Shown in pieces: positions 1 through 64,000 of a DNA stretch of 64,000 nt. Positions within the stretch are counted from its first letter, which is position 1. Every line of letters starts with the position of its first letter. The stretch lies in the IMG/VR virus record IMGVR_UViG_3300017991_000062, positions 1-64,000 of that record, one strand, 5' to 3'. The stretch is from a virus. The notes below the pieces were generated by a model, which was not told where the DNA came from, ran no database searches, and worked only from the letters and a program-made list of their open reading frames with translations. The position numbers were made by a program, and so were the translations under genes.

Positions 1-14
1 CGAGCTGGTGCCGC

Positions 15-317
15 GTGTCCGCTGACCGGGCATCGACCAGGGCGGCCGGCCTGAAGCGGAAGCGGAACTGGACACCAGCCCGGCCGTGCGTCGGTTGCGG
101 GTACTGCTGCCTCGTTGCGAGGTGTGCGACCGGGCAGTCCTACGAGCTAATCACAACCGGCAAGGTCAGCGGGCCGGCGTGCCCCTACCTCACCCACAAC
201 GGCGCCCGCTACCGTTGCGCCATCGCCGACAGGCTCGGCGAAGCTCTCGCCATCGGTGCCGGGTGTTCGTCGCCGCTGAACACCGAGCGGCGCCGGATGC
301 TCGGAGAGGTGGAGTGA
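15..317 (+). CDS. small Cys-rich protein (CxxCGxCC, YkgJ/Fe-S or Zn cluster-like)
   Basis: CVGCGYCC...CPYL...C pattern. Confidence 0.5.
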   Translation: MSADRASTRAAGLKRKRNWTPARPCVGCGYCCLVARCATGQSYELITTGKVSGPACPYLTHNGARYRCAIADRLGEALAIGAGCSSPLNTERRRMLGEVE

Positions 318-907
318 AGCTCGACGAGCTACGCAAGCGCTATGCTCGCGGCCGGCCCAGGCCAAAGGCCGGGTCGAAACCGGCAGCAGAGCCGAAGGCC
401 GAGGCCAAGCCGAAGAGGGCTGTGTCGCCGGTCGACACCAGCGAACTCGGAACCAGGAATGCTCTGTGGCCGGTTCCGAGCGCGGCCGACTACCTAGGAC
501 GCGACGTGCGCAAGAGCGGGGCGTACCTGCTCGCGCTCCAGGAATGCATCATCGAGCGCACGAAGGCGGCGGCTAGCCGTTTCGAGTTTGAACCACTGCA
601 CAGCGCCACCCTCGCCGGGCTCCTCGCGCGCGAGTTACAGAACGTGATGGCGGGGGTGGTTCATTCGTCGCCCGGGTGGGCGATAGCCAAGATGCGGGAG
701 TATGGCCTGGGCATCTTCGTTATTCGGTTGCACGACGACAACGACGGCCTCGGTCATGCCGGGATGGTGCTGGAGGACAAGGAACCGCGGAGGTGTAACG
801 TCGCCGGGGCTGTGTTCAAGGCCCGCGACCACTACGACGGCGCGGCCACGCTCATCGAGCCGGCTGACGATGGCAGCCTGGAGATCCACTTCAGCGCGAA
901 GGTGTGA
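314..907 (+). CDS. hypothetical protein
   Basis: GTG at 314 overlaps the upstream stop; GGAG upstream; in frame with ORF 86..907. Confidence 0.55.
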   Translation: MKLDELRKRYARGRPRPKAGSKPAAEPKAEAKPKRAVSPVDTSELGTRNALWPVPSAADYLGRDVRKSGAYLLALQECIIERTKAAASRFEFEPLHSATLAGLLARELQNVMAGVVHSSPGWAIAKMREYGLGIFVIRLHDDNDGLGHAGMVLEDKEPRRCNVAGAVFKARDHYDGAATLIEPADDGSLEIHFSAKV

Positions 908-954
908 CCGCGGCCTGGCGGCGGAAGTTAGAACTGTCAGGTGGAGGTGAGAAG

Positions 955-1404
955 ATGAGTAGCGAATGGCGCGTGGTGCTGGTGCTGGTCGGGATCGTGA
1001 GCTTCATCGGCCTGGGCTTCCTCACGGCCATGCGGCGGAAGCGGCGCGGCGACCCGCCCGGCGAGTTCATGGACGAGGCGTGGGAGTGGCTGACGAACCT
1101 GCTCGCATTCTTCGTTTTCGTGGCTTCGCTGACCGGGTGGATGGTCGACGCGGATGCGCGCTCCTCGATCCTGGGGTTCACCCTGGGCGGCGTGATGTGG
1201 CTCTCGGTGCGCATGTCCAAGCTCCTGCGCAAGCTGAATGCCGGGACGGTGCTGGTGCTGCCGAAGCAGGTGGCCGACAAGTGCGAGAAGGTGAAGACGA
1301 CGGTGTTCCTCTCGAAGCGCGTGTTGGAGGAGGCGGCCGAGGCGTCCAAGGAGTGTTGCGAGCTTCGGCCAGAGCCCAAGGACGGCGAGGAGGGCTCGCC
1401 GTGA
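955..1404 (+). CDS. membrane protein (about 3 TM segments)
   Basis: GGAGGT RBS before ATG 955; hydrophobic segments. Confidence 0.6.
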   Translation: MSSEWRVVLVLVGIVSFIGLGFLTAMRRKRRGDPPGEFMDEAWEWLTNLLAFFVFVASLTGWMVDADARSSILGFTLGGVMWLSVRMSKLLRKLNAGTVLVLPKQVADKCEKVKTTVFLSKRVLEEAAEASKECCELRPEPKDGEEGSP

Positions 1405-1679
1405 CGACCGTCATGTTCGACGATCTGACTCGGGCGCAGCGGCTCGCGGTCGAGGACGCGATCCAGAAGCTCATCACCACCTACCTCACTTCGCTATTGC
1501 CCGGCGTGGACAGCCGGGCAGATGACATCATCGACGGCCTGGAGCAGCTCGCTCGCGACCTGAAGGCGCGCGGCCTGCTCGCACCAGCCGACGAGGCCCG
1601 CGTCCGCGAGTTGCGGGCGATGGTGAACCGCGCGAGCTTCGGGCTTGCGCCTGACCGGGAGGACCCATGTTCCGAGTAG
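1401..1679 (+). CDS. hypothetical protein
   Basis: GTGA overlap with upstream gene; in frame with ORF 966..1679. Confidence 0.5.
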   Translation: MTTVMFDDLTRAQRLAVEDAIQKLITTYLTSLLPGVDSRADDIIDGLEQLARDLKARGLLAPADEARVRELRAMVNRASFGLAPDREDPCSE

Positions 1680-2839
1680 ACCAGCGCGAGTTCTACCAGG
1701 CGCTCGAAGCCGTGCGCCTCGCAGCGGGGAAGGCGGGGTACATCCCCATCGCCGAGCACGTCCACCTCGACGCCGAGTCGGGTGGCCTGGTGCTGACGTG
1801 CACGGACCTGGAGGTGCGTCTCTCCACCACCATCGACGCGGACGGGAAGGGCGAGATGCTGCTCCCGGTGCGCAAGCTGGCCAAGATGGTGAAGCCCACG
1901 GGGAAGCGCAGCCGGCCGGTGTCGGTCGGGCGCGACAGCGACACCGGCAAGCCGCGGCTCCACATCGACGGCGCGGTGGTGCGCTTCCAGGCCGAGGGCG
2001 TGAAGGACGACTGGCCGACGCCTGCGAAGGTGGATTGGCAGCCGGCCGCGACCTACGACGCCGGGGAGGTGCAGCGCGCCCTCAAGTTTCTCATGCCGGC
2101 GGTGTGCAAGGACGAGTCCCGGCCGTCCCTGTGCCGGGTGGTGTGGCGCGGTGACCTCGCCGTGGTCACGGACGGCCACCGGATGCACGTCGTCCACCTG
2201 GGCACCGACTCCCACAAGCCGGTCTACCAGGCCAGGGCGCAGGCCGCGATCCTGCTCAAGCTCTTGCGGCCTTGCGACGGGCCGGTCAAGCTGGCCGGCT
2301 CGGACGACGGCGCCGACACGAAGTTCTCTGGCGGCTCCCGCTTCCTGTGGCTCTCGCACGAGCTGACCTCGCGGGTCGCGGATGGCGAGTTCCCCGACCA
2401 CGAGCAGGTGATACCGCGCGACTCGGCTCCCGGCGTCCTGCTGAAGCTGGAGCGGGAGTGCCTGCTGACCAAGCTGAAGAAGGCCGAGCAGATGTTCGAC
2501 GGGATGGTCACCCGGCTCGACTTCAACGGCGGCGCCTCCCTCAAGCTCACAGCGATGGACCACCACACCGTCACCGGGGCCTCGGCCGAGTGGGACATCC
2601 CGAACGCCGGGGTGGAGGACACCCGCCTGGACCACAAGCCCGACTCCGAGGTGGAGGGCGACGAGCCCGACGAGCGCCACCGCGGCCAGCCCGTCACCGT
2701 GTACGTGGAGGGGCGCTACCTGCGTGACGCCCTGCTCGACGGCGAGGTGGAGGTCAAGCTGAAGCTGACCGGCTCGCTGACTCCGGTGCACCTGCGCAGC
2801 GGCGTCTTCGAGAGCGTCATCATGCCGCGGAGGTGCTAG
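1667..2839 (+). CDS. dnaN: DNA polymerase III beta sliding clamp-like protein
   Basis: LTCTDLE, DESRPSL, VTDGHRM, GEFPDHEQVIP and C-terminal VIMPRR motifs typical of the beta clamp. Confidence 0.88.
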   Translation: MFRVDQREFYQALEAVRLAAGKAGYIPIAEHVHLDAESGGLVLTCTDLEVRLSTTIDADGKGEMLLPVRKLAKMVKPTGKRSRPVSVGRDSDTGKPRLHIDGAVVRFQAEGVKDDWPTPAKVDWQPAATYDAGEVQRALKFLMPAVCKDESRPSLCRVVWRGDLAVVTDGHRMHVVHLGTDSHKPVYQARAQAAILLKLLRPCDGPVKLAGSDDGADTKFSGGSRFLWLSHELTSRVADGEFPDHEQVIPRDSAPGVLLKLERECLLTKLKKAEQMFDGMVTRLDFNGGASLKLTAMDHHTVTGASAEWDIPNAGVEDTRLDHKPDSEVEGDEPDERHRGQPVTVYVEGRYLRDALLDGEVEVKLKLTGSLTPVHLRSGVFESVIMPRRC

Positions 2840-2841
2840 CG

Positions 2842-3213
2842 ATGGCTGACCGCAAGCTGTTCGAGGTTCGCGCCGCGCTGCCCGAGGACGTCGGCGTGAC
2901 CGACATGGCCACCTATATCCGCGACTGGGTTCGCCGCGGCCGTGGCAGCCTGACGCCCGACGACCCGCTGTTCCACCTGAACCCGGAGAGCGTCACCGTG
3001 CGGCCGGCGGGCCAGCGCAAGCCTGACGAGGCCAGGATGCGCAAGGTGCGCGGCTGCCGCGGCTGCCCGTTCGCGTGGTCGAGCATGGGGCGCCCGTGGA
3101 AGGTGTGCTCCATCGACCCGGATGAGCGGAGCATCCACCTCGACCGCAAGGCGCCCCCGTCCTGGTGCCGGCTGCGCACCGGGCCGTTCAGCGTCAGCCT
3201 GGTGACGACGTGA
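2842..3213 (+). CDS. hypothetical protein with Cys-rich C-terminus
   Basis: CRGCPF...C...PSWC; operonic with dnaN. Confidence 0.55.
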   Translation: MADRKLFEVRAALPEDVGVTDMATYIRDWVRRGRGSLTPDDPLFHLNPESVTVRPAGQRKPDEARMRKVRGCRGCPFAWSSMGRPWKVCSIDPDERSIHLDRKAPPSWCRLRTGPFSVSLVTT

Positions 3214-3590
3214 GCCGTGACGGCATCGACGCCGACCTGGCGCGCGAGGCCAAGGCGTGTCAGAAGTCGAAGTGGCTCACCCCCGACCTTCAGCACTGGT
3301 ACTTCTTCGCGCTCTACCGGCTCGTCCCGAGCACGTATCTCGACGTCCGCATCCTGCCGACGTTCGACGTGCGCCTGCGCAATCCGCAGACTGGCCGGAA
3401 GGTGACCGTGCCCTTGGGCGTATTCGCTGACCGTGACCTGGAGCGGGCGCACAGCCGGGTCCGCGGCTACCTCGACAAGCTGACCACCCGGAAGCAGGGC
3501 GCAGCGACGACCAGCTCGCCACCAGAGCCCGAACGACCCAAGCCACGTAGAAAGCGGCCTCCGATACAGCGTCGGCGTCCAGGCGCCTGA
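3210..3590 (+). CDS. hypothetical protein
   Basis: GTGA overlap start at 3210, in frame with ORF 3165..3590. Confidence 0.5.
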   Translation: MSRDGIDADLAREAKACQKSKWLTPDLQHWYFFALYRLVPSTYLDVRILPTFDVRLRNPQTGRKVTVPLGVFADRDLERAHSRVRGYLDKLTTRKQGAATTSSPPEPERPKPRRKRPPIQRRRPGA

Positions 3591-3600
3591 CCACGGGGCC

Positions 3601-3629
3601 TTGACAGGAACGCAGGCATGCCCGAGCAT
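3601..3629 (+). promoter_or_regulatory. possible sigma70-like promoter for gat-queC
   Basis: TTGACA-17 nt-GAGCAT (perfect -35, weak -10) upstream of the AAGGAGG RBS. Confidence 0.35.
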
Positions 3630-3648
3630 CGGGCAGCAAGGAGGAGCG

Positions 3649-5142
3649 ATGTGCACACTGGGAGGGTTCGTCAGGACGACAGCGCGGGGCTTCGACTACG
3701 GGATGGTGAAGCGGATCGTGGAAGGCATCGACCTCCGCGGCCGTGACTCCTTCGGCGTGGTGGCCTGGTATGGCAAGCTCGACGGCTTTCGCCGGTACTG
3801 GTTCACGGACAAGGCCGCGCTCATGCCCACCGTCCAGAACATGATTTCGGAGGGTGCGCGGGCGGTGATGCTGGTCGGCCGCGCCATCCCGGCGGCCGAG
3901 CGAGTCGACGGCGTGAACCACGAGCGCGACACGCAGCCCTTCATCGCGGGCGGCATCGCCGTCGCCCACAACGGGCTCATCAGCAACGACGCCGAGCTGC
4001 GCGAGGAGCTGCACCTCTCCGACCTGTCGCCCGTGGATACCGCGGTCCTGCCCTACCTATTCGCGCAGAGCGGCGACTACCTGGAGCAGGTGGAGAAGCT
4101 GGAGGGCTCGTTCGCCCTCGCGGTGCTGGACTCGATGGACGCGAAGCTGCGCCTGGCGACCAACTTCATGCCGCTGTGGATGTACGGTGACGGCGGCTGT
4201 ATCTACTGGGGCTCGGACCAGAGGCAGAGCCCCGACCACCTGGAGCGCGTGCCCTACCACTCGGTCGTCACTATCAACCTCGACACGGGCGAGCAGCACG
4301 AGGCCCGGCTCCTGAACGAGCTGCACCCCGACCGGGTGGTGGTGGTGTGCTCGGGCGGGATGGACAGCTCCACGACGGCCGTGCTCTACAAGGCCCTCGG
4401 CTACGAGGTGGACCTGGTTCACTTCCGCTACGGCCAGCACGCCGAGGAGGTGGAGGAGTGGGCCACGGCCAAGCTCGCCGAGCACCTGGGCGTCCACCGG
4501 GTCAGCCTGGAGATGCGCGACGTGTTCGCCCAGGCCAGCGAGTCGCTCCTGCTCCGAGCCCACGGCCGGATGAGCGAGGAGGAGCGGGCCAAGCTGCGGC
4601 ACCTGGACATGGAGTCGACCATGTCCTACGTCGGCGCCCGCAACCTCGTCTTCAGCTCCATCGCCATGAGCATCGCCGAGTCGGTGGGCGCGGCCACGGT
4701 CGCCCTCGGGCTCAACATCGACGACAGCTCGTATCCCGATAACAACGTCACCTTCCTCGACGAGCTGACCGACGTGGGCAGCGTGGCCCTCAACTGGCAC
4801 AAGCGGGTCCGCATCCGAGCCCCGTTCGTGCACCTCACGAAGAAGGAGATCCTGGAGGTCGCCCTGGCCATCGGGGCGCCACTCGACCTCCACGCCTCCT
4901 GCTACTACCCGGAGTTCGAGGGCGACGGCCTGGCCTACTGCGGGGCGTGCGGCTGCGACAAGCTGCGCGAGTTCTCGTTTCGCGCCCTGGGCCTCATCGA
5001 CCCCGTACCGTATCGCGGTATCCGCGACTGGTCGGGCTGCCAGGACGTGAACGATGCTCGCCCCGACTACCTACGACGACGCAAGCACCTCGCCGTCCTG
5101 CGGCCCGAGCAGGTGCCCTATATCAACTTCATGGTGCTGTAG
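3649..5142 (+). CDS. queC: Gat-QueC: class II glutamine amidotransferase fused to 7-cyano-7-deazaguanine synthase
   Basis: ATG 3649 gives N-terminal Cys2 (MCT); RGRDSFG and AHNG form the GATase; SGGMDS, YGQ, YVGARN, YPDN and SCY...CGACG form QueC. Confidence 0.93.
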   Translation: MCTLGGFVRTTARGFDYGMVKRIVEGIDLRGRDSFGVVAWYGKLDGFRRYWFTDKAALMPTVQNMISEGARAVMLVGRAIPAAERVDGVNHERDTQPFIAGGIAVAHNGLISNDAELREELHLSDLSPVDTAVLPYLFAQSGDYLEQVEKLEGSFALAVLDSMDAKLRLATNFMPLWMYGDGGCIYWGSDQRQSPDHLERVPYHSVVTINLDTGEQHEARLLNELHPDRVVVVCSGGMDSSTTAVLYKALGYEVDLVHFRYGQHAEEVEEWATAKLAEHLGVHRVSLEMRDVFAQASESLLLRAHGRMSEEERAKLRHLDMESTMSYVGARNLVFSSIAMSIAESVGAATVALGLNIDDSSYPDNNVTFLDELTDVGSVALNWHKRVRIRAPFVHLTKKEILEVALAIGAPLDLHASCYYPEFEGDGLAYCGACGCDKLREFSFRALGLIDPVPYRGIRDWSGCQDVNDARPDYLRRRKHLAVLRPEQVPYINFMVL

Positions 5143-5163
5143 GGGAACCGAGTAGGTGGGGAA

Positions 5164-5209
5164 GCCCCGGGGCGGGTGACCCGGCAGGACGCCGGGGCCG
5201 CCCCGGGGC
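5164..5209. terminator. GC-rich hairpin between convergent genes
   Basis: GCCCCGGGGCGG...CCGCCCCGGGGC inverted repeat; no U-tract. Confidence 0.55.
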
Positions 5210-5217
5210 GGTAGGTG

Positions 5218-6117
5218 CTACGCGCAGGCGGTCCAGCTCTTGTCGGCCTGCTGAAGCAGCCGGCCGGCCTTGGCCTCGCGGCGCAGGGCGTCGAAGACGC
5301 GCACGTACTGCCAGGAGCGGGGCTGCGGCTTGAAGGTGGGCAGCACACCCGCGAGGTCCGCGTTCTCCAGGATGCTGTCGAGCACGGCCTTCGCCGGCAT
5401 CGGCTTCTTCTCCAGCATGATTGCCAGCCGGCAGAGGTCGTCCAGCACGTCGCGCTCGGCCTTGGGCAGCGTGACCGCGTTGCCCTTGGGCTTCGGGGCG
5501 GTCTTGGCCGGCGCCTCGTCGGCGGGGGGCGGCGGCGCGACTGCGTCGTCCTTCGCGGTGGCGGCGAGCACGTCCTCGGGGATGTCGCCGAGCGACTCGC
5601 TGTGCTGGTAGGTGGCGAGGAAGACGTAGTCGGTGAAGTTGACGTCCGTCTCGTAGCTCCACACCAGCCCGACAGCCTCCAGCTTGGACAGGGCGCCGTT
5701 GACGGCGAGGGGCTTGCAGCCCAGGGTCTTTGCCACGTCCTCGGCGGTGACGTCGGTGAAGCCGGGCTCGGCGTAGAGGCCGGCGTGGATGGCGTCGTAG
5801 ACGCGGCGGCTGAAGCCCGGCAGGGCGGCGCGGCGTGCGATGACCTCGTCGATGTCCTTCGGGGGCTGCGGGCCGCCGACCGGCACCGGGCCGACCGTGG
5901 CCTCGGGCTCGGGGGCGGCCTCGGCGTCGTGGTCCACGCCGGGGCGGGTGAGCACGTCGTTGATGCAGGGGCCGCCTTCGACCAGGGCGCAGCCGATGTG
6001 CCCTTCGGCGCAGGTGGCCTGATTCAGCTTGCGCTCCGTGCGGCGGATGTACTCGCGGCACTGGCCCACGGTGGCGCTCCCGTCGTCGATCTTGGAAATC
6101 AGTTCGGCGTTCTTCAT
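5218..6117 (-). CDS. hypothetical protein with winged HTH domain
   Basis: VTAEDVAKTLGCKPLAVNGALSKLEAVGLV; GGAGG RBS. Confidence 0.65.
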   Translation of the reverse strand: MKNAELISKIDDGSATVGQCREYIRRTERKLNQATCAEGHIGCALVEGGPCINDVLTRPGVDHDAEAAPEPEATVGPVPVGGPQPPKDIDEVIARRAALPGFSRRVYDAIHAGLYAEPGFTDVTAEDVAKTLGCKPLAVNGALSKLEAVGLVWSYETDVNFTDYVFLATYQHSESLGDIPEDVLAATAKDDAVAPPPPADEAPAKTAPKPKGNAVTLPKAERDVLDDLCRLAIMLEKKPMPAKAVLDSILENADLAGVLPTFKPQPRSWQYVRVFDALRREAKAGRLLQQADKSWTACA

Positions 6118-6164
6118 CTTGTCCTCCTGGGTTCCTGTGTCCTGGGGTTCGTAAGCATGGCCCC

Positions 6165-6216
6165 AAGGTAGGATGAGTCATTCGGCATGTCAACCCCGAG
6201 GTTTAACTTTTTTTAT
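6165..6216 (-). promoter_or_regulatory. sigma70-like early promoter, copy 1, with A-rich UP element
   Basis: minus strand TTGACA (6193-6188)-17 nt-TACCTT (6170-6165); upstream A-tract. Confidence 0.75.
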
Positions 6217-6363
6217 TTCCCAAGAAATTCCGTCGTGTTCTGGATCGCGATTTTTGTAGCGAAAGCCGCGGCGCCTGGCGAAACAGCGTGTCGGCGCCGA
6301 AATGCGGAATGATGCCGCTCGCTTCCGCTGCGAAAACCTGCAAGTTGACGGAATTGCTAGGGT

Positions 6364-6846
6364 CTACAGATACCCGCGTGGGGTGGGCTCCCAGGGGCCG
6401 TGGTGCCCGTGGGCCAGGGTGGCGCGGGCAGCCTCGACCCGCGTGTAGCGCGTGCACTCCTCCGGGTCGATGCTGCCGAGCAGGTAGAACAGCGCGGCCG
6501 GCCCGTCGAAGTCTTGGGACGGGTCGAACACCTGGACGATCTCGACGTGGGCTCGCCGAGCCGGGTCGGCGCGCTTCAGCTCTGCCGGCACTTCCAGGGG
6601 GAGGGTGAGGGTGTACTCGCACCAGGCGTGACCGTAGCGAGCCGCTGGAGGCCGATTGAGCCTCGGATAGCCATGCACCAGGACCGCGGTCGGTTCGTCT
6701 CGCAGGCGGCCGACCAGGAGCGCCTCGGCGGCCTGGTCGTAGCAGCGACCGGCGCGGTCCAGCGGCTCCGTGGTGATGGCCGGCTTGGAGTAGGTGCGGC
6801 GGCTCGAACTCGTCTTACGGCCTGGCGACGGAGTCATGGCCGTCAC
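6364..6846 (-). CDS. papain/transglutaminase-like Cys-His-Asp protein (putative)
   Basis: GRCYDQA...LVHG...GHAWCE...VFDPS; GTG start overlaps the upstream stop. Confidence 0.55.
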   Translation of the reverse strand: MTAMTPSPGRKTSSSRRTYSKPAITTEPLDRAGRCYDQAAEALLVGRLRDEPTAVLVHGYPRLNRPPAARYGHAWCEYTLTLPLEVPAELKRADPARRAHVEIVQVFDPSQDFDGPAALFYLLGSIDPEECTRYTRVEAARATLAHGHHGPWEPTPRGYL

Positions 6847-7442
6847 CCCACCGGGCAGTTTGCGAGCAGGTCGTCGGCCTCGGTGCGGGCATCCTCGACC
6901 CACGCCTCGCGGAGGTTGGCCAGCTCCTCGTCCACGTCCTTGTCCGTGGCCTCGTCGTCCAGGCTGTCGCGGGCCTCCTCGCGCTTGCTCTCCTCGTCCC
7001 AGTCCTCGTTCGGCTCCCAGCCGTCCAGCTCCTCGGCCCAGGACTCCAGCTCGCTGGCCCGCTCCTCGTTCTCCTCGGCGATGGGGCTGCCCTCGGCGGT
7101 CTCGTTGATGGCGTCGGCGGCGTCCTGGTACTCCTGGCCGACCTCGCGGATGCGCTCGGCGGCCTCGGAGAGGTAGCCCTTCAGGTCCTCGATGTCGACC
7201 CCGTCCCAGTCGTGGATATTCTGCTCGCCGTCCTCCTGGGCCGCGTAGACCTCGGAGAGCTTCGACTGGGTCAGCTCGCTCGCCCGGGGGTTGCACTCGG
7301 CCTTCATGCAGCGGACGTGCCGCCCACCGTAGCGGAACTCCCAGTAGCGGTACGCGCTGCCGACCGGCAGCGGGGCTCCGCAACGTCCACAGGCCCCCTG
7401 GTCCTTGCGGCACTTCTTCACGTGGTTGACTCTCGGCATCAT
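6843..7442 (-). CDS. Zn-finger plus highly acidic helical protein
   Basis: C..CGRC...C..C N-terminus; Asp/Glu-rich C-terminal half. Confidence 0.65.
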   Translation of the reverse strand: MMPRVNHVKKCRKDQGACGRCGAPLPVGSAYRYWEFRYGGRHVRCMKAECNPRASELTQSKLSEVYAAQEDGEQNIHDWDGVDIEDLKGYLSEAAERIREVGQEYQDAADAINETAEGSPIAEENEERASELESWAEELDGWEPNEDWDEESKREEARDSLDDEATDKDVDEELANLREAWVEDARTEADDLLANCPVG

Positions 7443-7453
7443 TCACCCCTTCT

Positions 7454-7624
7454 CTAGCGCTGCGCGCTGTTCGTGTACGTGACCTGGTAGTCCTTGTCGG
7501 TCGATGGGCAGGTGCAGAGCTGCGTCACGCGGCCCGGCCCCTTCCCTTTCGGCTCGATGGTGTGCGATTGACCGCAGTGTGGGCAGCGCGGAACGGTCAT
7601 CGTCTGGTTTGTGTTGTTCGGCAT
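7454..7624 (-). CDS. 56-aa zinc-ribbon-like microprotein (not in the ORF track)
   Basis: GGAGG RBS, ATG 7624, MPNNTNQTMTVPRCPHCGQSH...CTCPST...; fills the gap in the operon. Confidence 0.6.
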   Translation of the reverse strand: MPNNTNQTMTVPRCPHCGQSHTIEPKGKGPGRVTQLCTCPSTDKDYQVTYTNSAQR

Positions 7625-7641
7625 CGTTTGGTCCCTCCGCA

Positions 7642-7674
7642 GGGCAGGGCGTCGGTCACCCCGACGCCCTGCCC
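7642..7674. terminator. 14-bp stem hairpin (terminator or processing site)
   Basis: GGGCAGGGCGTCGG-TCACC-CCGACGCCCTGCCC. Confidence 0.55.
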
Positions 7675-7685
7675 CGGATACAGTT

Positions 7686-8936
7686 CTAGGCCGCGTCGGT
7701 CAGCTTGCAGCGGGTCAGCTTCGTCTGGTTCCGGCCGCGGAACTTGCCGGTGCCCTGGACGGTGCCCGTCACCTGGTAGGTGTTGCCCGTCTCGCAGCAC
7801 GGGTCCACGCTGGCGAACCAGACGGCCTCGTTGCCCTCGCCGTCGACCATGCCCACGGCCCACCCCTTGCCGTAGCGGCCGTTGAAGGTGGAGCAGCGAA
7901 TGACCTTGACCCGGAGCGCGACCTTGTCGCCCTTCGCGCCCAGGAAGCGGCCGGGGCCGCTCGGGCGCCGCGGCATCGCCGGCCGGGACAGCTCGTCCAT
8001 CGCCCGGTTGTACGCCTGGGGCATGCTCGCCGCGAGGCCGAGGGTGGCCTGGGTCACGAAGCCCGCGCTGCCGACCGCGGAGAGGTTGTGGAGGTAGTCG
8101 TTCAGGTCGTTGCGGTCGCCCAGGGCGCCGCCCCACTCGGCCACCTTGCGGGCGAGGTCCCAGTCGGCCTCGTTCGGGACGTGCTCGCGCTCGAAGCGGC
8201 CGTCCTCGCAGTCGTCGTGCTGCTCGCTGGCCGTGGCGTCACCGAAGAGGTTGTCGCTGACGCGGACGGCCGTGGCCGGCGCCGAGCGGATGCCGCCGCG
8301 GCGGGCCTGGGCCTTGCTCATCCAGCCGTGCCGGCGGATGTAGAGGTTGGTGACGGCCAGCACGCGCTCCAGCTCGAAGACCGGCTCGATACCCTCGACC
8401 CGCTCGCCCAGGGCGCGGCAGGCGATGGCGATGTCGGCCAGCGACTCGCAGAACCGGGCGGCGCGCTCGGGGTCGTGGGCGCCGGCCAGGAAGTCGCCGA
8501 TGCAGGTGGAGCCCACCTGGACCCAGGTGCCGTCCTCGTGCTCCAGGACGTAGGTCTTCTTCCGCTTGCGGTTCCAGCCGCAGTGGTCGCAGTTGGCCTC
8601 GGCGTGGCGGTACTGCTCGGGGATGTCCTTGCGGTAGGACGGCACGGCCTTGATGATGGTGCCGGCGTCGGCGTCGTAGGTGTGGAGCAGCGTGGCGCGG
8701 AAGACGTAGCCCTTCAGCACCGGCTCCTCCCCGGTGATGGTGACCGTGACGAACGGGATGTGCCGGCGCATCGCCTCGGGCTTGTGGGCGTCGCCCGGGT
8801 GCGGGCGCAGCGTCTCCTCGCCCTCGGTCATGGTGATGGGCGGCAGCTCCAGCTTCGCCGCCACCTTGTTCAGCCGCTCGATCTTCGCGGCCAGCTCCTC
8901 GATCCGTGCCTTCGGGATGTCGTGGGTGGTACGCAT
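7686..8936 (-). CDS. phage protein with Zn site and C-terminal OB-fold-like nucleic-acid-binding domain
   Basis: CDHC...R..TY...QVGSTC; C-terminal FLGAKGDKV...GNEAVWF...VTGTV...QTKLTR beta-barrel pattern. Confidence 0.7.
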   Translation of the reverse strand: MRTTHDIPKARIEELAAKIERLNKVAAKLELPPITMTEGEETLRPHPGDAHKPEAMRRHIPFVTVTITGEEPVLKGYVFRATLLHTYDADAGTIIKAVPSYRKDIPEQYRHAEANCDHCGWNRKRKKTYVLEHEDGTWVQVGSTCIGDFLAGAHDPERAARFCESLADIAIACRALGERVEGIEPVFELERVLAVTNLYIRRHGWMSKAQARRGGIRSAPATAVRVSDNLFGDATASEQHDDCEDGRFEREHVPNEADWDLARKVAEWGGALGDRNDLNDYLHNLSAVGSAGFVTQATLGLAASMPQAYNRAMDELSRPAMPRRPSGPGRFLGAKGDKVALRVKVIRCSTFNGRYGKGWAVGMVDGEGNEAVWFASVDPCCETGNTYQVTGTVQGTGKFRGRNQTKLTRCKLTDAA

Positions 8937-8948
8937 GTTCCTGTCCTC

Positions 8949-9437
8949 CTAGTCGAGCTTGCAGTTGCACCCGGCGCAGGTCGTCGCGCCGGGGGTGTTC
9001 TCGTGACCGCAGCGGCACCGGGCCGGCTGCTCGCAGTCGCCGCAGCCGTGGCAGAACGCGCCCGGCTCCAGCTTGCAGTACTGGTCGGCTTCCTCGTCGG
9101 CCAGGGCCTTGAAGTAGCCGCAGCCGTCAGGGTGGTCGCAGGTATCGGTGATGCCGTCGCCGGGCTTGCAGCCGCAGCCGGGGCAGGCGTCCTCATCTTT
9201 GCCGCTCCACTCGAAGCGCTCGTCACCGTCGAGGTCCAGGTGGTCGAGGCTGTCCAGCTCGGCCAGGGCCTCGCTCACATCCACCTCGCCCAGGCCCAGG
9301 GCCGCGGCGATGTCGATGACGTCCAGCGGGCCGCCACCGTGCGAGGCGACCGTGGCCATCATGCAGCAGACCGCGGTGTAGACGGCGTCGTAGGGCTCGG
9401 ACAGGCGCCTGGCGACCTCGGGATCGAACTGGTTCAT
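8949..9437 (-). CDS. HTH plus multi-Cys zinc-finger protein
   Basis: ATG 9437 after GGAGG; IAAALGLGEVDVSEAL helix pair; several CxxC motifs. Confidence 0.6.
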   Translation of the reverse strand: MNQFDPEVARRLSEPYDAVYTAVCCMMATVASHGGGPLDVIDIAAALGLGEVDVSEALAELDSLDHLDLDGDERFEWSGKDEDACPGCGCKPGDGITDTCDHPDGCGYFKALADEEADQYCKLEPGAFCHGCGDCEQPARCRCGHENTPGATTCAGCNCKLD

Positions 9438-9479
9438 CTTCTTCCTCCCGCTGTGCTGTGTATTGCTAACCATGCCCCC

Positions 9480-9534
9480 ACACTACGATGGACCATTCAC
9501 CATGTCAACCCCGAGGTTTAACTTTTTCTTTTTT
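9480..9534 (-). promoter_or_regulatory. sigma70-like early promoter, copy 2, with A-rich UP element
   Basis: minus strand TTGACA (9508-9503)-17 nt-TAGTGT (9485-9480); 27 nt identical to copy 1. Confidence 0.75.
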
Positions 9535-9706
9535 GCAAAGAAATCCGTCGTGTTCCAGATGCACTTTTTTTGCTTCGCGGCAGCGGTGCGGAGCTAAATT
9601 GTGGTTCGGCTCTGGTTCCGTAATGATACCACGAACTTGCGCGATGTTTTCTGTAAGCCCCTGTTTTGCTTCCGATCCCAGAACTGTCCTTGTGTGGAGG
9701 TGCAGC

Positions 9707-10294
9707 GTGGAACGCAGGTCCCTATCGTGGCGCGCTCGGCAGTACGCACGGGCCTTCCCCCAGTGGCCCGACTCGTGGCCAGTCGTTCGGACAGGGCGAT
9801 GGCTTCAGGCGGTCTGGGTCATCGGAGCTTGCTACCGCGGCTCGGGCTATCACGGCTCTTATCCTCATCGCTACCTCGACCGGATGTACTCGCTGTTTCC
9901 CGACCGCGAGCGGACGCTGCACCTCTTCAGCGGCAGCCTGCCGGCCGAGCCCGACGCGGTGCGACTTGATCTGCAACCGAACGACCAGGCCCAGGCCGAC
10001 GTGAGGGGGAATGCCCTCGCCCTGCCGTTCCGGCCAGGGAGCTTCGACCTGGTGTTGGCCGACACCCCCTACACCGACAACGACGCGAGAAAGTACGGCG
10101 TGCCGAAGGTGCCTCACCGGCTGTCGGTGCTGCGGCAGGTGGCGACCGTCTTGCGGCCTGGCGGCTTCCTGGTGTGGCTTGACACGGTGAACCCGATGTA
10201 TCGGAAGGCGGAACTGCTCCAGTGCGGGCTCATCGCCCTGGTCGGGTCAACCAATCATGTCGTGAGGCTGGCGACGGTGTTCCGTCGTCGGTGA
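9707..10294 (+). CDS. small SAM-dependent amino-(N6A/N4C) DNA methyltransferase-like protein
   Basis: GSYP, LHLFSG (motif I) and FDLVLADTPY (DPPY-like motif IV); GTG 9707 after GGAGG. Confidence 0.75.
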   Translation: MERRSLSWRARQYARAFPQWPDSWPVVRTGRWLQAVWVIGACYRGSGYHGSYPHRYLDRMYSLFPDRERTLHLFSGSLPAEPDAVRLDLQPNDQAQADVRGNALALPFRPGSFDLVLADTPYTDNDARKYGVPKVPHRLSVLRQVATVLRPGGFLVWLDTVNPMYRKAELLQCGLIALVGSTNHVVRLATVFRRR

Positions 10295-10295
10295 G

Positions 10296-10775
10296 CTACG
10301 CGGCGACCTTCCGGCCCTCGATGATGACCGTGGCCTCGCCCGAGGTGCCGGTGTCGGCGCCGGGGTTCGAGACGTAGAGGGTCGCGTTGTCGAGGATGAG
10401 CGGCTGCACCGCGTCGAGCGGCACGGGGAAGACCTTGCCGACGTCGGTGGCGCCGGTGATGGCCGTGGCCGCGAGGACGTCGGTGCCGCCGGCCGTGGTG
10501 CCGACCGCGATGGTCGCGTCGGCGTTCAGCGACACGGCCGCGTCGATCTTCACGAGCACCGTGGTCGGGATGAACTGGTAGGTGCCGTCGCCGCCGAGGG
10601 CCGCCTCGTAGTCGGTGGCACCACCATCCTTGAGGTCCACCTCGCTGACGCTGGCGCGGTCGTCGCGGTTCGCGACGTCGACGCACTCGTTGATGACTTC
10701 CTTGACCTTGGGGGCGTGGTCGTCTCCGATCCCGCTGCCGTCCAGGTCGCCGTCGATGAGTCGGTCAATGGCCAT
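10296..10775 (-). CDS. beta-rich virion/decoration-like protein
   Basis: strong AAGGAGG RBS; IAVGTTAGGTDVLAA-type beta-sandwich composition. Confidence 0.55.
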   Translation of the reverse strand: MAIDRLIDGDLDGSGIGDDHAPKVKEVINECVDVANRDDRASVSEVDLKDGGATDYEAALGGDGTYQFIPTTVLVKIDAAVSLNADATIAVGTTAGGTDVLAATAITGATDVGKVFPVPLDAVQPLILDNATLYVSNPGADTGTSGEATVIIEGRKVAA

Positions 10776-10840
10776 GACTGTTCCCTCCTTGGGTGGTCTT
10801 GCAAGACGGGGACCAGGCTAGCAGAGGCGGGGCTTCGCGG

Positions 10841-11167
10841 TCAAGCTGTGGGTGGTCGCTGTCGCCTGACGCGCTTCACAGCCTCACGACGGCGGGTGTC
10901 GGCTCGGTCCATGTCGGACAGGAGCCGGGGTGCGGTGGTGTCGAACATCGCTGCCACCCGACGCAGGGTGGACAGCTTCGGGTCGGTGCTCCGCATCAGC
11001 TTCGCGAGGAGCTGTGGCGACATGCCGTGGCGGCTCGCGAAGCTGCGCCGCGCCTCCCCGGCCTTGTCTAGTTTCGCCGCGATATACCGCCCCAGGCTCG
11101 ACAGGTCGCGCCTATTGAGCCTCGGGGTGGTGCCTGCACCTCTGAAGTCGGGTCGTGCTCTACGCAT
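10841..11167 (-). CDS. XRE/Cro-like HTH transcription regulator
   Basis: RRSFASRHGMSPQLLAKLMRSTDPKLSTLRRVAAMF; start uncertain. Confidence 0.7.
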   Translation of the reverse strand: MRRARPDFRGAGTTPRLNRRDLSSLGRYIAAKLDKAGEARRSFASRHGMSPQLLAKLMRSTDPKLSTLRRVAAMFDTTAPRLLSDMDRADTRRREAVKRVRRQRPPTA

Positions 11168-11286
11168 GGGCTGCGCCTCCTTTCCGTGGACAGTTCCAGA
11201 TCGGGCGCGGCAACGTGCAAGTTGAGGATGAGCCCCGGGTGGCGGCAGCAAGGAGGGGCGCCACCACCACCCGGGACCCAGTGGGG

Positions 11287-11640
11287 TCAGTCGTCGTCGA
11301 GGTCGTCCTCGTCCCAGTCTTCGTCGTCTTCCCCTTCCTCGAACGGGCTCGGCGCTCGGTTGGATGGCGCCAGGTGGTCAAGGTCGCGGGCTGCGGCGTA
11401 CTCGGCCAGCTTGCCGTCGCAGAACTCGGTCAGCTCATCCACCACGTCAGACGGCAGACAATCGCGCGGCACCTCGGCATCTGCGAGCACCTCGTAACGG
11501 AGCGTCTTGTAGTTCCCGAGGTTGTACACCCGCTGCGTCGTCACCTGCACCCTGGTGACCCTGGGGCCGCTACTCGGCTCGGCCCTCATCGCAGGCTTCT
11601 CCTTTGCCCGGTGTGGCTTCTTCTTTTCTCTCTTTGGCAT
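11287..11640 (-). CDS. hypothetical protein with acidic tail
   Basis: RVYNLGNYKTLRYEV motif; operonic. Confidence 0.6.
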   Translation of the reverse strand: MPKREKKKPHRAKEKPAMRAEPSSGPRVTRVQVTTQRVYNLGNYKTLRYEVLADAEVPRDCLPSDVVDELTEFCDGKLAEYAAARDLDHLAPSNRAPSPFEEGEDDEDWDEDDLDDD

Positions 11641-11643
11641 GGT

Positions 11644-11979
11644 TCACCCCACTGTATGCGCGATGCGGTCGAGAGCCTCGGCTACGGCCGGGCTCCACTC
11701 GCGCAGCTCGTCGGCAACCTCCCGGAGGAAGGTGTCCGCGTCCCGGAAGTCGAACGGGCCGACGCTGACAAGGCTCGCGAGCACCTCGGCCCGACACACC
11801 GAGGGCAGCTCGCCGCCCTCCTTGATGACCGTGTCGTGCACCAGCGGCAGAATCGAGTCGGTGACGTACTTCGCCATCAGCCGGCCGATGCGCCCCTCGG
11901 CGTGGTCCGTGTTCAGTCGTTCATCTACGGCTTCAGCGACAGCGTCCCAGGGGTGGTCCCAATCATCGGTCACGCTCAT
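11644..11979 (-). CDS. hypothetical protein
   Basis: GGAGG RBS; phage-like codon usage. Confidence 0.55.
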   Translation of the reverse strand: MSVTDDWDHPWDAVAEAVDERLNTDHAEGRIGRLMAKYVTDSILPLVHDTVIKEGGELPSVCRAEVLASLVSVGPFDFRDADTFLREVADELREWSPAVAEALDRIAHTVG

Positions 11980-12062
11980 TCAACCCTCCTTCGCGACCGC
12001 GAGCCGGCCGCCTGGTTGACGGTTCCCGATCCGGTGAGGTAAAAGGGCGAGCGGAGTCAACC

Positions 12063-12091
12063 TTGCGGTGACACACGAGGCGCGATATACT
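12063..12091 (+). promoter_or_regulatory. sigma70-like promoter upstream of the virion operon
   Basis: TTGCGG-17 nt-TATACT in the divergent intergenic region. Confidence 0.5.
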
Positions 12092-12260
12092 GCGCCCATC
12101 GAAAGGGGCGGCCGAGTGGGACACGAAGCGGAATGTGATTCGGTTCCTGGGCGGGTCGGCCGTGGCCGCAGGCATATTCGGAGCGTGGGCTCCCCCCCCT
12201 CACCTCCGAGTCGCTTGTGGGCCGACCCGCCCGGGTCTTTGCTGACTGGGAGCACTGCTG

Positions 12261-12659
12261 ATGGGCGACCGCGAATTCACCGACACCGACCTCGGCCTCG
12301 ATATCCTGACCGAACCATCCGGCATCCACGACCTTCGGCATATCGTGGCAGTCGGTTTCACGAAGCAGGCAAGCGCAATTCGGCAGCTCGGCCGTGATGT
12401 GATACGGCTGGAGGGTAGCATGGTGTCGGAGGACCTCTGCTTGCGTCGGGCAGCGGAACTGAACTCGGCGGTGAAGGACACGATCCGGGAGGAGGCCAAG
12501 AACGCGATTACGGAGGCGAGTGTCGCAGCGGCCAGGAAGGTGAACGGCCACAAGCCTTTCTGGCCAACCGATGCGCGAGGGTGGATGGCCCTCGTCGCCA
12601 CCGTGACCGCGTTCCTGGGCTGGCTCGGTATCAACATCTACATCGCCGGCCCGAAGTAA
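12261..12659 (+). CDS. C-terminally membrane-anchored hypothetical protein
   Basis: hydrophobic WMALVATVTAFLGWLGINIYI tail. Confidence 0.55.
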   Translation: MGDREFTDTDLGLDILTEPSGIHDLRHIVAVGFTKQASAIRQLGRDVIRLEGSMVSEDLCLRRAAELNSAVKDTIREEAKNAITEASVAAARKVNGHKPFWPTDARGWMALVATVTAFLGWLGINIYIAGPK

Positions 12660-12687
12660 GTTCCAGCCGGCCCAGTGAGGGGGAGCA

Positions 12688-14139
12688 GTGACGGCGGCCT
12701 TGCCGGCAATCGAGATCACACCGGAGAACCGTGACGACGTAATCCGCGCCGCATCCGAGTTCCAGGGCCTCACCGATGAGATGATTCGCAGGGCCGTGCT
12801 GGTCGAGAGCCGGTTCGACATCCTCGCAACCGAGGTGCTCGAAATCGAGCTGGAAGAGGTCCACCTCGAACTGCTCGCGTACATGCTGGAGCAGGACGAG
12901 TCGCTGCACCTGGCGTTTCGAGGCTGCGGCAAGACGACCAGCGCTGTCGGCCCCTACGTCGTCGGCCGCATCCTTCAGGACCCCGAGCTGTGCGTACTCA
13001 TCGCGAGCCGGACCGGCACCTACGCCCAGACCATCATGCGACAGGTCAAGGGCCACCTGGTCAACGACAAGCTGGTCAGGATCTTCGGCGAGCAGAAAGA
13101 CCCGACGAAGTGGGAGGCCACCGAGTCCAACGTGCTCGGCAAAACGAAGAACACGAAGGAGGCCACGCTCACGGCGCTCGGTGCCGAGGGCAGCCTCACC
13201 GGCCGGCACTTTGACATCATCATCGTGGATGACCTGTGCGACCTGGAGAACACCAGGACCAGGGCACAGCGCAAGCGGATTCACGACTTCTACTACACCA
13301 CCCTCGACAACTGCCTCAAGCCTGGCGGCCAGCGCAAAGTCATCGGCACCCGCTACCATCCTCACGACCTGTACGGCTGGCTCTCGTCCAACGACCTCAA
13401 GGGTGCGGTGCAGATCGTGCCGGCCCTCCACGAGCATGAAGACGAGGACGGCGAGATCCGCTACGAGTCCAGCGCGCCTCGCAGGTTCACCGTCGAGTAC
13501 CTGCTGAAGAAGCGGGCCAAGACCCCGGCGCTCATCTGGCTGATGCAGATGCAGTGCATCGCCGCCCGGTTCCAGGGCAAGGTGTTCAAGCCCGAGTACT
13601 TCGAGGGTGAGGACTTCTACTTCACCGAGCTGCCCGAGGGTCAGCTCTACCAGGTGGTCGACCCGGCCGTGACCGAGAAGACGGAGAACGACTACTTCGC
13701 GCACATGACCGGCGTCGTGGACAGCGACGGGGATGTGTGGGTGGACAGCTACCACAACCTCCGCATCGAGTTCCCGAAGCAGGCGCCATTCTGCATCGAC
13801 GAGTTCGACGAGCGCGACCCGGTGCGGCTCGGCATCGAGAGCAACGCCTACCAGGCCGCGCTCGGCCAGGAGATCCTCGACAGGCGCCCAGACCTGAAGG
13901 GGCGCATTATCGGCGTCCAGACCGACAAGGACAAGGTCACCAGGGCGCTGAAATTGACTTCGTACTTTGAGGCGGGCAGAATCCACATGAGGCACGAACA
14001 CCGGGAGCTAGTCCAACAGCTTCTGGAGTTCCCTGACGGAGAGCACGATGACCTATTCGACGCCCTCGACTTGCTGGTGCGCATCGGAACCCGGATGAGG
14101 GTAAAGAAGAAGCGGCGCCGTGAGCCCGGCGTGATCTAG
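12688..14139 (+). CDS. terL: terminase large subunit
   Basis: Walker A FRGCGKT, Walker B IIVDD, GTRYH coupling motif, RNase H-like VVDPA...HDDLFDA. Confidence 0.93.
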   Translation: MTAALPAIEITPENRDDVIRAASEFQGLTDEMIRRAVLVESRFDILATEVLEIELEEVHLELLAYMLEQDESLHLAFRGCGKTTSAVGPYVVGRILQDPELCVLIASRTGTYAQTIMRQVKGHLVNDKLVRIFGEQKDPTKWEATESNVLGKTKNTKEATLTALGAEGSLTGRHFDIIIVDDLCDLENTRTRAQRKRIHDFYYTTLDNCLKPGGQRKVIGTRYHPHDLYGWLSSNDLKGAVQIVPALHEHEDEDGEIRYESSAPRRFTVEYLLKKRAKTPALIWLMQMQCIAARFQGKVFKPEYFEGEDFYFTELPEGQLYQVVDPAVTEKTENDYFAHMTGVVDSDGDVWVDSYHNLRIEFPKQAPFCIDEFDERDPVRLGIESNAYQAALGQEILDRRPDLKGRIIGVQTDKDKVTRALKLTSYFEAGRIHMRHEHRELVQQLLEFPDGEHDDLFDALDLLVRIGTRMRVKKKRRREPGVI

Positions 14140-14148
14140 GAGGAGAGC

Positions 14149-15978
14149 ATGGGCGACAAGGTAACTCGCATCCGGCGCCGGCCTGTCATTGGGTCGTCGA
14201 AGTCTTCCCCCAGTGACGCCTCGTCCAGCTCGGTCGTCAGCCTGACCAAGGGAGCCGGGCCGCGTGCGGTGGTGAAGGCTCTGGTCGTGGAGGCCGACGA
14301 GAAGAAGGTCGACGGGCCGATCTCCCAGGTGATGCCCGACGACCCCTTCCGCGACTTGGTTCACTCGAAGATGGTGCTCGCGCCGCCGCTCGACCCGCGG
14401 CTGCTCACGGTGCTGTGGGAGCAGAACAGCTACCTCGGGCCGTGCATCGCCACGATGGCGGTCAACTGCGAGAGCTTCGGTCACCAGTTCACCCCTCGCA
14501 TCCAGGTCAACGACGAGACGCCGAAGGCTGTGCTGGCCCGCATGGAGGAGGAGAAGCTCCTGCTCGACAACTGGTTCAACAACTGCGTCATCGAGGGCGA
14601 GGACAGCTTCACCGGCCTGCGCATGCGGAAGCGGCAGGACGAGGAGGGTGTCGGATACGCGGCCTGGGAGGTGGTTGAGTTCAACACCGAGGTTCTGGGC
14701 TTCAACTACGTTCCGGCCCACACCGTCCGCTGTACCGGCCTGGACAAGATGCGGGTGCGGGCCTCGCACAAGATGCTGATGCGCCACGAGGACGGGACCT
14801 ACCGCTACATCGAGCGTCCGGTGTGGAAGCGGTTCCGCAAGTTCGTCCAGGTCCGCGGCTCGAAGATGCGGTGGTTCAAGGAGTACGGCGATCCGCGCAC
14901 GATGAACGCCGAGACCGGTGAGTACGTCAGCGGGCCTGGCGCCATCTCGGCCTACAAGAGGGCGAACTCGATCCTCTTCTTTGTGCAAGCCGCGGCCCGC
15001 ACCCCCTACGGTATCCCGCGGTACATCGGCAGCCTGCTCGGCATCTACGGCAGCCGCGCCACCGACGAGATCAACTTCTTCACCTTCGAGTCGAACAACG
15101 TCCCGAGCATGGCGGTCACCGTGTCGAACGGTATGCTCTCGGACGGCAGCGTGGACCGCATTCAGCAGTTCGTGGAGAAGCAGGCTTCCGGCCAGCGCAA
15201 CTATTCCCGCTTCCTCATCCTGGAGGCCGAGCCGGCGACGGACGGCCTGGGCGACCCGGGCCGGGTCGCACTCGACATCCAGCCGCTCACGGACCAGCAA
15301 CGCACCGACGCGATGTTCCTGAAGTACAAAGAGCAGGCCAAGGCCGACGTCCGTGGCGCCTTCCGGCTGCCCGACGTGTTCTTCGGCGAGGCGCCCCAGG
15401 GCGGCGCGGTCGGCGCGATGGAGACGATGCGCAAGCTGACCGACGAGCAGGTGTTCCTCCCCGAGCGCAACACCTTCGATGACCGCATGAATCGCCGCAT
15501 CCTGCCGGCCCTCGGCGTGGTGTACTGGCAGTTCAAGTCGAACACCCCGGAGACGACCGATAACAAGGACCTCATCCGCATCCTCGCGATGGCCGAGAAG
15601 TCGGGCGGCGTGAGCCCGGCCATCGCTCGCGAGATCATGAGCCGCGTCGTCGGTCACGACCTGGGCAAGGTCAAGGGCATCGACCCGGAGGTGCCCTACA
15701 CGCTCCAGGTCGCCCAGGCGCAGAAAACGGGCGGCGACCCGATGTCCACTGCCTCCCAGGCGGGAACCAACTCCCTGCGTCGGATGGGGGCCACTACGCG
15801 GGCAGAACTGGGGCTGGAGGACACTGCGAAGGCTAGCGAGGTCGAGACACCCTGGGAGGGCGAGGCTGTGCTCGCCGGCCTGGGCACGCTGGTCGATAGG
15901 ATCTCGGAGGAGCAGGAGGGGCGCACGGCCAAGGCCAAGGAGGTCAAGCGCGAGCGGCCCACGGTGAGCGGCGAGTAG
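14149..15978 (+). CDS. portal protein (PBSX/XkdE-like)
   Basis: follows TerL; WFKEYGDPR, YGIPRYIG, FESNNVP, AFRLP motifs. Confidence 0.88.
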   Translation: MGDKVTRIRRRPVIGSSKSSPSDASSSSVVSLTKGAGPRAVVKALVVEADEKKVDGPISQVMPDDPFRDLVHSKMVLAPPLDPRLLTVLWEQNSYLGPCIATMAVNCESFGHQFTPRIQVNDETPKAVLARMEEEKLLLDNWFNNCVIEGEDSFTGLRMRKRQDEEGVGYAAWEVVEFNTEVLGFNYVPAHTVRCTGLDKMRVRASHKMLMRHEDGTYRYIERPVWKRFRKFVQVRGSKMRWFKEYGDPRTMNAETGEYVSGPGAISAYKRANSILFFVQAAARTPYGIPRYIGSLLGIYGSRATDEINFFTFESNNVPSMAVTVSNGMLSDGSVDRIQQFVEKQASGQRNYSRFLILEAEPATDGLGDPGRVALDIQPLTDQQRTDAMFLKYKEQAKADVRGAFRLPDVFFGEAPQGGAVGAMETMRKLTDEQVFLPERNTFDDRMNRRILPALGVVYWQFKSNTPETTDNKDLIRILAMAEKSGGVSPAIAREIMSRVVGHDLGKVKGIDPEVPYTLQVAQAQKTGGDPMSTASQAGTNSLRRMGATTRAELGLEDTAKASEVETPWEGEAVLAGLGTLVDRISEEQEGRTAKAKEVKRERPTVSGE

Positions 15979-15985
15979 GCGGGGG

Positions 15986-18900
15986 ATGGCGCTTCCTGTC
16001 CAGACTGACGCGGTGGGCGACCTGCTCCACCGCATGACCGACGAACAGCTCTTCGTCGCCAAGGCGCAGGCACGCGAGGCCCTGGTGCTGGCCAGGGTCA
16101 TCAAGGTGGCCGACGCCTACCTCGCGGTCGAGGAGGACCTGGGCAAGCTGCTCGTCGGCCACTGGGATGACAAGGGCGCCGCGCTGGTGAAGAAGGGAGC
16201 CTCCGAGCTGGCCAAGGCCCAGGAGGGGAAGATCGTCCAGTCGACGCTGTACGAGAACCTCCTGAAGCTGAAGAAGCAGATGGGCAAGGAGTTCGGTGAG
16301 GAGATGCTCCCCCACCTCATCCGATCCTCGCTGCTCGTTTGGTCGATGAGCAGCAAGGAGACGATGGGGCGGCTCCAGCTCAAGTGGTCGACCGACCTGG
16401 TGGACAAGAAGGCTGCGGCGCAGCTCTCGAAGCATCACGCGTACTGGATCGGGAACCACTACAACACCTCCATCTCGGAGTCGCTGCGCCTGGCGACGAA
16501 AGAGGTCATCCTCGACGGCGGGCTGGCCGGCACACAGGCGGCCAAGGCGTACCGCGACATCACGACCGAGTACCTCGCAGGCAAGGGGAAGAAGTACCCC
16601 GGCGTTCCGCCCGGCTTCAAGGGCACGACCGACGACTACTTCGCAGGGGTGTCGAACCACGTCGGGACGCAGGCTAGGGTCTTCAGCCGGATGGAGTCGT
16701 ACCAGCGTGTCGGGATCACGACCTACCGGATCGTCGCGGTGCTGGACAACCGGACGAGCGATGTGTGCCGGATGATGCACGGCCAGACGTTCACCGTCGA
16801 GCAGGGCATGAAGACTGCCGGGGTGTGGACCCAGGGCATCGTCCACCCCGAGGTCGTGAAGAAGCAGGCCGGCTGGATGCGGCCGGCCGACATCGCGAAG
16901 ACGGCTGGCATCGCCTACACCCCGGGGGCTACCTCGCCGAAGATGAGCGCGAAGGGGATCGACGCGCTGGCCGAGAAGGGGCAGGCTCTCCCGCCCTATC
17001 ACTTCCGCTGCCGCACCGACGTCATCAGCTCGGGTGAGTACACCAGCTTCCCCACCGGGAGCGAGCCCAAGACCAAGCCCGTCAAGCCTCCGAAGAAGGA
17101 CCCGCCGAAGCCTCCCCCGGCTGCTCCGACCCCACCCGCGAAAGCGCCAGGCGCTTTCCCGTGGGCGATGACCGACATGACCCCCGTGCAGAAGTCTGCG
17201 AAGGGGATGCACTCGAAGCAGTTCTTCACCGACCCGAACGGCGATGAGTGGATGTTCAAGCCGGCACCGGAGGGGCTCAAGTTCCGCGCCGAGGTGGAGA
17301 AGCTCGCCGCCGATGCGGCCAGGGCTATTGGGGTTGACACGGCCGACGTCTATGTGGTGTCGCACAGGGGCAAGGCTGGCACCATCCAGCGGCTCTTCAA
17401 GGACGTGAAGCACGACGGCCTCGGCAACGTGGGCGTCAACGGCTTGTCGCAGAAGCAGGTCGCCGACCTCCAGCGGCAGCACGTCCTCGACTGGCTCATC
17501 GGGAATAACGACGGCCACCTCGACAACTTCCTGGTCCTGAAGAATGGCAAGCTGGTCGGCATCGACCGAGGGCAGGCGTTCCGATACTTCAAGACGGACA
17601 AGCTCGCCCTGGACTACAACCCGAACGCGAAGTACGGCATTGAGGTCTTCTACAACCGCTTCTTCGCCGCGGCCCGCGACGGCAAGCTACGCAAGGGTGT
17701 CCAGATGCTCGGCATGGACAGCCCCGAGATCCAAGCGCTGCTGAAGCAGGTGGGCAGCGTGAGCGACGACGAGTGGCTTGCCATCTGGAAGCCGTACATC
17801 GACGGCGCCCTGAAGAACCAGCGGCTCGCATACGGCAGCCGCAAGGCGTTCGAGGCCGAGTTGCTGCGGCGGAAGAACGAGCTGGCCGGCGACCTCGGTG
17901 AGTTCTACCGGAAGATTCTGGGCGAGGCTGCCAAGCCTGCGCCCAGGGTGTCGGCCCCGGCCGCGGCCCAGGGCAAGGCCATGACGCCGGTCGACGCGAA
18001 GTTCGTCAAAGCGATGCGCGACTCGAAGAACCGCGGCCGGTCGATCCTGGTGTCCACCGAGCGCGTCGAGAATGGCAACCTGCTCGTTTACACCTACGAC
18101 GACGGGACGGTGGTGGTCGAAGGCAAGCTGCGCGCTGGTGTCGGCGACCGGACAGCGCAGAAGCGGCTCCTCGGTTCGGAAGCCAAGGCCAAGGCGCCAC
18201 CCCCGTCCACCCCGGGCTCCGGGACCGATGGGTACTGGGACGAGGCCCTCACCTACATCAAGCATGTCAACTACCACCTCGGGCCGGGTGGCGACGGTGT
18301 CTTGAGCGGTGCCAAGAACAAGAGCTTCGAGGCGTTCATGGAGCTGCTCGAAGACATCTCCAAGAGCAAGACGGCTACCAGCGCGGAGAAGGCCGCGGCG
18401 AGGTATTACAAGAAGAAGCTCAAAATCTACGGCGACGAGAATGGCGGCTTCTTCACCGAGGAGAAGCTCAAGTCGACGGCCGTGGGGAAGAAGATCGATC
18501 CCTACAAGCCGAAGCCGAAGGCGACCAAGCCCAAGCCGAAAGCGGCGCCAGGCGAGAGCAACGGGATGAGCCCGCGGGTCAAGTCCTCGAAGGTGACCCA
18601 GATGGGCGAGGAGTCCCGGGAGATTGTCGACGGAAGCATCGTCAACCACCACGGCACCATGTCGCCGAGTGCATACGGCGGGAGCCGCGAGATCGACCGG
18701 ATGATCGTGGCCACCCTCGACGACGGCACCGAAATCACCTACATCCCACACGACGGGTACAAACAGGGGCAGGCGTACTCGCGGCAGGGCCGCTTCAGGA
18801 TCAAGGTGAGGGGGAAGGCCGGGAAGCCGGCCAGCAAGGAGCAGGTCGAGCAGGCCGTGGCCGCGCTGGACGACTTGGGCGTCAACACCCGGCTGATGAC

Positions 18901-19687
18901 GAAGCAGGACTTCGAGCTGCTCTACCTACGCAAGAATCAGTTCGCGATGGGGTGGGGCAACGACCAGGTGTTCGCAGGCGTCCCGACGACCGGCGACAAG
19001 GCCGAGCAGATCGAGGCGATGGTCAAGGCGTTCAAGAAGAAGCTCGGCCGCGACCCCCGCAAGATGCCGGGGTACAACCCGAACCCTCACTACTATAGCA
19101 GCGACGGCAACGGCATCGTCCGCTTCCAGCGGTTCGACATCTCGGATGCCGACCTTAAGAAGGCCAACCTCCAATTCGTCTCCGAGGTAACCGGCAGCGA
19201 GGACGCAGCATCGCTCTTGCTCAAGGTCATCGACGGCGAGACCGGCGGCCTCATCGCGACCGAGGAGAAGATCCGGCGCGGCATCCCGATCTCCGGGATG
19301 TCGCCTGTCGCTGACCAGTCGACCGGCGGTGCGCAGTTCGTGTTCACCAGGGCGCGGCGCAAGGCGAGGGTCAGTGGCCGGAACCGAATCGTGATGAGGA
19401 ACGACCTCGCACGCGACACGAACCTGGTGTCTTACAACGGTGACAAGTACGGTCGCATGGACTCGGCATTCAAGGAGCGCAACCGGGCCAAGGATCTGAA
19501 GGGCATCGAGGGACATATCGCGCGCCACGACAACGAGACGCTCTTCAAAAACGAGGTGCCCCTGGAGCAGTGGGACCACATCACCGTTTCGGCCGCGCAG
19601 AAAAAGACTCTGCTCGCAGAGCTGAAGGCGCGTGGTGTCACGCGCATCGCTGGCAAGCCGGTCAACCAGTTCGTACAGGCGAGGTGA
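15986..19687 (+). CDS. MuF (SPP1 gp7-like) minor head protein with kinase-like and additional C-terminal domains
   Basis: MuF: AVLDNRTSDVCRMMHG...PPYHFRCR; kinase: WMFKP...E...DWLIGNNDGHLDN...IDRG. Confidence 0.85.
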   Translation: MALPVQTDAVGDLLHRMTDEQLFVAKAQAREALVLARVIKVADAYLAVEEDLGKLLVGHWDDKGAALVKKGASELAKAQEGKIVQSTLYENLLKLKKQMGKEFGEEMLPHLIRSSLLVWSMSSKETMGRLQLKWSTDLVDKKAAAQLSKHHAYWIGNHYNTSISESLRLATKEVILDGGLAGTQAAKAYRDITTEYLAGKGKKYPGVPPGFKGTTDDYFAGVSNHVGTQARVFSRMESYQRVGITTYRIVAVLDNRTSDVCRMMHGQTFTVEQGMKTAGVWTQGIVHPEVVKKQAGWMRPADIAKTAGIAYTPGATSPKMSAKGIDALAEKGQALPPYHFRCRTDVISSGEYTSFPTGSEPKTKPVKPPKKDPPKPPPAAPTPPAKAPGAFPWAMTDMTPVQKSAKGMHSKQFFTDPNGDEWMFKPAPEGLKFRAEVEKLAADAARAIGVDTADVYVVSHRGKAGTIQRLFKDVKHDGLGNVGVNGLSQKQVADLQRQHVLDWLIGNNDGHLDNFLVLKNGKLVGIDRGQAFRYFKTDKLALDYNPNAKYGIEVFYNRFFAAARDGKLRKGVQMLGMDSPEIQALLKQVGSVSDDEWLAIWKPYIDGALKNQRLAYGSRKAFEAELLRRKNELAGDLGEFYRKILGEAAKPAPRVSAPAAAQGKAMTPVDAKFVKAMRDSKNRGRSILVSTERVENGNLLVYTYDDGTVVVEGKLRAGVGDRTAQKRLLGSEAKAKAPPPSTPGSGTDGYWDEALTYIKHVNYHLGPGGDGVLSGAKNKSFEAFMELLEDISKSKTATSAEKAAARYYKKKLKIYGDENGGFFTEEKLKSTAVGKKIDPYKPKPKATKPKPKAAPGESNGMSPRVKSSKVTQMGEESREIVDGSIVNHHGTMSPSAYGGSREIDRMIVATLDDGTEITYIPHDGYKQGQAYSRQGRFRIKVRGKAGKPASKEQVEQAVAALDDLGVNTRLMTKQDFELLYLRKNQFAMGWGNDQVFAGVPTTGDKAEQIEAMVKAFKKKLGRDPRKMPGYNPNPHYYSSDGNGIVRFQRFDISDADLKKANLQFVSEVTGSEDAASLLLKVIDGETGGLIATEEKIRRGIPISGMSPVADQSTGGAQFVFTRARRKARVSGRNRIVMRNDLARDTNLVSYNGDKYGRMDSAFKERNRAKDLKGIEGHIARHDNETLFKNEVPLEQWDHITVSAAQKKTLLAELKARGVTRIAGKPVNQFVQAR

Positions 19688-19690
19688 GGG

Positions 19691-20119
19691 GTGGGGAGCT
19701 ACACGAGCCGCGGTCGCAAGGTGAAGCCGGATACGGCAGCCGAGCACTTCGAGGAGCTGATGGGCCGCTTCGGTGGCATCATGGTCGAGCCGTTCTACGT
19801 GGGCGACGACGGCACCGAGCAGCCTATCACCGGCCCGACACCCTCGGCGTGGGCCAAGCTCGATCCCGGGCTGAAGCGCCTCGGGTGGTCGTGGGGTTCC
19901 AGCGCTCACCGGGTCGATTGGTTCGAGGCCAGGGTGGACGACGGCGACCTCCTGCTCATCGGCCCGAGCGACAACGAGGGCGAGCGATTGACTGGGGTGC
20001 TCATCTCGGGCATCCTCTTCGACGACGACCAGGCCATCCTGAAGCGGGGGAAGCGGCAGCTCGGGGAAGTGGGGCAAGCCAAGGCCGAGGCCCAGGTCGA
20101 CGAGGTGATGCGTGGCTAG
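19691..20119 (+). CDS. hypothetical protein (candidate MuF immunity/partner)
   Basis: directly downstream of muF; acidic. Confidence 0.5.
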   Translation: MGSYTSRGRKVKPDTAAEHFEELMGRFGGIMVEPFYVGDDGTEQPITGPTPSAWAKLDPGLKRLGWSWGSSAHRVDWFEARVDDGDLLLIGPSDNEGERLTGVLISGILFDDDQAILKRGKRQLGEVGQAKAEAQVDEVMRG

Positions 20120-20471
20120 GAAGTACACCGTCGTCTACCTCCAGCGCATGAACGGCGCCGACGTGTACACCATCGGCGGTTTCGGTTTCGCTGGCGACGA
20201 GGTGGTCATTCTTCCGGCGCCAGGCTTCGAGAACGAAGCTGCCGACTGGAGCCGGCGTCTGACCACGGCCATCCAGCACGGCACATCGCCTCGCGAGTTC
20301 TACGAGGCGTGGGATGAGCGCAACGGGGTCACCTACGGCTTCGGCCCACCCGACAGCGTCAAGGCCGGCAACGTGGTCGAGGCCACCCGGCAGGTGATGG
20401 AGCGCCACCCCGAGATCGGCAGTCAGTTCAACTGGGCCACTGCGCAGGCCCAGGCCCAGGAGGAAAGATGA
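20112..20471 (+). CDS. hypothetical protein (candidate MuF immunity/partner)
   Basis: overlaps the upstream gene; GAGG RBS. Confidence 0.5.
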   Translation: MARKYTVVYLQRMNGADVYTIGGFGFAGDEVVILPAPGFENEAADWSRRLTTAIQHGTSPREFYEAWDERNGVTYGFGPPDSVKAGNVVEATRQVMERHPEIGSQFNWATAQAQAQEER

Positions 20472-20656
20472 GCGAGCGACACCCATCACGGCCGGACCCG
20501 ATGCCCGAGCTGGAAGAGCTGTACCTCGCTGGTCGGCTGACCGAGGCGCAGTTCCAGAAGCGACTCCTTGCCGAGCACACCCTCGAAGGCGCCGACCGGC
20601 TGCGGAAGCGGTGGGCTGCTCGCAAGGCCACCCTGGACAAGGAGGCCCAGTCGTGA
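20468..20656 (+). CDS. small hypothetical protein
   Basis: 4-nt overlaps on both sides. Confidence 0.5.
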   Translation: MSERHPSRPDPMPELEELYLAGRLTEAQFQKRLLAEHTLEGADRLRKRWAARKATLDKEAQS

Positions 20657-21285
20657 AGATCAAGGATGTGAAACCCGCGGTGCTGCGCGAGGTGTCGGAC
20701 AAGGAGCTGCTTTCCCTGCACCTGCGCACTCACCAGCTCTACGGCGCGAACTTCGGGCCGGACGCACCTGCCGGCCGCGGCTACAAGGACGACAAGGGTG
20801 TCGACGCAGTGGATGGGCTGCGGCTCTCCGACGACGGCGCCCTCGCCATCTGGAAGGGCGCTGCGAAGGTGGTGCGGCTGCGCGAGCGCCTGGGCAACTT
20901 CGGGCGGCCGTTCTTCCTCCTGTCGCCGAGCTATGCCTACGGCATCATCCGGCTCGGCAAGCCGCGCAAGGACAGCAACGACTATCCGGTCGAGTACTTC
21001 CGCGGTTTCAAGGTGCCCCTGAAGTACGAGGCGACGGGCGACGGCACCATCCCGCAGAAGGTGGCCATCGTGGGCGAGGAGAAGATGAGCCTGGAGGACC
21101 TGGTTCACGCCCACCTGTTCATCAAGGAGGAGATGGAGCGGCGCAAGCTCGACCACAACCGGGTGAGCGAGCTGGACGACGAGAAGCTGCCCACGGCCAA
21201 GGCCGCCGAGGTGCTCCTGGACCGCGAGCTGACATTCTGGGCTGCCGGTGAGGAAGGCGAGGTGCTCGATGTGGACAGTGCGTAA
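20653..21285 (+). CDS. His-containing helical domain with inserted ASCH/PUA-like segment (putative)
   Basis: SDKELLSLHLRTHQL...HAHLFIKEEMERRKLDH flanking GLRL..ALAIWKG...YGIIRLGKP...FKVPLKY. Confidence 0.5.
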   Translation: MKIKDVKPAVLREVSDKELLSLHLRTHQLYGANFGPDAPAGRGYKDDKGVDAVDGLRLSDDGALAIWKGAAKVVRLRERLGNFGRPFFLLSPSYAYGIIRLGKPRKDSNDYPVEYFRGFKVPLKYEATGDGTIPQKVAIVGEEKMSLEDLVHAHLFIKEEMERRKLDHNRVSELDDEKLPTAKAAEVLLDRELTFWAAGEEGEVLDVDSA

Positions 21286-21649
21286 GGTTGTCGAGTTCGA
21301 TTCCGCTCACCACCTGCCGGACCACCCCGGGAAGTGCAAGCGCCTCCACGGCCATCGCTGGAAGGTCGTGATTGAGGTGGCCGCGGCCGAGCTGGACGGC
21401 GAGGGCATGGTCTGCGACTTCGGCGAGCTGGGCCGCCCCGTCAAGGAGCTGGACCACGCCTACCTCAACGACGTACCCCCATTTGACACGACCCCTCCCA
21501 CGGCCGAGAACCTCGCGAAGTGGGTGGTCGACCAGGTGCGTCCGCTGGTGCCGAACGCCTGCCGGGTGATGGCCACCGTGAGCGAGACGCCGGGCAACGA
21601 TGCCTCGTTCCTGTGGGTGCGCGACTTCTGCGAAGCTGGCCTGCCGTGA
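21269..21649 (+). CDS. queD: 6-carboxytetrahydropterin synthase
   Basis: FDSAHHL, CKRLHGH, DFGEL, LDHAYLND, PTAENLA, SETP. Confidence 0.95.
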   Translation: MWTVRKVVEFDSAHHLPDHPGKCKRLHGHRWKVVIEVAAAELDGEGMVCDFGELGRPVKELDHAYLNDVPPFDTTPPTAENLAKWVVDQVRPLVPNACRVMATVSETPGNDASFLWVRDFCEAGLP

Positions 21650-22254
21650 CCCGGGGCAAGCTCTACCAAGTGGCCGACTGCTTCTACTCGCTCCAGGGCG
21701 AGGGCGGCCGGGCCGGCGCGCCGTCTGTCTTCCTGCGCTTCGCGGGGTGTAACCTGCACTGCACGAAGGCGACGGCCGGCTTCGACTGCGATACCGACCA
21801 TCAGGCGAACCTGCTCCTGCCCCTGGGCGGTGTGGTGCAGGTGGTCAAGGTGGCCGACCTGGGCGACTGCGGGTGGGTGGTGCTGACCGGTGGCGAGCCC
21901 GCGCTTCAGCTCGACACCGAGCTGGTCGAGGCACTCCACGGAGCCGGCTATCGCCTGGCGGTGGAGTCCAACGGCACCCTCTCCCTTCCTGACGGCATCG
22001 ACTGGGTGACGGTGTCGCCCAAGCGAGGCTCGGGGCCGCTCGCCGCCCGCAACGCGACCGAGGTCAAGGTGGTGATGCAGGCCGGCGACCCGCTGCCCGA
22101 GTGCGACATCGAAGCTGACTACTACTACTTGAGCCCGGCCCACGATGGCGACCAGATCGACCAGGCCGCGCTCGATCACTGCGTTCGGCTGTGCCTTGAG
22201 AACCCGAGGTGGAAGCTCTCGACGCAGCAACACAAGGCATGGAGGATCAAATGA
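21646..22254 (+). CDS. queE: 7-carboxy-7-deazaguanine synthase (radical SAM)
   Basis: [19 protein letters not shown]...[26 protein letters not shown]. Confidence 0.95.
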
Positions 22255-22820
22255 CGGGGGAACAGCGGCAGGAGGCCGAGGCGCTGGTGCGGCGGATGCT
22301 GGAGCTGATTGGGGACGACCCAGAGCGACAGGGGCTCAAAGATACCCCGGCGAGGGTGGTGCGGTCGTGGACGGAGCTGTTCGGCGGCTACAGCGAAGAT
22401 CCGGCCGACCTGGTGCGAACCTTTGACACCACCTACGACCAGATCGTCGTCTGCGAGGGCATCGACTACTTCTCCACCTGCGAGCACCACCTGCTCCCGT
22501 TCCACGGCCACGCTCACGTCGCCTACCTGCCCCAGGAGAAAGGTCGCGTGCTCGGGCTGTCGAAGATGGTGCGCATCGTCCAGGTGTACGCCCGGCGGCT
22601 TCAGATCCAAGAGCAGATGACCGAGCAGATCGCCGAGGCGATTCAGTCAGCTATCGACCCCAAGGGTGTCGCCGTGGTGGTCGAGGGGCAGCACCTCTGC
22701 ATGATGGCTCGCGGGGTGAAGCAGGCCCACGCGACGATGAAGACTTCTTGCCTCCTCGGGGCGTTCCGTGATGATATGGCGGCACGAGCCGAGGTGCTGT
22801 CGCTCCTGGGCGTGCGGTAG
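22251..22820 (+). CDS. folE: GTP cyclohydrolase I
   Basis: [38 protein letters not shown]. Confidence 0.97.
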
Positions 22821-22828
22821 GAGGCGTC

Positions 22829-25681
22829 ATGGGCTACGGCGTGAAGGACTTCCACTACTACTTCGCGGTCGACCGAGCCGACTACCGCAAGTTCGGGCAC
22901 CTGCTCCAGGGTGGCGACATTCTGGTCAGCTACGTGTACCTCCGAGAGGCGGCCGACAAGAAAGGCGAGTTCCTCGCGGACGTGAAGGCCCACAAGGGCC
23001 GGGTGATGCTGGACAGCGGCGGCTTCACCAACTTCTTCACGCCTGGCAGCGTCAAGTTCAAAGACTGGGCCGACTTCGTGAAGTCGAACCAGAGCTGGCT
23101 CGATGAGGTGGTGCAGTTCGACGACCTCAAGAGCAGGCGCAAGACGCTCGACTTCTACGACGAGGCCATCAAGCTCGGGCTCGACCCGCTGTTCGTGGAC
23201 CACCTGCGCTTCCACACCGAGAAGGATCGGGCCGGGAAAATCTGGAAGGCCAAGCCCAAGGTCTGCATCGCCGGCTTCGGCAAGGCCAAGCCCGACCAGG
23301 ACAAGAAGAGCCCGGTGTATGACGCGAAGCGGCTGCACGAGGCGTTCGTGCAGGGCCGCGAGGTGAAGACCGTCGTGCACATGCTCGGCGTCGGCAGCAT
23401 CAAGAAGTTCCTCCCGTGGCTCGACGTCATCCACAGCGTCGACTCGGCGAGCTGGGACAAGGCTGCGGCGTTCGGGAAGGTGCTGGTGCTCCAGGCGGAG
23501 GATCTGGGCGACGGTATCAAGATCCCGATCCTGAAGAACTACACCTACCCCGGCAACCCGCGGCGCACCGACCACCCGATCCCGCGCGAGCAGATGGACG
23601 CCGACTGGAACGGGCCGGTGAAGCGGCTCAAGCTCGACAAGTGGTCGGTCACGCAGCGGGCCAAGGGCGTCACCATCTACCACATGAAGCGCTATGTGGA
23701 GGCGGTGCGCAAGCTCGACCCGGTGAAGCTGACGAAGCAGCTCGAAGAGCTGCGCGCGGCCAAGGCCGAGGCGGGCTCGACCAGTTACTTCTTCCTCGGT
23801 GACGACTTCTGGTACGAGCCCGACCCGACGCCCGTGGCCAAGGACGACGGCGAGCAGCTCGACCGCGGCGAGGTCATGGGCCACCTGGAGCAGGCCGGTT
23901 CCTTCGTGGTGGTGCCCGGCTTTGTGTCGCTGGTCGGTTCGACGCTGACAGGCCAGGACGGTGACCCGGCCAAGGACGTCGACCTGCTCGTTCGCGCTGA
24001 CGAGGTGGACCCCAAGGTGGCGGTGAAGCTGGAGCGCCTGTTCCCGCCCGAGATGCAGGGCAAGGTCCACGTCGTCGGCGATGCCCAGGGCCCGAACTGG
24101 AAGCACCTGCCACTCTACGACCTGGTCGCCCGCAAGCGGGAGAAGCTGGTCGCAGTGGAGGTCGATGAGCCCGACTACCAACCCTTCCCGACGCAGCCTG
24201 GCGCTGGACGCCCGAACCTGACCAAGGTGGTGAAGCAGGGCACCGACCTCGACCCTGCCGAAACCGAGCTGACCCGGGAGGAGGCGCGCGAGCTGACGGA
24301 GGCGGTGCAGGGCGACCCCTACCAGGTGGAGCAGAAGGGGAAGCGGAAGTACCGCTTCGTCCTTCAGCACCACTACCGCGGCTTCTGGAGCGAGGACGAG
24401 CGGAAGCAGATCCGGTCGATGCTGCGTCAGGCCCAGGCCGCGGCCAAGGCCGGCGACACGAAGAAGGCCGAGGGGCTGCTCAATGGGGTGTGGTCCGACT
24501 TCAAGCCGGTGCGCCTCAAGTCCGACATCGACGCGGTGAAGACCGCTGCCCAGGCTGCCGAGGATGCGAGCGACGGCAACGTCGGCGCGGCCGTGCGGCG
24601 CAATCTGACCTCCGACGTTCCCGGGCTGGACAAGCTGGCCGGTGTCGAGGGCAGCATCGTCAACCTCGGCAACGTCCACACCGACCTGCGGATGGAGAGT
24701 CCGGCCGGTAAGTGGCTCGTTGGCTGGACGCTGGACACCCCCAAGGTCGCGCTCCAGACGCTCGACGGCAAGGCGCACAACCTGCTCCGCTGCAAGGTGA
24801 TGGACAACCGCGAGGGCGACAACATCGTCGCGCAGCGCAAGCTCGTCCAGCCGGTGTCGTGGCTCACCATCGTCAGCAAGGAGAAGCCCGTCGTGACGAC
24901 GGCGCCAGGCGAGGCCGGCTCGACTGCCGGCACCACTGGTGAGTTCCACTACGTCGACTCGGGCGAGGTCATCTTCGGCGTGCAGAAGACCGACTTCCAC
25001 GAGTACTTCCTCTTCCCCAAGTCGGGCAAGTGGGGCGGCCGGTGGGGCATCCAGATCGTGGAGGGGAAGCCCGACTATGAGAAGGCGCCCGGCGAGTTCT
25101 GGATGGCCAACCGGCCCGCGAAGACGCAGGAGCCGTACATCCAGACCCACGACCGGAAGAAGGAGGAGGCCAAGGCCAAGGAGGACGGGGTCGACGTGGT
25201 GTGGAACCCCGACACCGTGCCTGCGCTGCGGGCTGCCGGCTACAAGCCGCTCAAGGACGAGGTGAAGAAGGACGCGGACGACGTGGTGCGCGTCGCCCTC
25301 CAGGTTCCCATCGCGAAGGTTGCCAAGGAAGAGCGATACGTCATGGGAATCGTGATGGTCCCGGAGGCCACCGACGCCCACGGCGAGAAGGCCACGGCCA
25401 AGGAGATCCGGGAGGCCGCTCACAAATTTCTTGTCAGCGGAGCGAAGATCGGGTATCAACATCAAGAGATCCCAGGTGGCCTAGTACTGCTGGAGAGTTA
25501 CCTTGCCCCGGTCGAATTCAAGCTCGGTAACAAGACCATCCCGAAGGGGACGTGGCTCATGGCCGTGCGGGTCAATAACGATGAGGTCTGGAAAGAGGTC
25601 AAGGCCGGACGCATCACTGGGTTCAGCATCGAGGGCTACGCGAAGAAGGTCCCGCTGAAGCCGAAGCCGAAGGAGAGCTGA
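22829..25681 (+). CDS. polyprotein: TGT/DpdA-like transglycosylase + Pol-beta nucleotidyltransferase + LigD-type 3'-phosphoesterase + XkdF-like prohead protease
   Basis: VMLDSGGF / VHMLG / SVDSASW (aa ~1-297); VSLVGS...KDVDLLVR (aa ~343-445); FVLQHH...HTDLRME...GWTL (aa ~508-775); GIVMVP..DAHGE...H...ESYLAP...GTWL...GFSIEG (aa ~834-950). Confidence 0.8.
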   Translation: MGYGVKDFHYYFAVDRADYRKFGHLLQGGDILVSYVYLREAADKKGEFLADVKAHKGRVMLDSGGFTNFFTPGSVKFKDWADFVKSNQSWLDEVVQFDDLKSRRKTLDFYDEAIKLGLDPLFVDHLRFHTEKDRAGKIWKAKPKVCIAGFGKAKPDQDKKSPVYDAKRLHEAFVQGREVKTVVHMLGVGSIKKFLPWLDVIHSVDSASWDKAAAFGKVLVLQAEDLGDGIKIPILKNYTYPGNPRRTDHPIPREQMDADWNGPVKRLKLDKWSVTQRAKGVTIYHMKRYVEAVRKLDPVKLTKQLEELRAAKAEAGSTSYFFLGDDFWYEPDPTPVAKDDGEQLDRGEVMGHLEQAGSFVVVPGFVSLVGSTLTGQDGDPAKDVDLLVRADEVDPKVAVKLERLFPPEMQGKVHVVGDAQGPNWKHLPLYDLVARKREKLVAVEVDEPDYQPFPTQPGAGRPNLTKVVKQGTDLDPAETELTREEARELTEAVQGDPYQVEQKGKRKYRFVLQHHYRGFWSEDERKQIRSMLRQAQAAAKAGDTKKAEGLLNGVWSDFKPVRLKSDIDAVKTAAQAAEDASDGNVGAAVRRNLTSDVPGLDKLAGVEGSIVNLGNVHTDLRMESPAGKWLVGWTLDTPKVALQTLDGKAHNLLRCKVMDNREGDNIVAQRKLVQPVSWLTIVSKEKPVVTTAPGEAGSTAGTTGEFHYVDSGEVIFGVQKTDFHEYFLFPKSGKWGGRWGIQIVEGKPDYEKAPGEFWMANRPAKTQEPYIQTHDRKKEEAKAKEDGVDVVWNPDTVPALRAAGYKPLKDEVKKDADDVVRVALQVPIAKVAKEERYVMGIVMVPEATDAHGEKATAKEIREAAHKFLVSGAKIGYQHQEIPGGLVLLESYLAPVEFKLGNKTIPKGTWLMAVRVNNDEVWKEVKAGRITGFSIEGYAKKVPLKPKPKES

Positions 25682-25682
25682 C

Positions 25683-26732
25683 GTGTCCGACAAGGAAGCC
25701 CACACAGAACTTCGCGACATCCGGGTCACGAACGTCGACCTGGTGGACCAAGCTGCGAACGAGCAGAGCTTCGAGGTAGTCAAACGGAAGGAGGGCCGTA
25801 GCATGGCCGACAAGACCAAGGTGCGCAAGGACGCGGAGACCGAGGAGGAGCAGGTCGCGGAGGAGGTCGCCAGCGGCGCCGACACCGACACCAGCACCGA
25901 CACCGACACGGACACCGAGGCCGGGGCCGGCGGCGACTCCGATGGTGGGGAGGACAACTCCGAGGGCGACGACGCCACGCCCGTCGAGAAGGCGACCGCC
26001 GCGATGGTGGACCTCGTCGGCAAGCTGGAGGGCGTGCTCGACAGCCTGGTCGACAAGGGCAAGAAGGAGACCAAGGCCGAGGGCGAGGAGGACGAGGAGG
26101 AGACCGGCAAGACCAAGAAGGCCGAGCCCGCGGCGATGGTCAAGGCGTGCCTCGACAAGCTCTCCAAGATGGAGGACCTGCCCGAGGCGGCCAAGAAGCT
26201 CGTCGCCGACGCGGTCGACGCCCTGGCCAAGATGGGCGACGACTACCCCTCGGCCGCCGAGAAGGAGAAGGCCGAGAAGAAGAAGGCCGAGGAGAAGAAG
26301 AAGGCCGAGGGCGAGGACGACGAGGACGGCGAGGTCGCCAAGGCCGGCCGGAAGATCAGCGCCAAGAACGTCAAGGTCCTCCAGGCCGCGGCCGACTCCC
26401 TGGGCAAGGCCACCGAGGCGCTCACCGGCATGCTCAAGGAGGCCAAGGGCGGCGACGACGAGGAGGAGACCGGCAAGACCAAGAAGTCGGCCGACGCCTC
26501 CGACGCCGAGACCGAGGCCCTGGTCAAGCTGACCAAGGCGGCCGACACGCTGGTCGACGGCGTGGGCAAGCTGGCCAAGCGGCTCGACGACATCGAGGCC
26601 GGCGTGGGCATCACCAAGTCGCTCGGCGACGACGAGGGTGACGACACCAAGGTCGAGAAGTCGGGCGTCTGGACCGGCGAGGGGTCGAGCCTGGCGCTCG
26701 TCCCGCCGGGCTTCGGCGGCGCCAAGAAGTAG
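25683..26732 (+). CDS. capsid scaffolding protein with N-terminal protease-like strand
   Basis: acidic coiled-coil protein preceding the MCP; N-terminal VTNVDLVDQAAN; second strong start at 25803. Confidence 0.75.
   Translation: MSDKEAHTELRDIRVTNVDLVDQAANEQSFEVVKRKEGRSMADKTKVRKDAETEEEQVAEEVASGADTDTSTDTDTDTEAGAGGDSDGGEDNSEGDDATPVEKATAAMVDLVGKLEGVLDSLVDKGKKETKAEGEEDEEETGKTKKAEPAAMVKACLDKLSKMEDLPEAAKKLVADAVDALAKMGDDYPSAAEKEKAEKKKAEEKKKAEGEDDEDGEVAKAGRKISAKNVKVLQAAADSLGKATEALTGMLKEAKGGDDEEETGKTKKSADASDAETEALVKLTKAADTLVDGVGKLAKRLDDIEAGVGITKSLGDDEGDDTKVEKSGVWTGEGSSLALVPPGFGGAKK
26091..26486 (+). repeat. 30-nt exact direct repeat (DEEETGKTKK) in the scaffold gene
   Basis: GACGAGGAGGAGACCGGCAAGACCAAGAAG at 26091-26120 and 26457-26486. 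Confidence 0.85.
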
Positions 26733-26809
26733 TCAACCGCCGCGAAGGACGCGGTGCACCACAACGGACCCAGTGGGGTAACAGGGTCAGGAAGAGGAGG
26801 GACGAGACA

Positions 26810-28015
26810 ATGTCCGTACCGAACGAGGAAGTCCTGCGCAAGGCGGTCATCACCACCGATGCCATCACGTCGGCAGGCAAGCTCAACCCCGTCCAGGCGG
26901 ATCGGTTCATCGACTACGTCTGGGACATCACCAAGCTCAAGGGCCACGCGCGCACCGTGAAGTTCCGCGCCGAGGAGCTGTACATCGACAAGGTCGGTGT
27001 CGGCACCCGCGTCGCGGTCCCCAAGGTGGAGGCGGTGGACCCGGGCGTTCGCCGGGGCATCAGCACCTCGCGGGTGACCCTCCACCCCGAGGAGACGATG
27101 TGCCCCTTCGAGGTCTCCTACGAGATGCTCGATGAGAACCTGGAGGGCGAGGCCTTCGCCGAGCACCTCGTGAAGATGTTCGCGACCCAGTACGCGAACG
27201 ACACCGAGGAGCTGTTCATCCAGGGCGACAAGCTCGGCGCGGCCATCCTGGAGTCCGAGTACGTCGCGGGCGGCTCGACCACCCAGTACATCAAGGACGC
27301 CTACCTGGCCCTCCAGGACGGCTGGCTCACCCTGGCCCGGCAGGGCCACGGCGTCGACTTCGCGGGCGCGAACATCTCCAACCGGCTCTTCAGCCGGCTC
27401 ATCAACGCCCTGCCCGAGAAGTTCAAGCGGGACCGCTCCAAGCTGCGCTTCTTCACGAGCACGGACCTGGAGCAGAACTTCCGCGAGAAGACGGCCGCCC
27501 GCGCCACCGGCAAGGGCGACGACGCCCTGATGTCCAGCGCGCCGCTGACCCCCTTCGGCATCCCGCTCATCGGCATCCCGCTCCTCCCCTTCCAGCCGAA
27601 GACGGTGGAGCACCTGACCCTGACCGGCACCACGGCCGTCCCGCTCCTGTACAAGAACGTGACGAACGTGACCGTGCTCCCGAGCACCCTCGACAAGACG
27701 CCGACCACCCCGTACACCGAGGGCGCCGGCAACGACTACATCCTGGACGCGGTCAACGGCACCATCGCGCGTGATGCCGCCTCGACCATCCCGAGCGGTG
27801 CCACGGTCAAGGTCACCTACCAGGCGCAGGCCCAGATCATCCTGACCCACGAGTCGAACTTCATCATCGGCATGGGCCGCGACTCGATCCGCCTGGAGAG
27901 CGACCGCGACATCTTCAAGTCGACCCTCCAGTACTCGCTGACTGCGAAGGTCGCCTGCGAGTTCGAGGAGGCCGACGCCATCGCCTTCGGCTACAACGTC
28001 GGCCTCGGCGTCTAG
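26810..28015 (+). CDS. major capsid protein (HK97 fold) with inserted beta domain
   Basis: GKLNPVQADRFID, LDENLEGE, ELFIQGD, DGWL; position after scaffold; strong RBS. Confidence 0.9.
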   Translation: MSVPNEEVLRKAVITTDAITSAGKLNPVQADRFIDYVWDITKLKGHARTVKFRAEELYIDKVGVGTRVAVPKVEAVDPGVRRGISTSRVTLHPEETMCPFEVSYEMLDENLEGEAFAEHLVKMFATQYANDTEELFIQGDKLGAAILESEYVAGGSTTQYIKDAYLALQDGWLTLARQGHGVDFAGANISNRLFSRLINALPEKFKRDRSKLRFFTSTDLEQNFREKTAARATGKGDDALMSSAPLTPFGIPLIGIPLLPFQPKTVEHLTLTGTTAVPLLYKNVTNVTVLPSTLDKTPTTPYTEGAGNDYILDAVNGTIARDAASTIPSGATVKVTYQAQAQIILTHESNFIIGMGRDSIRLESDRDIFKSTLQYSLTAKVACEFEEADAIAFGYNVGLGV

Positions 28016-28051
28016 CGGCTGATGGTGCTGCTCGGTTCCTAGTGCGAATCC

Positions 28052-28083
28052 CGGCCGGGGCGGCTTCCGAGCCGCCCCGGCCG
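28052..28083 (+). terminator. hairpin after the major capsid gene
   Basis: CGGCCGGGGCGGCT-TCCG-AGCCGCCCCGGCCG. Confidence 0.7.
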
Positions 28084-28115
28084 TGCCCTGTCAACGCCCA
28101 AAGAGGAGGGACCTC

Positions 28116-28673
28116 ATGGCGACCGCCCGCAAGCCCAAGTCAGGGGCCAAGAAGAAGCCCGCTGCCAAGGCAAGCAAGAAGAAGCCGGCCAAGAAGAAGG
28201 CCGCGGCCAAGGCGAAGCCCAAGGCCAAGCCTGCGCCGCCTCCCGATCCCGATCCCGAGAAGATGCCCGAGTGCTATGGCGACAAGGACCGCCTGGACCC
28301 AGGTGACCCCGAGTGCATCGCCTGTCCGTCGATGGACGGCTGTGCCGACGAGGTCGCTCTGTCGCCCATCCCTGCCCGCGAGCCCGAGCCCGAGCCCGAG
28401 CCGGTCAAGGGCGGCCCGGTGACCACCGACGACCTCCCCAAGTCCGAGAAGAAGCCCCCGCGGCGGGCGAGGCCCCCCGTGGCGCCTGGCGCCGGGCTCG
28501 CGGTGCCCGACGGTGGTGCGGTGGTCACCCTGCTCCGTGGCGCGAGCGACACACCCTTCCTGGGTGGGCCGAAGTTCTTGAACGGCCACTCGCAGACCGT
28601 CCGCGACCCGAAGCAGGTGGCCGCGCTGAAGCTGAACCCCCGCTACTCGGTCGTGACGGCCGAGGACCAGTAG
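28116..28673 (+). CDS. Lys/Ala-rich (histone H1-like) N-terminus plus 4-Cys motif protein
   Basis: AKKKPAAKASKKKPAKKKAAAKAKPK; CYG...CIAC...C; ATG 28116 after GAGGAGG. Confidence 0.65.
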   Translation: MATARKPKSGAKKKPAAKASKKKPAKKKAAAKAKPKAKPAPPPDPDPEKMPECYGDKDRLDPGDPECIACPSMDGCADEVALSPIPAREPEPEPEPVKGGPVTTDDLPKSEKKPPRRARPPVAPGAGLAVPDGGAVVTLLRGASDTPFLGGPKFLNGHSQTVRDPKQVAALKLNPRYSVVTAEDQ

Positions 28674-28682
28674 GAGGACGCG

Positions 28683-29132
28683 ATGCCCTGGAAGGTACGA
28701 CTGTCCCGGCGCGGTTCGCTCCCCGTCGTGACCTCGGTTCGCAAGCTCGTCCTGGTCGGAGGCCGATGGGTCCGCGTGAGCGACCAGGAGAAGGCCGAGC
28801 TGGAGGACAGCGACGTCGCGGCCCGGCTGGAGTTCCGCGAGATGCCGACCGCTCCGCAGGATACGCCCGAGGCCCCCGTCGACCGTGCGGCGGCGGCCAA
28901 GGCCCGCGTGAAGGCCAAGGCCAAGGTGAAGGCCAAGGCCAAGGCTGACACCGAGGCTGCCCAGGCCCAGGCTGACCAGGAGCGCGAGGAGCGCGAGACG
29001 GCCGCCGCGGAGGAGGCCGCTGCCGAGGACAGCGACATCACCTCTCACGTTCCCGGCAAGGCGCAGCACGACAAGCCCAAGAAGCGGCGCGGCCGGAAGA
29101 AGAAGAAGGCTGCCGAGGGCGAGGGCGAGTAG
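28683..29132 (+). CDS. charged low-complexity hypothetical protein
   Basis: AGGAGG RBS; KAKAK runs. Confidence 0.6.
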   Translation: MPWKVRLSRRGSLPVVTSVRKLVLVGGRWVRVSDQEKAELEDSDVAARLEFREMPTAPQDTPEAPVDRAAAAKARVKAKAKVKAKAKADTEAAQAQADQEREERETAAAEEAAAEDSDITSHVPGKAQHDKPKKRRGRKKKKAAEGEGE

Positions 29133-29153
29133 TCGCATCATGCAGGGGGCGAC

Positions 29154-29549
29154 GTGCTCAAGGTCAACCTCCGCGATGGTCGGACTCTCACATTCGACCT
29201 CCTAGATCCTGCCGAGATGCAAGCCTGGTGTGCTCACCAGGCCGACCCCAAGTTCCAGTCAGAGATCACAGGCGCAGGCATCCAACACGACGGCACGCTG
29301 CTCGCCCTGCCGGTGCCCCAAGGCTTCCATCGCAAGGTGTACGAGGCCGAGGTGCTCTACCGAGGCAACGGCGACGGCCGAAAGGTTGCGGCCGAGCGCC
29401 TCACCTGCTACGCTGACTCCATCCGGCTGTCGGTCACGGCCCACCACGGCAACCGCCCCAGGGTCGTCAAATACGCCGCGGCCAAGGTCGGCCGAATGCG
29501 CTACAGCCCGGCCATCCACGGCCCGGTGAAGAAGGGAGATGAACGATGA
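29154..29549 (+). CDS. hypothetical protein
   Basis: operonic ORF. Confidence 0.55.
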   Translation: MLKVNLRDGRTLTFDLLDPAEMQAWCAHQADPKFQSEITGAGIQHDGTLLALPVPQGFHRKVYEAEVLYRGNGDGRKVAAERLTCYADSIRLSVTAHHGNRPRVVKYAAAKVGRMRYSPAIHGPVKKGDER

Positions 29550-30022
29550 GCGGCACTCACTACGAGGGCGGCACCCCCCACCTGGACGATCCGCGGCAGC
29601 TCGAACCGGACGCCGGGTCGTGCGAGGGTCACCCCATCCAGGCCAAGAAGCTGAACGTGAAGCGGGTGCAGCTCACGGGCGTCCTCGTGGCCGGCGCCAC
29701 GGTGCAGATCAACCCGCTGGAGTTTCGTGGCTCGCTGCGGCGTATCCAGGCGAAGAAGGTGAGTGGCTCGGCCGCGAACTACGACCTGGACTTCTACGTC
29801 AGCGATCCGGCCGGCAGCACACACCACGACTTCGACAAGATTCACTCGGTCGCCGGACTCGCGGTGGCGAGCGATCCCTACGACTCGGGCATCATCGACG
29901 TTCCCTACGAGAACGCCGACGCCCCGTCGAAGAGGCGCTCACTCTGGGTCACGGTCACGCCCGACGCGAGCGGCACCCCGAACGTGTTCGACATCCAGGT
30001 CATCGTCGAGCAGCGGGTGTGA
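29546..30022 (+). CDS. putative virion structural protein
   Basis: beta-rich composition; ATGA overlap. Confidence 0.55.
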   Translation: MSGTHYEGGTPHLDDPRQLEPDAGSCEGHPIQAKKLNVKRVQLTGVLVAGATVQINPLEFRGSLRRIQAKKVSGSAANYDLDFYVSDPAGSTHHDFDKIHSVAGLAVASDPYDSGIIDVPYENADAPSKRRSLWVTVTPDASGTPNVFDIQVIVEQRV

Positions 30023-30101
30023 CCAGCAAGTTCGTGACACACGGAGGGGGTGAGTGGTAGACTGACGCCGCGACAGGCGCACAAGCAAGGAGGGTTCCCC
30101 G

Positions 30102-31637
30102 ATGGCCGTTTCACTCATCCAGCTCGACCAGATCCGCAAGAGCTACGACTTCGACGACTCGCTCAACGCTGCGGCCATCGCAGGCATCGAGACGAGCGCC
30201 GTCGACCACCTCGACTTCCTCAAGGGAATGCTGTCCCAGACGAAGCGCATCATCCACGGCGCGGACGCTGGCAACTGGTACGACGACATCGAGAGCGCAG
30301 CCGAGCCGCTCAACGACCTGGCGGCGCGAGCCAAGCTCGAAGACAAGATGGGCCTCTGGGACCGGCTCAACCTCAACGACGTGAGCGTCCCGGCGACCCA
30401 GAACTACGTCCTGCTCACCGCGACCGGCAACACGGCGCCCGACAAGGTCATCGCCATCAACGCGACGACCGAGGGCGCGGCCACGGCGCAGCTCGCCGGG
30501 GCCGTGGGCTCGCACAGCCTGACCGAGCAGGCCGGCCCGAACCCGCTGGAGCCGAAGAACCTGTGCCAGGTGTTCGACGGCGCAACGGGCGACCCGATCC
30601 TGTCCAGCTCACGCCGGGTGTATGCCCTGCTCCAGGTCGGCAGCGCAGCCACGGACGGCAACGCCTTCGCTGACAGCGGCAACGACCAGGGGCAGCTCTC
30701 CTTCGTGCGGCCGAACGCGACCTACGACGACTTCGAGGCGTGCCCGGTCACCGACATCGAGAGCCAGAGCATCATCTACTCCTTCTCGTGGCGCCGGAAC
30801 CTCAACGACGTGCCAGAGGAGTACTTCCGCTCCAGCATCGCCTCGGCCGACCCGCAGGCCGGCGTGACCGTCAGCCTCGACGAGGCGTACAACGGGGCCG
30901 CCTTCATCACCGCGGACGGCGCGGACATCGACTTCCGCCTCGCAGACACGGTGGCCTTCAAGGTGCGCCTGGGCACGGGCAACGACCTCTTCAAGGTCAC
31001 CCGCACCGACACCGGGCCAGCGCACGAGGTGCAGATCGGCTCCGACGTCGCCACCTTCAACAACGACGCGGTGGATTCCGACTTCGCCAACGGTATGACC
31101 GTGGACTCCACCGGCCAGGCCATCAACATCGGCAAGACCGCGAACGGCGTGATCGACTCGGCTTCGGCCGAGCTGCGGGCCAACACGGGTGACGCCGAGG
31201 TCAGCGCGGCGAGCGGTGAGGTGCGGTTCACCTCCAGCCGCGACACCGACCTGGAGCTGGACGACGCGACGGCCGGCGCCATCAGCGGGCTCTTCGGCCA
31301 GACCTTCAGCTCCATCTCGGCGGCCATCAAGTACGCCGGGGAGCAGGGCGGCGTCGACCTGTCGCTGAAGGTGACGGTGCTCGCCTCGAACTACGCCCAG
31401 GGAGTCAACGTGCCTGGCGCCATCCAGGACATCACCGCGGCGCCCATCGACATGAACACCCCGGCCACGGTCGAGCAGCTCGTGTTCCTCAACGGCCGGC
31501 TGCTCTACGGCGGCAACGGGACCACGAAGAACGACGTGTACGCGGGCGACACCCCGGGCAGCGGTGACGTCAAGTTCGACTTCAGCAAGGGCGTGAAGAC
31601 GGGCGACGTCATCATCAGCGCGGTGCTCGCGCAGTAG
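30102..31637 (+). CDS. putative head/neck fibre-like structural protein
   Basis: G/A/S/T/D-rich; C-terminal VFLNGRLL..G..NDVY...GDVI domain; strong RBS and own hairpin. Confidence 0.6.
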   Translation: MAVSLIQLDQIRKSYDFDDSLNAAAIAGIETSAVDHLDFLKGMLSQTKRIIHGADAGNWYDDIESAAEPLNDLAARAKLEDKMGLWDRLNLNDVSVPATQNYVLLTATGNTAPDKVIAINATTEGAATAQLAGAVGSHSLTEQAGPNPLEPKNLCQVFDGATGDPILSSSRRVYALLQVGSAATDGNAFADSGNDQGQLSFVRPNATYDDFEACPVTDIESQSIIYSFSWRRNLNDVPEEYFRSSIASADPQAGVTVSLDEAYNGAAFITADGADIDFRLADTVAFKVRLGTGNDLFKVTRTDTGPAHEVQIGSDVATFNNDAVDSDFANGMTVDSTGQAINIGKTANGVIDSASAELRANTGDAEVSAASGEVRFTSSRDTDLELDDATAGAISGLFGQTFSSISAAIKYAGEQGGVDLSLKVTVLASNYAQGVNVPGAIQDITAAPIDMNTPATVEQLVFLNGRLLYGGNGTTKNDVYAGDTPGSGDVKFDFSKGVKTGDVIISAVLAQ

Positions 31638-31649
31638 TAGCGCAACCCA

Positions 31650-31679
31650 GGCCGGCCGGGGCGCTCACCCCGGCCGGCC
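31650..31679 (+). terminator. hairpin
   Basis: GGCCGGCCGGGG-CGCTCA-CCCCGGCCGGCC. Confidence 0.65.
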
Positions 31680-31733
31680 ATTAACCCGAAGCCCCTTGGC
31701 CGCTGGACGCGGCACAAGCGCGGAGGAGGAACC

Positions 31734-32330
31734 ATGAGCGGCTACGACGTGAACAACCCCACCCTGAACGAGATCGGCGACCCCATCGTCCGCACCAGGC
31801 TCGACGAGATGCAGTGCATGACGTCCGAGCTGGCCTCCGAGCGCGACGGCGTGACCAAGGCCATCGACCAGAAGGTCGGCATCGTCCAGGCGTGCAAGGT
31901 GCTCGCGAAGCGCCTCACAGAGGAGCGCGGGCCGGTGCAGAAGCGTGTCGACGACGACGGGCTGGACCCCGACATCGCGAAGGCCGAGATCACGGCGATC
32001 AACCGCTGCGCGGCCATCGTCTCTGATGTCGGTGTCGAGAACCAGGCCGACATCTCCACCCTCCGCGGCAAGCTCCAGGGCATCGAGGCGTCTGCCAAGG
32101 CCATCGAGCGTCGGTTCGCGACCGAGCTGGCGAAGTACGAGCGCCACAAGCGCATGGAGGAGGAGGACGAGGAGGAGCGGGAGGAGCGCGGCCGGCCGGC
32201 GCTCCCTGCCAGCCTGACCGACCGCCGCGCGAAGAAGGCCGTCGCCGACCGGAACAAGGCCAGGAAGGCGGCCAAGAAGAAGCCGACCAAGAAGAAGCCG
32301 GCCAAGCCGCGCAAGCGGCCGAAGAAGTAG
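31734..32330 (+). CDS. coiled-coil protein with basic tail
   Basis: GGAGGAGG RBS; heptad pattern; KKKP tail. Confidence 0.6.
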   Translation: MSGYDVNNPTLNEIGDPIVRTRLDEMQCMTSELASERDGVTKAIDQKVGIVQACKVLAKRLTEERGPVQKRVDDDGLDPDIAKAEITAINRCAAIVSDVGVENQADISTLRGKLQGIEASAKAIERRFATELAKYERHKRMEEEDEEEREERGRPALPASLTDRRAKKAVADRNKARKAAKKKPTKKKPAKPRKRPKK

Positions 32331-32337
32331 AGGCGCG

Positions 32338-32832
32338 ATGGGTGGGACTCCCGACAGGTTTCCAGGGACGCGGCACGAGGACGAGATTGTCCTCGACCCG
32401 CAGACTGACGGTGACCCCACCGAGCAAGGTGCGCTCAAGTACGTCGGCGGCGAGATGCGGTTCCGCGATGCTGCCGGTGTGTTCAACCCCCGCACAGGCG
32501 GCAGTGGTATCACAGCCGAGCAGCACCGCGTCCTTCGCCAGCTCATTCACTTCGTAACCACTGGCGGCCCGGCCGGTGGGTTCGCATCTGGCGCGTTCTA
32601 TGAGGCTCTTCCGGTCGGCCCGTTCCCGACGACTGCGACGTGGTGGGAGTCGAACAGCAAAGTGAAGAAGATCGTGGAGCTGACCGTGGCCTGGACAGCC
32701 GCGAACCCCACCGAGGAGAAGTGGGAGATGTACGACACGGACGGGGTCACGGTCATCGCTCGTGTCACTGACACGATCACTTATACCGGGGCGTTCGAGT
32801 CTGGCCGCACCCGGGCGATTTGGGTGGCGTGA
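32338..32832 (+). CDS. putative virion structural protein
   Basis: operonic; beta-rich C-terminus. Confidence 0.55.
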   Translation: MGGTPDRFPGTRHEDEIVLDPQTDGDPTEQGALKYVGGEMRFRDAAGVFNPRTGGSGITAEQHRVLRQLIHFVTTGGPAGGFASGAFYEALPVGPFPTTATWWESNSKVKKIVELTVAWTAANPTEEKWEMYDTDGVTVIARVTDTITYTGAFESGRTRAIWVA

Positions 32833-33785
32833 TGGGTTTGCTCTCACCGGCTGCACTCCTGATCGACTCGGCGGGGAACTACCTCAAGGTCGTTGCTGAC
32901 GGCGCGACCGACAAGCTGCTCGGCGTAGCTGCCAAGATACGCGACGTCGCGGGTGATGTGATCAACCCATCGACCGAGGAAACCCTCGCCGCGATCAAGG
33001 ACACGGACGGCATCAAGAAGGTTGTCGACCAGCTCCCGGCCGGGACCAATGAGATCGGCAAGGTCGCGCAGGGAACCAAGGCCGTTGGAGCCGGGGCGTG
33101 GCCCCAGGTGCTCTATGACTCGGCGGGGCATGCGGTCGGCGTCATGCTTGACGGAGCCGTGTATCGTATCCAGGGCGACAGCAAAGTCGCCAAGGGCGCG
33201 ACGAACTTGGTTCACCTGGACGTCATCGACACGGTGGCCGGCCAGGGGCGTCTCAAGGCTTCGCTCTACACACCGGACGGGGATGCTGTCGCGTTCCCAT
33301 CGGTGTCGCCTGACCCGAGCAACATCAAGAACGACTTCGTGAAGAGCGGTGGGTCGCCGTCGCTTCTGGCGGACGGCGACCCGACCCCGGTGGTCTTCAG
33401 CTACGACGCCGACCCGACGCGCGACATCTCGCTCCAGGAGATCAAGTTCGTCCTCGTCTCCAACTCCGTCACCTTCGGCAGCGATTACTTCGGCGCAAAG
33501 TCCGGCCCGCTGGCGAACGGGTTGCTCGTGGAGGTTATCTCCGGCGGCACCACCGGCACCGTTGCGCTGCTCAAGCAGAACGAGGACTTCGTCAACTTCG
33601 CGTCGCCTGGTGGCTTCGAGTGGGTCGTGTCGTCGAAGGATATGATGTCGTCGAACTGGCTGGTCGGCGGCGGCATCAAGCTCAAGGCTGGCGGAACCGA
33701 CAAGGTGCGCGTGACGGTGCAAGATGACATCGACAGCGCGGGCGTCTACTTCCAGTGCTACGTGAAGGGCAATATCCTCGGGTAG
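32832..33785 (+). CDS. putative virion structural/fibre protein
   Basis: TGATG overlap; LPAGTNEIGKV fibre-type repeat. Confidence 0.55.
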   Translation: MGLLSPAALLIDSAGNYLKVVADGATDKLLGVAAKIRDVAGDVINPSTEETLAAIKDTDGIKKVVDQLPAGTNEIGKVAQGTKAVGAGAWPQVLYDSAGHAVGVMLDGAVYRIQGDSKVAKGATNLVHLDVIDTVAGQGRLKASLYTPDGDAVAFPSVSPDPSNIKNDFVKSGGSPSLLADGDPTPVVFSYDADPTRDISLQEIKFVLVSNSVTFGSDYFGAKSGPLANGLLVEVISGGTTGTVALLKQNEDFVNFASPGGFEWVVSSKDMMSSNWLVGGGIKLKAGGTDKVRVTVQDDIDSAGVYFQCYVKGNILG

Positions 33786-33794
33786 GGGGCAACG

Positions 33795-34478
33795 ATGCCG
33801 ACGCGCACGACCATCGACGGGCCGAAGACGAGCGACGACAAGCTCATCATGCTGAACAGCGGCTACGGCTCCGACCGTATCCTGGACATCGCAGGCCGCG
33901 TGGATGACACTCAATTCAAGTTGCAGAAGTCCGGTGCTGGTGACGTGGCGCTGGAGGTGTCCTTCGCTGGCACCCGCTCACTAGCCGGCGGATTCGTCCA
34001 GTGGAAGAACGGCGGCATCGAGGACGGGGTGGACTTCGAGGTCTTCGCGCCTGCCTCGCAGGTAACGGCCACACCAGGCGTCGGGAACTGCAACCTCGTC
34101 GGTGAGCCAGCGATCCTCGTCGTCCCGGCAGCCGGCAACGGCTCGCATACCATCGACCTCTATAACGATGCCGTTCCGGTCCCGGCACCAGCGGGGAACG
34201 GCTACTACGACCTCGACACCGCTGGCAACCCGACCCCGAACCAGGACAGCCCACCGACAGGGGCTTGGAACCTGTACCTCGCGACGATTCAGATCGCACA
34301 CCACATCACCGACTTCCCGATCTGGGGCGACGGCATGGCAAAGATCGGGGAGGACAACATCAAACCCGAGGATCTGCTTCGCCAGTGGACCCTCAAGACC
34401 ACGCTGCACAACCGCAGCGGCAACGCCGACCTCGGTATCCGGTGGGCGCTGGTCAGCGGCAAGCCGAAGGGGAGCTGA
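33795..34478 (+). CDS. putative virion structural protein
   Basis: operonic; G/P/N-rich. Confidence 0.55.
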   Translation: MPTRTTIDGPKTSDDKLIMLNSGYGSDRILDIAGRVDDTQFKLQKSGAGDVALEVSFAGTRSLAGGFVQWKNGGIEDGVDFEVFAPASQVTATPGVGNCNLVGEPAILVVPAAGNGSHTIDLYNDAVPVPAPAGNGYYDLDTAGNPTPNQDSPPTGAWNLYLATIQIAHHITDFPIWGDGMAKIGEDNIKPEDLLRQWTLKTTLHNRSGNADLGIRWALVSGKPKGS

Positions 34479-34598
34479 TGGTGTCCTGGTGCCTGGAGAG
34501 GATCGGAGCCGCAGTCATCCTGGGCCTGGTCGCCGCGAAGCTCCTTGGGAAAGGGCTCTCCGGGAAGCTGCGGGTATGACCCGCGAGGAGTTCTGGGC

Positions 34599-35159
34599 AT
34601 GGCGCGAGATGTGGAACCGCGAGTACCGCCGGGTGACGGCGCGGTGCTGCTCGTCTTCACGGCCAGCTCGCACCCCATCAGCAGGGCGATCCGGTGGCTC
34701 ACCCGTTCCCCGGTGAGCCACGTCTTCATCGAATACGAGAGCGAGGGGTGGGGTGGCCGGTGGGCGGCCGAAGCTACCACCACCGGGGTTCGCAAGGTTC
34801 AGGCCCAGGTCGCGCGTAAGAGCGTGTACGCCGAGATCGAGTGCCTGTTCGACCCAAGGCCCGGATACGAGGCTGTCGGCGCTCTGGTGGGCAAGCGGTA
34901 CGACTACTTCGGTGTCGCACTTCTCGGGCTCGTCGTTGCGGCCTGGCGATGGTTTCGGGTCAAGCTGCGGGTGCCACACCGCTCGGCGCTGTCGCAGTTC
35001 TGTTCCGAGTTCGCTGCGCGGTGGCTGATGGGGTGCAAGGTGCCCAGGACGGAGCACTGGGACCCGAACCGTGCCGCTCCCGGGCGGCTCTACAAGTTTG
35101 CCTTGACCCACCCCCGTCATTTCAAGCTACGATGGCGCCGCAGGAAGGGCGATGGCTGA
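34599..35159 (+). CDS. permuted papain-like NlpC/P60 (YiiX/YebB-like) hydrolase
   Basis: ISRAIRWLT.SPVSHVFI...GKRYDY...FCSEF (His before Cys); ATG 34599 after GAGGAG. Confidence 0.75.
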   Translation: MARDVEPRVPPGDGAVLLVFTASSHPISRAIRWLTRSPVSHVFIEYESEGWGGRWAAEATTTGVRKVQAQVARKSVYAEIECLFDPRPGYEAVGALVGKRYDYFGVALLGLVVAAWRWFRVKLRVPHRSALSQFCSEFAARWLMGCKVPRTEHWDPNRAAPGRLYKFALTHPRHFKLRWRRRKGDG

Positions 35160-35457
35160 CAGCTACTACCAGGGGAAGATCGTCGACCTTATCGGCGTCC
35201 CTGACGGGGTCGAGCGCGAGTTTGTGACTCCGAGTGCATTCGCGCCGGACACCATCAAGGTCTTCTGGAACGGCGTCGAGTACCGTGCCGACGATGACCT
35301 GAAGGGGTGGGTCGAGGTGTCCACGAGCCGCATCCGGTTCAACGTGGCGCCCCTGGCCAACGACATCCTCCAAGCCTACTACCACGAGACGAACCCCGTG
35401 CCTGGGCTTGACAACGTGGTCGGAACACCGTTTGATCCAGACGGTGTCCTGCCGTAG
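35152..35457 (+). CDS. small beta-sandwich virion protein
   Basis: IKVFWNGVE...IRFNVAP..NDILQAYY. Confidence 0.55.
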   Translation: MADSYYQGKIVDLIGVPDGVEREFVTPSAFAPDTIKVFWNGVEYRADDDLKGWVEVSTSRIRFNVAPLANDILQAYYHETNPVPGLDNVVGTPFDPDGVLP

Positions 35458-35469
35458 GAGGGAAGAGAC

Positions 35470-36642
35470 ATGCCGAGCATCGCACGCGGCCAGGAGTGCA
35501 CCACCTCGATCCTGAACTGGTTCATCCTGGTGAACGGAACCAAGACCGACGCCTTTGACGTCGGATGCCAGATTTGGGACATCAGCGGCGGCCTGCCGGG
35601 CTCGGTGGTGTGGCCGACCCCTGGTGACGACACTGCCTGGGAGAACGTGACGAACGCGCCTGGCAAGTTCTCGGTCGGCTCCTACTACCCGTATGACAAC
35701 ACGCTCGGCGCCGGCTGGACGCCGGCCCTGGGCGAGCCCCTGGGCGACCACCTCATCAAGTGGCGCTGGAAGATCACGGCGGCGGCGCCCTACATGGCGG
35801 GGCAGGAGGCATTCACCGTCCTCGCCGAGTCGAGCGGCACGACGCAGGACGAGTACATCACCGTTCAGCAGGTGCGGGACGAGGGCGTGCCCCTGCCAGC
35901 AGACGGCGGCCCGAGCGACGATGAGATCCTCGCGCTCATCCAGCTCTTCAGCGGCCTGGTCGACAAGGTGACCAGGTGCTTCTTCACGGCCCGCACCTTC
36001 GAGCTACGCCTCGACGGGAGCGGTCACGACACCCTGTTCCTCCCGTGGCCCGTCATCGAGATCACGGCGGTCGAGGTGAACCTGCTCGCTGGCACTTCGC
36101 CACGCTCGGGCACGGTGCTCACGGAGGACCAATACGAGGTCTACAACCGCGACCTGCCCAACGACAAGCGGACGCCGCGGATCGAGCTGGTGAGTCAGGG
36201 GCAGAGCATCTACGCCGGAACCGACCTGGGCAACTTCGCTGTCGGCACCCTGAACCAGCGCATCAGCGGGACGTTCGGGTGGGTCGAGAACGGCCAGGTG
36301 CCCCTCCCCATTCAGCAGGCGATGAAGCGCCTGGTCATCCGCAACCTGGGCAAGCTGGCCACGGGCGAGGGCGGCTCGGAGTCCTGGGGTGGCGGCGGCG
36401 CGGCGGCCGGCTCGTGGGGCATCCTCGAAGAGCAGACCGACCGGCACCGGATCAAGTTCACGGATGCCAAGGCCGGCGAGGGGATGGGCGCGGACGCGAC
36501 GGCGCTCCAGCTCATCAACGACCCGGTGGCCTACGCGATGATTATGCAGTACCGCATCGCGACTCCCGCGATTGCCTGGTCGAGCAGGCCCGTCGAGCGT
36601 GGTATGATGAACGGCGGCGAGTCGAACCGTAGGTGCTACTGA
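35470..36642 (+). CDS. head-tail adaptor-like protein with N-terminal Ig-like extension
   Basis: YITVQQVR...LDGSG...PVIEIT...GTFGW...VPLPIQQA pattern; position. Confidence 0.65.
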   Translation: MPSIARGQECTTSILNWFILVNGTKTDAFDVGCQIWDISGGLPGSVVWPTPGDDTAWENVTNAPGKFSVGSYYPYDNTLGAGWTPALGEPLGDHLIKWRWKITAAAPYMAGQEAFTVLAESSGTTQDEYITVQQVRDEGVPLPADGGPSDDEILALIQLFSGLVDKVTRCFFTARTFELRLDGSGHDTLFLPWPVIEITAVEVNLLAGTSPRSGTVLTEDQYEVYNRDLPNDKRTPRIELVSQGQSIYAGTDLGNFAVGTLNQRISGTFGWVENGQVPLPIQQAMKRLVIRNLGKLATGEGGSESWGGGGAAAGSWGILEEQTDRHRIKFTDAKAGEGMGADATALQLINDPVAYAMIMQYRIATPAIAWSSRPVERGMMNGGESNRRCY

Positions 36643-37046
36643 TGCCGAACCCGAACCTCATTCACCCGATCCCGGTCGTGCTTGAGCAGCTCGACAAGGC
36701 TGCCACGCTGTACGACGAGGACGCGCAGGAGCCCATCGGCCGGCCGGAGTACACCCAGGTCAGGCTCCAGGCCCAGGTGAAGTGGAGGGCCATCGACGAT
36801 CCCGACTGGATGTGGTCGGGACGCCGGGAGAGCTGGAAGGGCTACCTGCTCTTCAAGCGCTCGACCCTGGTGACCAGGGGTGTCACCATCGCGAAGGGCG
36901 ACCAGATCACGACCATCGGGCACCGCGCCTGCCGGCTCTACGTGGAGGAGTTCGAGGACGCCGGCCACTACCCCGACATCGGCGGGAACGGTCTCATGCT
37001 CGCGTTCTTCTCCGACCGCAGCCCGGCCGAGCCCCAGGAGGTCTGA
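36642..37046 (+). CDS. head closure / neck protein
   Basis: size and position; GYLLF...IAKGDQI. Confidence 0.6.
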   Translation: MPNPNLIHPIPVVLEQLDKAATLYDEDAQEPIGRPEYTQVRLQAQVKWRAIDDPDWMWSGRRESWKGYLLFKRSTLVTRGVTIAKGDQITTIGHRACRLYVEEFEDAGHYPDIGGNGLMLAFFSDRSPAEPQEV

Positions 37047-37765
37047 TGGCCACGAAGCGCGACTCCAAGGGCCGGTTCGTCGGAGGCGGCGGAAGCGGCA
37101 GCAAGGGCGGGAGCAGTTCACCCACGGCTGGCGGGACGAAGATCGGCGCGGCTGCCATCAAGAAGTCGGGGCTTGTCCTGTCGGGCGACTGGAAGAAGTA
37201 CGGCGCAACCCTGGACACCTTTGCTGACAACTTCAGCCGGCTTGTGGGCCTGGCGACAGAGCGGAACGCTATCGAGGTCCGCGACGAGATCCGGCGGCGC
37301 ATCGACCAGAAGAAGTACGGCGAGAACGCACCGCGCACCCTCATCCTCAAGGGCGGCGGATACCCCCTGGTCGGAAAGAGCGGTTCCCCGGAGAAGGCCA
37401 AGGGCGCCTCTGGTGGTGGAACCGGGGCGGCCCTGCTGAAGTCGCTCGCCTACGAGATGGAGGGGCCGCTGGCCGCGGTCGTCGGTGTCAACCGATGGGC
37501 GGTGTGGAAGGGCCGGAAGAACATCGGCAAGATCGTCCATGATGGCATCGTCATCAACGTCACCGATAAGATGCGCAAGTACTTCCTCTTCCTCGCGTTC
37601 AAGTACGGCGACAAGGGCTTCAAGCCGCTGCACCCGAAGACGACGAAGATCCGTATCCCGCCCCGGCCGTTCATCAAGACGGTGGTGGACGATGGCATGG
37701 TGCAGGCCCGCATGAAGAAGGAGTGGTCCAAGGCGGTCGACGCGGCATTCGCGGGAGGGAAGTGA
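37046..37765 (+). CDS. neck / tail-completion protein (HK97 gp10 or Mu gpG-like)
   Basis: IPPRPFI C-terminal motif; basic; position. Confidence 0.65.
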   Translation: MATKRDSKGRFVGGGGSGSKGGSSSPTAGGTKIGAAAIKKSGLVLSGDWKKYGATLDTFADNFSRLVGLATERNAIEVRDEIRRRIDQKKYGENAPRTLILKGGGYPLVGKSGSPEKAKGASGGGTGAALLKSLAYEMEGPLAAVVGVNRWAVWKGRKNIGKIVHDGIVINVTDKMRKYFLFLAFKYGDKGFKPLHPKTTKIRIPPRPFIKTVVDDGMVQARMKKEWSKAVDAAFAGGK

Positions 37766-39009
37766 TGCGCGAGCAGGTGCTCATCAAGGCGTTCAACTAC
37801 GGGGAGGAGTGGCGCGCCGACCTCGTGTTCAGCGACACCGACATCTACCTGGAAAGCCGCAACGCTGGTCGCGGGGTCCAGCTCCGCGCCGACAGCGAGG
37901 GGGAGTACCCCACCACGGGTGAGCACTTCGTGCGGCACCGGGTCACCGAGCCCCTCGCCCTGCGCGAGTGGGAGAGCTTCGCCTGCGAGGCCATCGAGCC
38001 GGCCGGCACCAGTGTCACCTTCCGGCTCTCGGACGGGACCGACGACTACTACTGGGACGGGGGCGCCTGGGTCACCCCTGCTACGGCCTGGTCTTCCGCA
38101 CAAGAGCTGAACGACAACGCCTCCAGCTTCCGGGGCGTGGTCGACTCGAAGAAGCTCCAGGTCGTCGCTAGGCTGGCCACGACCGATCCGAACTTGACTC
38201 CGCGCCTCACCACGACTAAACTCCTGTATCGAGTCTGGATCAACTTCACGGAGGACTTGCTGTTGCGCTCCCTGGTTCCCACCATCAAGAGCCAGATCCG
38301 GCCGTGGAAGGACACGGCCTTCAAGCTCAAGAGCGACACCGACACGCTCGCCATCGGCGAGGGCGGCGCCTACACGGTGCGGCCCTACAAGGCGCTCGAA
38401 ATCGTCGGCGTCTGGGACCACGACAGCGACCCCGACCACCGAACCAACCTGCTCCAGAGCTACGACGACTCGGCCGAGGAGATCACGCTCACCAGCGTCC
38501 AGGCTACCGGGACGCGGCTGTGGGTCGCGTTCCGCTACGCCCCGTCCGTGAGCGTGGCGAAGCATCCCGACTACACCGAGGTCGAGGACCTCGTGCCCGT
38601 GCTCGTCCTGGAGAACCTCCGCGCTGTCGACGTGCTCCGCGGCACCCCGGCCCGGCGTGACTCGGTCATCGACCAGGCCACGGGCGCGGCCAAGGTCATC
38701 AGCAAGGTGGACGCGACCACGTTCGATCTCGACATCCTGGTTTCAGCAGACCGGGACACCGACCGCATGCGCCTCGCAGACGCGGTCAAGGACTACTTCG
38801 ACGACAACCCGCTGCTCAACCTCGCGGGCGTCGACGAGGCCACCCCTGTTCGCATCCTGAACGACCCCTCCTTCACCGGGCGACCAGATGGGAGCGGGCT
38901 ACTTCAGGACCAGATCACGCTTCGGCTCGACCGCCTTCACTACTTCCCCAGAGCGGAAGATAGGTGGGCGGTCCAGACTTTTGTACCGGCACTGGCACCG
39001 CGCCCCTAG
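37765..39009 (+). CDS. tail terminator-like protein with N-terminal extension
   Basis: position immediately before the sheath gene. Confidence 0.5.
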   Translation: MREQVLIKAFNYGEEWRADLVFSDTDIYLESRNAGRGVQLRADSEGEYPTTGEHFVRHRVTEPLALREWESFACEAIEPAGTSVTFRLSDGTDDYYWDGGAWVTPATAWSSAQELNDNASSFRGVVDSKKLQVVARLATTDPNLTPRLTTTKLLYRVWINFTEDLLLRSLVPTIKSQIRPWKDTAFKLKSDTDTLAIGEGGAYTVRPYKALEIVGVWDHDSDPDHRTNLLQSYDDSAEEITLTSVQATGTRLWVAFRYAPSVSVAKHPDYTEVEDLVPVLVLENLRAVDVLRGTPARRDSVIDQATGAAKVISKVDATTFDLDILVSADRDTDRMRLADAVKDYFDDNPLLNLAGVDEATPVRILNDPSFTGRPDGSGLLQDQITLRLDRLHYFPRAEDRWAVQTFVPALAPRP

Positions 39010-39063
39010 CAACACGGGGTCGGCACAGGCCGGCGAGACGAGAACGGAAGGACAGGTGCAGAC

Positions 39064-41475
39064 ATGGCGCAGCGGCGTTTCGGTCCAGTGCTCGGCCCCG
39101 GTACGGCAGTCGTGGAGAAGGAGGCCCAGAAGCAGATCGTGCCCGGCGCGCTCGGCATCACGGGCCACATCGGCATCTACGAGAAGGGGCCTGTGAGCGA
39201 GCTGGATGGCTGCCTCAAGCGGGGCGACTTCGTCAACAAGTTCGGCGGCCGGATCTCGCAGTCGCTCTGCCCCGACGCGGCCCAGGACTTCTTCAGCCTG
39301 GGCGACGGCGCGGGCGAGCTGTGGCCGGTGCGCGTCACGGACGGCGAGGAGGAGAACGCGCACGCGACCTTCTGGACGCGCCACGACGACAGCAACCCGG
39401 GCAGCGGCACCTTCTTCAACGGCGCGCTGCCCTCCCTCAAGGTCGAGGGCAAGAGCGCCGGGATGTGGGCCGGCGGTGCCTTCCACTACGAGCAGAGCGT
39501 GGCCGCGGCTGACGTGACCGCCACCACCATCGACCTCGGCCTGGGCGCCGGGGCGCTCGCCGTCGACATCATGCTCGGCGCCACCATCCACGTCGAGGAG
39601 CCCTACGGTGCCGGCCGAGCTGGTCCCTACAAGGTAACGGGCAACACCGATGCCGGCGTGGTGAGCGTCGAGGCTCACAACGACATGGCGACCGACTGGC
39701 CGGCCGACCCGAGCATCGTCATCATCGAGCGCCAGAACACCCACCCGGTCACCGACAACCCGCGGCACGTCAGCGTCGTGTTCGGCGACGGCGTGGAGAA
39801 CCCGCTCACCGAGTTCTCGATGACGGTGTACGTCGACGGTGTCGAGGTGCGCACCTACGAGAACCTCTCGATGGACCCGGCCTCGGGCCGCTACGTCGAG
39901 AACGTGGTCAACAACGACTCGGGGAACCACTGGGTCACGGTCACGAACCAGTGGACGGGCGGCGTCACCGCCCTCTCCCGCCCGACCAACGCCTGGCGCG
40001 GCGAGTCGGCGGCCCTCGTCGACCCGCTGGACAGCGACCCCGACCTCCTGACGGCCATCACCCAGGTCGTCGCCTATGGCGGCACGAACACGGGCGACGG
40101 CACGGCCACGGTGACGGCCTTCACGGACGACTACCTGGAGGACGAGATCCTCCTGACCTGCACCACCCTCGGCGGCGACGGTGTCGGTAAGTTCTCGGTG
40201 GCGTCCAACATCTACGGCACCAGCGCGGCCGACGTGCTCACCAGCGGCACGGCCTTCGCACTCGGTGACCGAGGCGTGACCGTGTTGGTCTCTGGCGGCG
40301 CGACCGATTGGGCCGTGGCCGACACCATCACCATCAAGGTCTACCGGCTCGCGAAGAACGACGCGCTGGTCGGTGGCTACCTGTGGCCCGACGTGGATGG
40401 CGCCCCGAACGACAGCTACCGCATCATCGAGAACAAGGGCAACACCATCCGCGTGAGCATCGGCTCCGACCTGACCAGCGTGGCCACCCCGGGCGACACC
40501 TTCAAGGTCGAGGCGCCGCAGCAACTCACCGAGGGGTGGGACGGCTTCGGTGGCCTCAAGACCAATCTGAACCCGTGGCTCGTCGCCCTCGATGTGGCGA
40601 GCTGCCCCTGGAACGGGCTGCGCGGCCAGGACAAGGGTCTCGTGAAGCTCGCCTCCCCGGGAATCGGGTGGTGGGGTGAGGAGTACACCCTGCTCTCCGA
40701 GCTGGTCGAGAAGGCCGGCCTGGAGTACGCCGAGAGCCGCGGCTACGAGTGGCGGGTCGAGGTGCCCCCGAGCACGGTGGACGAGATCAACGCGGACGCC
40801 TACGTGAACTCCACGGTCGGCAAGAACGACTTCGGCGTCACGAGCTTCCCGACCTACTGCTACGTCCTGGACCCCGACAGCACGGACGGCGCCCTCAAGC
40901 TGGTGTCGATGGTCGGCATGGCTCACGGCCGCGAGGCCGCGGTCGCCCGCGACTACAAGGGGTATCACAAGGCCGCGTCCGGTATCGAGGTCACGCTGCC
41001 CCGGGTGGTGAAGCTCGCGACGGACGGCCTGGTCATCAACCTGGAGTACACCAACCCGCGGGGTCTGAACGCGATCCTGAAGAAGGGCGGGAACTACGTG
41101 CTCTGGGGCGACCGCACCATCGCCCAGGACCCGGCCTGGAAGTGGAAGCACCAGCGCGAGCAGATGAGCCACTACGAGCTGTCCCTCATGGAGAGCTTCG
41201 ACTGGATCATCTGGGCGATCAACGACCAGTCGACCTGGCAGCTCGCGCTCACGGCGCTCTACTCCTTCTTCCTGCCGGAGTACCGCAAGGGCGCCCTCCA
41301 GGGCGACACCTTCGAGCAGGCCGCGGCCATCAAGGTCGACGGCGACATCAACGACGCGGCCGAGCGAGCGGCTGGCAACCTGAACGCCGAGACGACGCTC
41401 TGGCTGGCCGACACGGTCGAGCGCTTCGTCATCACGATGGGCAAGAAGGGCATCTTCGAGGAGGTCGTGGCCTAG
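39064..41475 (+). CDS. contractile tail sheath protein
   Basis: PGTAVVE, EKGPV, KSAGMW, GYHKAASG, NPRGLNAI...LWGDRT, AERFV-like end. Confidence 0.92.
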   Translation: MAQRRFGPVLGPGTAVVEKEAQKQIVPGALGITGHIGIYEKGPVSELDGCLKRGDFVNKFGGRISQSLCPDAAQDFFSLGDGAGELWPVRVTDGEEENAHATFWTRHDDSNPGSGTFFNGALPSLKVEGKSAGMWAGGAFHYEQSVAAADVTATTIDLGLGAGALAVDIMLGATIHVEEPYGAGRAGPYKVTGNTDAGVVSVEAHNDMATDWPADPSIVIIERQNTHPVTDNPRHVSVVFGDGVENPLTEFSMTVYVDGVEVRTYENLSMDPASGRYVENVVNNDSGNHWVTVTNQWTGGVTALSRPTNAWRGESAALVDPLDSDPDLLTAITQVVAYGGTNTGDGTATVTAFTDDYLEDEILLTCTTLGGDGVGKFSVASNIYGTSAADVLTSGTAFALGDRGVTVLVSGGATDWAVADTITIKVYRLAKNDALVGGYLWPDVDGAPNDSYRIIENKGNTIRVSIGSDLTSVATPGDTFKVEAPQQLTEGWDGFGGLKTNLNPWLVALDVASCPWNGLRGQDKGLVKLASPGIGWWGEEYTLLSELVEKAGLEYAESRGYEWRVEVPPSTVDEINADAYVNSTVGKNDFGVTSFPTYCYVLDPDSTDGALKLVSMVGMAHGREAAVARDYKGYHKAASGIEVTLPRVVKLATDGLVINLEYTNPRGLNAILKKGGNYVLWGDRTIAQDPAWKWKHQREQMSHYELSLMESFDWIIWAINDQSTWQLALTALYSFFLPEYRKGALQGDTFEQAAAIKVDGDINDAAERAAGNLNAETTLWLADTVERFVITMGKKGIFEEVVA

Positions 41476-41536
41476 CGGCCCGGCAGCCTTTGGATTGACC
41501 AGCCCCGGGGTACGGGGCGCCGAGAGGAGGATCGAC

Positions 41537-41848
41537 ATGGCAAGCGGTGGCAGCAGGTGCAAGACGGGCATCGTGACCGGGACCGGCTCCGACATGAGCG
41601 TCGAGGGCGTGGGCTTCCGGCCGCGGCGTGTCCAGCTCATCAACATCGACGGCAACTCCCGCGCCGACTGGGGCGAGCAGATGCCGGACGACGCGATGGC
41701 GAAGATCGTGGACAGCGGCGCGGGCGCGACCGACCTGTCCTACGTCACCACGGACGGCGTGACGCCCTCGCACGACGGCTTCGACCTGGGCGCCGACACC
41801 GACCTGAACGTCAGCGGCGAGCAGGTCATGTGGACGTGCTGGGACTAG
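41537..41848 (+). CDS. small structural protein
   Basis: GAGGAGG RBS; TGTG...GFRPRRV motif of fibre-like domains. Confidence 0.55.
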   Translation: MASGGSRCKTGIVTGTGSDMSVEGVGFRPRRVQLINIDGNSRADWGEQMPDDAMAKIVDSGAGATDLSYVTTDGVTPSHDGFDLGADTDLNVSGEQVMWTCWD

Positions 41849-41908
41849 GCTGACCCGGCTACCGTTCACCGGGGCGATGCGCTGACCTGAACGGAGGAGG
41901 AGGTCGCT

Positions 41909-42358
41909 ATGCTCGGCAAGGCGACGCTGGAGCCGGACCACAACCCGGTTTCCCGATTCGATCTGCTCGTGGTGGGCATTCCGGTCCCCATCCACTTCAT
42001 CACCCTCTCGGGCATCGAGGAGGAAGGTGAGGTGGTGGACCTGCCCGACAAGACCCGGGCGACGGGTGGCCGCACGAACGCGGTGGAGTTCACGGCCACG
42101 ATCCCGATGCACCACACCGCGGAGTACCTCGCCCTGGAGCAGTGGTTCGCCGCGGCCCACGACAAGGTGACGCCCGACTACAAGCGGGCGGCGACCCTGC
42201 TCGTGTGGAACCTCTCGCAGGGGCTCCCCCGGAGCTTCCTCCTGGAGGGCGTCTGGATCTCCCGGCGAGGGCTGCCCGACCTGGACGGCGGGAATGACGG
42301 CGAGATGGCCGTCATCGAGTACACCTTCCAGGCCGACAACGTCGCCATCGGGACCTAG
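41909..42358 (+). CDS. tail tube protein (T4 gp19-like)
   Basis: F..LSGI, YKRAATL, WIS...PDLDG...IEYTF. Confidence 0.8.
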   Translation: MLGKATLEPDHNPVSRFDLLVVGIPVPIHFITLSGIEEEGEVVDLPDKTRATGGRTNAVEFTATIPMHHTAEYLALEQWFAAAHDKVTPDYKRAATLLVWNLSQGLPRSFLLEGVWISRRGLPDLDGGNDGEMAVIEYTFQADNVAIGT

Positions 42359-42445
42359 ACCGCTTCGAGCTGACGCGCGCCTGGCGCGTCGAACCCGGCA
42401 ACACGCCTCACAACCGCCCGGCGACGGGCCGACTTGGAGGAGCCA

Positions 42446-43303
42446 ATGACCGACCCCGCAGAGACCCAGGGCACCGAGACGGCAGCCGAGCCCACGGCTG
42501 CCGCTGTGCGTACCGCCACCCTCGCCGACCTGGGGTACAACCTGCCCCTCGGAATTCCGACTGGAGCTGTACTCGCCAAGGCATTCGCGTTCCGCCCCTA
42601 CACGATGGCACAGGACAAGGCCATCGCACGGGACTTTGAGGCGAACGCGGACTCGACCGAGGCGGCCAAGGTCACCTCGACCCTGAAGCACCTGCTCGTC
42701 ACCCTGGGCGACATGGACCTGTCGGAGGCCAAGCCCGAGGAGGTCGAGGCCCACGTCAAGGGCATGTTCTTCGGCGACGTGATGTTCGCCTACGTCATGG
42801 CTCGGGTAGCGAGCCTCGGGAAGGGGTTGTCCTTCCCGTACCGCTGCCCTTTCTGCGGCACCCCGTTCGTGTTCGAGGGAGACCTCACCACGATCCGGGT
42901 CAGGGCTTTCGACACCCCCGAAAGCCTGGAGCAGTTCGTCACGCTGCCTGTGCCGTGGAAGCTACGCGACAAGGCGGTCACCCGGCTGCTCCTGCGGCCG
43001 TCGCCCTGGGGCATGATCGAGGGGAAGATGCACACCCCGGTCCACTACCAGGCGGCCATCATGCAGGGCGCGATCCTGGGTGCGGACGACAAGGAAGATG
43101 GGCCGCTCGATGGCGAACGGCTGCGGCTGACCCCGTTCGAGGTGGACAGCATGCCGAAGCGCATCATCAACTTCCTCAACGACGAGGTGGCGCGCACGAA
43201 CGGCGGCCCAGAGCTGTCGGTGCGGACCACCTGCCCGTCGCCAGGCTGCAAGCGCGAGCTGGACCAGCCGCTCGACTGGAGCTACGAGTCTTTTTTCGGC
43301 TAG
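42446..43303 (+). CDS. tail assembly chaperone (T4 gp26-like, two CxxC)
   Basis: GDVMF...YRCPFCG; CPSPGC; FFG end; precedes tape measure. Confidence 0.7.
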   Translation: MTDPAETQGTETAAEPTAAAVRTATLADLGYNLPLGIPTGAVLAKAFAFRPYTMAQDKAIARDFEANADSTEAAKVTSTLKHLLVTLGDMDLSEAKPEEVEAHVKGMFFGDVMFAYVMARVASLGKGLSFPYRCPFCGTPFVFEGDLTTIRVRAFDTPESLEQFVTLPVPWKLRDKAVTRLLLRPSPWGMIEGKMHTPVHYQAAIMQGAILGADDKEDGPLDGERLRLTPFEVDSMPKRIINFLNDEVARTNGGPELSVRTTCPSPGCKRELDQPLDWSYESFFG

Positions 43304-43503
43304 TGCGGCCGGGCCTGGGGCTGTCCCGGGAGGAGCTGGTGGAGCTGACCTACCAACTTGCACACCGGACCAAGGGCGGCATCCCGGCGCAATACATCGA
43401 CACGCTACCCGTCACCGAGGTAGGATTGTACGTGGACGCCTACCTCAAGCAACGCGACCGCGACGAGAAGGCGCTCGACAAGGCCAAGCGGGGGCAGAAG
43501 TAG
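43291..43503 (+). CDS. -1 frameshift extension of the tail chaperone (gpGT-like)
   Basis: slippery T TTT TTC at 43291-43297; -1 frame open to 43503 with no ATG of its own. Confidence 0.8.
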   Translation, partial: FFRLVRPGLGLSREELVELTYQLAHRTKGGIPAQYIDTLPVTEVGLYVDAYLKQRDRDEKALDKAKRGQK

Positions 43504-43512
43504 GAGCCTAGC

Positions 43513-46134
43513 ATGCCGACGAAGATGGGGCTGTTCGCACGGCTCTCTTTCGACGGAGGCAAGGCCGTCACCGGCATGCGACAGGCCAGCGGAGCGTTCC
43601 GCGGCATGTCGCAGGCGGCTCGCGGTGCGCAACAGGCCGCGACCGGCGTGAAGCAGGTGATGGGCGGCATGACCATCGCTGCGACCGCGATGTCGGCCGG
43701 CGTGGGCGTCGCCCTGAAGAAGGCATCCAACTTCGAGTCCCAGATGGCCACGGTCAAGGGCCTGGTCACCCTCAACGCGAAGCTCCAGAAGCAAACCGCC
43801 GCGGAAGCTGCTCGCGACGTGGGCAAGCTCAACAACCTCGCGAAGAAGCTCGGCGCGAGCACCCGGTTCACCGCGACCCAGGCGGCCGAGGGAATCGAGG
43901 TGATGACCCGGGCCGGCTTCGCGGTGGATGACGTGGTGAGCGGCCTGCCCGGTGTGCTCCAAGCTGCGGCGGCCGAGAACATCGGCCTCGCCGACGCCAC
44001 GAACGTCGTCGCTGGTGTGCTGCGGCAGTTCAACCTCGATAGCTCGCAGGCGACCAAGGTCGCCGACATCCTCGCGGCGACCAGTGCTGCCACGAACACG
44101 AACATCCTGGAGCTAGGCGAGGCGTTCCGCTACGGCGGCCTCCAGGCGGCCACCCTTGGCATCAGCGCCCAGGACACCGCGGCGATGATGGGCCTGCTCG
44201 CCAACTCCACCCTCAAGGCCAGCGTGGGCGGCACCAGCCTCACAAACATGCTGGTGAAGCTGGCCAAGCCCACCTCCAAGGGCGCGAAGCTCATCAAGGA
44301 GTGGGGCGTCAGGCTGAAGGACGCCCGCACGAAGGAGCTTCGCCCGATGGGCGACATCGTCAAGGACCTGACCAAGGCCCTCGCCGGTCAGGATGACGTG
44401 CTCCAGCGCACGGCCGATCTCCAGGAGGTGTTCGGGCGCCGCGGTGCTCGGGCCGCCATCGCCCTCGTCGCTGCCCAGAAGAAGGTCGAGAAGCAGTTCG
44501 GCAAGTCGGCCACGGCCATCACCGACCTCTCCGAGCGCCTCAACCAGGACGGCGCCGCGGCCGACCTCGCGGAGGCCAAGCTCGACTCGCTGTCAGGCCA
44601 GATCACGATCCTCGGGTCGGCTCTGGAGGGCTTCGCTATCGAGGCGATGGAGCCGTTCATGCGCTCCATGACCGGCGGGGTCAAGGGCTTCTCGACCCAG
44701 GTGCAGGACGTGGCGACCGCGCTGCGGCTGCTGAACGCGGACACGACCAGGTCAACCGAGGAGTTCAAGGCCCAGTGGTCTACCGTGCCCGAGAGCGCCC
44801 GAGAGTTCGCCGAGGGCGTGATGGAGGGCATCGCCGGGGTGAAGGAGGGCTTCCAGTCGTTGAAGCAGACCTTCAGCGGCGTGATGAGCTTCTTTGGCAT
44901 GGGCGGCAGCCCCAGGGAGACGGCGAAGCTGATGACCCAGGTGGTCGGGCTCGCCCCGGCGATTCTGGGCCTGGCGGCGGCGCTGAAGGTGCTGTCGATG
45001 GGCTTCGGCATGGCGGCCGGCGGCGCGAAGATCCTCGCTGGCTCGTCCAAGATGCTGCTCGGTGCTGGCCGAGCCGGCGTGGGGGCTGGCAAGGGCGTCT
45101 TCGGCGCTCTGGCCCGCTTTGGCGCGGGGCGTATCCCGGGCGGCAAGGCGGCGGCTGCGGCGGCTGGTGTCGGGCTGTCGGCCGCGGCCCAGGGGCAGCC
45201 GGTCTACGTCACCAACTTCCACGAACTTGCGATGATGGGCGGCGTGGGCGGTGCGGCCGGAAAGCTCGGCAAGGGCGCGGCGGCTGCGGCAGGCGGCAAG
45301 GCTGCCGGCGGGTGGGCGTTCACCGGGGCTCGCGGCCTCGGCCGGTTCCTGCTCGGGGGTGCCGGGGCCACGGCCGGCGCGGCAGCCCTGGGGATCTTCG
45401 GGTCCATCTTCGAGGTGCTGCGCGCGAGTGCCGAGTCGATCAACCTCATCGGCGACTACGAGAAGCTCGCCCGATACAACCCGCTCCGGGAAATGGCCGA
45501 GAAGGAGAAGAGGCAGGCCGAGGCCCGCAAGAAGTCCGAGCAGGTGAAGCGCACCATCGAGGCACGGACCAAGCGCGCGGAGTTCGGCGGCGAGATGGAC
45601 TTCGGGACGCTGGCCACGGCGCGGCAACTCGGCGGCCGGTTCCTGGAGAAGGCCAGGGCCGGGCTCATGGCCCAGGCGGAAACCCTCGCAGCCGAGGGTG
45701 AGACGAGCAAGGTGACGCGCATCCTGCGCGAGCTTGGCACCTCGTTCCGCCTGGACGAGTCGGGTGACCTGCCGAAGCTGGCGATGGCCGAGCAGGAGCG
45801 CAAGCGGCTCGCGAAGCTGCGGCGGATGAAGTCGTTCACCCCGGAGCAGCGTGGTGAACTGGCACGGCTGGCCGGGCTGGAGAAGCAGCTCGCAGACCTC
45901 ACCCGGCTGCTCGGCGTCACCCTCGCGGGCCGGCAGGCCGGCGCTGATGTCCCGACCAGGGCCGAACTCGACATCCGGCTGGAGGTCGAGGGCCAGCAAC
46001 TCGCCCGCGCCATGAAGGTCGCCGAGATGAACTGGCTCAAGGGCACGGGCGAGACGCCCGACCCCGAGGTGCAGCGGACGATGGAATACACCGGATTCGC
46101 ACCACCCCCCTCCGCGACGGGCGAGACGAGGTAG
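43513..46134 (+). CDS. tape measure protein (TP901 family)
   Basis: STRFTATQAAEG, LPGVLQAAAA, ADILA, GGTSL repeats. Confidence 0.92.
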   Translation: MPTKMGLFARLSFDGGKAVTGMRQASGAFRGMSQAARGAQQAATGVKQVMGGMTIAATAMSAGVGVALKKASNFESQMATVKGLVTLNAKLQKQTAAEAARDVGKLNNLAKKLGASTRFTATQAAEGIEVMTRAGFAVDDVVSGLPGVLQAAAAENIGLADATNVVAGVLRQFNLDSSQATKVADILAATSAATNTNILELGEAFRYGGLQAATLGISAQDTAAMMGLLANSTLKASVGGTSLTNMLVKLAKPTSKGAKLIKEWGVRLKDARTKELRPMGDIVKDLTKALAGQDDVLQRTADLQEVFGRRGARAAIALVAAQKKVEKQFGKSATAITDLSERLNQDGAAADLAEAKLDSLSGQITILGSALEGFAIEAMEPFMRSMTGGVKGFSTQVQDVATALRLLNADTTRSTEEFKAQWSTVPESAREFAEGVMEGIAGVKEGFQSLKQTFSGVMSFFGMGGSPRETAKLMTQVVGLAPAILGLAAALKVLSMGFGMAAGGAKILAGSSKMLLGAGRAGVGAGKGVFGALARFGAGRIPGGKAAAAAAGVGLSAAAQGQPVYVTNFHELAMMGGVGGAAGKLGKGAAAAAGGKAAGGWAFTGARGLGRFLLGGAGATAGAAALGIFGSIFEVLRASAESINLIGDYEKLARYNPLREMAEKEKRQAEARKKSEQVKRTIEARTKRAEFGGEMDFGTLATARQLGGRFLEKARAGLMAQAETLAAEGETSKVTRILRELGTSFRLDESGDLPKLAMAEQERKRLAKLRRMKSFTPEQRGELARLAGLEKQLADLTRLLGVTLAGRQAGADVPTRAELDIRLEVEGQQLARAMKVAEMNWLKGTGETPDPEVQRTMEYTGFAPPPSATGETR

Positions 46135-46137
46135 AGT

Positions 46138-46974
46138 ATGGGTCACGGATACGCATTCAAGCCCCTCCCGTGGCGCCTGTGGAATACGGAGACCTGGGAG
46201 GTCATCGAGTCGGGCTACAACGTCGACGGCGACATCGTGGAGTCATTCGGCGGCAACTGGGTCACGGTTGCGGCGCCTGGCATGGCCGACCCGATTCAGC
46301 AGTGGAGCAGCGGCCGGCAGAAGACGGTCAGCCTGGACCTGTTCTTCTTCGCCGAGCACTTCTACGACGAGATTGTCAGCAAGGTAAACCAGATCAAGCG
46401 GTGGGCCGAGATCGACTCCAAGCTGTCGCCGGCCCGCGTGCCCCGGCTCCTGTTCGACTACGGCGAGGCGTTCCAGATCCCGTGCAAGCTGGACGCGGTG
46501 GGCGCGCTCCGGTGGCAGGGCCGGCTCCGCGACGACGGAACCCCGCGAGTCGCCCGGGTGAGCCTGGTGCTGCGACGGTGGGTCGACTCCATCCAGTACG
46601 TGCCCACCGACCCCTCGGCTCGGCCGTCCACCACGGTCTACCACACCGTCAAGGAGGGGCAGACCTTCGAGCACGTCGCGGCGCGCCGCTACGGCCCAGA
46701 GAACGCGATCCTGGGCGTGCTCCTGCGGCAGGACAACCCCGACATGATTCCGCTGCTCGAAGGGCAGACAGTAGAGGTGCCTGACCTCGACAAGATGACC
46801 GACCGCACCATCGAGGGCACCTTCCCGCTCTTCTCTGGGACCGACTCGGCCGAGACGGCGCTGGAGGACCACTGGGATCTCCGCAGTGACGCGACCGAGG
46901 CGCCAGGCTCGGGCGACTTCCCGGCCGATGCTGGTCAGGCCGAGCTGTCGGTCGTGTTCAGCGTGGGGGCGTAA
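46138..46974 (+). CDS. tube initiator / LysM-tail X protein
   Basis: P.QQWSSG, PRLLFDYG, HTVKEGQTFEHVAARRYG (LysM-like). Confidence 0.75.
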   Translation: MGHGYAFKPLPWRLWNTETWEVIESGYNVDGDIVESFGGNWVTVAAPGMADPIQQWSSGRQKTVSLDLFFFAEHFYDEIVSKVNQIKRWAEIDSKLSPARVPRLLFDYGEAFQIPCKLDAVGALRWQGRLRDDGTPRVARVSLVLRRWVDSIQYVPTDPSARPSTTVYHTVKEGQTFEHVAARRYGPENAILGVLLRQDNPDMIPLLEGQTVEVPDLDKMTDRTIEGTFPLFSGTDSAETALEDHWDLRSDATEAPGSGDFPADAGQAELSVVFSVGA

Positions 46975-46976
46975 CG

Positions 46977-47459
46977 ATGGCTGACTTCGCGACAGTCCTG
47001 TTCGAGCGGCTCGACGGTAGCACCTGGGTCCGCACCGGGCTCGAAGACCTGGGCACGCTGCTCGCCGGCACCCCGGGCTCCACCATCGACCTCCGGGTGC
47101 GTAACGTCGGGGTCGACCGGACAGGTGTGCTGCTCTACACCGGCAGCGAGAGCACGACCCTCGGCACAGCCGATCTTGTGGAGCTTGCCGCCTGGGGCGA
47201 TGCCGGCTACGGCTTGCAGGTGCAGCAGAAGAACGGCCCGCTCCCGGCCGACTGGGGCTCCTGGACCAGCTTCACCAGCACCGTCACGACCATGACCCTG
47301 TCGCGCTACGGGGTGGACCCGAACCAGACGACGGACGGTGACTTGCCGAAGTCGCTGGCCTGCCAGTTCCGCATCCGGCTCTACGTCCCGCCCGGCGAGG
47401 AGGGGCGCAGCCGCAAGTTCAAGCCTCGCCTGGGCGTGCGCTACGCCTCGGCGGCGTGA
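46977..47459 (+). CDS. putative tail/baseplate protein
   Basis: operonic. Confidence 0.5.
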   Translation: MADFATVLFERLDGSTWVRTGLEDLGTLLAGTPGSTIDLRVRNVGVDRTGVLLYTGSESTTLGTADLVELAAWGDAGYGLQVQQKNGPLPADWGSWTSFTSTVTTMTLSRYGVDPNQTTDGDLPKSLACQFRIRLYVPPGEEGRSRKFKPRLGVRYASAA

Positions 47460-47467
47460 GGTGAGGC

Positions 47468-48700
47468 GTGCCTGACTACTGGGACGTCCAGGGTGTGCCG
47501 ACCTTCGCACTGAAGGTGAACGGCACCCGCGTCGAGTCGGACTACGCTCGCCTCATCGAGCAGGTGACGTATCGCAGCTCTCACGACACCGCGGACAGCA
47601 TCGGGCTCACGATCAAGGACCCGACCCTGCGCCTGGTAGACGCGAAGGTGTTCGCCGAGGGCAACATCCTCGACCTCTGGATGGGCTACGGTCACCAGAA
47701 CTTCTACATGGGGCGCGGTATCATCTGGGAGCCTCCGCAGGGGGCGGCGCCCGAGGGTGGCGATGCCACGATTCGGATCACGGCGCACAGCGCGGCCCGG
47801 TGGATGATGGAGCAGGGCCAGAAGAAGGGCGGCCGGCGCTTCGGCGGCTACCGGGACCGGCGCCACGACAAGGAGATCGTGGAGGCCCTCGCGTGGGACT
47901 ACGGCTTCAAAGCCCAGGCCGCGGCCACCGAGCAGAAGCGCAAGGCGTTCAAGGCCAAGGGGAAGAGCGACTGGGAGTTCGTGCGGCGCATGGCCTTCCT
48001 CGACGGCTTCCGGGTGTGGGTCGAGTGGATTCCCGAGGGATGGATCGTCAACAACACCGAGGTCAGCTCGGGCCAGTGGAATCTCTGCTTTCTGCCGCCA
48101 GGCCAGCAACCGAAGCGACCGCGGTTCATGCGGCCGAAGGAGTACGAGTTCGTCTGGGGTCCGAACATCTCGCAGCGCGACAACCGGCTGCTCGACTATT
48201 CCTGGAGCTTCGCAGCCGGTGCAGGTGCGAGCGAGGTGGAGGTGCTGCGCTTCGACCGTAGGACCTACAATTACGCGAAGTACATCGCGCAGCTCAACGA
48301 GACTGGCAAGCCGACCACGTTCCACGGGCCGGATGCGACCGTGCTCGACACCGAGAAGATCACAACCGGCTCGCGCGTGCTGTTCACCACCTTTGGCCGG
48401 CAGGTGCACGTCATCCGCGACAAGCCATTCCAGAACGAGAAGGAAGCGCTGGAGTTTGCGAAATCCTACCTGGCTCGCATCGCGACCAGCTTCATCCATC
48501 TCCAGGGCCGAGCCCCTGGCCTGCCCGACGTGAGGAAGTACACGCACCACACCTTCCGCGGCTTGCCGAATCGAATCGCTGGCCAGTACGAATTCATGGA
48601 TGTCGAGCACACCATGAGCAGGACCGGCGGCTACACCATGCGCTTCTCTGGGCGGCGCGCCCCGGAGGACACCCTCGGCATGAGCGCGTTCAGGGTGTGA
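47468..48700 (+). CDS. baseplate hub (late control D-like)
   Basis: LWMGYG, SDWEFVRRMA, VEHTMSRTGGYT. Confidence 0.8.
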   Translation: MPDYWDVQGVPTFALKVNGTRVESDYARLIEQVTYRSSHDTADSIGLTIKDPTLRLVDAKVFAEGNILDLWMGYGHQNFYMGRGIIWEPPQGAAPEGGDATIRITAHSAARWMMEQGQKKGGRRFGGYRDRRHDKEIVEALAWDYGFKAQAAATEQKRKAFKAKGKSDWEFVRRMAFLDGFRVWVEWIPEGWIVNNTEVSSGQWNLCFLPPGQQPKRPRFMRPKEYEFVWGPNISQRDNRLLDYSWSFAAGAGASEVEVLRFDRRTYNYAKYIAQLNETGKPTTFHGPDATVLDTEKITTGSRVLFTTFGRQVHVIRDKPFQNEKEALEFAKSYLARIATSFIHLQGRAPGLPDVRKYTHHTFRGLPNRIAGQYEFMDVEHTMSRTGGYTMRFSGRRAPEDTLGMSAFRV

Positions 48701-48703
48701 TTG

Positions 48704-49774
48704 ATGGCAAAGACCGAATGGTTCCAAGCAACCGTGACCGACGTGATGGACCCGGAGCGCCGTGGCCGCATCAAGGTTAGCTGCTCGGAGCTGCTCGACG
48801 CCGACAGGGAGGCTGGTGAGACCGAGCCCCCCGAGCTGCCGGATTGGATCGAGCCGATGTTCTTCGCGGCTGGCAACCCGGCCAAGACCGGCGGCCAGCC
48901 CTACGGGTTCTTCTTCGTCCCGCGGCCTGGTGACCTCGTAGAAATCGAGGTCAACGACGGTGCCGACATGGAGACCGAGGGAGGGATGCGGTGGCGCTGC
49001 GGCTTGTATCCCGACAGAGATGCTGTACCGGGCTTCTTCCAGGGTCAGTTCTCGGACGAGGTGGAGGAGGAGCTGTACCCCCACATCCACGGGTTCATCT
49101 CACCTGACGGGAACGGCTGGATGATTTTCGATGGCCGGTCGTTTAGTGGTGGTGCTGACGACGAAGAGAATTCGATGGTGTTCCTGTTCACAGGGATGCG
49201 AGGACAGGGCGGCAACCTGGCTTTTTCCCCGACGACGATGGTGTGGATGGGCAACGTCGACGGCGCCGAAGGCCCGAGCATCCTCATCACCGACGCGCGG
49301 CACAACCGGCTCGTCATCGAAGGCGGCGCAGCCGAGGGTGAGGGGGTTGTCTACCTGCTCACCAATACCGGTCACCGTATCGCTCTACGCGACGACAACA
49401 ACACCATCGAAATCACACACAAGGACGGCCCGATCTTCAAGCTCACCGACACCGACATCGAGGCCAGGACGCCGAGCGGCGACCGGCTTCTGATCCGGGA
49501 CGGGAACGACATCCGCATCGAGCAGGCCGGCGGTGAGCTGGTGCAGGTGAGCGCGACCGCTGGTATCCTCATCGGCAGCGGCTCGTCGGAGCCCCTGGTT
49601 CTGGGCAACACATTCAGCAACCTGCTCAACACGGCACTCGGCGCGATCCTCGCGCATGTTCATCCGACGCCAGGCGCGGTGATGGGGCCGCCGCAGTATG
49701 CCGCGCTCCAGGGAGCGATCAACACGCTCATCACTGGAGCCCACCTTTCCGACTTGGCAAAGACGAAGAAGTGA
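48704..49774 (+). CDS. baseplate spike (gpV/gp5 OB-fold)
   Basis: DPERRGRIKV, GFFFVPRPGDLV, C-terminal HVH metal motif. Confidence 0.85.
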   Translation: MAKTEWFQATVTDVMDPERRGRIKVSCSELLDADREAGETEPPELPDWIEPMFFAAGNPAKTGGQPYGFFFVPRPGDLVEIEVNDGADMETEGGMRWRCGLYPDRDAVPGFFQGQFSDEVEEELYPHIHGFISPDGNGWMIFDGRSFSGGADDEENSMVFLFTGMRGQGGNLAFSPTTMVWMGNVDGAEGPSILITDARHNRLVIEGGAAEGEGVVYLLTNTGHRIALRDDNNTIEITHKDGPIFKLTDTDIEARTPSGDRLLIRDGNDIRIEQAGGELVQVSATAGILIGSGSSEPLVLGNTFSNLLNTALGAILAHVHPTPGAVMGPPQYAALQGAINTLITGAHLSDLAKTKK

Positions 49775-49821
49775 GGCTATGATAGGGCACCTGACTCCGA
49801 CCAACCCAGGAGGGAAGTGAG

Positions 49822-50268
49822 ATGAGCACCGAGACCCAGTTCGAGAAGATCGCGAAGGCCGCGCCCGACTTCGACAAGGAGAGTGTCGATGCCTTCGTCG
49901 GGCGCGTGCGGGCCGGCTTCAGCATCGGCATCATCGTCCCCATCGAGGAGGCGAACAAGGCCGAGTCCAAGCTCGGGCGCCTGCGCATGAGCCGCAAGTA
50001 CCGCGAGGGCGACTACCAGCGCGTCCAGACCTGGTGCCTGTGGCTGAAGCGCATCTTCGGCACCTTCGCCATCATCGAGAACGACTACGCCTCGAAGCTG
50101 TTCAAGGTGCCCTTCTCGGACGACGGCAGCGAGGTCAAGTTCGACCTCGACAAGGCCCAGGAGGTCAAGGAGGACTTCGTGGCCAAGGCCGGCTTCCACA
50201 TCGAGCTGACCCCGGCCATCTGGTCGCCGGTCATCTTCGGCACCACGGACACCCCGGCCAAGGAGTAG
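49822..50268 (+). CDS. hypothetical protein inserted in the baseplate operon
   Basis: strong RBS; putative own promoter TTGGCA-18-TATGAT. Confidence 0.6.
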   Translation: MSTETQFEKIAKAAPDFDKESVDAFVGRVRAGFSIGIIVPIEEANKAESKLGRLRMSRKYREGDYQRVQTWCLWLKRIFGTFAIIENDYASKLFKVPFSDDGSEVKFDLDKAQEVKEDFVAKAGFHIELTPAIWSPVIFGTTDTPAKE

Positions 50269-50271
50269 TCC

Positions 50272-50709
50272 GTGACCGAGAAGGCCAAGGGCAAGCTCGG
50301 CCAGTGGGCCGGCATCCTCACCGGGCTCGCGGCACTCATCGGAGCGCTGGTCGCCGCCTGGACGACGGTGGTGGTGCCGGCCCTGGACGCGGCCGAGAAG
50401 CAGGGCTCCGAGCAGGGCCAGAAGCTCGACGGCTTCTATGGGCTGTTCCGCGACCGGGTGGAAGGCCAGGGCGACAGCATCGAGGATCTTCGGCGGCAGG
50501 TGCACAGCCTGCGCGAGGCCCTCGCGGAACTGCGCTCTGACCTCCGCGATAGGCGGCGACTGCGGAGCCCCACGCGCCGCACAGAGCCCGAACGAGCCCC
50601 GGAGGCTGTGGCAGCCCCTCCCCCGCCACCCGAGGCCCCTGCGTCGTTGCCAGCGAGCCTGGACGTGTTCGTGCAGCAAGAGGCGGCCGAACCGCCTCCC
50701 GGGGAGTAG
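50272..50709 (+). CDS. membrane-anchored coiled-coil protein
   Basis: N-terminal TM segment plus heptads. Confidence 0.55.
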   Translation: MTEKAKGKLGQWAGILTGLAALIGALVAAWTTVVVPALDAAEKQGSEQGQKLDGFYGLFRDRVEGQGDSIEDLRRQVHSLREALAELRSDLRDRRRLRSPTRRTEPERAPEAVAAPPPPPEAPASLPASLDVFVQQEAAEPPPGE

Positions 50710-50712
50710 CTC

Positions 50713-51114
50713 ATGGCCGAGCCCCAGGGCATCAGTGTCCCGATCCGGCCCAACCCCCGCGGCGGCCTCGCCCTGGTCAAGGGCGACGACTACATCCGCG
50801 AGATCGTGCTGCGGGCCGTGTCGCCGAACTACAGCGAGCATCCCTTCGAGGTGCTGTTCATGGAGGAGGCCACGGTCTTCGCGGTGGACAGCCCGGCGAT
50901 GCGAGCCCAGGCGGTGGACTCCATCAGCAAGGTGTTCGCCTATCTGGAGGGCCGGGGCATCGCCCGGCTCCAGAACGGCGCGTCGGGCTCGGTCTCCTTC
51001 AGCTCGACGCCAGGCACGGGCGAGCTGACCATCACCATCGAGTACCTCGACCTCAAGACCCAGGACCCGGCCGTGGTCACTCGCACGCTGCGGCCCAGGG
51101 CGACGGGGGTGTAG
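50713..51114 (+). CDS. baseplate wedge gp25/gpW-like protein
   Basis: size, position; GELTITIEY. Confidence 0.7.
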   Translation: MAEPQGISVPIRPNPRGGLALVKGDDYIREIVLRAVSPNYSEHPFEVLFMEEATVFAVDSPAMRAQAVDSISKVFAYLEGRGIARLQNGASGSVSFSSTPGTGELTITIEYLDLKTQDPAVVTRTLRPRATGV

Positions 51115-51115
51115 C

Positions 51116-53272
51116 GTGGCCACCGTCCCGAGCTTCAAGTTCGCGGTATTTTTCTACCCGGAGATCCTGTCCGAGCTGCGGACGTGGATGCGGATCAACG
51201 TCCCCGAGATCACGAATGAGAACGATTACGAGGTCGCGGTCCAGCTCATCAAGGCGTTCGCCCTGGTCGGGCACCTCAACAGCGTCCACCTCGATGCCGC
51301 TGCCAACGAGGCCATCTACGGCACGGCGAAACTCCTGGAGTCGGTGCGACAGCACCTCAAGCTCATCGGCGTCGAGCCCGACACGGCCACCCCGTCGACG
51401 GCCGGGATGGTGCTCCAGCTCTCGAAGCACTTCGACGTCGCGACGGACGTGGTGCAGCCCTACGCACAGGTGAGCACCGAGCCGGCCGACAACGAGCCCG
51501 GGGTGGTGTTCGAGTACGTCGCCGACTCGGCCCTCGGCCCGACCAGCAACACGGGACGCCTGACCTACATCTACGCCGAGGAGGCTGCCGTCTTCTCCGC
51601 GAACTACGCGAGTGACGCCGAGTCGGGAACGCCCTGGACACCGTTCGCGAGCCTGGAGGCTGGCGACAAGCTGTACTTCGGGCACGACTCCGTCCTGTGG
51701 TTCGGGATGGCGCTGGAGGTCAACACGCCCGGCGTCGACTACGAGGGTGTCTGGGAGGTCTACATCGGCGACAGCCTGGCACGGCCGCCGGGCTCCGTCA
51801 CCGACCTCGGAAGCACCCTCCGCTTCGGCTTGAACGACGTGCTCGGCAGCACCTCGGTCGCCGGGCTGGAGGTGCGGATCGCAGTCGCGAAGACCGGCGT
51901 CTCCGAAGACCTCGTGGTGCAGTGGGACGGCGTCGATAACTACATCGAGACGACCACGCTGCTCAACCAGGAGAGCCCGAGCACGGACCCCCTCGACTAC
52001 CGGCTTTCGATGGAGTGGCTCCCGCAGGGGATCTCGGACGACACCTCCAGCTTCCAGTCTGGCGGCACGAACCAGGTCCGCATGATTCCGCTCTTCGATT
52101 ACGGTATCGAGTGGCAGAAGACGGAAGTGAACGGGGTCGAGGGCTACTGGACCCGGTGGCGCTGCACCGGCATCGGGACGCCCACCGAGCCCATCCTCGC
52201 GGAGATCGACACGTCGTCACTCCCGGCTGTGCTCGCCTTCACCGTCACCCAGGGCCAGCGCGTCACGCAGGAGCCGCTCGCGACCGGAACCGGCGAGGTG
52301 TGGCAGGTGTACACCCTCGCTCGCACCGGCTACATCGGCGGCACCCTGGAGATCACGGTCGACGGTGTGGCTTGGAGCGAGGTGGAGAACTTCATCAACT
52401 CCAGCTCGCTCGACCGGCACTTCACGGTCGAGGTCGGGAGCGAGGACCTGGTGCTGGTCGGGTTCGGCGACGGCGACAACGGCGCCATCCCGGCCGCGGG
52501 TGCCGTCATCAACGCCTACTACCGCATCGGAGCAGACCAGGACGGCAACGTCGCGGCCCGGTCGATCACGGTCAACCGCAGCGGCATTCCCTACGTCACG
52601 GAGCTGTACAACTGGAGCGCCGGGGTGGGCTGGTCGGAGAAGGAGGGCGCCGACGAGGACAGTCTGGAGCGCCTCAAGATCGAGGGGCCGGCCGAGATGC
52701 GCACCATCGGCCGGGCCTGCACCGAACCGGACTTCGAGCCCGTGGCGAAGCAGTACGTCGGGGCGGGTGGGACGAGCCCCATCGTGCGGGCGTATCCCAT
52801 CATCAACGGGCTCGGCCCCAAGACGGTCGCGCTCTACGTCGTCGGCAGCGGCAGCGACTTCCTCACGTCGGCCGTGCTCGAAGATATCGAGGACTGGTTC
52901 AACGGCGACGAGGCCAAGGGCTACGAGTCGCGCATCTTCCTCAACTACCTCCTCGGCGCACAGAACTTCACCCCGCGCACGATCACGGTCGAGGCCGTGG
53001 TTACCGCCCGCGGGGTCACGGCCGGCCAGATCAAGGCGGCCCTGATGACCTACCTTTACCCGACCGCTGTGCATAGCGACGGGGTGACGTGGCGCTGGGA
53101 CTTCGGGGAGAAGGTGTCGCGGAATAAGCTCATCGCTGCCATCGACGCGGTCGCGTCCGAGCAGATCGAGGACATCGTGCTCACGACCCCGGCTGCTGAC
53201 GTGCTACTCAACCCCGACGAGCTGCCCTACACGACCAACGCCGACCTGACGATTACGGTGGTGGAGCCCTGA
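51116..53272 (+). CDS. baseplate J / gp6-like wedge protein
   Basis: FGDGDNGAIP, YRIG..GNV, GADEDSLE...RACT..DF. Confidence 0.88.
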   Translation: MATVPSFKFAVFFYPEILSELRTWMRINVPEITNENDYEVAVQLIKAFALVGHLNSVHLDAAANEAIYGTAKLLESVRQHLKLIGVEPDTATPSTAGMVLQLSKHFDVATDVVQPYAQVSTEPADNEPGVVFEYVADSALGPTSNTGRLTYIYAEEAAVFSANYASDAESGTPWTPFASLEAGDKLYFGHDSVLWFGMALEVNTPGVDYEGVWEVYIGDSLARPPGSVTDLGSTLRFGLNDVLGSTSVAGLEVRIAVAKTGVSEDLVVQWDGVDNYIETTTLLNQESPSTDPLDYRLSMEWLPQGISDDTSSFQSGGTNQVRMIPLFDYGIEWQKTEVNGVEGYWTRWRCTGIGTPTEPILAEIDTSSLPAVLAFTVTQGQRVTQEPLATGTGEVWQVYTLARTGYIGGTLEITVDGVAWSEVENFINSSSLDRHFTVEVGSEDLVLVGFGDGDNGAIPAAGAVINAYYRIGADQDGNVAARSITVNRSGIPYVTELYNWSAGVGWSEKEGADEDSLERLKIEGPAEMRTIGRACTEPDFEPVAKQYVGAGGTSPIVRAYPIINGLGPKTVALYVVGSGSDFLTSAVLEDIEDWFNGDEAKGYESRIFLNYLLGAQNFTPRTITVEAVVTARGVTAGQIKAALMTYLYPTAVHSDGVTWRWDFGEKVSRNKLIAAIDAVASEQIEDIVLTTPAADVLLNPDELPYTTNADLTITVVEP

Positions 53273-54711
53273 TGGTTACGACCGGCGACACGGCCTTCGA
53301 GAGGGACATCTACAAGTTTCTCCCGAAGATGCTGCGCGACATCGACCAGGATGAGGGCATGCGCCTCCTGGAGCGCTACCTCCAGGGCATGACCGACGTC
53401 TGGGATTCCATCGCGGATCGGATCGAGGACTTGCGCGGCCTGGCAAATCCGCTGAACATCCCCGACGCGGTGCTTCAGCACATCATGCCACTGCTCGGGT
53501 TCGGCGGCGACCTCTCCTACGTCTGGAACGCCCTGTCTCCGACCGACCTGCGCCGACTCGCGTTCGCAGCGGTTTCGCTGTGGCGGTTCAGCTCCACCGA
53601 GCAAGCTGTACGCATCGCAGCCCGGTTCCTCTCCGGGAAGCCGTTCCTAGTACGCAACCTGCACGACTTCCTCCCCGTCGCTGACGACCTCACATTCGGC
53701 ATCAGCTACGACACGAAGGCGCTGTGGGTGGTCGGCAGTGACCCGTCGCCGTACAACATGGACAGCGTCGACCTCCACATCGTTGACGAGGGCGACCTCG
53801 ACCACACCCTGCTCCGCAACCTCATCGGCATCACCCGGGCTGCCGGCGAGAAGGTGGTCATCGTCTACGCCCAGTTCCTTGACCGCTTCCGCGATGCCGA
53901 GCTGACGCAGTGGTCGCAGAACGGGCCGGTGACCGCAGCCGGCGACGGCATCGTCAAGCTCGGCCCCGGCAACGCATTCATCGTCGCAGAGTCGGTCAAC
54001 GCGCCTTTCGACAACTTCCTGCTCACCACCACCATGACCAGGCGGGACAGTGGGGCAAGCTCCGACGAGTCGATGACCATCTTCCGCCTGACCGATCTGG
54101 CCACGGCTCCCTCGGGCTACCTGTTCGGGTTCGAGTCCAGCTACGGGCTCGGCACCGGACCTGCGAGCTGGTTTCTCGCCAGGCTCGACGCAGGTGTCCC
54201 GACGTCGCTCGCTGGCGGGACACACCTGTTCGCAGACGAGCACGAGTACCATTTCGCCATCCACTGCTTCGAGGCGGGTGCCGGCACCTACATCCGCATC
54301 ACGGTCGACGGTGCCGTGCTCGCGGAGGTGACCGACGCCTATTCTGGCCGCAACCTGGAAGGCGACATCGGGTTCAGCAACGAGGGCGGCGACCAGGAGT
54401 ACACCGAGGTCGGAGTGGTCGAGATCCTGCCGCAGCCGGCAGACCTGGAGCTAGTCGCATCACCGATGAAGCTCACCCCGACCGCGGTGACTGTGAATGG
54501 CGGTGCGACCGTGCCGTTCACAGGCTTCGGCGGTGCCGAGGACTACTACTGGAGCATCCCCGTGAACAACTCGGGTGCGAGCATCGCGAAGCTCGACACG
54601 GACGAGGCCGAGTACACCGCTGGATTCCCTGGGAGCACTGTGGTAGACACGGTGCGCGCGACCGACGTGTTCGGGAACTACGCCGAGGCGCAAGTCACGG
54701 TCGAGCCGTAG
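53272..54711 (+). CDS. baseplate wedge / tail protein I with lectin-like and Ig-like C-terminal domains
   Basis: IYKFLP...LERYL...NPLNIP..L N-terminus; ITVDG...GDIGF ConA-like segment. Confidence 0.7.
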   Translation: MVTTGDTAFERDIYKFLPKMLRDIDQDEGMRLLERYLQGMTDVWDSIADRIEDLRGLANPLNIPDAVLQHIMPLLGFGGDLSYVWNALSPTDLRRLAFAAVSLWRFSSTEQAVRIAARFLSGKPFLVRNLHDFLPVADDLTFGISYDTKALWVVGSDPSPYNMDSVDLHIVDEGDLDHTLLRNLIGITRAAGEKVVIVYAQFLDRFRDAELTQWSQNGPVTAAGDGIVKLGPGNAFIVAESVNAPFDNFLLTTTMTRRDSGASSDESMTIFRLTDLATAPSGYLFGFESSYGLGTGPASWFLARLDAGVPTSLAGGTHLFADEHEYHFAIHCFEAGAGTYIRITVDGAVLAEVTDAYSGRNLEGDIGFSNEGGDQEYTEVGVVEILPQPADLELVASPMKLTPTAVTVNGGATVPFTGFGGAEDYYWSIPVNNSGASIAKLDTDEAEYTAGFPGSTVVDTVRATDVFGNYAEAQVTVEP

Positions 54712-54723
54712 CAGGAGGGCGTC

Positions 54724-57552
54724 ATGGCGACTGGCCAGAAGCTCGTCAACATGTACACGAAGAAGGTCGTCCCGGGTGACGAGATCCGCGACAACTGGAT
54801 CGAGTACCAGAACCAGCTCATTGAGGACAACCTCGCCGCGCTCTACCCGACCAGCGGGTTTTTCGGCGCACCTCCCCCGGTGACGGTCTCAAGCTCGGCC
54901 ATCGACACCTTCGAGATCAGTAGCTACAACGGGCTCCAGTCGAACGGCGTGGACCCCGTGCGGCGCTACGACTACGCGGGCGGCGACACCATCCCCTTCG
55001 AGAATGCGGCGACCGACTACTGGGTCCAGACGTGGCTCGCGCTCGCCCCAGAGTTCGCGTCGGCCGGGCTGGAGGGCAGCCCCGAGTTCGGGACCTACCG
55101 CTACTCCCACTTCGAGGAGCAGGTGGGGTACTTCACCGAGCCGGACAGCGTCTCCGATCTGGCGCCTGGCGTGCGACTCGTCATCGACGACGTGCTCACG
55201 GCCGGCGAGGGCACCACCTTCGACCAGAGCGGCCGGCAGGTCACGGTCATGCTGTGGCCGGACCCGATGAGCCTGGACCCGGCCGTGGCCTTCCAGACGC
55301 TCACGGTGCAGTGGAGCGGGACGAACAACTATGTCGACGCGCCCGACTACCTGGGCGACACCGCGATCCGCGCCGCGGCGCAGTACCGGGTCTTCGTGCC
55401 GGTGTGCACCATCAGCAAGTCCAACCCCACGGGCGACGGCAATTGGGTCGCGAAGATCACGGGCAACCCCGGCGGCTCGCCCACCGTGTTCGACTACAGC
55501 GGTCAGACGGTGCTCGGGTTCAGCCCGTCCACCATCACCGCCGCGTTCCAGCGCGAGCACACCCTGACGGGTGGCTCCTACGACGGCCTCCATGACAACG
55601 TCCACGCCGACAGCTACAGCAACCGCAGCGCGGCCGAGGGCGGCGCTGCGGGAACCAAGCTCTCCTTCCAGGGTGTCGACGGCAGCGACTACGGTCAGCA
55701 GTTCCAGTACTTCGACCACGTCGGCGGCCTGCGCTGGATGAAGGACGGGCACGGCCAGGATTACACCTACTGCAACGACTACGACCTGTCGCCCAAGAGC
55801 AACCCGTTCCTCGACATACTGTTCGTGGGATACACTGGTGAGGGCTCCAAGGTCGCAACGCAGTACCGGTCCATCGGACTCGACGACGAGATGGTGAGTG
55901 GCGAGCTTGACGTCGCCATGTATATCGGTGGCGGAAACTACCCGGCCGGGCTCACCTGCACCACGAAGAACGGCGGCACCATCGACGTGACGGGCGTGCC
56001 CGACATGACGACTGACCCGGTGCTGGTCGCGATGGGTGGTAGCGGGCTCGCCTTGTTCGCGAACGTGCTCGGCACCACTACCCGGAATAGCTGGTACGTC
56101 GTCGACGTCCTCGATGCTGATACCCTGACGGTCGCGAACCTGGACGGTAGCAGCGTGAGCTGGACCGGCGACGAAGCCGGCACCATGACCTTCTACCTCA
56201 TGCGTCGGCAGACGATGGTGAAGCAGGATAGCGCCACCGACGAAGCGCTACACCTGCTCGTCTCCCCGTTCGACACGGTGATGTGCCAGGGCGACTTCGT
56301 GATGGACCGGCCGCCGGATGGTGGGACGAACCAGTTCTTCGGGTGGGGCTTCGCCTACTACGACATCAACCGAGACCAGTTCATCTTCGAGGCCAGGGCC
56401 AGTGGCGCGGCGGCGGGGATGAGCTTCGCCGGGAACGACGAGTGCATCAGCGACCCGGCCGGTATCACCGGGCCGAGCGAGCGCTGGAGCGGCTTCGGCT
56501 CCTTCCAGGCCGCCGACGATGGCGACCTCCTGCTCTACACCGGCAACGACAGCTCGGGCTCCATCTACTTCGGCCGGCCGCACGAGGGCACGAGCTGGAG
56601 CTGGCTGACCTACACCGACCTCTACATGGCACTGACGCCGACCGCCAATTACAGCATGAAGTCGATCCATCCGTGGACCGACGGGTTGAGCCTCGGCACC
56701 ACGACGGGGCCGCTGCGGTGGGACATCGACGCGAAGGATCTCGGGGTCGGCGGAAGCGTCGTGACCAACCTCATCCCGAGCACGGGCGGCGGGCAGACCA
56801 TCGGCGACGCGACTTTCACCTGGGACGCCTACTTCCAGGACGTCGAGTTCAAGAGCGGCGGCTCCGTGCTGTTCGAGGTCAACCCCCAGATCAAACACGC
56901 GACCGACCCCTATCTGGAGCTGTGGGATACGGGGGCTTCGACCAACGAGGGCCGGGCATGGCTCCAGGCGGGAGCCGACCGGGTGCGCATGGTGCTGGTC
57001 AACGATGCTGGTGCGGAGATCGAGGAGGCGTTCTACATCGAGCGTGCAACCTCGACCGGCGCGATGGCCGGAATGTACGTCCGCGACAGCCTCTACCCGC
57101 TCACCGATGCCGGGAGCGGCAACGCGTACCTCGGCAAGAGTAACTCGCGCTGGGAAGGCTCGTTCAAGACCGCGACCTTCTGGGACGGCACGGCCGGGAC
57201 CTACTACTGCGACCTCGAAATGGCGACCTCGGTCGGCACCGACGACTTCCGCATCAAGCCCGGCGGGACGGACGCCTACTCCTTCCAGGCCACCGAGTTC
57301 AACACGCAGACTATCGCCCCCTTCGCTGCGGGCGACACCATCGGCAAGAGCGGTGACCGATGGTCCACAGCCTACATCGACACCATCGTCGGCAACCCGA
57401 GCGCCGACGACCGGGTGACGATCCAGAACGTGCTCCGGGTGACGCCGATCTCCAGCGACCCGAGCAGCCCGTCGAACGGCGACATCTGGTACAACTCGAC
57501 CAGCAACGAGCTGAAGGCTCGGGTCAACGGAGCCACTGTGGTCCTCGCATAG
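54724..57552 (+). CDS. tail fibre / receptor-binding protein
   Basis: G/S/T-rich; LG....RW repeats; C-terminal DPSSPSNGDIWYN. Confidence 0.75.
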   Translation: MATGQKLVNMYTKKVVPGDEIRDNWIEYQNQLIEDNLAALYPTSGFFGAPPPVTVSSSAIDTFEISSYNGLQSNGVDPVRRYDYAGGDTIPFENAATDYWVQTWLALAPEFASAGLEGSPEFGTYRYSHFEEQVGYFTEPDSVSDLAPGVRLVIDDVLTAGEGTTFDQSGRQVTVMLWPDPMSLDPAVAFQTLTVQWSGTNNYVDAPDYLGDTAIRAAAQYRVFVPVCTISKSNPTGDGNWVAKITGNPGGSPTVFDYSGQTVLGFSPSTITAAFQREHTLTGGSYDGLHDNVHADSYSNRSAAEGGAAGTKLSFQGVDGSDYGQQFQYFDHVGGLRWMKDGHGQDYTYCNDYDLSPKSNPFLDILFVGYTGEGSKVATQYRSIGLDDEMVSGELDVAMYIGGGNYPAGLTCTTKNGGTIDVTGVPDMTTDPVLVAMGGSGLALFANVLGTTTRNSWYVVDVLDADTLTVANLDGSSVSWTGDEAGTMTFYLMRRQTMVKQDSATDEALHLLVSPFDTVMCQGDFVMDRPPDGGTNQFFGWGFAYYDINRDQFIFEARASGAAAGMSFAGNDECISDPAGITGPSERWSGFGSFQAADDGDLLLYTGNDSSGSIYFGRPHEGTSWSWLTYTDLYMALTPTANYSMKSIHPWTDGLSLGTTTGPLRWDIDAKDLGVGGSVVTNLIPSTGGGQTIGDATFTWDAYFQDVEFKSGGSVLFEVNPQIKHATDPYLELWDTGASTNEGRAWLQAGADRVRMVLVNDAGAEIEEAFYIERATSTGAMAGMYVRDSLYPLTDAGSGNAYLGKSNSRWEGSFKTATFWDGTAGTYYCDLEMATSVGTDDFRIKPGGTDAYSFQATEFNTQTIAPFAAGDTIGKSGDRWSTAYIDTIVGNPSADDRVTIQNVLRVTPISSDPSSPSNGDIWYNSTSNELKARVNGATVVLA

Positions 57553-57603
57553 CAGGACCATCCACTACAGGCCGCTCGACGCGGCACTGACTGGAGGAAC
57601 GAC

Positions 57604-58125
57604 ATGGGGAACAAGACCAAGAAGAAGACGGCGACCGCGGCCGGCAGCAAGAAGGCCCGGCAGCGGAAACGACCTGGCGGCAAGCCGGCCAAGGCCGCGG
57701 CCAAGCCGGGAGCCCAGGTGCGGCAGCTCACGCCCGGGATGCTGGGTACGGTATCCTCCAGCGGCGACAAGGAGGTTGACGGCATCGTTGACCGGCTGCT
57801 GAAGACAGACCCGGCCACGGTCGACGACGCGGTACTCTCCCACCTGCTCAAGGGGTGGCAGCCCAAGGCCATCGCCTTCGGTGGTGTGAATCAGCAGGTG
57901 ATGCAGCTCAAGGCGCAGCTCAAGCGCGCCGAGGAGGAGGCGGCCAAAAACAGCGGCGGCGTCCAGGCGGTCGAGGCCATGATTTTCGACCGCGTGCGCG
58001 AGATGCTGGAGGCCGGGAAGATCCTGTGCGATGGCTGCGGCACGAGGTTCACGGAAGGACACGTCACGACAGAGGACGGGGTGGTGCTCTGCGAGGCGTG
58101 CTTCAAGGCGGCGGTTCCCGAGTAG
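57604..58125 (+). CDS. basic coiled-coil protein with Zn finger
   Basis: CDGC...CEAC. Confidence 0.55.
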   Translation: MGNKTKKKTATAAGSKKARQRKRPGGKPAKAAAKPGAQVRQLTPGMLGTVSSSGDKEVDGIVDRLLKTDPATVDDAVLSHLLKGWQPKAIAFGGVNQQVMQLKAQLKRAEEEAAKNSGGVQAVEAMIFDRVREMLEAGKILCDGCGTRFTEGHVTTEDGVVLCEACFKAAVPE

Positions 58126-58146
58126 GGGCTGCCCGAGGAGGACGAG

Positions 58147-58500
58147 ATGGAACAGGCAATCACTACGGCTCTCGGACGACTGCTCGGGTGGGACGTGCTG
58201 TCGCTGGCCGGCGGCATCTACTTCCTGATGGTCGCCCTCAAGGTGGTACTCGGGAACGAGCTGAAGGACAAGCCACTCGTCAACCGGCTGCTCTTCGTGG
58301 CGCCGCTGGTCATCTGCGTGGGCATCGCCTTCATCCCGGGCATGTTCGAGGACGTCACCACGGCCGGCGCGAAGGTGCGAATGGGCCTGTGGACCGGTGG
58401 TGTGTCGATGTGGTTCCACCTCATCCTCAAGTTCATCCTGGGTGACAAGGCGAGGGCTGCTATCGCCGGCAAGGTGAACAGCCTGATTCGGAAGGGGTGA
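58147..58500 (+). CDS. holin-like membrane protein
   Basis: about 3 TM helices, basic C-terminus, after the tail genes. Confidence 0.6.
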   Translation: MEQAITTALGRLLGWDVLSLAGGIYFLMVALKVVLGNELKDKPLVNRLLFVAPLVICVGIAFIPGMFEDVTTAGAKVRMGLWTGGVSMWFHLILKFILGDKARAAIAGKVNSLIRKG

Positions 58501-58504
58501 CGCT

Positions 58505-58696
58505 GTGCCTGCACCGATCCTGAAGTACTTCGAGTTCGAGCACCTGCCTCCTGACCTCCAGGCGTTCAGCAAGCCCCTTGGCGAGCTGGCGCACAAGCTG
58601 GACGCGGACCTGCCCGACTGCGCCGAGAAGTCGGCCGGACTGCGCAAGCTCCTGGAGGCCAAGGACTGCTTCGTGAGGGCGGCCCTGGACAAGTAG
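58505..58696 (+). CDS. small conserved helical-hairpin phage protein (candidate Acb2/Tad1-like nucleotide sponge)
   Basis: YFEFEHLP..LQAFSKP...EKSAGLRKLLEAKDCFVRA. Confidence 0.55.
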   Translation: MPAPILKYFEFEHLPPDLQAFSKPLGELAHKLDADLPDCAEKSAGLRKLLEAKDCFVRAALDK

Positions 58697-58723
58697 CTCC
58701 AGCGCCAGGCCGCAGGAGGGGAC

Positions 58724-59080
58724 ATGCTCAAGGCCCGACTCACCAACCTCATCCTCCGTGCGAAAACCGGCGGCTGGAAGGTGTGGCTCGTCCTGGCCCT
58801 GGTGCTCGCCGGGGTGGCCCTCGTGCTGAAGCTGGTCTTGACCCCGCGCCCCAAGGGCGGCAGCGGTGGCGCCCCAGGCGAGCGGGCCACCGACGAGGCC
58901 CAGGAGGCGGCCGGCCGGCTGGAGGTTCACATCAAGGCCACCCGCGACCGCATCCGGCAGGCCGAGGCCGAGCTGGAGTCCCGGCGGGAGGAGCTGGACG
59001 AGATCAAGGCCGAGCCCGACAAGGCCGAGAAGCTGCGCAGGCTGGCCGAGCTGTCCAACCGGCAGGCTAGGCGCCCGTAG
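58724..59080 (+). CDS. i-spanin-like protein
   Basis: N-terminal TM segment plus coiled coil. Confidence 0.55.
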   Translation: MLKARLTNLILRAKTGGWKVWLVLALVLAGVALVLKLVLTPRPKGGSGGAPGERATDEAQEAAGRLEVHIKATRDRIRQAEAELESRREELDEIKAEPDKAEKLRRLAELSNRQARRP

Positions 59081-59091
59081 GAGGCCGAACG

Positions 59092-59628
59092 ATGCTCCGG
59101 AGGCCCAAGGACCCCCGTTTGGCCCCGTTCGTGCTCCTGGCGGCGGCCTGGGCAGCCCTGTCGGTGCTTCCAGCCGGCTGCGCAGGGGCGGATCGCACCC
59201 CACGGTCTGCCGATGCACTGCGCATCGGTTCAGGTGTCCGCGTGGAGCTGGCCAGCCTGCCCGAGTTCCAACTGCCGGCCGACCCCGAGCCCGTGCCCGA
59301 CGCGACCCCTCCGAACGAGGCCCTGGGCCAGGGGAGCCCGGCGCCATTCGACGGCATCCTGGTCACGGCCGAGTGGATGACGTGGCACCACGAAGTCGTC
59401 CTCCAGCGCGACGAGCTGAAGGTGAAGGCCGCGGCCTGGGCCGACCTGATACCGAAGCTCCACGGCGAATGCCTCGACGGGCTGGCCAGGACCGCAGCGG
59501 CGGCCGAGCTGAAGTGGTGGGAAGACCCGGCCCTGAACAGGTGGGCCGGCTTCCTGCTCGGTGTCGGGCTCACCATCGGCGGCATCTTCGCGGCCGACGC
59601 TATCGACGACCAGGTCGAGAAGCCGTAG
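59092..59628 (+). CDS. lipoprotein, spanin-like
   Basis: signal peptide ending LPAG-C30, Pro-rich linker, C-terminal hydrophobic helix. Confidence 0.55.
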   Translation: MLRRPKDPRLAPFVLLAAAWAALSVLPAGCAGADRTPRSADALRIGSGVRVELASLPEFQLPADPEPVPDATPPNEALGQGSPAPFDGILVTAEWMTWHHEVVLQRDELKVKAAAWADLIPKLHGECLDGLARTAAAAELKWWEDPALNRWAGFLLGVGLTIGGIFAADAIDDQVEKP

Positions 59629-59692
59629 ACCCGACCCCTCGCCCGATCCAGAACTGTTGCTCACGGGCTACGCCCGGGGAGGAGGGTTCGCC

Positions 59693-61159
59693 GTGATCGT
59701 GTTGCGAGTGGGCGATAACAAGACCGTCATCGAGGGCGCGGACAAACCGACGATCAAGCTGCTCGACCAGCGCACCTCATACCGCGTCGAGGGCTTCCAG
59801 TTCAGCAGCGGCTTCCGTAACCGGAGCTGGGACGGCAAGGTGCACACCCTGCGCTATTCCGCGACCTACGGGCTGCGGCTCTACACCGGGCTCGTCCCGG
59901 TGGTGACGCAGTACCTCCGCAACCTGGGTCACGAGGTCGTGGTGCACGACGAGCGCCGCGGCTTCACCCGGCGCTTTACGGTGGGCTGGTACTCCGACAT
60001 GGAGCTGCGCGACTACCAGAAGGACGTCATCGAGGACGCCCTGTCGGAGAGCGTGACGTTGCCAGGCCGCGGGATGCTGTCGATGGCGGTGCGCTCGGGC
60101 AAGACCGTCACCGCGGCCGGGCTCATCCACCGCACCGGGGCTCGGACCCTGTTCATCGTCAACCAGGAACGGCAGCTCACCCAGACGGTGAAGCTGTTCC
60201 GGTCCATCTTCAAGCGCGACCGGGTGGGGCAGGTGGGCGGCGGCCAGCGACAGCTCGGACGCCCCGTCACCGTGGCGATGGTGCAGACGCTCTTCCGGCG
60301 CCGGAAGACGGCCGAGATCCGCGAGTTGATGAAGTCGGTCGACATGCTGTTCGTGGACGAGTGCCACCACCTGCGCTCGGCCGAGACCTGGAAGCGGCTG
60401 GTGCTGATGTGCGATGCCTACTACAAGTTCGGCCTGTCGGCGACCATCTACCTGTCGCACAAGAAGGACGATAACAAGAAGGGCGCGGTGTGGCTCCACG
60501 CCCTGACCGGCCCGCTGCTCAAGACGGTCAGCACGCGCACCCTCATCGGCCGCGGTGTGCTGGTGCCGGCAACCATCCGCTTCATCCGGGTCAACGGGCC
60601 CGAGGTGGCCGGCTCCGACTGGCACCTGCTGAAGCGCGAGGGCATCATCGACCACCGGCAGCGGAACAAGCTCGCGGCCCTCACCGCTGCGAAGCGGCTG
60701 CGGCGCGGCCGGCGCGTGCTGGTCATCGCGCACGAGATCCGGCACATGAACAACCTGGAGGAGGAGCTGTCGAAGGCCGGTGTCGAGAGCGACCAGATCG
60801 CACGGGTCGAAGGCAAGACCAGCCCTGGCCGACGCGACGACCTCATCGGCGACTTCACCAGTGGCCGGAAGCCGCTCCTGCTCGGCAACGTGTTCAAGGA
60901 GGCGGTCGACATCCCGGCCATCGAAGACGTCATCGTCTGCGAGGGTGGCAAGGATCGGAAGGCGGCCATCCAGCGGCTCCGCAACCTGACGCCCGGCCGT
61001 GGCAAGGCCCGGCGCGTGTACCTCTACGACTTCGCCGACATGCACAACCGCATCCTCGCAGCGCACAGCGCGTCCAGGCTGGCCGCGTACCGCGCCGAGG
61101 GCTGTTTCGACTTCGGGGTGGTGGACCACCGCAAGCGGAGGCGACCGCGTAGGGCTTGA
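59693..61159 (+). CDS. superfamily 2 DNA helicase (UvsW/XPB-like)
   Basis: LRDYQ, SGKT, DECHH, GLSAT, EAVDIP, QRLR; GTG 59693 after GGAGG. Confidence 0.9.
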   Translation: MIVLRVGDNKTVIEGADKPTIKLLDQRTSYRVEGFQFSSGFRNRSWDGKVHTLRYSATYGLRLYTGLVPVVTQYLRNLGHEVVVHDERRGFTRRFTVGWYSDMELRDYQKDVIEDALSESVTLPGRGMLSMAVRSGKTVTAAGLIHRTGARTLFIVNQERQLTQTVKLFRSIFKRDRVGQVGGGQRQLGRPVTVAMVQTLFRRRKTAEIRELMKSVDMLFVDECHHLRSAETWKRLVLMCDAYYKFGLSATIYLSHKKDDNKKGAVWLHALTGPLLKTVSTRTLIGRGVLVPATIRFIRVNGPEVAGSDWHLLKREGIIDHRQRNKLAALTAAKRLRRGRRVLVIAHEIRHMNNLEEELSKAGVESDQIARVEGKTSPGRRDDLIGDFTSGRKPLLLGNVFKEAVDIPAIEDVIVCEGGKDRKAAIQRLRNLTPGRGKARRVYLYDFADMHNRILAAHSASRLAAYRAEGCFDFGVVDHRKRRRPRRA

Positions 61160-61258
61160 CCGAGGTGCTGATGTGTCCTATGGTGCCACCCCTGCGCTCC
61201 GCTCCCTCCCAACTGCACAGGGCGGCGGGGATTGCAGGTTCGAGAGGGACGTGGTGAA

Positions 61259-62725
61259 ATGAAGGCGCGACGGCGTGATCCGGTTCGGGTAGGAGCCGGG
61301 AGCGGGGAACCCAGGTCGGCACGGCGGCGGCCTGGTCGCAGCGTCCCAACCCGCTCCCGTCCTGTGCAGCCCGACACCGACACGCATCCCCCTGACCCCC
61401 GTGCTGGTCGCCAGGCCAGCACGGGGGTCGTCCTCCCACCCCAATTCTCCGACCGCACCTGCCAACATCTACTCGACAAGCTGCTTGAGGTGACCGCCGC
61501 ACCTCTCGCGGCTCTCGTCGCGGGCTCGGGCCACTACGCCGGGTCACGGCCGGCCCAGGTGCTCCGACACGCTATCGAGTCAGCCTTCGCTGGTCGGCCG
61601 GTGAACCGTGCCGACCTGGTGCGCGACCTGGGGCTCACTCTCGACAAGGTGCGGGCCGACCGCGACAGGCTGATGAACCTGGGGGTTGACCTGCGCTTCC
61701 GCCGCGGCACCCGGCACGACTTCCGCATCGTCATCGACACGCAGCGAGCAGTCCGACCCCTGCGAAAATATGCCAGGAAGAACCCGGACTTGGATGGCCT
61801 TTGTGGGGTTTTCCCGGAGCCGGACCCCACAAAGGTCACGCAACCCCTTGATATTACTGGCACCGACCCCACAAAGGACCGGCCGCCCAAGTCGAGACCC
61901 CACAAAGGCGGCAGGCGCAGCGAGCCCAAGAACCCCACAAAGGGAAAGCAACGTCACAGAAAGACTGGCAAAAAGAAGCGGACCAAGGCCGGCTCCGCAC
62001 CCTGCACAGATGCAAGCGTACCCCCGCGCGTAATAGCTACTAGCTACAAAGGGGGTAAGGCTGGTGCTGTGCCCCGTCCTTGCTCCGCTACGCTCCGCAA
62101 GGACGGGGCCGGTCGCGCTGCGACCGCCGGCTCCCGGTCAGCGATTGCCGACCCCGACGAGATGCAAAGGCTGCTCACACTCGCCCGGCCCACCGGCTCT
62201 GACCTCACCCGGCGTCGGACCCTGGTGCGGGCGCTCTCGGCTCGGTTCAACCTCGCCTATCGAAAGGCGTGGCGGGCGGCCTACGGAAAGCGGCCGGCCC
62301 AGGACTACTCGAAGGCGTTCGAGGAGGTCGCTGTCTGGTGCGCGGTCGAGGGCATCGAGCCGGCCGAGTATATCAAGGTCAGCAGTGAGACGGCGAAGCG
62401 CTTCGCCAACTGGAAGCTCATCCCGGCGTCGGTGCTCGCGTCGGTCAAGACCCGCGATAGGTACGTCGAGGAGGTGGCCACGCGCAAGCGGGCCAGGTCG
62501 AAGCACGCGGGCTTCAGCTACGACTACGATCTAGACGTCGGCGACCTGAAACGACGGCTTGTGGGGGCGAAGCTGCCAGGCGCCCGCGAGCTGGACGAGA
62601 AGACCCTCCACCGTATCGAACGGCTCTGCAAACACGGGCTCGACGGGCGGCTGCCCGTGATGTCGCGCAAGCTGGAACCGTTTGTGAGGTGGGCACTGGA
62701 CCACGTATATCGGAAGCGGAGGTGA
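61259..62725 (+). CDS. putative replication initiator protein
   Basis: HTH-like NRADLVRDLGLT; internal iterons; directly upstream of DnaC- and DnaB-like genes; start uncertain. Confidence 0.6.
   Translation: MKARRRDPVRVGAGSGEPRSARRRPGRSVPTRSRPVQPDTDTHPPDPRAGRQASTGVVLPPQFSDRTCQHLLDKLLEVTAAPLAALVAGSGHYAGSRPAQVLRHAIESAFAGRPVNRADLVRDLGLTLDKVRADRDRLMNLGVDLRFRRGTRHDFRIVIDTQRAVRPLRKYARKNPDLDGLCGVFPEPDPTKVTQPLDITGTDPTKDRPPKSRPHKGGRRSEPKNPTKGKQRHRKTGKKKRTKAGSAPCTDASVPPRVIATSYKGGKAGAVPRPCSATLRKDGAGRAATAGSRSAIADPDEMQRLLTLARPTGSDLTRRRTLVRALSARFNLAYRKAWRAAYGKRPAQDYSKAFEEVAVWCAVEGIEPAEYIKVSSETAKRFANWKLIPASVLASVKTRDRYVEEVATRKRARSKHAGFSYDYDLDVGDLKRRLVGAKLPGARELDEKTLHRIERLCKHGLDGRLPVMSRKLEPFVRWALDHVYRKRR
61798..61943. 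repeat. iteron array (putative replication origin)
   Basis: ACCCCACAAAGG direct copies at ~61824, 61866, 61897, 61932 and one inverted copy at 61798-61809. Confidence 0.8.
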
Positions 62726-62729
62726 GGCG

Positions 62730-63509
62730 GTGCTGAACCTGACCAGGGCCGCGGAGGAGGCCGAGCAGATGAGGGAGCGGGTGGTCGACGCCTGCGACCT
62801 CTGCGGCGGCCAGGGTGCCACCGTGCCTGACGAGGACGACATCGACCCCGACACGATGGAGCCGCGTGTCGTGCCCTGCACCTGCTACCTGGAGGCCGTG
62901 CGGCAGGTGCGGCTCATCGAGGGCAACGTGCCCCGGGAGTTCAGGGAGGAGGCCGAGGCCACATTCAAGGCGTTCGCGGAGGGGCCGAACGAAGTCGTGG
63001 CCGAGCTGCTCTCGGAGTACGTGAACCGGATGGAGGCGGCCCGGCGTCACGGCCTGGGCTTCTTCTTCTACGGCGAGAACGGGGTCGGGAAGACGCTGTG
63101 CGCGACGTGGCTCCTGTCGCAGGCCGTGCGCAAGGGGCTGTCGGTGTTCTACGTCACTGCCGACGAGTGGCTCGAAGGCGTCCGTGCCGGCTTCCGCGAC
63201 GAGGAGCTGGTGGAGTGGATGAGGTTGCAGACCGAGGCCGACCTGTTCGTGCTGGACGAGCTAGGCAAGGAGCACCGTGCGGCCGGCAGCACCTTCGCGC
63301 CGGCCGAGTTCGACAAGCTCATCCGGGGTCGGGCCAGCGCACTCAAGCCGACCGTGGTGGTGAGCAACATCCAGGACCGTGACCAGGTGCGCGAGGACCT
63401 CGGCAGTTCGCTCACCTCGATCCTGTCTGGGCGTCGGTTCCGGTGGGTCGAGTTTGAGCCTGGCGACTTCCGAGGCGCCGTGACCTGGGAGGAGCTGTTG
63501 AATGAGTAG
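62730..63509 (+). CDS. DnaC/IstB-like AAA+ helicase loader
   Basis: CDLC...CTC Zn site; GENGVGKT; LFVLDELGKE; TVVVSN. Confidence 0.88.
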   Translation: MLNLTRAAEEAEQMRERVVDACDLCGGQGATVPDEDDIDPDTMEPRVVPCTCYLEAVRQVRLIEGNVPREFREEAEATFKAFAEGPNEVVAELLSEYVNRMEAARRHGLGFFFYGENGVGKTLCATWLLSQAVRKGLSVFYVTADEWLEGVRAGFRDEELVEWMRLQTEADLFVLDELGKEHRAAGSTFAPAEFDKLIRGRASALKPTVVVSNIQDRDQVREDLGSSLTSILSGRRFRWVEFEPGDFRGAVTWEELLNE

Positions 63510-63723
63510 CCGACGCGACTGCGGCAACTGCGCCTTCGGGCCGGCGATCCGGTGGGTGTGCCCACACTGCGGCATCTGCCAAACCGAGAGCCGGCATGGC
63601 CGTCCACCTCCGTACTGGGCCAAGACGATGACGCGCGAGCTGGCGGCGCGTTCTGGCTGTGGTGCCTGCACCGGCTTCGGTGACTGTGCAGCGATGCAGA
63701 GGGCGGGGGTCGAGCGTGGCTAG
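63502..63723 (+). CDS. small Cys-rich protein
   Basis: CGNC, CPHC, CGAC. Confidence 0.5.
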   Translation: MSSRRDCGNCAFGPAIRWVCPHCGICQTESRHGRPPPYWAKTMTRELAARSGCGACTGFGDCAAMQRAGVERG

Positions 63724-64000
63724 CGTGAAGAAGTTCGATGCTGATATGGAGCGCGCCGTGCTCGCCCGGTGCCTCTCCGACCTGACGTTCCTGCGCGAGG
63801 CTGTCGGCGTGGCCGCGGCTCACGACTTCAGCTCGAAGCCTCTCGGGTGGGTGTTCGGCGAGATGAAGCGCCACTATGAGCGGCGGCGCGAGCTGATGTC
63901 GGGGCGCACCCTGGTCGGCCGGCTCAAGGCTACGATCAAGGATGCCGACGCTCGCGAGGCGCACGTCCGTTCCATCCGTGAGGTGCTCGCTGCCGACTCC
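63716..64000 (+). CDS. DnaB-like replicative helicase N-terminus (truncated by the window edge)
   Basis: FDADMERAVLARCL...DFSSKPLGWVF resembles the DnaB N-terminal domain; follows the loader. Confidence 0.55.
   Translation, partial: MASVKKFDADMERAVLARCLSDLTFLREAVGVAAAHDFSSKPLGWVFGEMKRHYERRRELMSGRTLVGRLKATIKDADAREAHVRSIREVLAADS

Follow-up and report, generated by a model that had tools for sequence, protein, structure and literature searches.

What does a phage gain by attaching a kinase to one of its head proteins, and which further activities travel with it? This question is raised by a gene, here called P0001, in a 64,000-nucleotide stretch of DNA (the window; positions 1 to 64,000 of virus record IMGVR_UViG_3300017991_000062) from an uncultured phage of 113 kb that has its own replication genes. 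Phages are thought to inject enzymes together with their DNA and so to take over the cell within seconds of the start of infection; only a handful of these enzymes has been investigated, chiefly T4 Alt. The window provides a clean example within a complete genome, giving domain borders and candidate catalytic residues for mutation.

Architecture of the MuF gene and its surroundings

P0001 lies in the packaging module, directly 3' of the portal gene and separated from its end by 8 nt, which gives the gene order terminase, portal, MuF. Full-length homologues (P0002-P0006) share between 61 and 26% identity with it. The features of the locus are listed below (ART, ADP-ribosyltransferase).

12688..14139, + strand, large terminase subunit (context; PHROG 38, E 1.6e-67; Pfam Terminase_6C, E 2.2e-6)
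14149..15978, + strand, portal protein (context; PHROG 12, E 2.7e-21; Pfam Phage_portal, E 7.3e-7)
15986..19687, + strand, whole gene P0001, putative MuF-kinase-ART-like polyvalent head protein, 1233 aa, ATG start (ORF)
16343..17035, + strand, MuF (SPP1 gp7-like) domain, aa ~120-350, ending with PPYHFRCR (Pfam, TIGR01641 and PHROG matches)
17036..17179, + strand, Pro/Lys-rich linker, aa ~351-398 (read from the sequence; its length differs among homologues)
17180..17923, + strand, predicted atypical kinase domain (PI4KII/CtkA/HipA-like), aa ~399-646 (AF2 model, Foldseek, VIA, conservation)
17978..18190, + strand, small beta-rich domain, aa ~665-735 (model pLDDT 86-93)
18218..18490, + strand, helical bundle, aa ~745-835 (model helices at positions 89-171)
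18491..18571, + strand, Lys/Pro linker after the helical bundle, aa ~836-862
18578..19120, + strand, conserved beta-plus-helical domain, aa ~865-1045 (model; HMM)
19136..19684, + strand, predicted DarT-like ART-fold domain, aa ~1051-1233 (VIA, Foldseek, conservation)
19691..20119, + strand, small gene A, 142 aa, starting 4 nt past the stop of the MuF gene
20112..20471, + strand, small gene B, 119 aa, with an 8-nt overlap with gene A

The preliminary description of this locus, a 1233-aa ORF comprising MuF, a linker and a kinase, holds for the ORF itself, with its ATG start and its upstream terminase and portal genes, and for the three parts named; it left out residues 660-1233, including the C-terminal DarT-like fold, and the two small conserved genes behind the ORF. 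In the full layout the kinase does not form the terminal toxin domain of a bipartite MuF toxin: it comes second among about six segments, and the C-terminus is occupied by the DarT-like ART fold.

Matches of P0001 to Pfam Phage_Mu_F (PF04233; aa 228-346, 22.2 bits vs. a cut-off of 29.6) and to TIGR01641 (SPP1 gp7; 38.3 bits vs. 39.65) lie just below the cut-offs. The PHROG head-morphogenesis and minor-head families 241, 115, 2841 and 9907 match it with E values from 6e-11 to 3e-8, and MuF was above cut-off in 14 of the 15 sampled homologues aligned over the same region (best E 4.6e-20). The end of MuF had been placed near 17030, in agreement with the PPYHFRCR motif, which stops at about nt 17023, and the Pro/Lys linker said to follow it occupies aa ~351-398 (nt ~17036-17179).

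Between the two predicted enzyme domains, the small beta-rich domain (conserved G684, E695, K714 and R716) follows the kinase in all cases, and some relatives stop at about aa 764. Fold searches with the helical bundle returned generic helical matches only. The beta-plus-helical domain, detected with a custom HMM, co-occurs with the C-terminal domain in most relatives and may represent its N-terminal extension; a structural match to SopF covers model positions 326-573.

Two predicted enzyme domains inherited as one unit

In the AF2 model (pLDDT 94.4, pTM 0.90), the kinase domain adopts the bilobal fold of the protein-kinase-like superfamily, PI3/4K-HipA-CtkA branch. Its best Foldseek match is PI4KIIalpha (E 1.6e-6), onto which VIA superposed it (4pla; Z 16.0, rmsd 3.6 Å, 233 residues), including a helical C-lobe of ~100 aa; CtkA, the best protein kinase (Z 13.5), Fam20 (12.3), the Legionella lipid kinase MavQ (11.5) and HipA (10.0-10.6) followed, and actin-fragmin kinase and CotH are on the same list. 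The PI3K/HipA-like fold proposed earlier, with structure prediction and Foldseek against HipA, CtkA and PI4K as its suggested check, is therefore borne out by matches to PI4KIIalpha, CtkA and HipA.

The FKP, helix-C Glu, DGHLDN and IDRG motifs were all recovered where the preliminary description had put them, and the catalytic set (beta3 Lys, alphaC acidic residue, catalytic Asp, Asn and metal-binding Asp) is complete. FKP occupies aa 424-426 (nt 17255-17263), with beta3 Lys K425 at nt 17258-17260; DGHLDN, aa 509-514 (nt 17510-17527), supplies catalytic D509, H511 and N514; IDRG, aa 526-529 (nt 17561-17572), contains the DFG-equivalent D527 (nt 17564-17566). Among 161 homologues, D509 and D527 are kept in all, K425 in 160, a His or Lys at the position of H511 in 159, an Asn or Gln at that of N514 in 155, a Gln at Q468 in the last N-lobe strand in 150, and an Asp or Glu at helix-C E438 in 127. 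The segment past the DFG-equivalent (D538, P546-N547, Y556-N557) is also strongly conserved.

Assignment to a named family fails on several counts. The match to PF00454 (PI3_PI4_kinase) does not reach its cut-off (23.7 bits vs. 27.1, E 5.1e-5) and covers 38 residues only, and the DRHxxN and DFG motifs of PI kinases are replaced by D-G-H-L-D-N and D-R-G, without Arg and Phe. HipA_C (PF07804) likewise stays below cut-off (28.8 bits vs. 30.5, E 1.1e-6, aa 404-467 only), Pfam gave no match to the HipA N-terminal domain in P0001, and no adjacent hipB was found, the neighbours being head genes; by these three findings P0001 does not qualify as a HipA toxin. Judged by its model, the domain is an intact-looking atypical kinase of the PI4KII/CtkA/HipA branch of the protein-kinase-like superfamily.

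For the C-terminal domain, the four best VIA matches are all DarT, namely DarT1 8baq (Z 8.9, rmsd 3.0 Å, 152 aa) followed by DarT2 7omv (8.3), 7omu (7.8) and 7yk3 (7.7), with 147-152 residues aligned among DarT; Tpt1 (6.6) and SopF (6.4) come next. Foldseek gave DarT probabilities of 0.91-0.98, and the BFVD matches are iridovirus, baculovirus and giant-virus proteins. The candidate catalytic Glu is the invariant E1184 (nt 19535-19537), at the start of a late strand; S1106, D1110, D1153 and E1184 are kept in 98-99 of 99 homologues, and G1099 and G1114 are also invariant. At the first ART motif position, 1066, His is present in 72/99 homologues and Ser in P0001, and the P0001 domain could be weakened for this reason. 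Alignment with 13 DarT sequences by hhalign set E1184 on the catalytic Glu of AEFLV, the match itself being weak (P 0.005, probability 6.9%). The domain has no Pfam match, and PF14487 (DarT) matched nothing in the phage genome at E<=1 and none of 15 sampled homologues. The model thus points to a DarT-like ADP-ribosyltransferase fold in the C-terminal ~180 residues, with middling Z scores and a likeness to DarT that lies in the fold only.

No DarG, macro or NADAR partner is adjacent, and no Macro or NADAR match was found across the genome. An ARH-type hydrolase is encoded ~72 kb from the MuF gene. As regards the two small downstream genes, a gene 36-42% identical to gene A occupies the same position in loci L005-L007, and hhalign relates gene A to the gene directly downstream in L010-L012, L039 and L040 (92.5% probability). 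Gene B has BLASTP matches in L005-L012 and an hhalign match (86% probability, E 4.8e-6) to the second downstream gene (~118 aa, offset ~+440 nt) of 57 loci. Neither gene matched Pfam or PHROG or resembled a known ADP-ribosyl hydrolase. Gene A is a candidate partner, be it inhibitor, immunity protein or chaperone, and both genes are candidates for silencing the enzymes in the producing cell or aiding their loading.

The kinase family, which has no Pfam family, falls into 1366 representative clusters (E<=1e-3), nearly all of them from proteins between 500 and 7700 aa long; MuF was found in 20/40 and in 14/15 sampled members. The C-terminal domain of P0001 has a counterpart behind the kinase in 94 of 161 kinase-bearing proteins. 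The whole unit, kinase through ART-like end, was found in at least 157 viral contigs and in at least 88 contigs of bacterial or MAG origin, representing about a dozen phyla. Among the viral loci listed, all 80 match P0001, most of them unbroken from aa ~358-407 to ~1221-1233. The stretch from the kinase to the ART-like end is one conserved unit whose parts travel together, and our literature search found no paper describing a kinase paired with a DarT-like domain. Elsewhere, in McProf gp54, Onyinye gp16 and P0159, the same kinase is paired with ADPrib_exo_Tox. Because the two domains are inherited as one unit here and the same kinase is joined to an unrelated C3/VIP2-type ART elsewhere, they probably act on the same process.

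Proposed role and competing explanations

We consider it probable that P0001 is a capsid-loaded, injected two-enzyme effector of the polyvalent, MuF-fused kind. The combination of at least two effector-type domains with packaging genes, by which polyvalent proteins are recognized, is seen here as kinase and ART-like domains on a MuF protein beside portal and terminase. Virion delivery fits the published views, which have polyvalent proteins and MuF-fused effectors packaged and then injected (PMC5512222, PMC9503650), because the kinase fold and catalytic residues are kept and the MuF protein stands in the terminase-portal-MuF order. Judging by homology and gene order, the N-terminal MuF domain would position P0001 at the portal within the assembling capsid, with flexible Pro/Lys linkers stringing at least two enzyme domains behind it. 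By analogy with MuF fusions, T4 Alt and polyvalent proteins, it would leave the capsid with the DNA at infection. Once in the host, the atypical kinase, with its complete set of Lys, acidic alphaC residue, Asp-x-His-x-x-Asn and Asp, would phosphorylate a target with ATP, and the C-terminal DarT-like domain would ADP-ribosylate a target with NAD+; the process shared by both enzymes may be host takeover or the disabling of a defence.

A related proposal, which we regard as very doubtful, has the kinase and the DarT/Tpt1-like domain each carry out one half of a single reaction, the first phosphorylating a nucleic-acid end, a base or a protein of the host, and the second using ADP-ribose from NAD+ to cap or convert that phosphate in a Tpt1-like manner. 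It would explain the inheritance of both domains as one unit, and if true would amount to a two-step, capsid-delivered modification blocking host replication or a defence nuclease, from which the 7-deazaguanine-modified DNA of the phage and its ARH hydrolase would spare the phage itself.

An N-terminal MuF domain, enzymatic C-terminal domains and small unannotated genes directly downstream are also what a MuF polymorphic toxin would present (Jamet et al., 2017). Such a protein, released by the lysing or producing cell, would poison competitors, and the small genes would confer immunity, as in Bxa-Bsi-BAH, where a MuF-ART toxin has two immunity proteins (PMC11699363; for MuF toxins see also PMC5576092); related modules do occur in bacterial chromosomes, probably in prophages. 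We nevertheless hold this unlikely for P0001, whose C-terminal part shows no polymorphism: one and the same kinase-to-ART module recurs throughout the viral and genomic loci counted above. Moreover, the second downstream gene does not co-vary but is conserved, neither small gene is like a known ADP-ribosyl hydrolase, and the phage, at 113 kb, has replication genes of its own. SPP1 gp7-type proteins have structural and ejection-related roles, and the additional domains of P0001 might accordingly serve only structure or assembly, as spacers, in DNA condensation or in ejection control, with the enzyme folds as relics devoid of catalysis. The long helical and linker segments, the SAP and Rho_N DNA-binding motifs of relatives, and the Ser at the first ART motif position could be read in this way. 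This is the least probable of the readings weighed here: across sequences only 25-40% identical, the catalytic residues of both domains show little or no variation, as is typical of active enzymes.

A separate matter is what the kinase acts on. A true lipid kinase, PI4K-like and working on a host membrane lipid where the DNA enters, would account for PI4KIIalpha being the best structural match (Z 16.0, the top protein kinase scoring 13.5), for the match to MavQ, and for weak Pfam PI3_PI4_kinase and LepB_N matches among family members. However, CtkA, Fam20, actin-fragmin kinase, HipA and CotH, from the same structural list, are protein kinases, and the conserved segment with D538, P546-N547 and Y556-N557 reads unlike the activation loops of PI kinases. 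Furthermore, the bacteria that carry it belong to about a dozen phyla (Chloroflexota, Desulfobacterota, Gammaproteobacteria, Acidobacteriota, Armatimonadota, Nitrospirota, Actinomycetota and others), most of which are not known to make phosphatidylinositol; for this reason, a phosphoinositide substrate is unlikely, and we give the lipid-kinase reading little credence. A protein or another universally conserved molecule is the more likely target.

If P0001 is an injected effector, its kinase plus ART-like module is among the most common cargoes yet to be characterised, the kinase alone forming more than 1300 sequence clusters in phages and prophages of about a dozen phyla. Finding the targets would reveal a widespread early takeover or anti-defence step and extend the PI4K/HipA kinase group by a branch from bacterial viruses, and could possibly add a new ADP-ribosylation target.

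Comparison with known systems

P0001 resembles the polyvalent proteins (Iyer et al., 2017, PMC5512222; Iyer et al., 2022, PMC9503650), which are large and multidomain, encoded among head-packaging genes, anchored by MuF, equipped with ARTs and a kinase, and predicted to be packaged and injected. The kinase of those proteins is a derivative of Ser/Thr/Tyr kinases without the whole C-terminal subdomain, found mainly in elements of Verrucomicrobia-Chlamydia and Bacteroidetes (PMC5512222). Compared by that description, the P0001 kinase shares the conserved Gln of the last N-lobe strand (Q468), but keeps a helical C-lobe of ~100 aa and occurs in many other phyla. With the MuF polymorphic toxins (PMC5576092; Bxa-Bsi-BAH, PMC11699363), P0001 has in common that MuF stands at the N-terminus, that the C-terminus is enzymatic (in Bxa, an ART) and that small genes follow at once; they carry one variable toxin domain, whereas P0001 carries a conserved multidomain module including a kinase, a word absent from the text of PMC5576092. 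Bxa has two immunity genes, whereas the genes downstream of P0001 show no recognisable hydrolase fold or family.

PI 4-kinase type II, Helicobacter pylori CtkA and HipA/HipT share with the P0001 kinase the fold, the D-x-H-x-x-N catalytic loop and the metal-binding Asp in I-D-[KR]-G. Identity to them is only 12-18%, and P0001 differs in having neither the HipA N-terminal domain and HipB nor lipid-kinase accessory domains, and in carrying its kinase inside a phage head protein. Similarly, DarT1 and DarT2 (PMC11543638, PMC5179494) and the DarT-like viral ORF28-type proteins (PMC9503650) resemble the C-terminal domain in the ART fold and in an invariant Glu aligned with the catalytic Glu, whereas the P0001 motifs GMSP-x2-D-x3-GGA, F-T-R and Y-x2-D-x2-G differ from those of DarT and the DarG, macro or NADAR neighbour is missing.

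In function, T4 Alt, a head-carried ART that modifies host proteins on entry, and T7 gp0.7, a phage kinase whose substrates are host transcription and translation factors (PMC5512222), serve as precedents for P0001. In contrast to what is proposed for P0001, T4 Alt is loaded by a capsid-targeting sequence and not by MuF, and T7 gp0.7 is not packaged but synthesized once infection has begun. The delivery of enzymes with phage DNA is thus a known strategy, for which a kinase paired with a DarT-like domain would be a hitherto unstudied cargo.

Gene position and the MuF region

The source record is a single virus of 113,077 bp (GC ~66%), rated complete by CheckV, the window being its first 64 kb. 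The genome begins and ends with the same 14 bases, which falls short of proving that the assembly is circular, and the IMG/VR class is linear. P0001, the protein under study, is encoded in the classic terminase-portal-MuF gene order:

12688-14139, + strand: large terminase gene, upstream of the P0001 ORF
14149-15978, + strand: portal gene, preceding the P0001 ORF
15986-19687, + strand: P0001 ORF, 1233 residues

The matches of P0001 to Pfam PF04233 (aa 228-346, 22.2 bits) and TIGR01641 (SPP1 gp7; 38.3 bits) lie slightly below the cut-offs, hits to several PHROG head-morphogenesis families have E-values of 6e-11 to 3e-8, and 14 of the 15 homologs aligning along the whole length easily pass the MuF cut-off (best E 4.6e-20). 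The MuF core ends with PPYHFRCR at ~nt 17023 and is followed by a Pro/Lys linker, both as placed in the preliminary description. Longer forms of this MuF-kinase-ART-like protein, of 1300-2140 aa (P0010-P0018), carry SAP or Rho_N DNA-binding motifs between the MuF and kinase domains, and one of them has a NUDIX domain there. Nothing among 50,697 phage records matched the 20 kb surrounding the gene in a Megablast search. A crude 4-mer comparison of the first 28 residues of P0001 with all ORF starts, made to look for a shared N-terminal docking helix, gave nothing convincing.

The kinase domain and its possible substrate

In Pfam, the kinase domain shows sub-threshold matches to HipA_C (E 1.1e-6) and PI3_PI4_kinase (E 5.1e-5). 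A direct sequence search of whole P0001 against PDB chains returned only matches at E 0.27, to the Vps34 catalytic loop, and the family profile found nothing useful in the PDB. With residues 385-660 as the query, a search of 1.84 billion representative proteins gave 1366 clusters at E<=1e-3, of which 141 reach E<=1e-30; almost all of the hits lie within proteins of 500 to 7700 residues. The kinase is a member of a large family so far without Pfam coverage.

An AlphaFold model built on 31 family sequences (pLDDT 94.4, pTM 0.90) bears out the kinase fold proposed earlier, with PI4KIIalpha, CtkA, and HipA all matching it. Foldseek ranked PI4KIIalpha, CtkA, and Vps34 at the top (E about 1e-6), and a second, independent structure search gave PI4KIIalpha (Z 16.0; rmsd 3.6 Å over 233 residues), CtkA (Z 13.5), Fam20 (Z 12.3), actin-fragmin kinase (Z 11.6), MavQ (Z 11.5), and HipA (Z 10.0-10.6). 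The catalytic set is as follows.

Conservation of kinase residues, counted over 161 homologous domains
K425, beta3 Lys: kept in 160/161
E438, alphaC acidic residue: Asp or Glu in 127/161
D509, catalytic Asp: kept in 161/161
H511, catalytic loop: His or Lys in 159/161
N514, catalytic loop: Asn or Gln in 155/161
D527, metal-binding Asp: kept in 161/161

Downstream of the DFG equivalent, the family has a signature of its own (Q530, D538, P546-N547, Y556-N557). Based on the fold matches and the retained catalytic set, the domain looks like an intact atypical kinase and falls in the PI3/4K-HipA-CtkA branch. A HipA-type toxin-antitoxin kinase was rejected, since P0001 lacks the HipA N-terminal domain, there is no hipB, and the gene lies within the head module.

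As to the substrate, the solved structure nearest to the model is a lipid kinase, but the match list speaks against a lipid in that it also includes the protein kinases CtkA, Fam20, HipA, CotH, and actin-fragmin kinase. A scan with a closer kinase alignment, which covers the P0001 subclade only, found carriers of the module (kinase through C-terminal domain) in Chloroflexota, Desulfobacterota, Gammaproteobacteria, Armatimonadota, Acidobacteriota, Hydrogenedentota, Nitrospirota, Pontiellaceae, Myxococcales, Calditrichota, and Actinomycetota; mycobacteriophages also carry the kinase, McProf, Onyinye, and Phrappuccino among them. The putative substrate-binding segment varies very little across carrier hosts, and phosphatidylinositol is rare in bacteria. 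For these two reasons we favor, as fairly probable, a substrate common to all hosts, be it a conserved protein or some other molecule, a phosphoinositide being rather unlikely.

The C-terminal region, its linkage to the kinase, and neighboring genes

The preliminary description of a kinase-bearing MuF protein was right about the kinase and left residues 661-1233 undescribed. Residues 660-1233 have no match in Pfam, NCBIfam, or PHROGs. A model of residues 661-1233 (pLDDT 81, pTM 0.72) contains, in order:

aa ~685-735: small beta domain, followed by a linker
aa ~749-831: helical bundle, followed by a Lys/Pro linker
aa ~865-1020: beta-plus-helical domain
aa ~1051-1233: final alpha/beta domain

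Compared with 48,161 representative chains, the final domain has as its best four matches DarT DNA ADP-ribosyltransferases, namely DarT1 8baq (Z 8.9; 152 residues, rmsd 3.0 Å), DarT2 7omv (Z 8.3; 150 residues, 3.3 Å), DarTG 7omu (Z 7.8; 147 residues, 3.7 Å), and DarTG 7yk3 (Z 7.7; 149 residues, 3.8 Å), all compared as aligned ranges. The ART-fold proteins Tpt1 (Z 6.6; 107 residues, 3.8 Å) and SopF (Z 6.4; 152 residues, 4.3 Å) also match. Foldseek independently returned DarT entries with a probability of 0.91-0.98, but with E-values >0.01. In a viral structure library, the best matches were small proteins, encoded by giant viruses, by an iridovirus, and by baculoviruses; these proteins may belong to the DarT-related ORF28 family of arthropod viruses (PMC9503650). 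An ESM Atlas search with the C-terminal domain gave only unnamed clusters with low recognition, and no Pfam family matches it.

Among 99 homologous C-terminal domains, G1099, S1106, D1110, G1114, D1153, and E1184 are invariant. E1184 was tested in a profile comparison with 13 DarT sequences, taken from bacterial genomes as matches to PF14487; the match was weak overall (probability 6.9%, P 0.005), and the sole local alignment places E1184 and the next strand on the catalytic Glu of DarT (in 'AEFLV') and its next strand. With moderate confidence, these results point to a divergent ART-fold enzyme with DarT as its nearest likeness. A caveat for the P0001 copy concerns position 1066, probably the first ART motif residue, which is His in 72 of the 99 relatives and Ser (S1066) in P0001; the ortholog P0002 bears the His.

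By our own domain HMMs, 94 of the 161 kinase-bearing proteins examined have the C-terminal domain on the downstream side of the kinase. Relatives of P0001 are encoded by at least 157 IMG/VR stretches, and in the 80 of these that were listed the match is mostly continuous, from ~aa 358-407 to ~aa 1221-1233; a species-representative genome collection holds 88 more such stretches. In mycobacteriophages McProf (gp54) and Onyinye (gp16), as in the 485-residue homolog P0159, the kinase is paired with an unrelated C3/VIP2-type ART (ADPrib_exo_Tox), and the MuF protein of Pseudanabaena phage Pan1 bears the C-terminal domain without the kinase. That the kinase occurs with ARTs of two kinds suggests one process served by both predicted activities.

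The kinase module has four separate relatives (L097, L118, L138, L140) in a 9.1-Mb Bryobacterales MAG (OZ252029.1), two of which end at ~aa 764 and so comprise nothing beyond the kinase and the small beta domain. A true DarT (L167, E 1.5e-64) is encoded in this MAG as well.

Other genes of the phage, neighboring and more distant:

19691-20119: gene A, 142 aa, beginning 4 nt past the P0001 stop codon
20112-20471: gene B, 119 aa, the second gene after the P0001 ORF
20611-21285, + strand: 224-aa ORF between the small partner genes and queD
21520-22254: QueE-like radical SAM gene
22829-25681, + strand: 950-aa protein, queuine-tRNA-ribosyltransferase/DpdA-like at its N-terminus (PHROG 887, E 6e-12)
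91306-92064 of the whole genome, outside the window, + strand: ADP-ribosylglycohydrolase gene (PF03747, 26.5 bits)

Genes A and B keep the same positions in the closest relatives, and neither has a match in Pfam or PHROGs. Gene B is homologous to the second downstream gene of 57 other loci (hhalign probability 86%, E 4.8e-6), and gene A is a member of a smaller family; its placement in a 159-aa family found directly downstream at 53 other loci was unsupported (hhalign probability 5.9%). The MuF-ART toxin Bxa is neutralized by two downstream proteins (PMC11699363), which makes an inhibitor or immunity role for A and B a reasonable guess, though a guess only. In two more distant relatives (L008 3659-4420 and L009 9311-10060), the directly downstream gene encodes ~250 aa, and its C-terminal half matches gene B, so the two partner genes may be fused there.

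The ADP-ribosylglycohydrolase is the sole ADP-ribose-removing enzyme found in the phage genome, with no macro or NADAR domain there, and might undo ART-like activity of the phage itself or of a host. The 224-aa ORF, without a Pfam or PHROG match, occupies a position where a scaffolding protein might be expected. The C-terminus of the 950-aa protein is an XkdF-type prohead protease (Pfam PF14550, E 1e-30); several enzymes seem to be linked to the capsid of this phage.

Relation to known systems

The observation of a MuF head protein with a kinase domain is confirmed; its interpretation as a virion-delivered kinase is partly supported and needs extending, P0001 being a predicted capsid-anchored carrier of two putative enzymes. 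Kinases are not mentioned in the MuF toxin paper (PMC5576092), and in our literature searches no publication turned up in which a PI4KII/HipA-like kinase is paired with a DarT-like domain on MuF. A polyvalent-protein kinase family lacking the entire C-terminal subdomain, centered on Verrucomicrobia-Chlamydia and Bacteroidetes, has been described (PMC5512222). Compared by published description, the P0001 kinase agrees with it in the conserved Gln of the last N-lobe strand (Q468), whereas its other features show no obvious agreement. Packaging of MuF-fused effectors and polyvalent proteins in the head, followed by injection, is an already published concept (PMC5512222, PMC3482391, PMC9503650).

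Follow-up and report, generated by a model that had tools for sequence, protein, structure and literature searches.

The que genes of the head-assembly operon

The window analyzed here, a stretch of 64,000 nucleotides from the 113-kb genome of an uncultivated phage, contains three intact plus-strand genes, queD, queE and folE, inside the head-assembly operon. The first, queD (21269..21649; 126 aa, ATG start), encodes a 6-carboxytetrahydropterin synthase that is recovered by Pfam PF01242, TIGR03367 and phrog_2389. It matches the Pfam PTPS profile with E=5.9e-33 (113.9 bits against a cut-off of 22.4), and its score of 97.4 bits with the NCBIfam QueD equivalog lies above the curated threshold of 89.25. 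The AHH, KC and HGH motifs readable at aa 13-30 presumably supply the zinc-binding histidines and the catalytic cysteine. The radical SAM enzyme QueE, a 7-carboxy-7-deazaguanine synthase of 202 aa (21646..22254), starts from a GTG in a GTGA overlap with the queD stop codon. Its best NCBIfam match is TIGR04508 (E=3e-46), where its 157.9 bits are below the equivalog cut-off of 240, and it scores under every NCBIfam QueE equivalog cut-off; its homology to the QueE of PDB entry 4njg spans residues 6-199, nearly the full length (E=8e-34), and a PHROG QueE-like family is also matched (E=4e-27). Three cysteines are arranged as the ligands of a radical-SAM [4Fe-4S] cluster with an unusual C-x3-C-x8-C spacing; the same spacing is found in the QueE proteins of four related contigs (L016, L020, L026 and L028), and the first and third cysteines align with the cluster cysteines of 4njg and 6nhl. 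The third gene, folE (22251..22820; 189 aa), begins at an ATG in an ATGA overlap with the queE stop and encodes the only FolE of the genome, a GTP cyclohydrolase I of type 1, as indicated by PF01227 (E=9e-69), TIGR00063 (215.6 bits against 181.6), NF006826 (236.7 against 162) and phrog_2197, and by the Cys/His motif of the zinc site, of which CEHH and HLC are readable.

Both the queD-queE and the queE-folE junctions are 4-nt overlaps, and the end of folE is separated by an 8-nt spacer holding GGAGG from the ATG at 22829 of a 950-aa ORF. Hence the initial annotation, which had placed three overlapping preQ0-pathway genes here on the plus strand and 8 nt upstream of a TGT-like domain, is borne out on both points: the identities by Pfam, NCBIfam, PHROG and PDB matches, and the adjacency by the measured spacer and a TGT fold recovered with AF2 and Foldseek. 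Its further statement that the genes lie between muF and a protease polyprotein holds for their position, with the refinement that four small plus-strand ORFs (19691-21285) separate the MuF gene from queD. The GC3 of the que genes (0.86-0.88) is the same as that of their neighbors. A recent horizontal acquisition of these genes was considered and is unsupported, given that both their GC and GC3 equal those of the adjoining genes. At the DNA level, comparison of the region with phage records recovered only short stretches of folE.

The upstream border of the region is a plus-strand MuF-like head protein gene (15986..19687) with a HipA/PI3K-like kinase region, as suggested by matches to Pfam Phage_Mu_F, HipA_C and PI3_PI4_kinase, all under the curated cut-offs; its position after the portal gene is retained in about 60 relatives. 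Directly upstream of queD, and overlapping it by 17 nt, is a plus-strand leader ORF of 210 aa (20653..21285), which has no Pfam or PHROG match and no usable match in the ESM Atlas. Exhaustive phmmer searches recovered its full-length homologs solely as the N-terminus of proteins of 1761 and 2643 aa, which carry Dam or C5 methylase, ligase and XkdF protease domains. In L016 a leader homolog likewise sits just before queD. The downstream border is formed on the same strand by the scaffold (25683-26732; an N-terminal segment of phrog_3017) together with the major capsid protein (26810-28015; phrog_1623, E=3e-70).

A DpdA domain fused to a prohead protease

The first ~320 residues of the 950-aa ORF (22829..23790, plus strand) constitute a DpdA-type DNA-guanine transglycosylase domain, the sole DpdA of the 113-kb genome, which is matched by phrog_887 (E=6e-12). 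Its AF2 model (pLDDT 88, pTM 0.87) adopts a TGT-type barrel, and Foldseek searches with it returned as top matches the archaeal enzyme ArcTGT (1j2b/1iq8), bacterial TGT and QTRT1, with a probability of 1.00 and a TM score of about 0.5. Profile comparisons with hhalign recovered the DpdA of Rosebushvirus (probability 98.5, E=3.5e-15) and that of the Queuovirinae phage pVco-14 (probability 99.6), with conservation of the DSG-F and VDS-W motifs. Only one cysteine occurs in the 320 residues of the domain, implying that the TGT zinc site is absent. It matched neither Pfam TGT PF01702 nor DUF6610 PF20314, and among 50,697 phage records there were three matches only, at 23-24% identity. Similarly, a profile of the fused proteins recovered no TGT among PDB sequences, the relationship being picked up by the fold search, and no locus came from matching peptide patterns of the DpdA domain by itself, whereas an alignment-based search succeeded. 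Surveys of DpdA built on the Pfam TGT model overlook this subfamily. By its sequence the domain appears to be nearest to Queuovirinae-type enzymes, a kinship that falls short of placement in any of the named subfamilies DpdA1-4.

The remainder of the polyprotein (23791..25681, plus strand) comprises an NTase-like region, a LigD-phosphoesterase-like region and, at the C-terminus, a prohead protease domain of the Peptidase_S78_2/XkdF family (PF14550, aa 828-940, E=1e-30; phrog_3017). Its residues 341-943 align with the polyproteins of L005 and L016, and relatives of the family carry a PF01068 ligase and a PF13298 LigD_N domain. Ten further DpdA proteins, ranging from 564 to 1633 aa, all possess the protease domain; the genomic context of such fusions was drawn from IMG/VR loci. 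Counting distinct relatives, the fusion is kept in 10 of 11, across capsid identities of 26-73%; in the exception, L028, DpdA and protease are encoded by separate, overlapping ORFs.

A detached Gat-QueC and the predicted DNA base

The queC function is encoded outside the cluster, in a plus-strand gene (3649..5142) for a fusion of a class-II glutamine amidotransferase with QueC (PF06508 at aa 245-461, E=2.7e-42, in addition to GATase_6/7). This is the only QueC of the genome. The gene lies 17 kb from the cluster in the replication module, where it adjoins the sliding clamp gene (1667-2839), and its start codon at 3649 yields the N-terminal Met-Cys that an Ntn amidotransferase needs. DpdA, FolE, QueD, QueE and a QueC-type enzyme are all present, each in one copy, making up the full phage set for 7-deazaguanine modification (PMC6884629, PMC10516641). 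In phage 9g QueC is replaced by Gat-QueC and the DNA contains 2'-deoxyarchaeosine, dG+ (PMC6884629). By virtue of the same fusion, the base predicted for the DNA of the present phage is likewise dG+.

A variable slot between the MuF-like gene and the protease

Comparison with relatives establishes that this arrangement is not private to the present phage. At least 11 other uncultivated phage contigs (from the set L016-L021, L023-L026, L028, L029 and L125), with capsid identities of 26 to 73%, display the order portal-MuF-...-queD-queE-folE-(queC)-DpdA~protease-scaffold-capsid. The placement is nevertheless that of a minority, being found in 3 of the 80 closest capsid relatives, most of which have a bare protease. 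The capsid protein has 506 relatives in IMG/VR. The order in most relatives is MuF-protease-scaffold-capsid, with a free protease of ~150 aa and no que genes anywhere in the contigs examined; complete relatives lacking the slot module also lack QueC. This synteny comparison, proposed in the initial annotation, supports its view: the que genes, together with DpdA, are an addition that is linked to the head protease.

The region between the MuF gene and the protease is hypervariable, ranging from 0.2 to 8.3 kb. In L079 (capsid identity 80%) the slot is occupied in the same reading frame by a Dam methylase, and in L005 (74%) by four C5 methylase domains; in both cases the methylases are fused in frame to ligase, phosphoesterase and protease domains. 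Thus, in the closest relatives a single ORF encodes the leader followed by Dam or by four C5 methylase domains, and then the NTase, ligase, phosphoesterase and protease. In L026 the slot has radical-SAM and PAPS-reductase-like genes, for which no homolog was detectable in the genome under study. The occurrence of DNA methylases at the same position in sister phages indicates that the que genes and DpdA together represent one interchangeable DNA-modification module.

The DpdA tree conflicts with those of QueE and FolE, implying that the parts of the module have recombined. The suggestion that a single cassette had fused to a resident head gene therefore stands as regards an add-on module at the protease, but the conflicting trees indicate that the parts have not always moved as one cassette. 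Given the one-ORF polyproteins of the closest relatives and the separate leader in this phage, a swap of modules fits better than a simple insertion. The resident gene was thus probably already a long enzyme-protease polyprotein before the que genes and DpdA arrived.

Functional interpretation

The above observations point to a reading that we regard as probable: the que genes are functional and supply DpdA as parts of a swappable DNA-modification module in the MuF-protease slot, co-transcribed with the late head genes. The QueD, QueE and FolE enzymes would convert GTP to 7-carboxy-7-deazaguanine, from which the detached Gat-QueC would produce preQ0 and then the archaeosine base. A Dam methylase, C5 methylases or DpdA would be alternative modules fused to the protease in the hypervariable slot. 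A methylase needs only the SAM of the host and hence fits into a single ORF; DpdA, in contrast, needs a special base, so the genes for its supply accompany it as separate, translationally coupled ORFs. The head-operon location of the three que genes would then follow from their traveling with DpdA. This joint travel has exceptions, as the conflicting trees attest. The sub-threshold scores and cysteine spacing of QueE, and the lack of a Pfam TGT match and of the zinc site in DpdA, also count against the reading.

The co-transcription proposed here is suggested by gene packing: between the terminase and scaffold genes, neighbors overlap or are no more than 9 nt apart, making it likely that base synthesis is expressed with the late head genes. 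On the plus strand no terminator-like site lies between 12233 and 30000, the count not being above that in shuffled sequences. No sigma-70-like site was found in or near the cluster; the only two such sites, on opposite strands, fall within the terminase gene at 13.9 kb, again with a count not above shuffles, and a candidate phage promoter heptamer is absent across 11196-59651. Because the host may use promoters of another type, these scans have little power, and a promoter embedded in a coding sequence may still serve the cluster. The genome stems from a sediment metagenome; one sequencing run, of sediment DNA and probably the source sample, holds the stretch, and no RNA run is listed. The location of gat-queC in a different module, where it may be expressed earlier, means that the steps of the pathway may not share one timing.

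Two tentative alternatives to this reading turn on why DpdA should be fused to a protease. One possibility is that modification is coupled to the capsid, with the fused protease delivering to the procapsid DpdA in this phage, and in sister phages the methylases along with ligase and phosphoesterase, so that guanine is exchanged during packaging or the enzymes are ejected with the DNA, while the late que genes provide the base at that moment. The sole DpdA of the genome is covalently tied to the prohead protease, the fusion persists in most of the divergent relatives, and different DNA enzymes are fused in the same manner. The DarB protein of phage P1, a packaged methylase/helicase, provides a precedent. 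So does DdrB from the darA operon, an internal protein that undergoes proteolytic processing and is packaged in the P1 head, and the upstream MuF gene with its kinase-like domain is likewise comparable to the virion-delivered polyvalent proteins (PMC5512222). Against this, the DNA of a filled capsid is hard to reach and the free base would need to get in, the relative L028 encodes DpdA and protease apart, and an ejected DpdA would bring little to already modified DNA. Taken to its full extent, the proposal, which remains a guarded one, would amount to camouflage of DNA by the capsid machinery: DpdA, the Dam or C5 methylases and the LigD-like repair domains would be N-terminal cargo of the prohead protease, entering the procapsid to act at packaging or to be ejected, and the biosynthetic operon (queD-queE-folE, with or without queC, yhhQ, ArcS or a glycosyltransferase) would have been drawn into the head operon to make the base available just as heads fill.

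Alternatively, the protease might cut the precursor in the cytoplasm, freeing DpdA and the repair enzymes, in which case fusion and position would give only late, stoichiometric expression with no link to the capsid. We hold this to be similarly speculative. The long linker-like stretches between the domains are in keeping with it, the split form in L028 can be taken to show that DpdA can work unfused, and autoproteolytic release of domains has been proposed for the peptidases of polyvalent proteins (PMC5512222). However, XkdF-type proteases are prohead maturation enzymes that, by their Pfam description and general knowledge, are normally active inside the procapsid, and cleavage in the cytoplasm leaves unexplained the exact placement of the modules at the protease N-terminus across the clade.

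It is rather unlikely that the location is neutral, i.e. that a recombination-permissive slot received the cluster, which is expressed from an internal promoter of its own in early or mid-infection, making its position uninformative on timing. The variable length of the slot, the recombination seen in the trees, the presence of gat-queC in the replication module and the little power of the promoter scans agree with such a scenario, but with starts and stops overlapping there is no non-coding sequence between the genes, distant relatives show the gene order and close packing again, and GC3 is ameliorated. Finally, a boost to queuosine in host tRNA that aids the translation of late proteins, as might be imagined from the classification of phage que genes by some authors as auxiliary metabolic genes (PMC8265664), is highly improbable in view of the DpdA-type enzyme 8 nt downstream of folE, the lack of any detectable QueF, QueA or bacterial TGT in the genome, the delivery of the Gat-QueC product to DpdA rather than tRNA in phage 9g (PMC6884629) and a phage GC3 near 0.9, which reflects the predominant use of C-ending codons.

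Relationship to known systems

In published work 7-deazaguanine DNA modification is placed after replication, and its two key papers make no mention of capsid, head, terminase or packaging; we found no paper describing a que cluster with a DpdA~protease in a head operon. In the cultured phages sampled the genes are mostly among replication genes. The initial remark that phage que clusters usually lie in DNA-metabolism regions thus applies to pVco-14, R5C and IME-SM1, whose clusters are among replication genes, but not to Rosebushvirus, where the cluster is directly upstream of the terminase gene.

The dG+ system of phage 9g and the Queuovirinae comprises the same five functions (DpdA, FolE, QueD, QueE and Gat-QueC), with Gat-QueC diverting preQ0 to archaeosine (PMC6884629). 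In the Queuovirinae the genes lie together in a single block with helicase and polymerase genes around them and DpdA is free, with ~310 aa, whereas here DpdA, at 23-24% identity, is fused to the prohead protease, three genes are in the head operon and gat-queC is 17 kb away. The DNA of Rosebushvirus, a mycobacteriophage of cluster B, carries dPreQ0 (PMC6884629), and its cluster has the same order queD-queE-folE on the strand of the virion genes. The last gene of that cluster overlaps the terminase gene, providing a cultured precedent for a que cluster touching a morphogenesis operon. However, that cluster occupies the genome end, ahead of the terminase, and stays outside the head module with no fusion to a virion protein; ParB, a free DpdA and QueC also belong to it.

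The polyvalent proteins (Iyer et al. 2017) and the P1 darA internal proteins are likewise long and multidomain, are encoded among virion genes and bring together methylases, Pol-beta NTases, kinases and a peptidase; their packaging is predicted or known (PMC5512222). The text describing them mentions no queuosine, deazaguanine, XkdF or LigD, and transglycosylase only in the sense of peptidoglycan-cleaving domains. As judged from its genes, the present locus has the same type of architecture, namely a multidomain enzyme with a peptidase domain among virion genes, but no polyvalent protein as described has its own small-molecule supply operon. The mom gene of phage Mu exemplifies the exclusively late production of a DNA modification that benefits the packaged DNA, though its chemistry is unrelated and the system consists of one gene, at the genome end, with no fusion to a head protein.

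Thus, in conclusion, the head-operon que genes and DpdA~protease are a variant of the known 7-deazaguanine DNA modification system. The slot that houses DpdA, Dam or C5 methylases offers a series of natural replacements in which to ask at what place and time the DNA of a phage becomes modified, and bears on the loading of enzymes into capsids by way of the protease, as well as on the recruitment of a small-molecule pathway behind such an enzyme.

Organization of the head operon and its que genes

The window, which covers positions 1 to 64,000 of a 113,077-bp IMG/VR virus record rated complete by CheckV, has a GC content of ~67% and carries one continuous train of genes on the + strand, from 12688 to about 59600. 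It begins with genes for the terminase (12688-14139), portal (14149-15978) and a MuF-like protein of 1233 aa that has a kinase-like region (15986-19687). After four small ORFs (19691-21285) come queD (21269-21649), queE (21646-22254) and folE (22251-22820); a 950-aa ORF combining DpdA-like and protease regions (22829-25681) is next, ahead of the genes for the scaffold (25683-26732) and major capsid protein (26810-28015). Family matches and the reading of the junctions bear out the presence and placement of the que trio in the head operon, as proposed in the initial annotation: queD shares 17 nt with the ORF upstream of it, queE starts within the queD stop (GTGA overlap), folE starts within the queE stop (ATGA overlap), and an eight-nt spacer containing GGAGG separates folE from the 950-aa ORF. 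In the MuF-like protein, HipA_C and PI3/PI4-kinase-like matches, all under the curated cut-offs, were recovered at aa 404-533, and this region resembles the kinase domains of virion-delivered polyvalent proteins.

QueD passes the curated equivalog cut-off for its family, and FolE passes the FolE cut-offs. QueE shows clear homology to its family (TIGR04508, E 3e-46; Burkholderia QueE, 4njg, E 8e-34 with nearly the full length covered), but scores below every QueE equivalog cut-off. Its cluster cysteines (aa 34-48) are spaced C-x3-C-x8-C in the window and in the relatives L016, L020, L026 and L028; the spacing is the canonical C-x3-C-x2-C in L017, L018 and L029, and L019, L021 and L025 have longer inserts in the motif. 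The que enzymes themselves are ordinary, but the architecture around them is not.

A transglycosylase domain fused to the prohead protease

The C-terminal part of the 950-aa protein is an XkdF-type prohead protease (PF14550, aa 828-940). Its first ~320 residues matched phrog_887, and neither Pfam TGT nor DUF6610, nor a profile search of PDB sequences, identified them as a TGT; surveys using the two Pfam models would therefore overlook this subfamily. Structure prediction yielded a TGT barrel with high confidence (pLDDT 88, pTM 0.87), for which the top Foldseek matches were archaeosine TGT, bacterial TGT and QTRT1. Profile alignments with the DpdA proteins of Rosebushvirus (probability 98.5) and of one Queuovirinae phage (probability 99.6) support the relationship, the DSG-F and VDS-W motifs being kept between them. 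With a single cysteine among its 320 residues, the domain (22829-23790) has no TGT-type zinc site. It is the sole DpdA/TGT-like sequence in the whole genome.

The sole QueC of the genome is a fusion with a class-II glutamine amidotransferase, encoded next to the sliding clamp. The longest ORF spans 3601-5142 (TTG start), and the likely start is the ATG at 3649, since this gives Met-Cys and thus the nucleophile needed by class-II amidotransferases. Given that Gat-QueC in place of QueC yields dG+ in phage 9g (PMC6884629), the modified base is predicted by analogy to be dG+, with dPreQ0 as the alternative.

Relatives carrying the que-DpdA cassette

A search with the DpdA region recovered ten other proteins of 564-1633 aa (32-47% identity), all ten with the protease domain. 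The order portal-MuF-...-queD-queE-folE-DpdA~protease-scaffold-capsid is common to the IMG/VR loci L016-L021, L023-L026, L028 and L029, whose capsid identity to the window ranges from 26 to 73%, the upper value being that of L016. L016, L019, L020, L021 and L023/24 have queC within the cassette. Between queC and the DpdA polyprotein gene lie a YhhQ/Vut_1 transporter gene in L016 (L016:9496-9999) and an ArcS-core (DUF5591) gene in L023 (L023:9062-9943), which indicates that the head-module cassette exists in preQ0, G+ and salvage variants. L026 (4415-8007) and L028 (6414-9935) carry extra genes from folE to DpdA, namely radical-SAM and PAPS-reductase-like genes and a second PTPS-like gene whose product may be a DpdL-type CDG decarboxylase; L026 alone of the pair adds a GT4-type glycosyltransferase. 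No QueC was found anywhere in the complete L028 genome, and together these observations suggest a different, perhaps glycosylated, 7-deazaguanine derivative. In L028 (9932-12020) a 368-aa DpdA and a 329-aa ORF with the protease, fused in the other relatives, are separate with an 8-nt overlap, either a natural unfused form or an assembly frameshift.

Probable module exchange between MuF and the protease

A capsid-profile search confirmed 506 relatives, and the variable slot between the MuF and protease genes was surveyed in the best 80 of these. The majority state among these 80 is MuF followed by a bare protease, at a distance of 0.2 to 8.3 kb (median 1.5 kb). que and DpdA occur in 3/80 contigs (L102, the same contig as L018; L123; L125), a Dam-type methylase in seven and a C5 methylase in one, and several more have ligase, phosphoesterase or NTase domains only. 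In the nearest capsid relative (80%), L079 (IMGVR_UViG_3300009082_000002), a complete genome with terminal repeats, the slot upstream of 10001 reads leader, N6-adenine (Dam) methylase, NTase, Dam, ligase, phosphoesterase, protease. L005 (capsid 74%) unites its modules in a single 2648-aa ORF (L005:610-8553): the leader, C5 cytosine DNA methylase stretches in tandem (four to five of them), then NTase-like, ATP-dependent DNA ligase and phosphoesterase-like regions and the XkdF protease. The complete genomes without the que module (L079, L087, L090) have no QueC, and neither FolE nor QueC is encoded on the longer fragments G002 and G004.

Just upstream of queD lies a 210-aa leader ORF (20653-21285) that matches no family; all homologues spanning its full length are N-terminal parts of polyproteins (1761 aa and 2643 aa). 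Two short motifs of the ORF, at aa 1-35 and aa 145-187, reappear N-terminally or internally in about 20 more proteins, which range from 82 to 2190 aa; among seven large ones checked, six have the XkdF protease at their C-terminus. The ORF may serve as a leader, targeting or cleavage module. As the leader is a polyprotein N-terminus in the sister phages, the que genes of the window and L016 lie between two pieces of one sister gene, so that exchange of a module inside a polyprotein gene that already existed is the favoured reading, rather than simple insertion plus fusion.

In the capsid tree the window, L005 and L016 group together (100/100). A split in the DpdA tree sets the window, L016, L017, L018 and L019 apart (99/100), and one in the QueE tree does so for L017, L018 and L029 (95/98). 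The two splits cannot both hold on one tree, which means that the transglycosylase and its supply genes have recombined within the slot. In the FolE tree L017 and L018 form their own pair (97/97), outside a weaker group (91/93) holding the window and L016. Recent acquisition is not supported, because GC3 of the que genes matches that of neighbouring genes. The initial annotation had the que genes and TGT-like domain arriving as one cassette whose last gene fused to a resident head gene. The que-DpdA module and its tie to the head protease stand; its simple insertion is less favoured than a swap, and its parts have recombined. Within this DpdA module, which is tied to the prohead protease and can be exchanged for methylase modules, the que trio forms the supply arm.

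Expression of the module and comparison with other phages

All gene junctions from terminase to scaffold are overlaps or ≤9 nt. No + strand terminator-like sites were found between 12233 and 30000, no sigma-70-like sites in or near the que cluster, and no candidate phage promoter heptamer from 11196 to 59651; the only two sigma-70-like sites, one per strand, both fall within the terminase gene, at 13.9 kb, a number no higher than in shuffles. This packing and these scans fit, and do not prove, co-transcription of the que trio with the head genes. The tie of DpdA to the protease may mean loading of DpdA into the capsid, or it may be a matter of polyprotein expression only.

The two key publications on phage 7-deazaguanine DNA modification nowhere mention capsid, head, terminase or packaging, and a survey of polyvalent proteins (PMC5512222) nowhere mentions queuosine, deazaguanine or XkdF. 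In the sampled cultured phages the que genes do lie mostly amid replication genes, as had been supposed: in pVco-14 with a helicase on one side and a polymerase on the other, in R5C flanked by primase/helicase and exonuclease genes, and in IME-SM1 adjoining polymerase, recA and primase. The exception is Rosebushvirus, in which ParB-DpdA-QueC-QueD-QueE-FolE lies directly upstream of, and overlaps, the terminase gene.

Follow-up and report, generated by a model that had tools for sequence, protein, structure and literature searches.

The T4 internal proteins and Alt, and P1 DarB, are capsid-packaged enzymes; the head protease processes them, and they are ejected along with the DNA so as to shield the incoming genome or give it an advantage. 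DarB is described as an anti-restriction protein that has a DNA methyltransferase domain. DarA and DarB bind transferred DNA and protect it from R-M systems (PMC5512222). The same paper (Iyer, Burroughs, Anand, de Souza and Aravind, 2017) describes polyvalent phage proteins, multi-enzyme proteins whose genes lie among those of the virion and for which packaging and delivery together with the DNA are predicted, in which DNA methylases are common cargo and a head-type (assemblin-like) peptidase is always C-terminal. Its main text names no XkdF, LigD phosphoesterase or TGT/DpdA-type transglycosylase, and its "transglycosylase" refers to peptidoglycan-cleaving lytic enzymes only. In phage 9g, Gat-QueC combined with DpdA leads to dG+ in the DNA (PMC6884629). 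The 9g DpdA, a member of the DpdA1 subfamily, is a 317-aa stand-alone protein whose gene adjoins polymerase and clamp, which agrees with the statement in an earlier note on the DNA studied here that phage DpdA is normally a stand-alone gene near replication genes.

The window analyzed here, 64,000 nt long, comes from the 113,077-bp genome of an uncultured phage (CheckV completeness rating 100%). At 22829..25681 on the plus strand we find the single unbroken ATG-to-stop ORF of 950 aa that the earlier note had placed in the protease slot, and its GC3 of 0.91 fits the 66.8% GC of the genome, as expected of a real gene. Its translation, P0001, has full-length relatives in P0002 and P0003 and comprises, from N- to C-terminus, DpdA, nucleotidyltransferase, phosphoesterase and XkdF domains; the four motif sets on which these assignments were first based all sit where claimed, and each now has independent support. 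The gene order is portal (14149-15978), a long MuF protein (15986-19687), queD/queE/folE, the polyprotein, an acidic, helical, low-complexity scaffold protein (25683..26732, +) and the major capsid protein (26810..28015, +; phrog_1623 at 3e-70). The placement between MuF and scaffold/major capsid protein was therefore correct as to order, but it left out the three preQ0-pathway genes directly upstream: queD (6-carboxy-tetrahydropterin synthase; 21248..21649, +; PF01242 at 5.9e-33, phrog_2389), queE (radical-SAM CDG synthase; 21520..22254, +; phrog_2076 at 4.3e-27) and folE (GTP cyclohydrolase I; 22209..22820, +; PF01227 at 9.1e-69). Because the listed queE start overlaps queD, the true start is probably further downstream; folE ends 8 nt ahead of the polyprotein start. 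Gat-QueC, a glutamine amidotransferase fused to QueC (3601..5142, +; PF06508 at 2.7e-42, GATase_6/7), is encoded ~18 kb upstream of the polyprotein gene and adjoins the sliding clamp gene. In all eight contigs with upstream sequence, preQ0-pathway genes directly precede the fusion.

The N-terminal domain (aa 1-315; 22829..23773, +), read as TGT/DpdA from its DSGGF, HMLG and SVDSASW motifs, is confirmed as a TGT-fold DpdA by fold, profile, BLASTP and conserved residues, its relatives including the tested enzyme of phage 9g and that of Salmonella (7UI4). Its AF2 model, with pLDDT >90 across aa 10-310, is a TGT barrel with the catalytic Asp pair (D62, D205) kept and aligned; the best 50 Foldseek matches are all TGTs, the TGT fold reaching probability 1.00, and VIA returns Z scores of 18.6 to arcTGT and 16.4 to 7UI4, with generic TIM barrels at 12.1 or below. 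By sequence, the domain matches phrog_887 at 6e-12 and phage 9g DpdA at 3.3e-65 (profile) and 8e-7 (BLASTP), and the best solved structure by sequence profile is 7UI4, a DNA enzyme, at 1.7e-8. Profile alignment pairs D62/F66/H125/G149/L186/D205 of P0001 with D95/F99/H181/G207/L236/D256 of 7UI4, whose active-site roles are described in PMC10164549; together with D98 and H184, these are the predicted catalytic and base-binding residues. H184 corresponds to 9g His196, a His that DpdA2 lacks, and D62, S63, D98, H184 and D205 are invariant across 80 sequences. A profile built from fused members alone matches the experimentally tested 9g DpdA at 3.6e-9, with no match to the phages taken as DpdA2, DpdA3 and DpdA4 examples. 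The complete genome, which encodes FolE, QueD, QueE and Gat-QueC, contains no second TGT/DpdA-like gene.

The second domain (aa 336-455; 23834..24193, +) displays the pattern LVGS ... DVDLLV ... GP ... LYDL of a minimal Pol-beta-type nucleotidyltransferase, and the signature recognized earlier from GS..DVD is conserved in 14 relatives as hG[GS]-x(9-13)-DhDh. The corresponding fold is a weaker assignment: the AF2 model is poor over this domain, Atlas structural matches to PF01909/PF18765 proteins reach TM 0.46-0.55, and the homologous domain of the relative P0099 matches PF01909 at 8e-4, just below cut-off. The third domain (aa 507-746; 24347..25066, +), marked by Q513, H515 / H617, D619, R621 (active-site residues as defined in PMC3082917), has the LigD-type 3'-phosphoesterase fold anticipated from QHH...HTDLR with a helical insert. 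Its AF2 model (mean pLDDT 78.8) matches only 3P4H and 3P43 at a Foldseek probability of at least 0.99, and VIA gives Z 13.1 to 3P4H (rmsd 2.1, 110/118 residues) and Z 10.5 to the P. aeruginosa LigD PE 3N9B, with the next match below Z 5; the motif is conserved in 16 sequences. The insert of ~90 aa (roughly aa 520-610; 24386..24658, +; helices at model residues 43-130) separates the first metal-binding His from the H-x-D-x-R strand, and is present in P0001, L001 and L003 and missing from 13 relatives with a contiguous motif. Judging by the sequence pattern, a Lys (K671) seems to stand in for the phosphate-binding His of LigD phosphoesterases.

The C-terminal domain (aa 828-940; 25310..25648, +), whose GFSIEG motif (S933) had been attributed to an XkdF-type head-maturation protease, does match PF14550 (1.1e-30; 106.7 bits, cut-off 24) as well as phrog_3017 (1e-36), and D849, S933 and flanking Gly residues do not vary among 14 sequences. 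XkdF is present in a single copy in the 113,077-bp genome, in which no S78 or ClpP protease was found, and it is the phage's only recognised capsid-maturation protease. The N-terminus of the adjacent scaffold (aa 10-37, nt 25710-25793) bears a conserved element, (R)E..DL.V.EVSLVDRPAN..FLV.KR., that matches phrog_3017 positions 3-53; 14 loci yielded 13 downstream ORFs, 12 of which contain the element (12 aligned). Major capsid protein identity is 47-73% in the related loci L001-L012 and ~31% in L013-L017.

The fusion is real, recurrent and under selection. This DpdA domain is paired with a C-terminal XkdF in 54 proteins of the set analyzed, almost all of them 50%-identity cluster representatives; their lengths run from 443 aa (DpdA-XkdF only) up to 1780 aa, and the fusion is seen with two capsid lineages, phrog_1623 and phrog_1005. 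In these 54 clusters the cargo invariably occupies the N-terminal part and XkdF comes last, and the fused DpdA domains form one clade (support 0.993) whose members without detectable XkdF are few and short, and are probably truncated ORFs. The DpdA-XkdF fusion defines a large, undescribed DpdA branch; it is not mentioned in the DpdA papers PMC6884629, PMC10516641 and PMC10164549, and no cultured phage was found with it. Upstream of XkdF, DpdA, Dam-like methyltransferase, ligase, phosphoesterase and nucleotidyltransferase swap in and out: in the same head-module slot of sister phages, a Dam-like methyltransferase replaces DpdA as the first enzyme (loci L005-L012), usually followed by ligase, phosphoesterase and XkdF, while repair cargo is absent from minimal DpdA-XkdF proteins (443-650 aa). 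The ligase of relatives is ATP-dependent and of the DNA-ligase type (PF01068), which, with the DNA-acting nearest tested relatives of the N-terminal domain, leaves the tRNA role suggested in the earlier note without support. This ligase has been lost from P0001 and no other ATP-dependent ligase is found in the genome, so the healing kit of P0001 cannot seal nicks alone.

We propose, with a probability of roughly 0.6, that P0001 is a head-protease-anchored polyvalent cargo protein that supplies the phage's DpdA and whose passengers are carried into the procapsid. The fusion points to a capsid loaded with enzymes of DNA modification and repair: because a prohead protease works inside the assembling procapsid, fusion to it should carry the passenger domains there, and the site of action of prohead proteases, together with the family architecture, makes targeting to the prohead a reasonable inference. 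We infer encapsidation, cleavage, the end product and the time and place of each enzyme's action as follows. FolE, QueD, QueE and Gat-QueC would make a 7-deazaguanine base that the DpdA domain would swap for guanines in phage DNA, with most exchange occurring late in infection, by still-free polyprotein, on replicated DNA. Inside the procapsid, XkdF would cut the passenger domains free, and the encapsidated copies would accompany the genome in the role of internal or ejection proteins. The nucleotidyltransferase and the phosphoesterase may form a unit that heals 3' ends where phage DNA is nicked or broken, and to which sister phages would have added an ATP-dependent DNA ligase. Several points weigh against parts of this proposal. 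Prohead proteases are often degraded and expelled ahead of DNA entry, so the passenger domains might never meet DNA in the capsid, and an injected DpdA would find little deazaguanine base in the new cell until the late que genes are expressed. The lost ligase, the apparent Lys at the phosphate-binding position, the weak models behind the nucleotidyltransferase fold and a number of enzyme copies that seems low for modification during packaging (estimated below) count against it too.

Alternatively, though we think it doubtful, the fusion could serve expression alone, putting DNA enzymes that are needed late on the late message with the strongest translation. XkdF or a host protease would then free the enzymes to act only in the cytoplasm, the share reaching the prohead would be degraded and expelled, and the capsid link would have no function for the cargo. 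With the que genes embedded in the head operon, the design clearly includes late co-expression, insertion of 7-deazaguanine is needed late because it is post-replicative (PMC10516641), and the short fusions devoid of repair cargo also fit. However, operon membership alone would be enough for co-expression, and the architecture is too regular for accident, given the fixed terminal position of XkdF, the exchange of different DNA enzymes upstream of it and the monophyly of the fused clade.

Unlikely, in our judgement, is a strict form of the earlier note's proposal that 7-deazaguanine is inserted at or around packaging, a form in which tethered DpdA exchanges guanines during packaging, in the capsid or at the portal, so that exactly the packaged copy is modified. 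The protein to which the enzyme is tethered does act inside the procapsid, the genes for deazaguanine synthesis are transcribed together with head genes, and, since phage DpdA works in E. coli without an ATPase partner (PMC6884629), a lone DpdA domain could function in the capsid if free base diffuses in. Yet base flipping is unlikely in densely packed DNA, and by the time DNA fills the capsid, head proteases have normally emptied its interior. Moreover, at the turnover usual for TGT enzymes, ~100 copies of the enzyme in each capsid would seem, by our own rough estimate, too few to modify a 113-kb genome with ~75,000 G in the few minutes of packaging.

Far less credible is conjugation of deazaguanine to protein, either the neighboring nucleotidyltransferase domain or a capsid protein, in the manner of Cap10, which conjugates deazaguanine to a CD-NTase in type IV CBASS (bioRxiv 10.1101/2025.04.06.647259). 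Cap10 in complex with CdnD (9NTN) ranks within the best five structural matches of the TGT-like domain (Z 15.7), and a Pol-beta-fold nucleotidyltransferase beside that domain in a phage with a QueC-family enzyme recalls Cap9/Cap10/CdnD. Against this, the nearest characterized relatives by sequence are the DNA enzymes 9g DpdA and 7UI4, both catalytic Asp of the DNA and tRNA enzymes are kept, a complete FolE-QueD-QueE-QueC pathway lies alongside (8/8 contigs) as in DNA-modifying phages, and the nucleotidyltransferase domain occurs in only ~14 of ~58 fused proteins. That separate genes were joined into this ORF by chimeric assembly or as a read-through artefact, a doubt for which the metagenome-assembled source contig is the sole ground, is refuted by the same collinear architecture on many independent contigs from different samples and by the 48-63% identity of P0002 to P0001 over both halves, which spans all domain junctions.

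Compared with known systems, the DpdA domain of P0001 is homologous to phage 9g DpdA, keeping the DSG-F, H-x-G-x-G and S/C-DS-SW motifs and, like it, lacking the zinc Cys cluster. Both phages encode the same four biosynthesis genes, FolE/QueD/QueE/Gat-QueC (Hutinet et al. 2019, PMC6884629), so the product predicted by analogy is also the same, dG+. The P0001 domain differs in its ~22% identity and separate clade and in its fusion to three more domains ending in a head protease; folE, queD and queE have relocated to the head operon, whereas Gat-QueC has kept its place near the clamp. The beta-barrel of bacterial LigD and stand-alone archaeal PE proteins (PMC3082917) matches that of P0001, which keeps the Q-x-H ... 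H-x-D-x-R metal and phosphate site, and relatives of P0001, like LigD, unite in a single polypeptide a phosphoesterase, an ATP-dependent DNA ligase and a domain that adds nucleotides. Unlike in LigD systems, no Ku is seen, the nucleotide-adding domain is of a minimal Pol-beta rather than a primase-type polymerase fold, and P0001 itself has its barrel split by the helical insert, the second phosphate-binding His seemingly changed to Lys, and no ligase. Short capsid-targeting peptides or partner proteins direct the T4 internal proteins and Alt, and P1 DarB, whereas P0001 would be targeted by its covalent fusion to the protease, and none of those packaged enzymes is known to exchange bases. The polyvalent proteins of PMC5512222 already include ones with a terminal head-maturation peptidase, which narrows the earlier note's claim that no such system had been described; however, their carriers are mostly MuF or portal fusions, whereas the carrier in P0001 is the maturation protease and its cargo a hypermodification enzyme. 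The general polyvalent idea was thus sketched by Iyer et al. in 2017, and the DpdA version of it is new.

The polyprotein gene, at 22829-25681 on the plus strand, is a single uninterrupted open reading frame of 950 aa, and its third-position GC of 0.91 is what would be expected of a real gene in a genome with 66.8% GC. The window is part of a 113,077-bp viral record rated 100% complete by CheckV, and the gene lies within a head operon that comprises the large terminase (12688-14139), the portal (14149-15978) downstream of it, a 1233-aa MuF protein (15986-19687), three small open reading frames (19691-20119, 20112-20471 and 20611-21285), queD, queE and folE (21248-22820, directly 5' of the polyprotein) and, on its 3' side, the scaffold (25683-26732) followed by the major capsid protein (26810-28015). 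The three small frames have high third-position GC and no Pfam, PHROG or NCBIfam match, and this stretch between MuF and queD does not contain the stand-alone QueC that is present in two related loci, L001 and L024. The remaining synthesis gene, Gat-QueC (3601-5142), lies near the sliding-clamp gene (1667-2839), so that the deazaguanine pathway is split between two places. In adjoining the sliding clamp, Gat-QueC resembles the dpdA cluster of phage 9g; in this genome folE, queD, queE and dpdA have relocated to the head operon, at a distance of approximately 18 kb. Searches with the whole polyprotein were uninformative, returning nothing useful among PDB sequences and no match in NCBIfam.

Pfam has no family for the DpdA-like domain (aa 1-315), nor for ten of its stand-alone relatives, and in PHROGs the domain is matched by phrog_887, annotated as queuine tRNA-ribosyltransferase, at 6e-12. 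An exhaustive profile search returned 1790 representative proteins and led to an 80-sequence alignment in which D62, S63, D98, H184 and D205 are the only invariant residues. The AlphaFold (AF2) model of the polyprotein has pLDDT above 90 over aa 10-310, and the best 50 Foldseek matches to this domain are all TGTs, at probability 1.00. VIA-align gives Z scores of 18.6 for archaeosine TGT (arcTGT), 16.4 for the DpdA structure 7UI4 and 16.2 for bacterial TGT, compared with at most 12.1 for unrelated TIM barrels, and 7UI4 is also the sole solved structure found to be significant by sequence profile (1.7e-8). In the profile alignment, D95/F99, H181, G207, L236 and D256 of 7UI4 fall on D62/F66, H125, G149, L186 and D205, with D62/F66 in the DSGGF motif and D205 in SVDSASW. 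The roles described for S. Montevideo DpdA are those of general acid/base for D95, a Phe gate, base binders, and nucleophile for D256 (PMC10164549). The earlier note's reading of the N-terminus as a TGT/DpdA enzyme is thus borne out by both a TGT-type barrel and aligned catalytic aspartates. By its spacing only, D98 is the putative counterpart of the base-recognition Asp130, and H125 is kept in the clade of fused proteins but not across all 80 sequences.

One of the nearest characterized relatives is the DpdA of phage 9g (9g_00003), which is matched by the 80-sequence profile at 3.3e-65, by a profile built from fused members only at 3.6e-9, and by pairwise BLASTP at 8e-7, with H184 aligned to H196, a histidine that is missing in DpdA2 (PMC6884629). 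Neither profile has a match at E ≤1 in nt-1 (DpdA2), CP220 (DpdA3) or HVTV-1 (DpdA4). The only cysteine in aa 1-330 is C146, and the zinc site of TGT and bacterial DpdA, a Cys cluster plus a His, is absent; because the tested 9g enzyme likewise lacks the Cys cluster, this site marks TGT and bDpdA rather than the phage DpdA1 group. Given that the fused proteins form a clade apart from the stand-alone ones, we assign the polyprotein DpdA to a new, protease-fused branch beside DpdA1. The 113,077-bp genome encodes no further TGT or DpdA-like gene, and the window carries FolE, QueD, QueE and Gat-QueC for 7-deazaguanine synthesis. In phage 9g, where DpdA is experimentally validated, Gat-QueC and DpdA together give rise to dG+ in DNA (PMC6884629), and by this analogy dG+ is the predicted product of the window's system, with exchange of DNA guanine for deazaguanine as the predicted activity of domain 1.

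At the opposite end of the chain, the XkdF domain (aa 828-940) matches PF14550 (Peptidase_S78_2) at 1e-30, scoring 106.7 bits where the cut-off is 24, and neither S933, in the Gly-x-Ser motif GFSIEG, nor D849 varies among 14 sequences. These data, and the position of the gene between the portal and the scaffold and capsid genes, uphold the XkdF-type protease proposed earlier. XkdF is present as a single copy in this genome rated 100% complete, which contains no HK97-type S78 and no ClpP protease, and cultured phages likewise have XkdF proteins between their portal and capsid genes. Our literature search found no biochemical study of XkdF, which papers call a putative protease; we likewise regard the domain as a putative head-maturation protease, predicted to act on the scaffold or the capsid protein.

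A possible partner of this protease is a conserved element at the scaffold N-terminus, (R)E..DL.V.EVSLVDRPAN..FLV.KR.EED.MG.F, which occurs in 12 of the 13 downstream open reading frames recovered from 14 loci. The 12 are those of the window (at 25710-25793, scaffold aa 10-37) and of L001, L002, L004, L006-L010, L012, L023 and L024. The element is also found with a second capsid lineage, and in phrog_3017, whose proteins combine protease and scaffold in a single gene, it stands N-terminal to the XkdF core within one chain. It may serve the protease domain as a signal for docking, activation or cleavage; complex prediction for the XkdF core and the scaffold N-terminus gave 0.60, against 0.58 for one unrelated control. 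Production of a polyprotein-scaffold fusion by frameshift or read-through was rejected, as the stretch 25650-25690 contains no slippery sequence and both intergenic spacing and frame vary among relatives.

The phosphoesterase domain (aa 507-746) was recognized as LigD-type by fold search only, a profile of 13 sequences having no match among PDB sequences even at E 10. Its model has a mean pLDDT of 78.8 and aligns in VIA-align with 3P4H, an archaeal phosphoesterase of the LigD type (Z 13.1, with an rmsd of 2.1 Å over 110 of 118 residues), and with the P. aeruginosa LigD phosphoesterase 3N9B at Z 10.5, consistent with the eight-stranded beta-barrel of this fold; the next match has Z 4.9 and nothing else exceeds 5. 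Foldseek agrees, returning 3P4H and 3P43 at probability ≥0.99. In relatives the motif Q-x-H-x6-H-x-D-x-R is contiguous; the window, L001 and L003 have a helical insert of roughly 90 aa, which falls between the first His and the strand bearing H-x-D-x-R. Across 16 sequences Q513, H515, H617, D619 and R621 vary little or not at all, and together with the fold match they sustain the LigD phosphoesterase assignment made from the QHH...HTDLR motif. In the Cko enzyme the Mn site consists of His-His-Asp with a phosphate-binding Arg (H9, H15, D17 and R19, with Q7), and a second phosphate-binding His, H51, is followed four residues on by Y55 (PMC3082917). Judged by motif order, H515, H617, D619 and R621 would correspond to the metal ligands and Arg of that enzyme. 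The place expected for H51/Y55, located by motif rather than from coordinates, reads E-[RK]-K ... P..W (K671, W678) in the polyprotein family, such that a Lys appears to stand in for the second phosphate-binding His; an invariant F-H-E-Y (H724, Y726) lies further C-terminal.

For the nucleotidyltransferase stretch (aa 336-455), the earlier proposal of a Pol-beta-type enzyme holds at the level of the motif, and its fold is weakly supported by modelling. The hG[GS]-x(9-13)-DhDh signature is present as LVGS ... DVDLLV, followed by GP ... LYDL, and is conserved in 14 relatives. An Atlas model of the stretch has TM scores of 0.46-0.55 to Pol-beta-type proteins of PF01909 and PF18765, and the homologous domain of one relative, P0099, scores 20.2 bits against PF01909, whose cut-off is 21. 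The AF2 model is poor around this region (pLDDT below 50-65), and aa 318-460 were too poor for fold search. In several relatives the nucleotidyltransferase abuts the phosphoesterase or precedes a ligase, and on these grounds we place it in a repair unit.

Comparison with a 63% identical relative, P0002, in which a ligase sits between nucleotidyltransferase and phosphoesterase, indicates that the window's protein, which is without it, has lost the ligase, and no other ATP-dependent ligase is encoded genome-wide. At the related locus L004 (9617-12412; aa 330-505 of the polyprotein relative P0006) a short, degenerate and Pfam-invisible ligase remnant has QKRHDG, not K-x-D-G, around the motif I lysine. 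This remnant and the complete loss in the window together suggest that the ligase decays in DpdA-bearing lineages. We rejected the notion that ligase and phosphoesterase are there mainly to mend abasic sites arising when base exchange fails, as the same domains accompany methyltransferase cargo and many DpdA-XkdF proteins lack them.

The joining of DpdA to XkdF recurs well beyond this genome. A word-based search identified two full-length relatives (1374 and 1301 aa) as well as a shorter DpdA-XkdF protein of 564 aa, and among roughly the best 150 of the 1790 profile-search matches at least 54 proteins of 443-1780 aa, almost all of them representatives of 50%-identity clusters, combine a DpdA domain with a C-terminal XkdF; nucleotidyltransferase, phosphoesterase, ligase and methyltransferase are optional in between. 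In a maximum-likelihood tree the fused DpdA domains form one clade of 65 sequences (support 0.993), apart from 82 stand-alone proteins. XkdF is present in 53 of the 65, and most of the remainder are short, probably truncated open reading frames. Two different capsid lineages, phrog_1623 and phrog_1005, accompany the fusion, and que genes lie directly 5' of the fused gene in all eight contigs that have upstream sequence (the window, L001, L002, L004, L023, L024, L041 and L042), compared with no que genes, neither FolE nor QueC among them, in a methyltransferase-type control record. An assembly chimera, which the earlier note had named as a danger to its claim, is excluded by this recurrence, monophyly and que linkage, and the fusion is real.

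Variants within the family include, among P0007 (1464 aa), P0015 and P0033, one protein with two tandem DpdA-like domains before XkdF and two that pair DpdA with a Dam-like methyltransferase; at L023, a 136-aa frame (5340-5750) directly 5' of a minimal DpdA-XkdF gene has HAD/PNK-phosphatase-like PHROG matches (phrog_1238 and phrog_505). Across 50,697 cultured-phage records no fusion was found: the DpdA domain matched three Vibrio phages only, at 24% identity, and tblastn with aa 331-824 returned nothing. Proteins from cultured phages that GenBank labels "DNA methyltransferase" (PP551948.2 61343-61801, MN988459.1 92326-92958 and KX456208.1 17716-18768) were considered as cultured cargo fusions and rejected, being short XkdF-only or XkdF-scaffold proteins. 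Their label is probably an annotation transfer from methyltransferase-XkdF fusions (phrog_1530), which would account for the wrong name of these short proteases.

Related head modules, with capsid proteins 47-54% identical to that of the window in L003-L012 and approximately 31% identical in L013-L017, have polyproteins of 800-1800 aa at the same position. In them a D12-class N6-adenine DNA methyltransferase is joined to a phosphoesterase, usually with an ATP-dependent DNA ligase in addition and, in most, with XkdF. As either DpdA or a Dam-like methyltransferase comes first in each, the first enzyme is DNA-modifying and of anti-restriction type in every locus examined, and, in one widespread head module, the slot of the protease emerges as a swap site for anti-restriction modifiers together with a LigD-like repair set. 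The polyproteins of L013, L014, L016 and L017 have no XkdF match by BLAST; near their C-terminus (approximately aa 1540-1600) they contain an additional phosphoesterase-like copy of more canonical form, FVLQYHY ... WHYDLRID.

Since a prohead protease works inside the procapsid, fusion to XkdF should bring the passenger domains in with it, and the protease should then free them. In the reading that we favour, with moderate confidence, most base exchange would be carried out by the free polyprotein late in infection, and packaged copies would travel along with the DNA, as has been predicted for polyvalent proteins (PMC5512222). Expression coupling alone, by which the fusion would do no more than tie the expression of its parts together, is a possible but doubtful account. 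That all modification takes place strictly within the capsid is unlikely, because by our own estimate some 100 copies inside a capsid would be too few for a 113-kb genome in the time that packaging takes; the same estimate speaks for late exchange by the free polyprotein. A Cap10-like deazaguanylation of protein is very improbable. We also put forward tentatively, with a probability of roughly 0.3, a compartment model in which the procapsid is the place where enzymes of DNA hypermodification are delivered or react. The protease fusion would load active DpdA and a nucleotidyltransferase/phosphoesterase healing unit into every capsid, to act during packaging or directly after ejection into the next host. 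Under this model, the ejected enzymes would top up unmodified guanines from the host preQ0 pool, and 3'-blocked nicks would be healed before restriction or exonucleases destroy the DNA. Below threshold, the MuF protein matches HipA_C (aa 404-467) and PI3/PI4-kinase (aa 497-533); it resembles a second head protein of this operon that carries effectors, which fits the picture of packaged copies travelling with the DNA.

Should the compartment model be correct, DpdA would become the first enzyme of base exchange to be counted among virion proteins, and XkdF would be a general cargo-loading handle with the EVSLVDRPAN element of the scaffold as its possible docking or activation partner. The swapping of enzymes at the protease slot hints at a general route for loading enzymes into capsids that could be reused for protein packaging. 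The fused DpdA branch opens to experiment the stage and place at which phage DNA acquires 7-deazaguanines, as the location of the enzyme can be traced with the capsid. The profile built here also picks up DpdA genes missed by current annotation.

The design resembles that of polyvalent proteins, which can have C-terminal head-type peptidases and are predicted to be packaged and delivered to the host (PMC5512222). With four unrelated domains in a chain encoded among virion genes, and relatives that gain or lose ligase, methyltransferase, nucleotidyltransferase and phosphoesterase, the window protein is by its domain content a protease-anchored polyvalent protein and putative virion cargo. It differs from those in that account, which includes no XkdF, LigD phosphoesterase or TGT/DpdA-type transglycosylase and whose transglycosylases cleave peptidoglycan. 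The DpdA papers searched (PMC6884629, PMC10516641 and PMC10164549) do not mention fusion to virion proteins, and in the descriptions examined none is reported for any of the five groups distinguished so far (bDpdA and DpdA1 to DpdA4). The fused branch is a sixth, large DpdA group, invisible to Pfam, which numbers 54 or more clusters at 50% identity and has fusion to a head protease as its defining trait.
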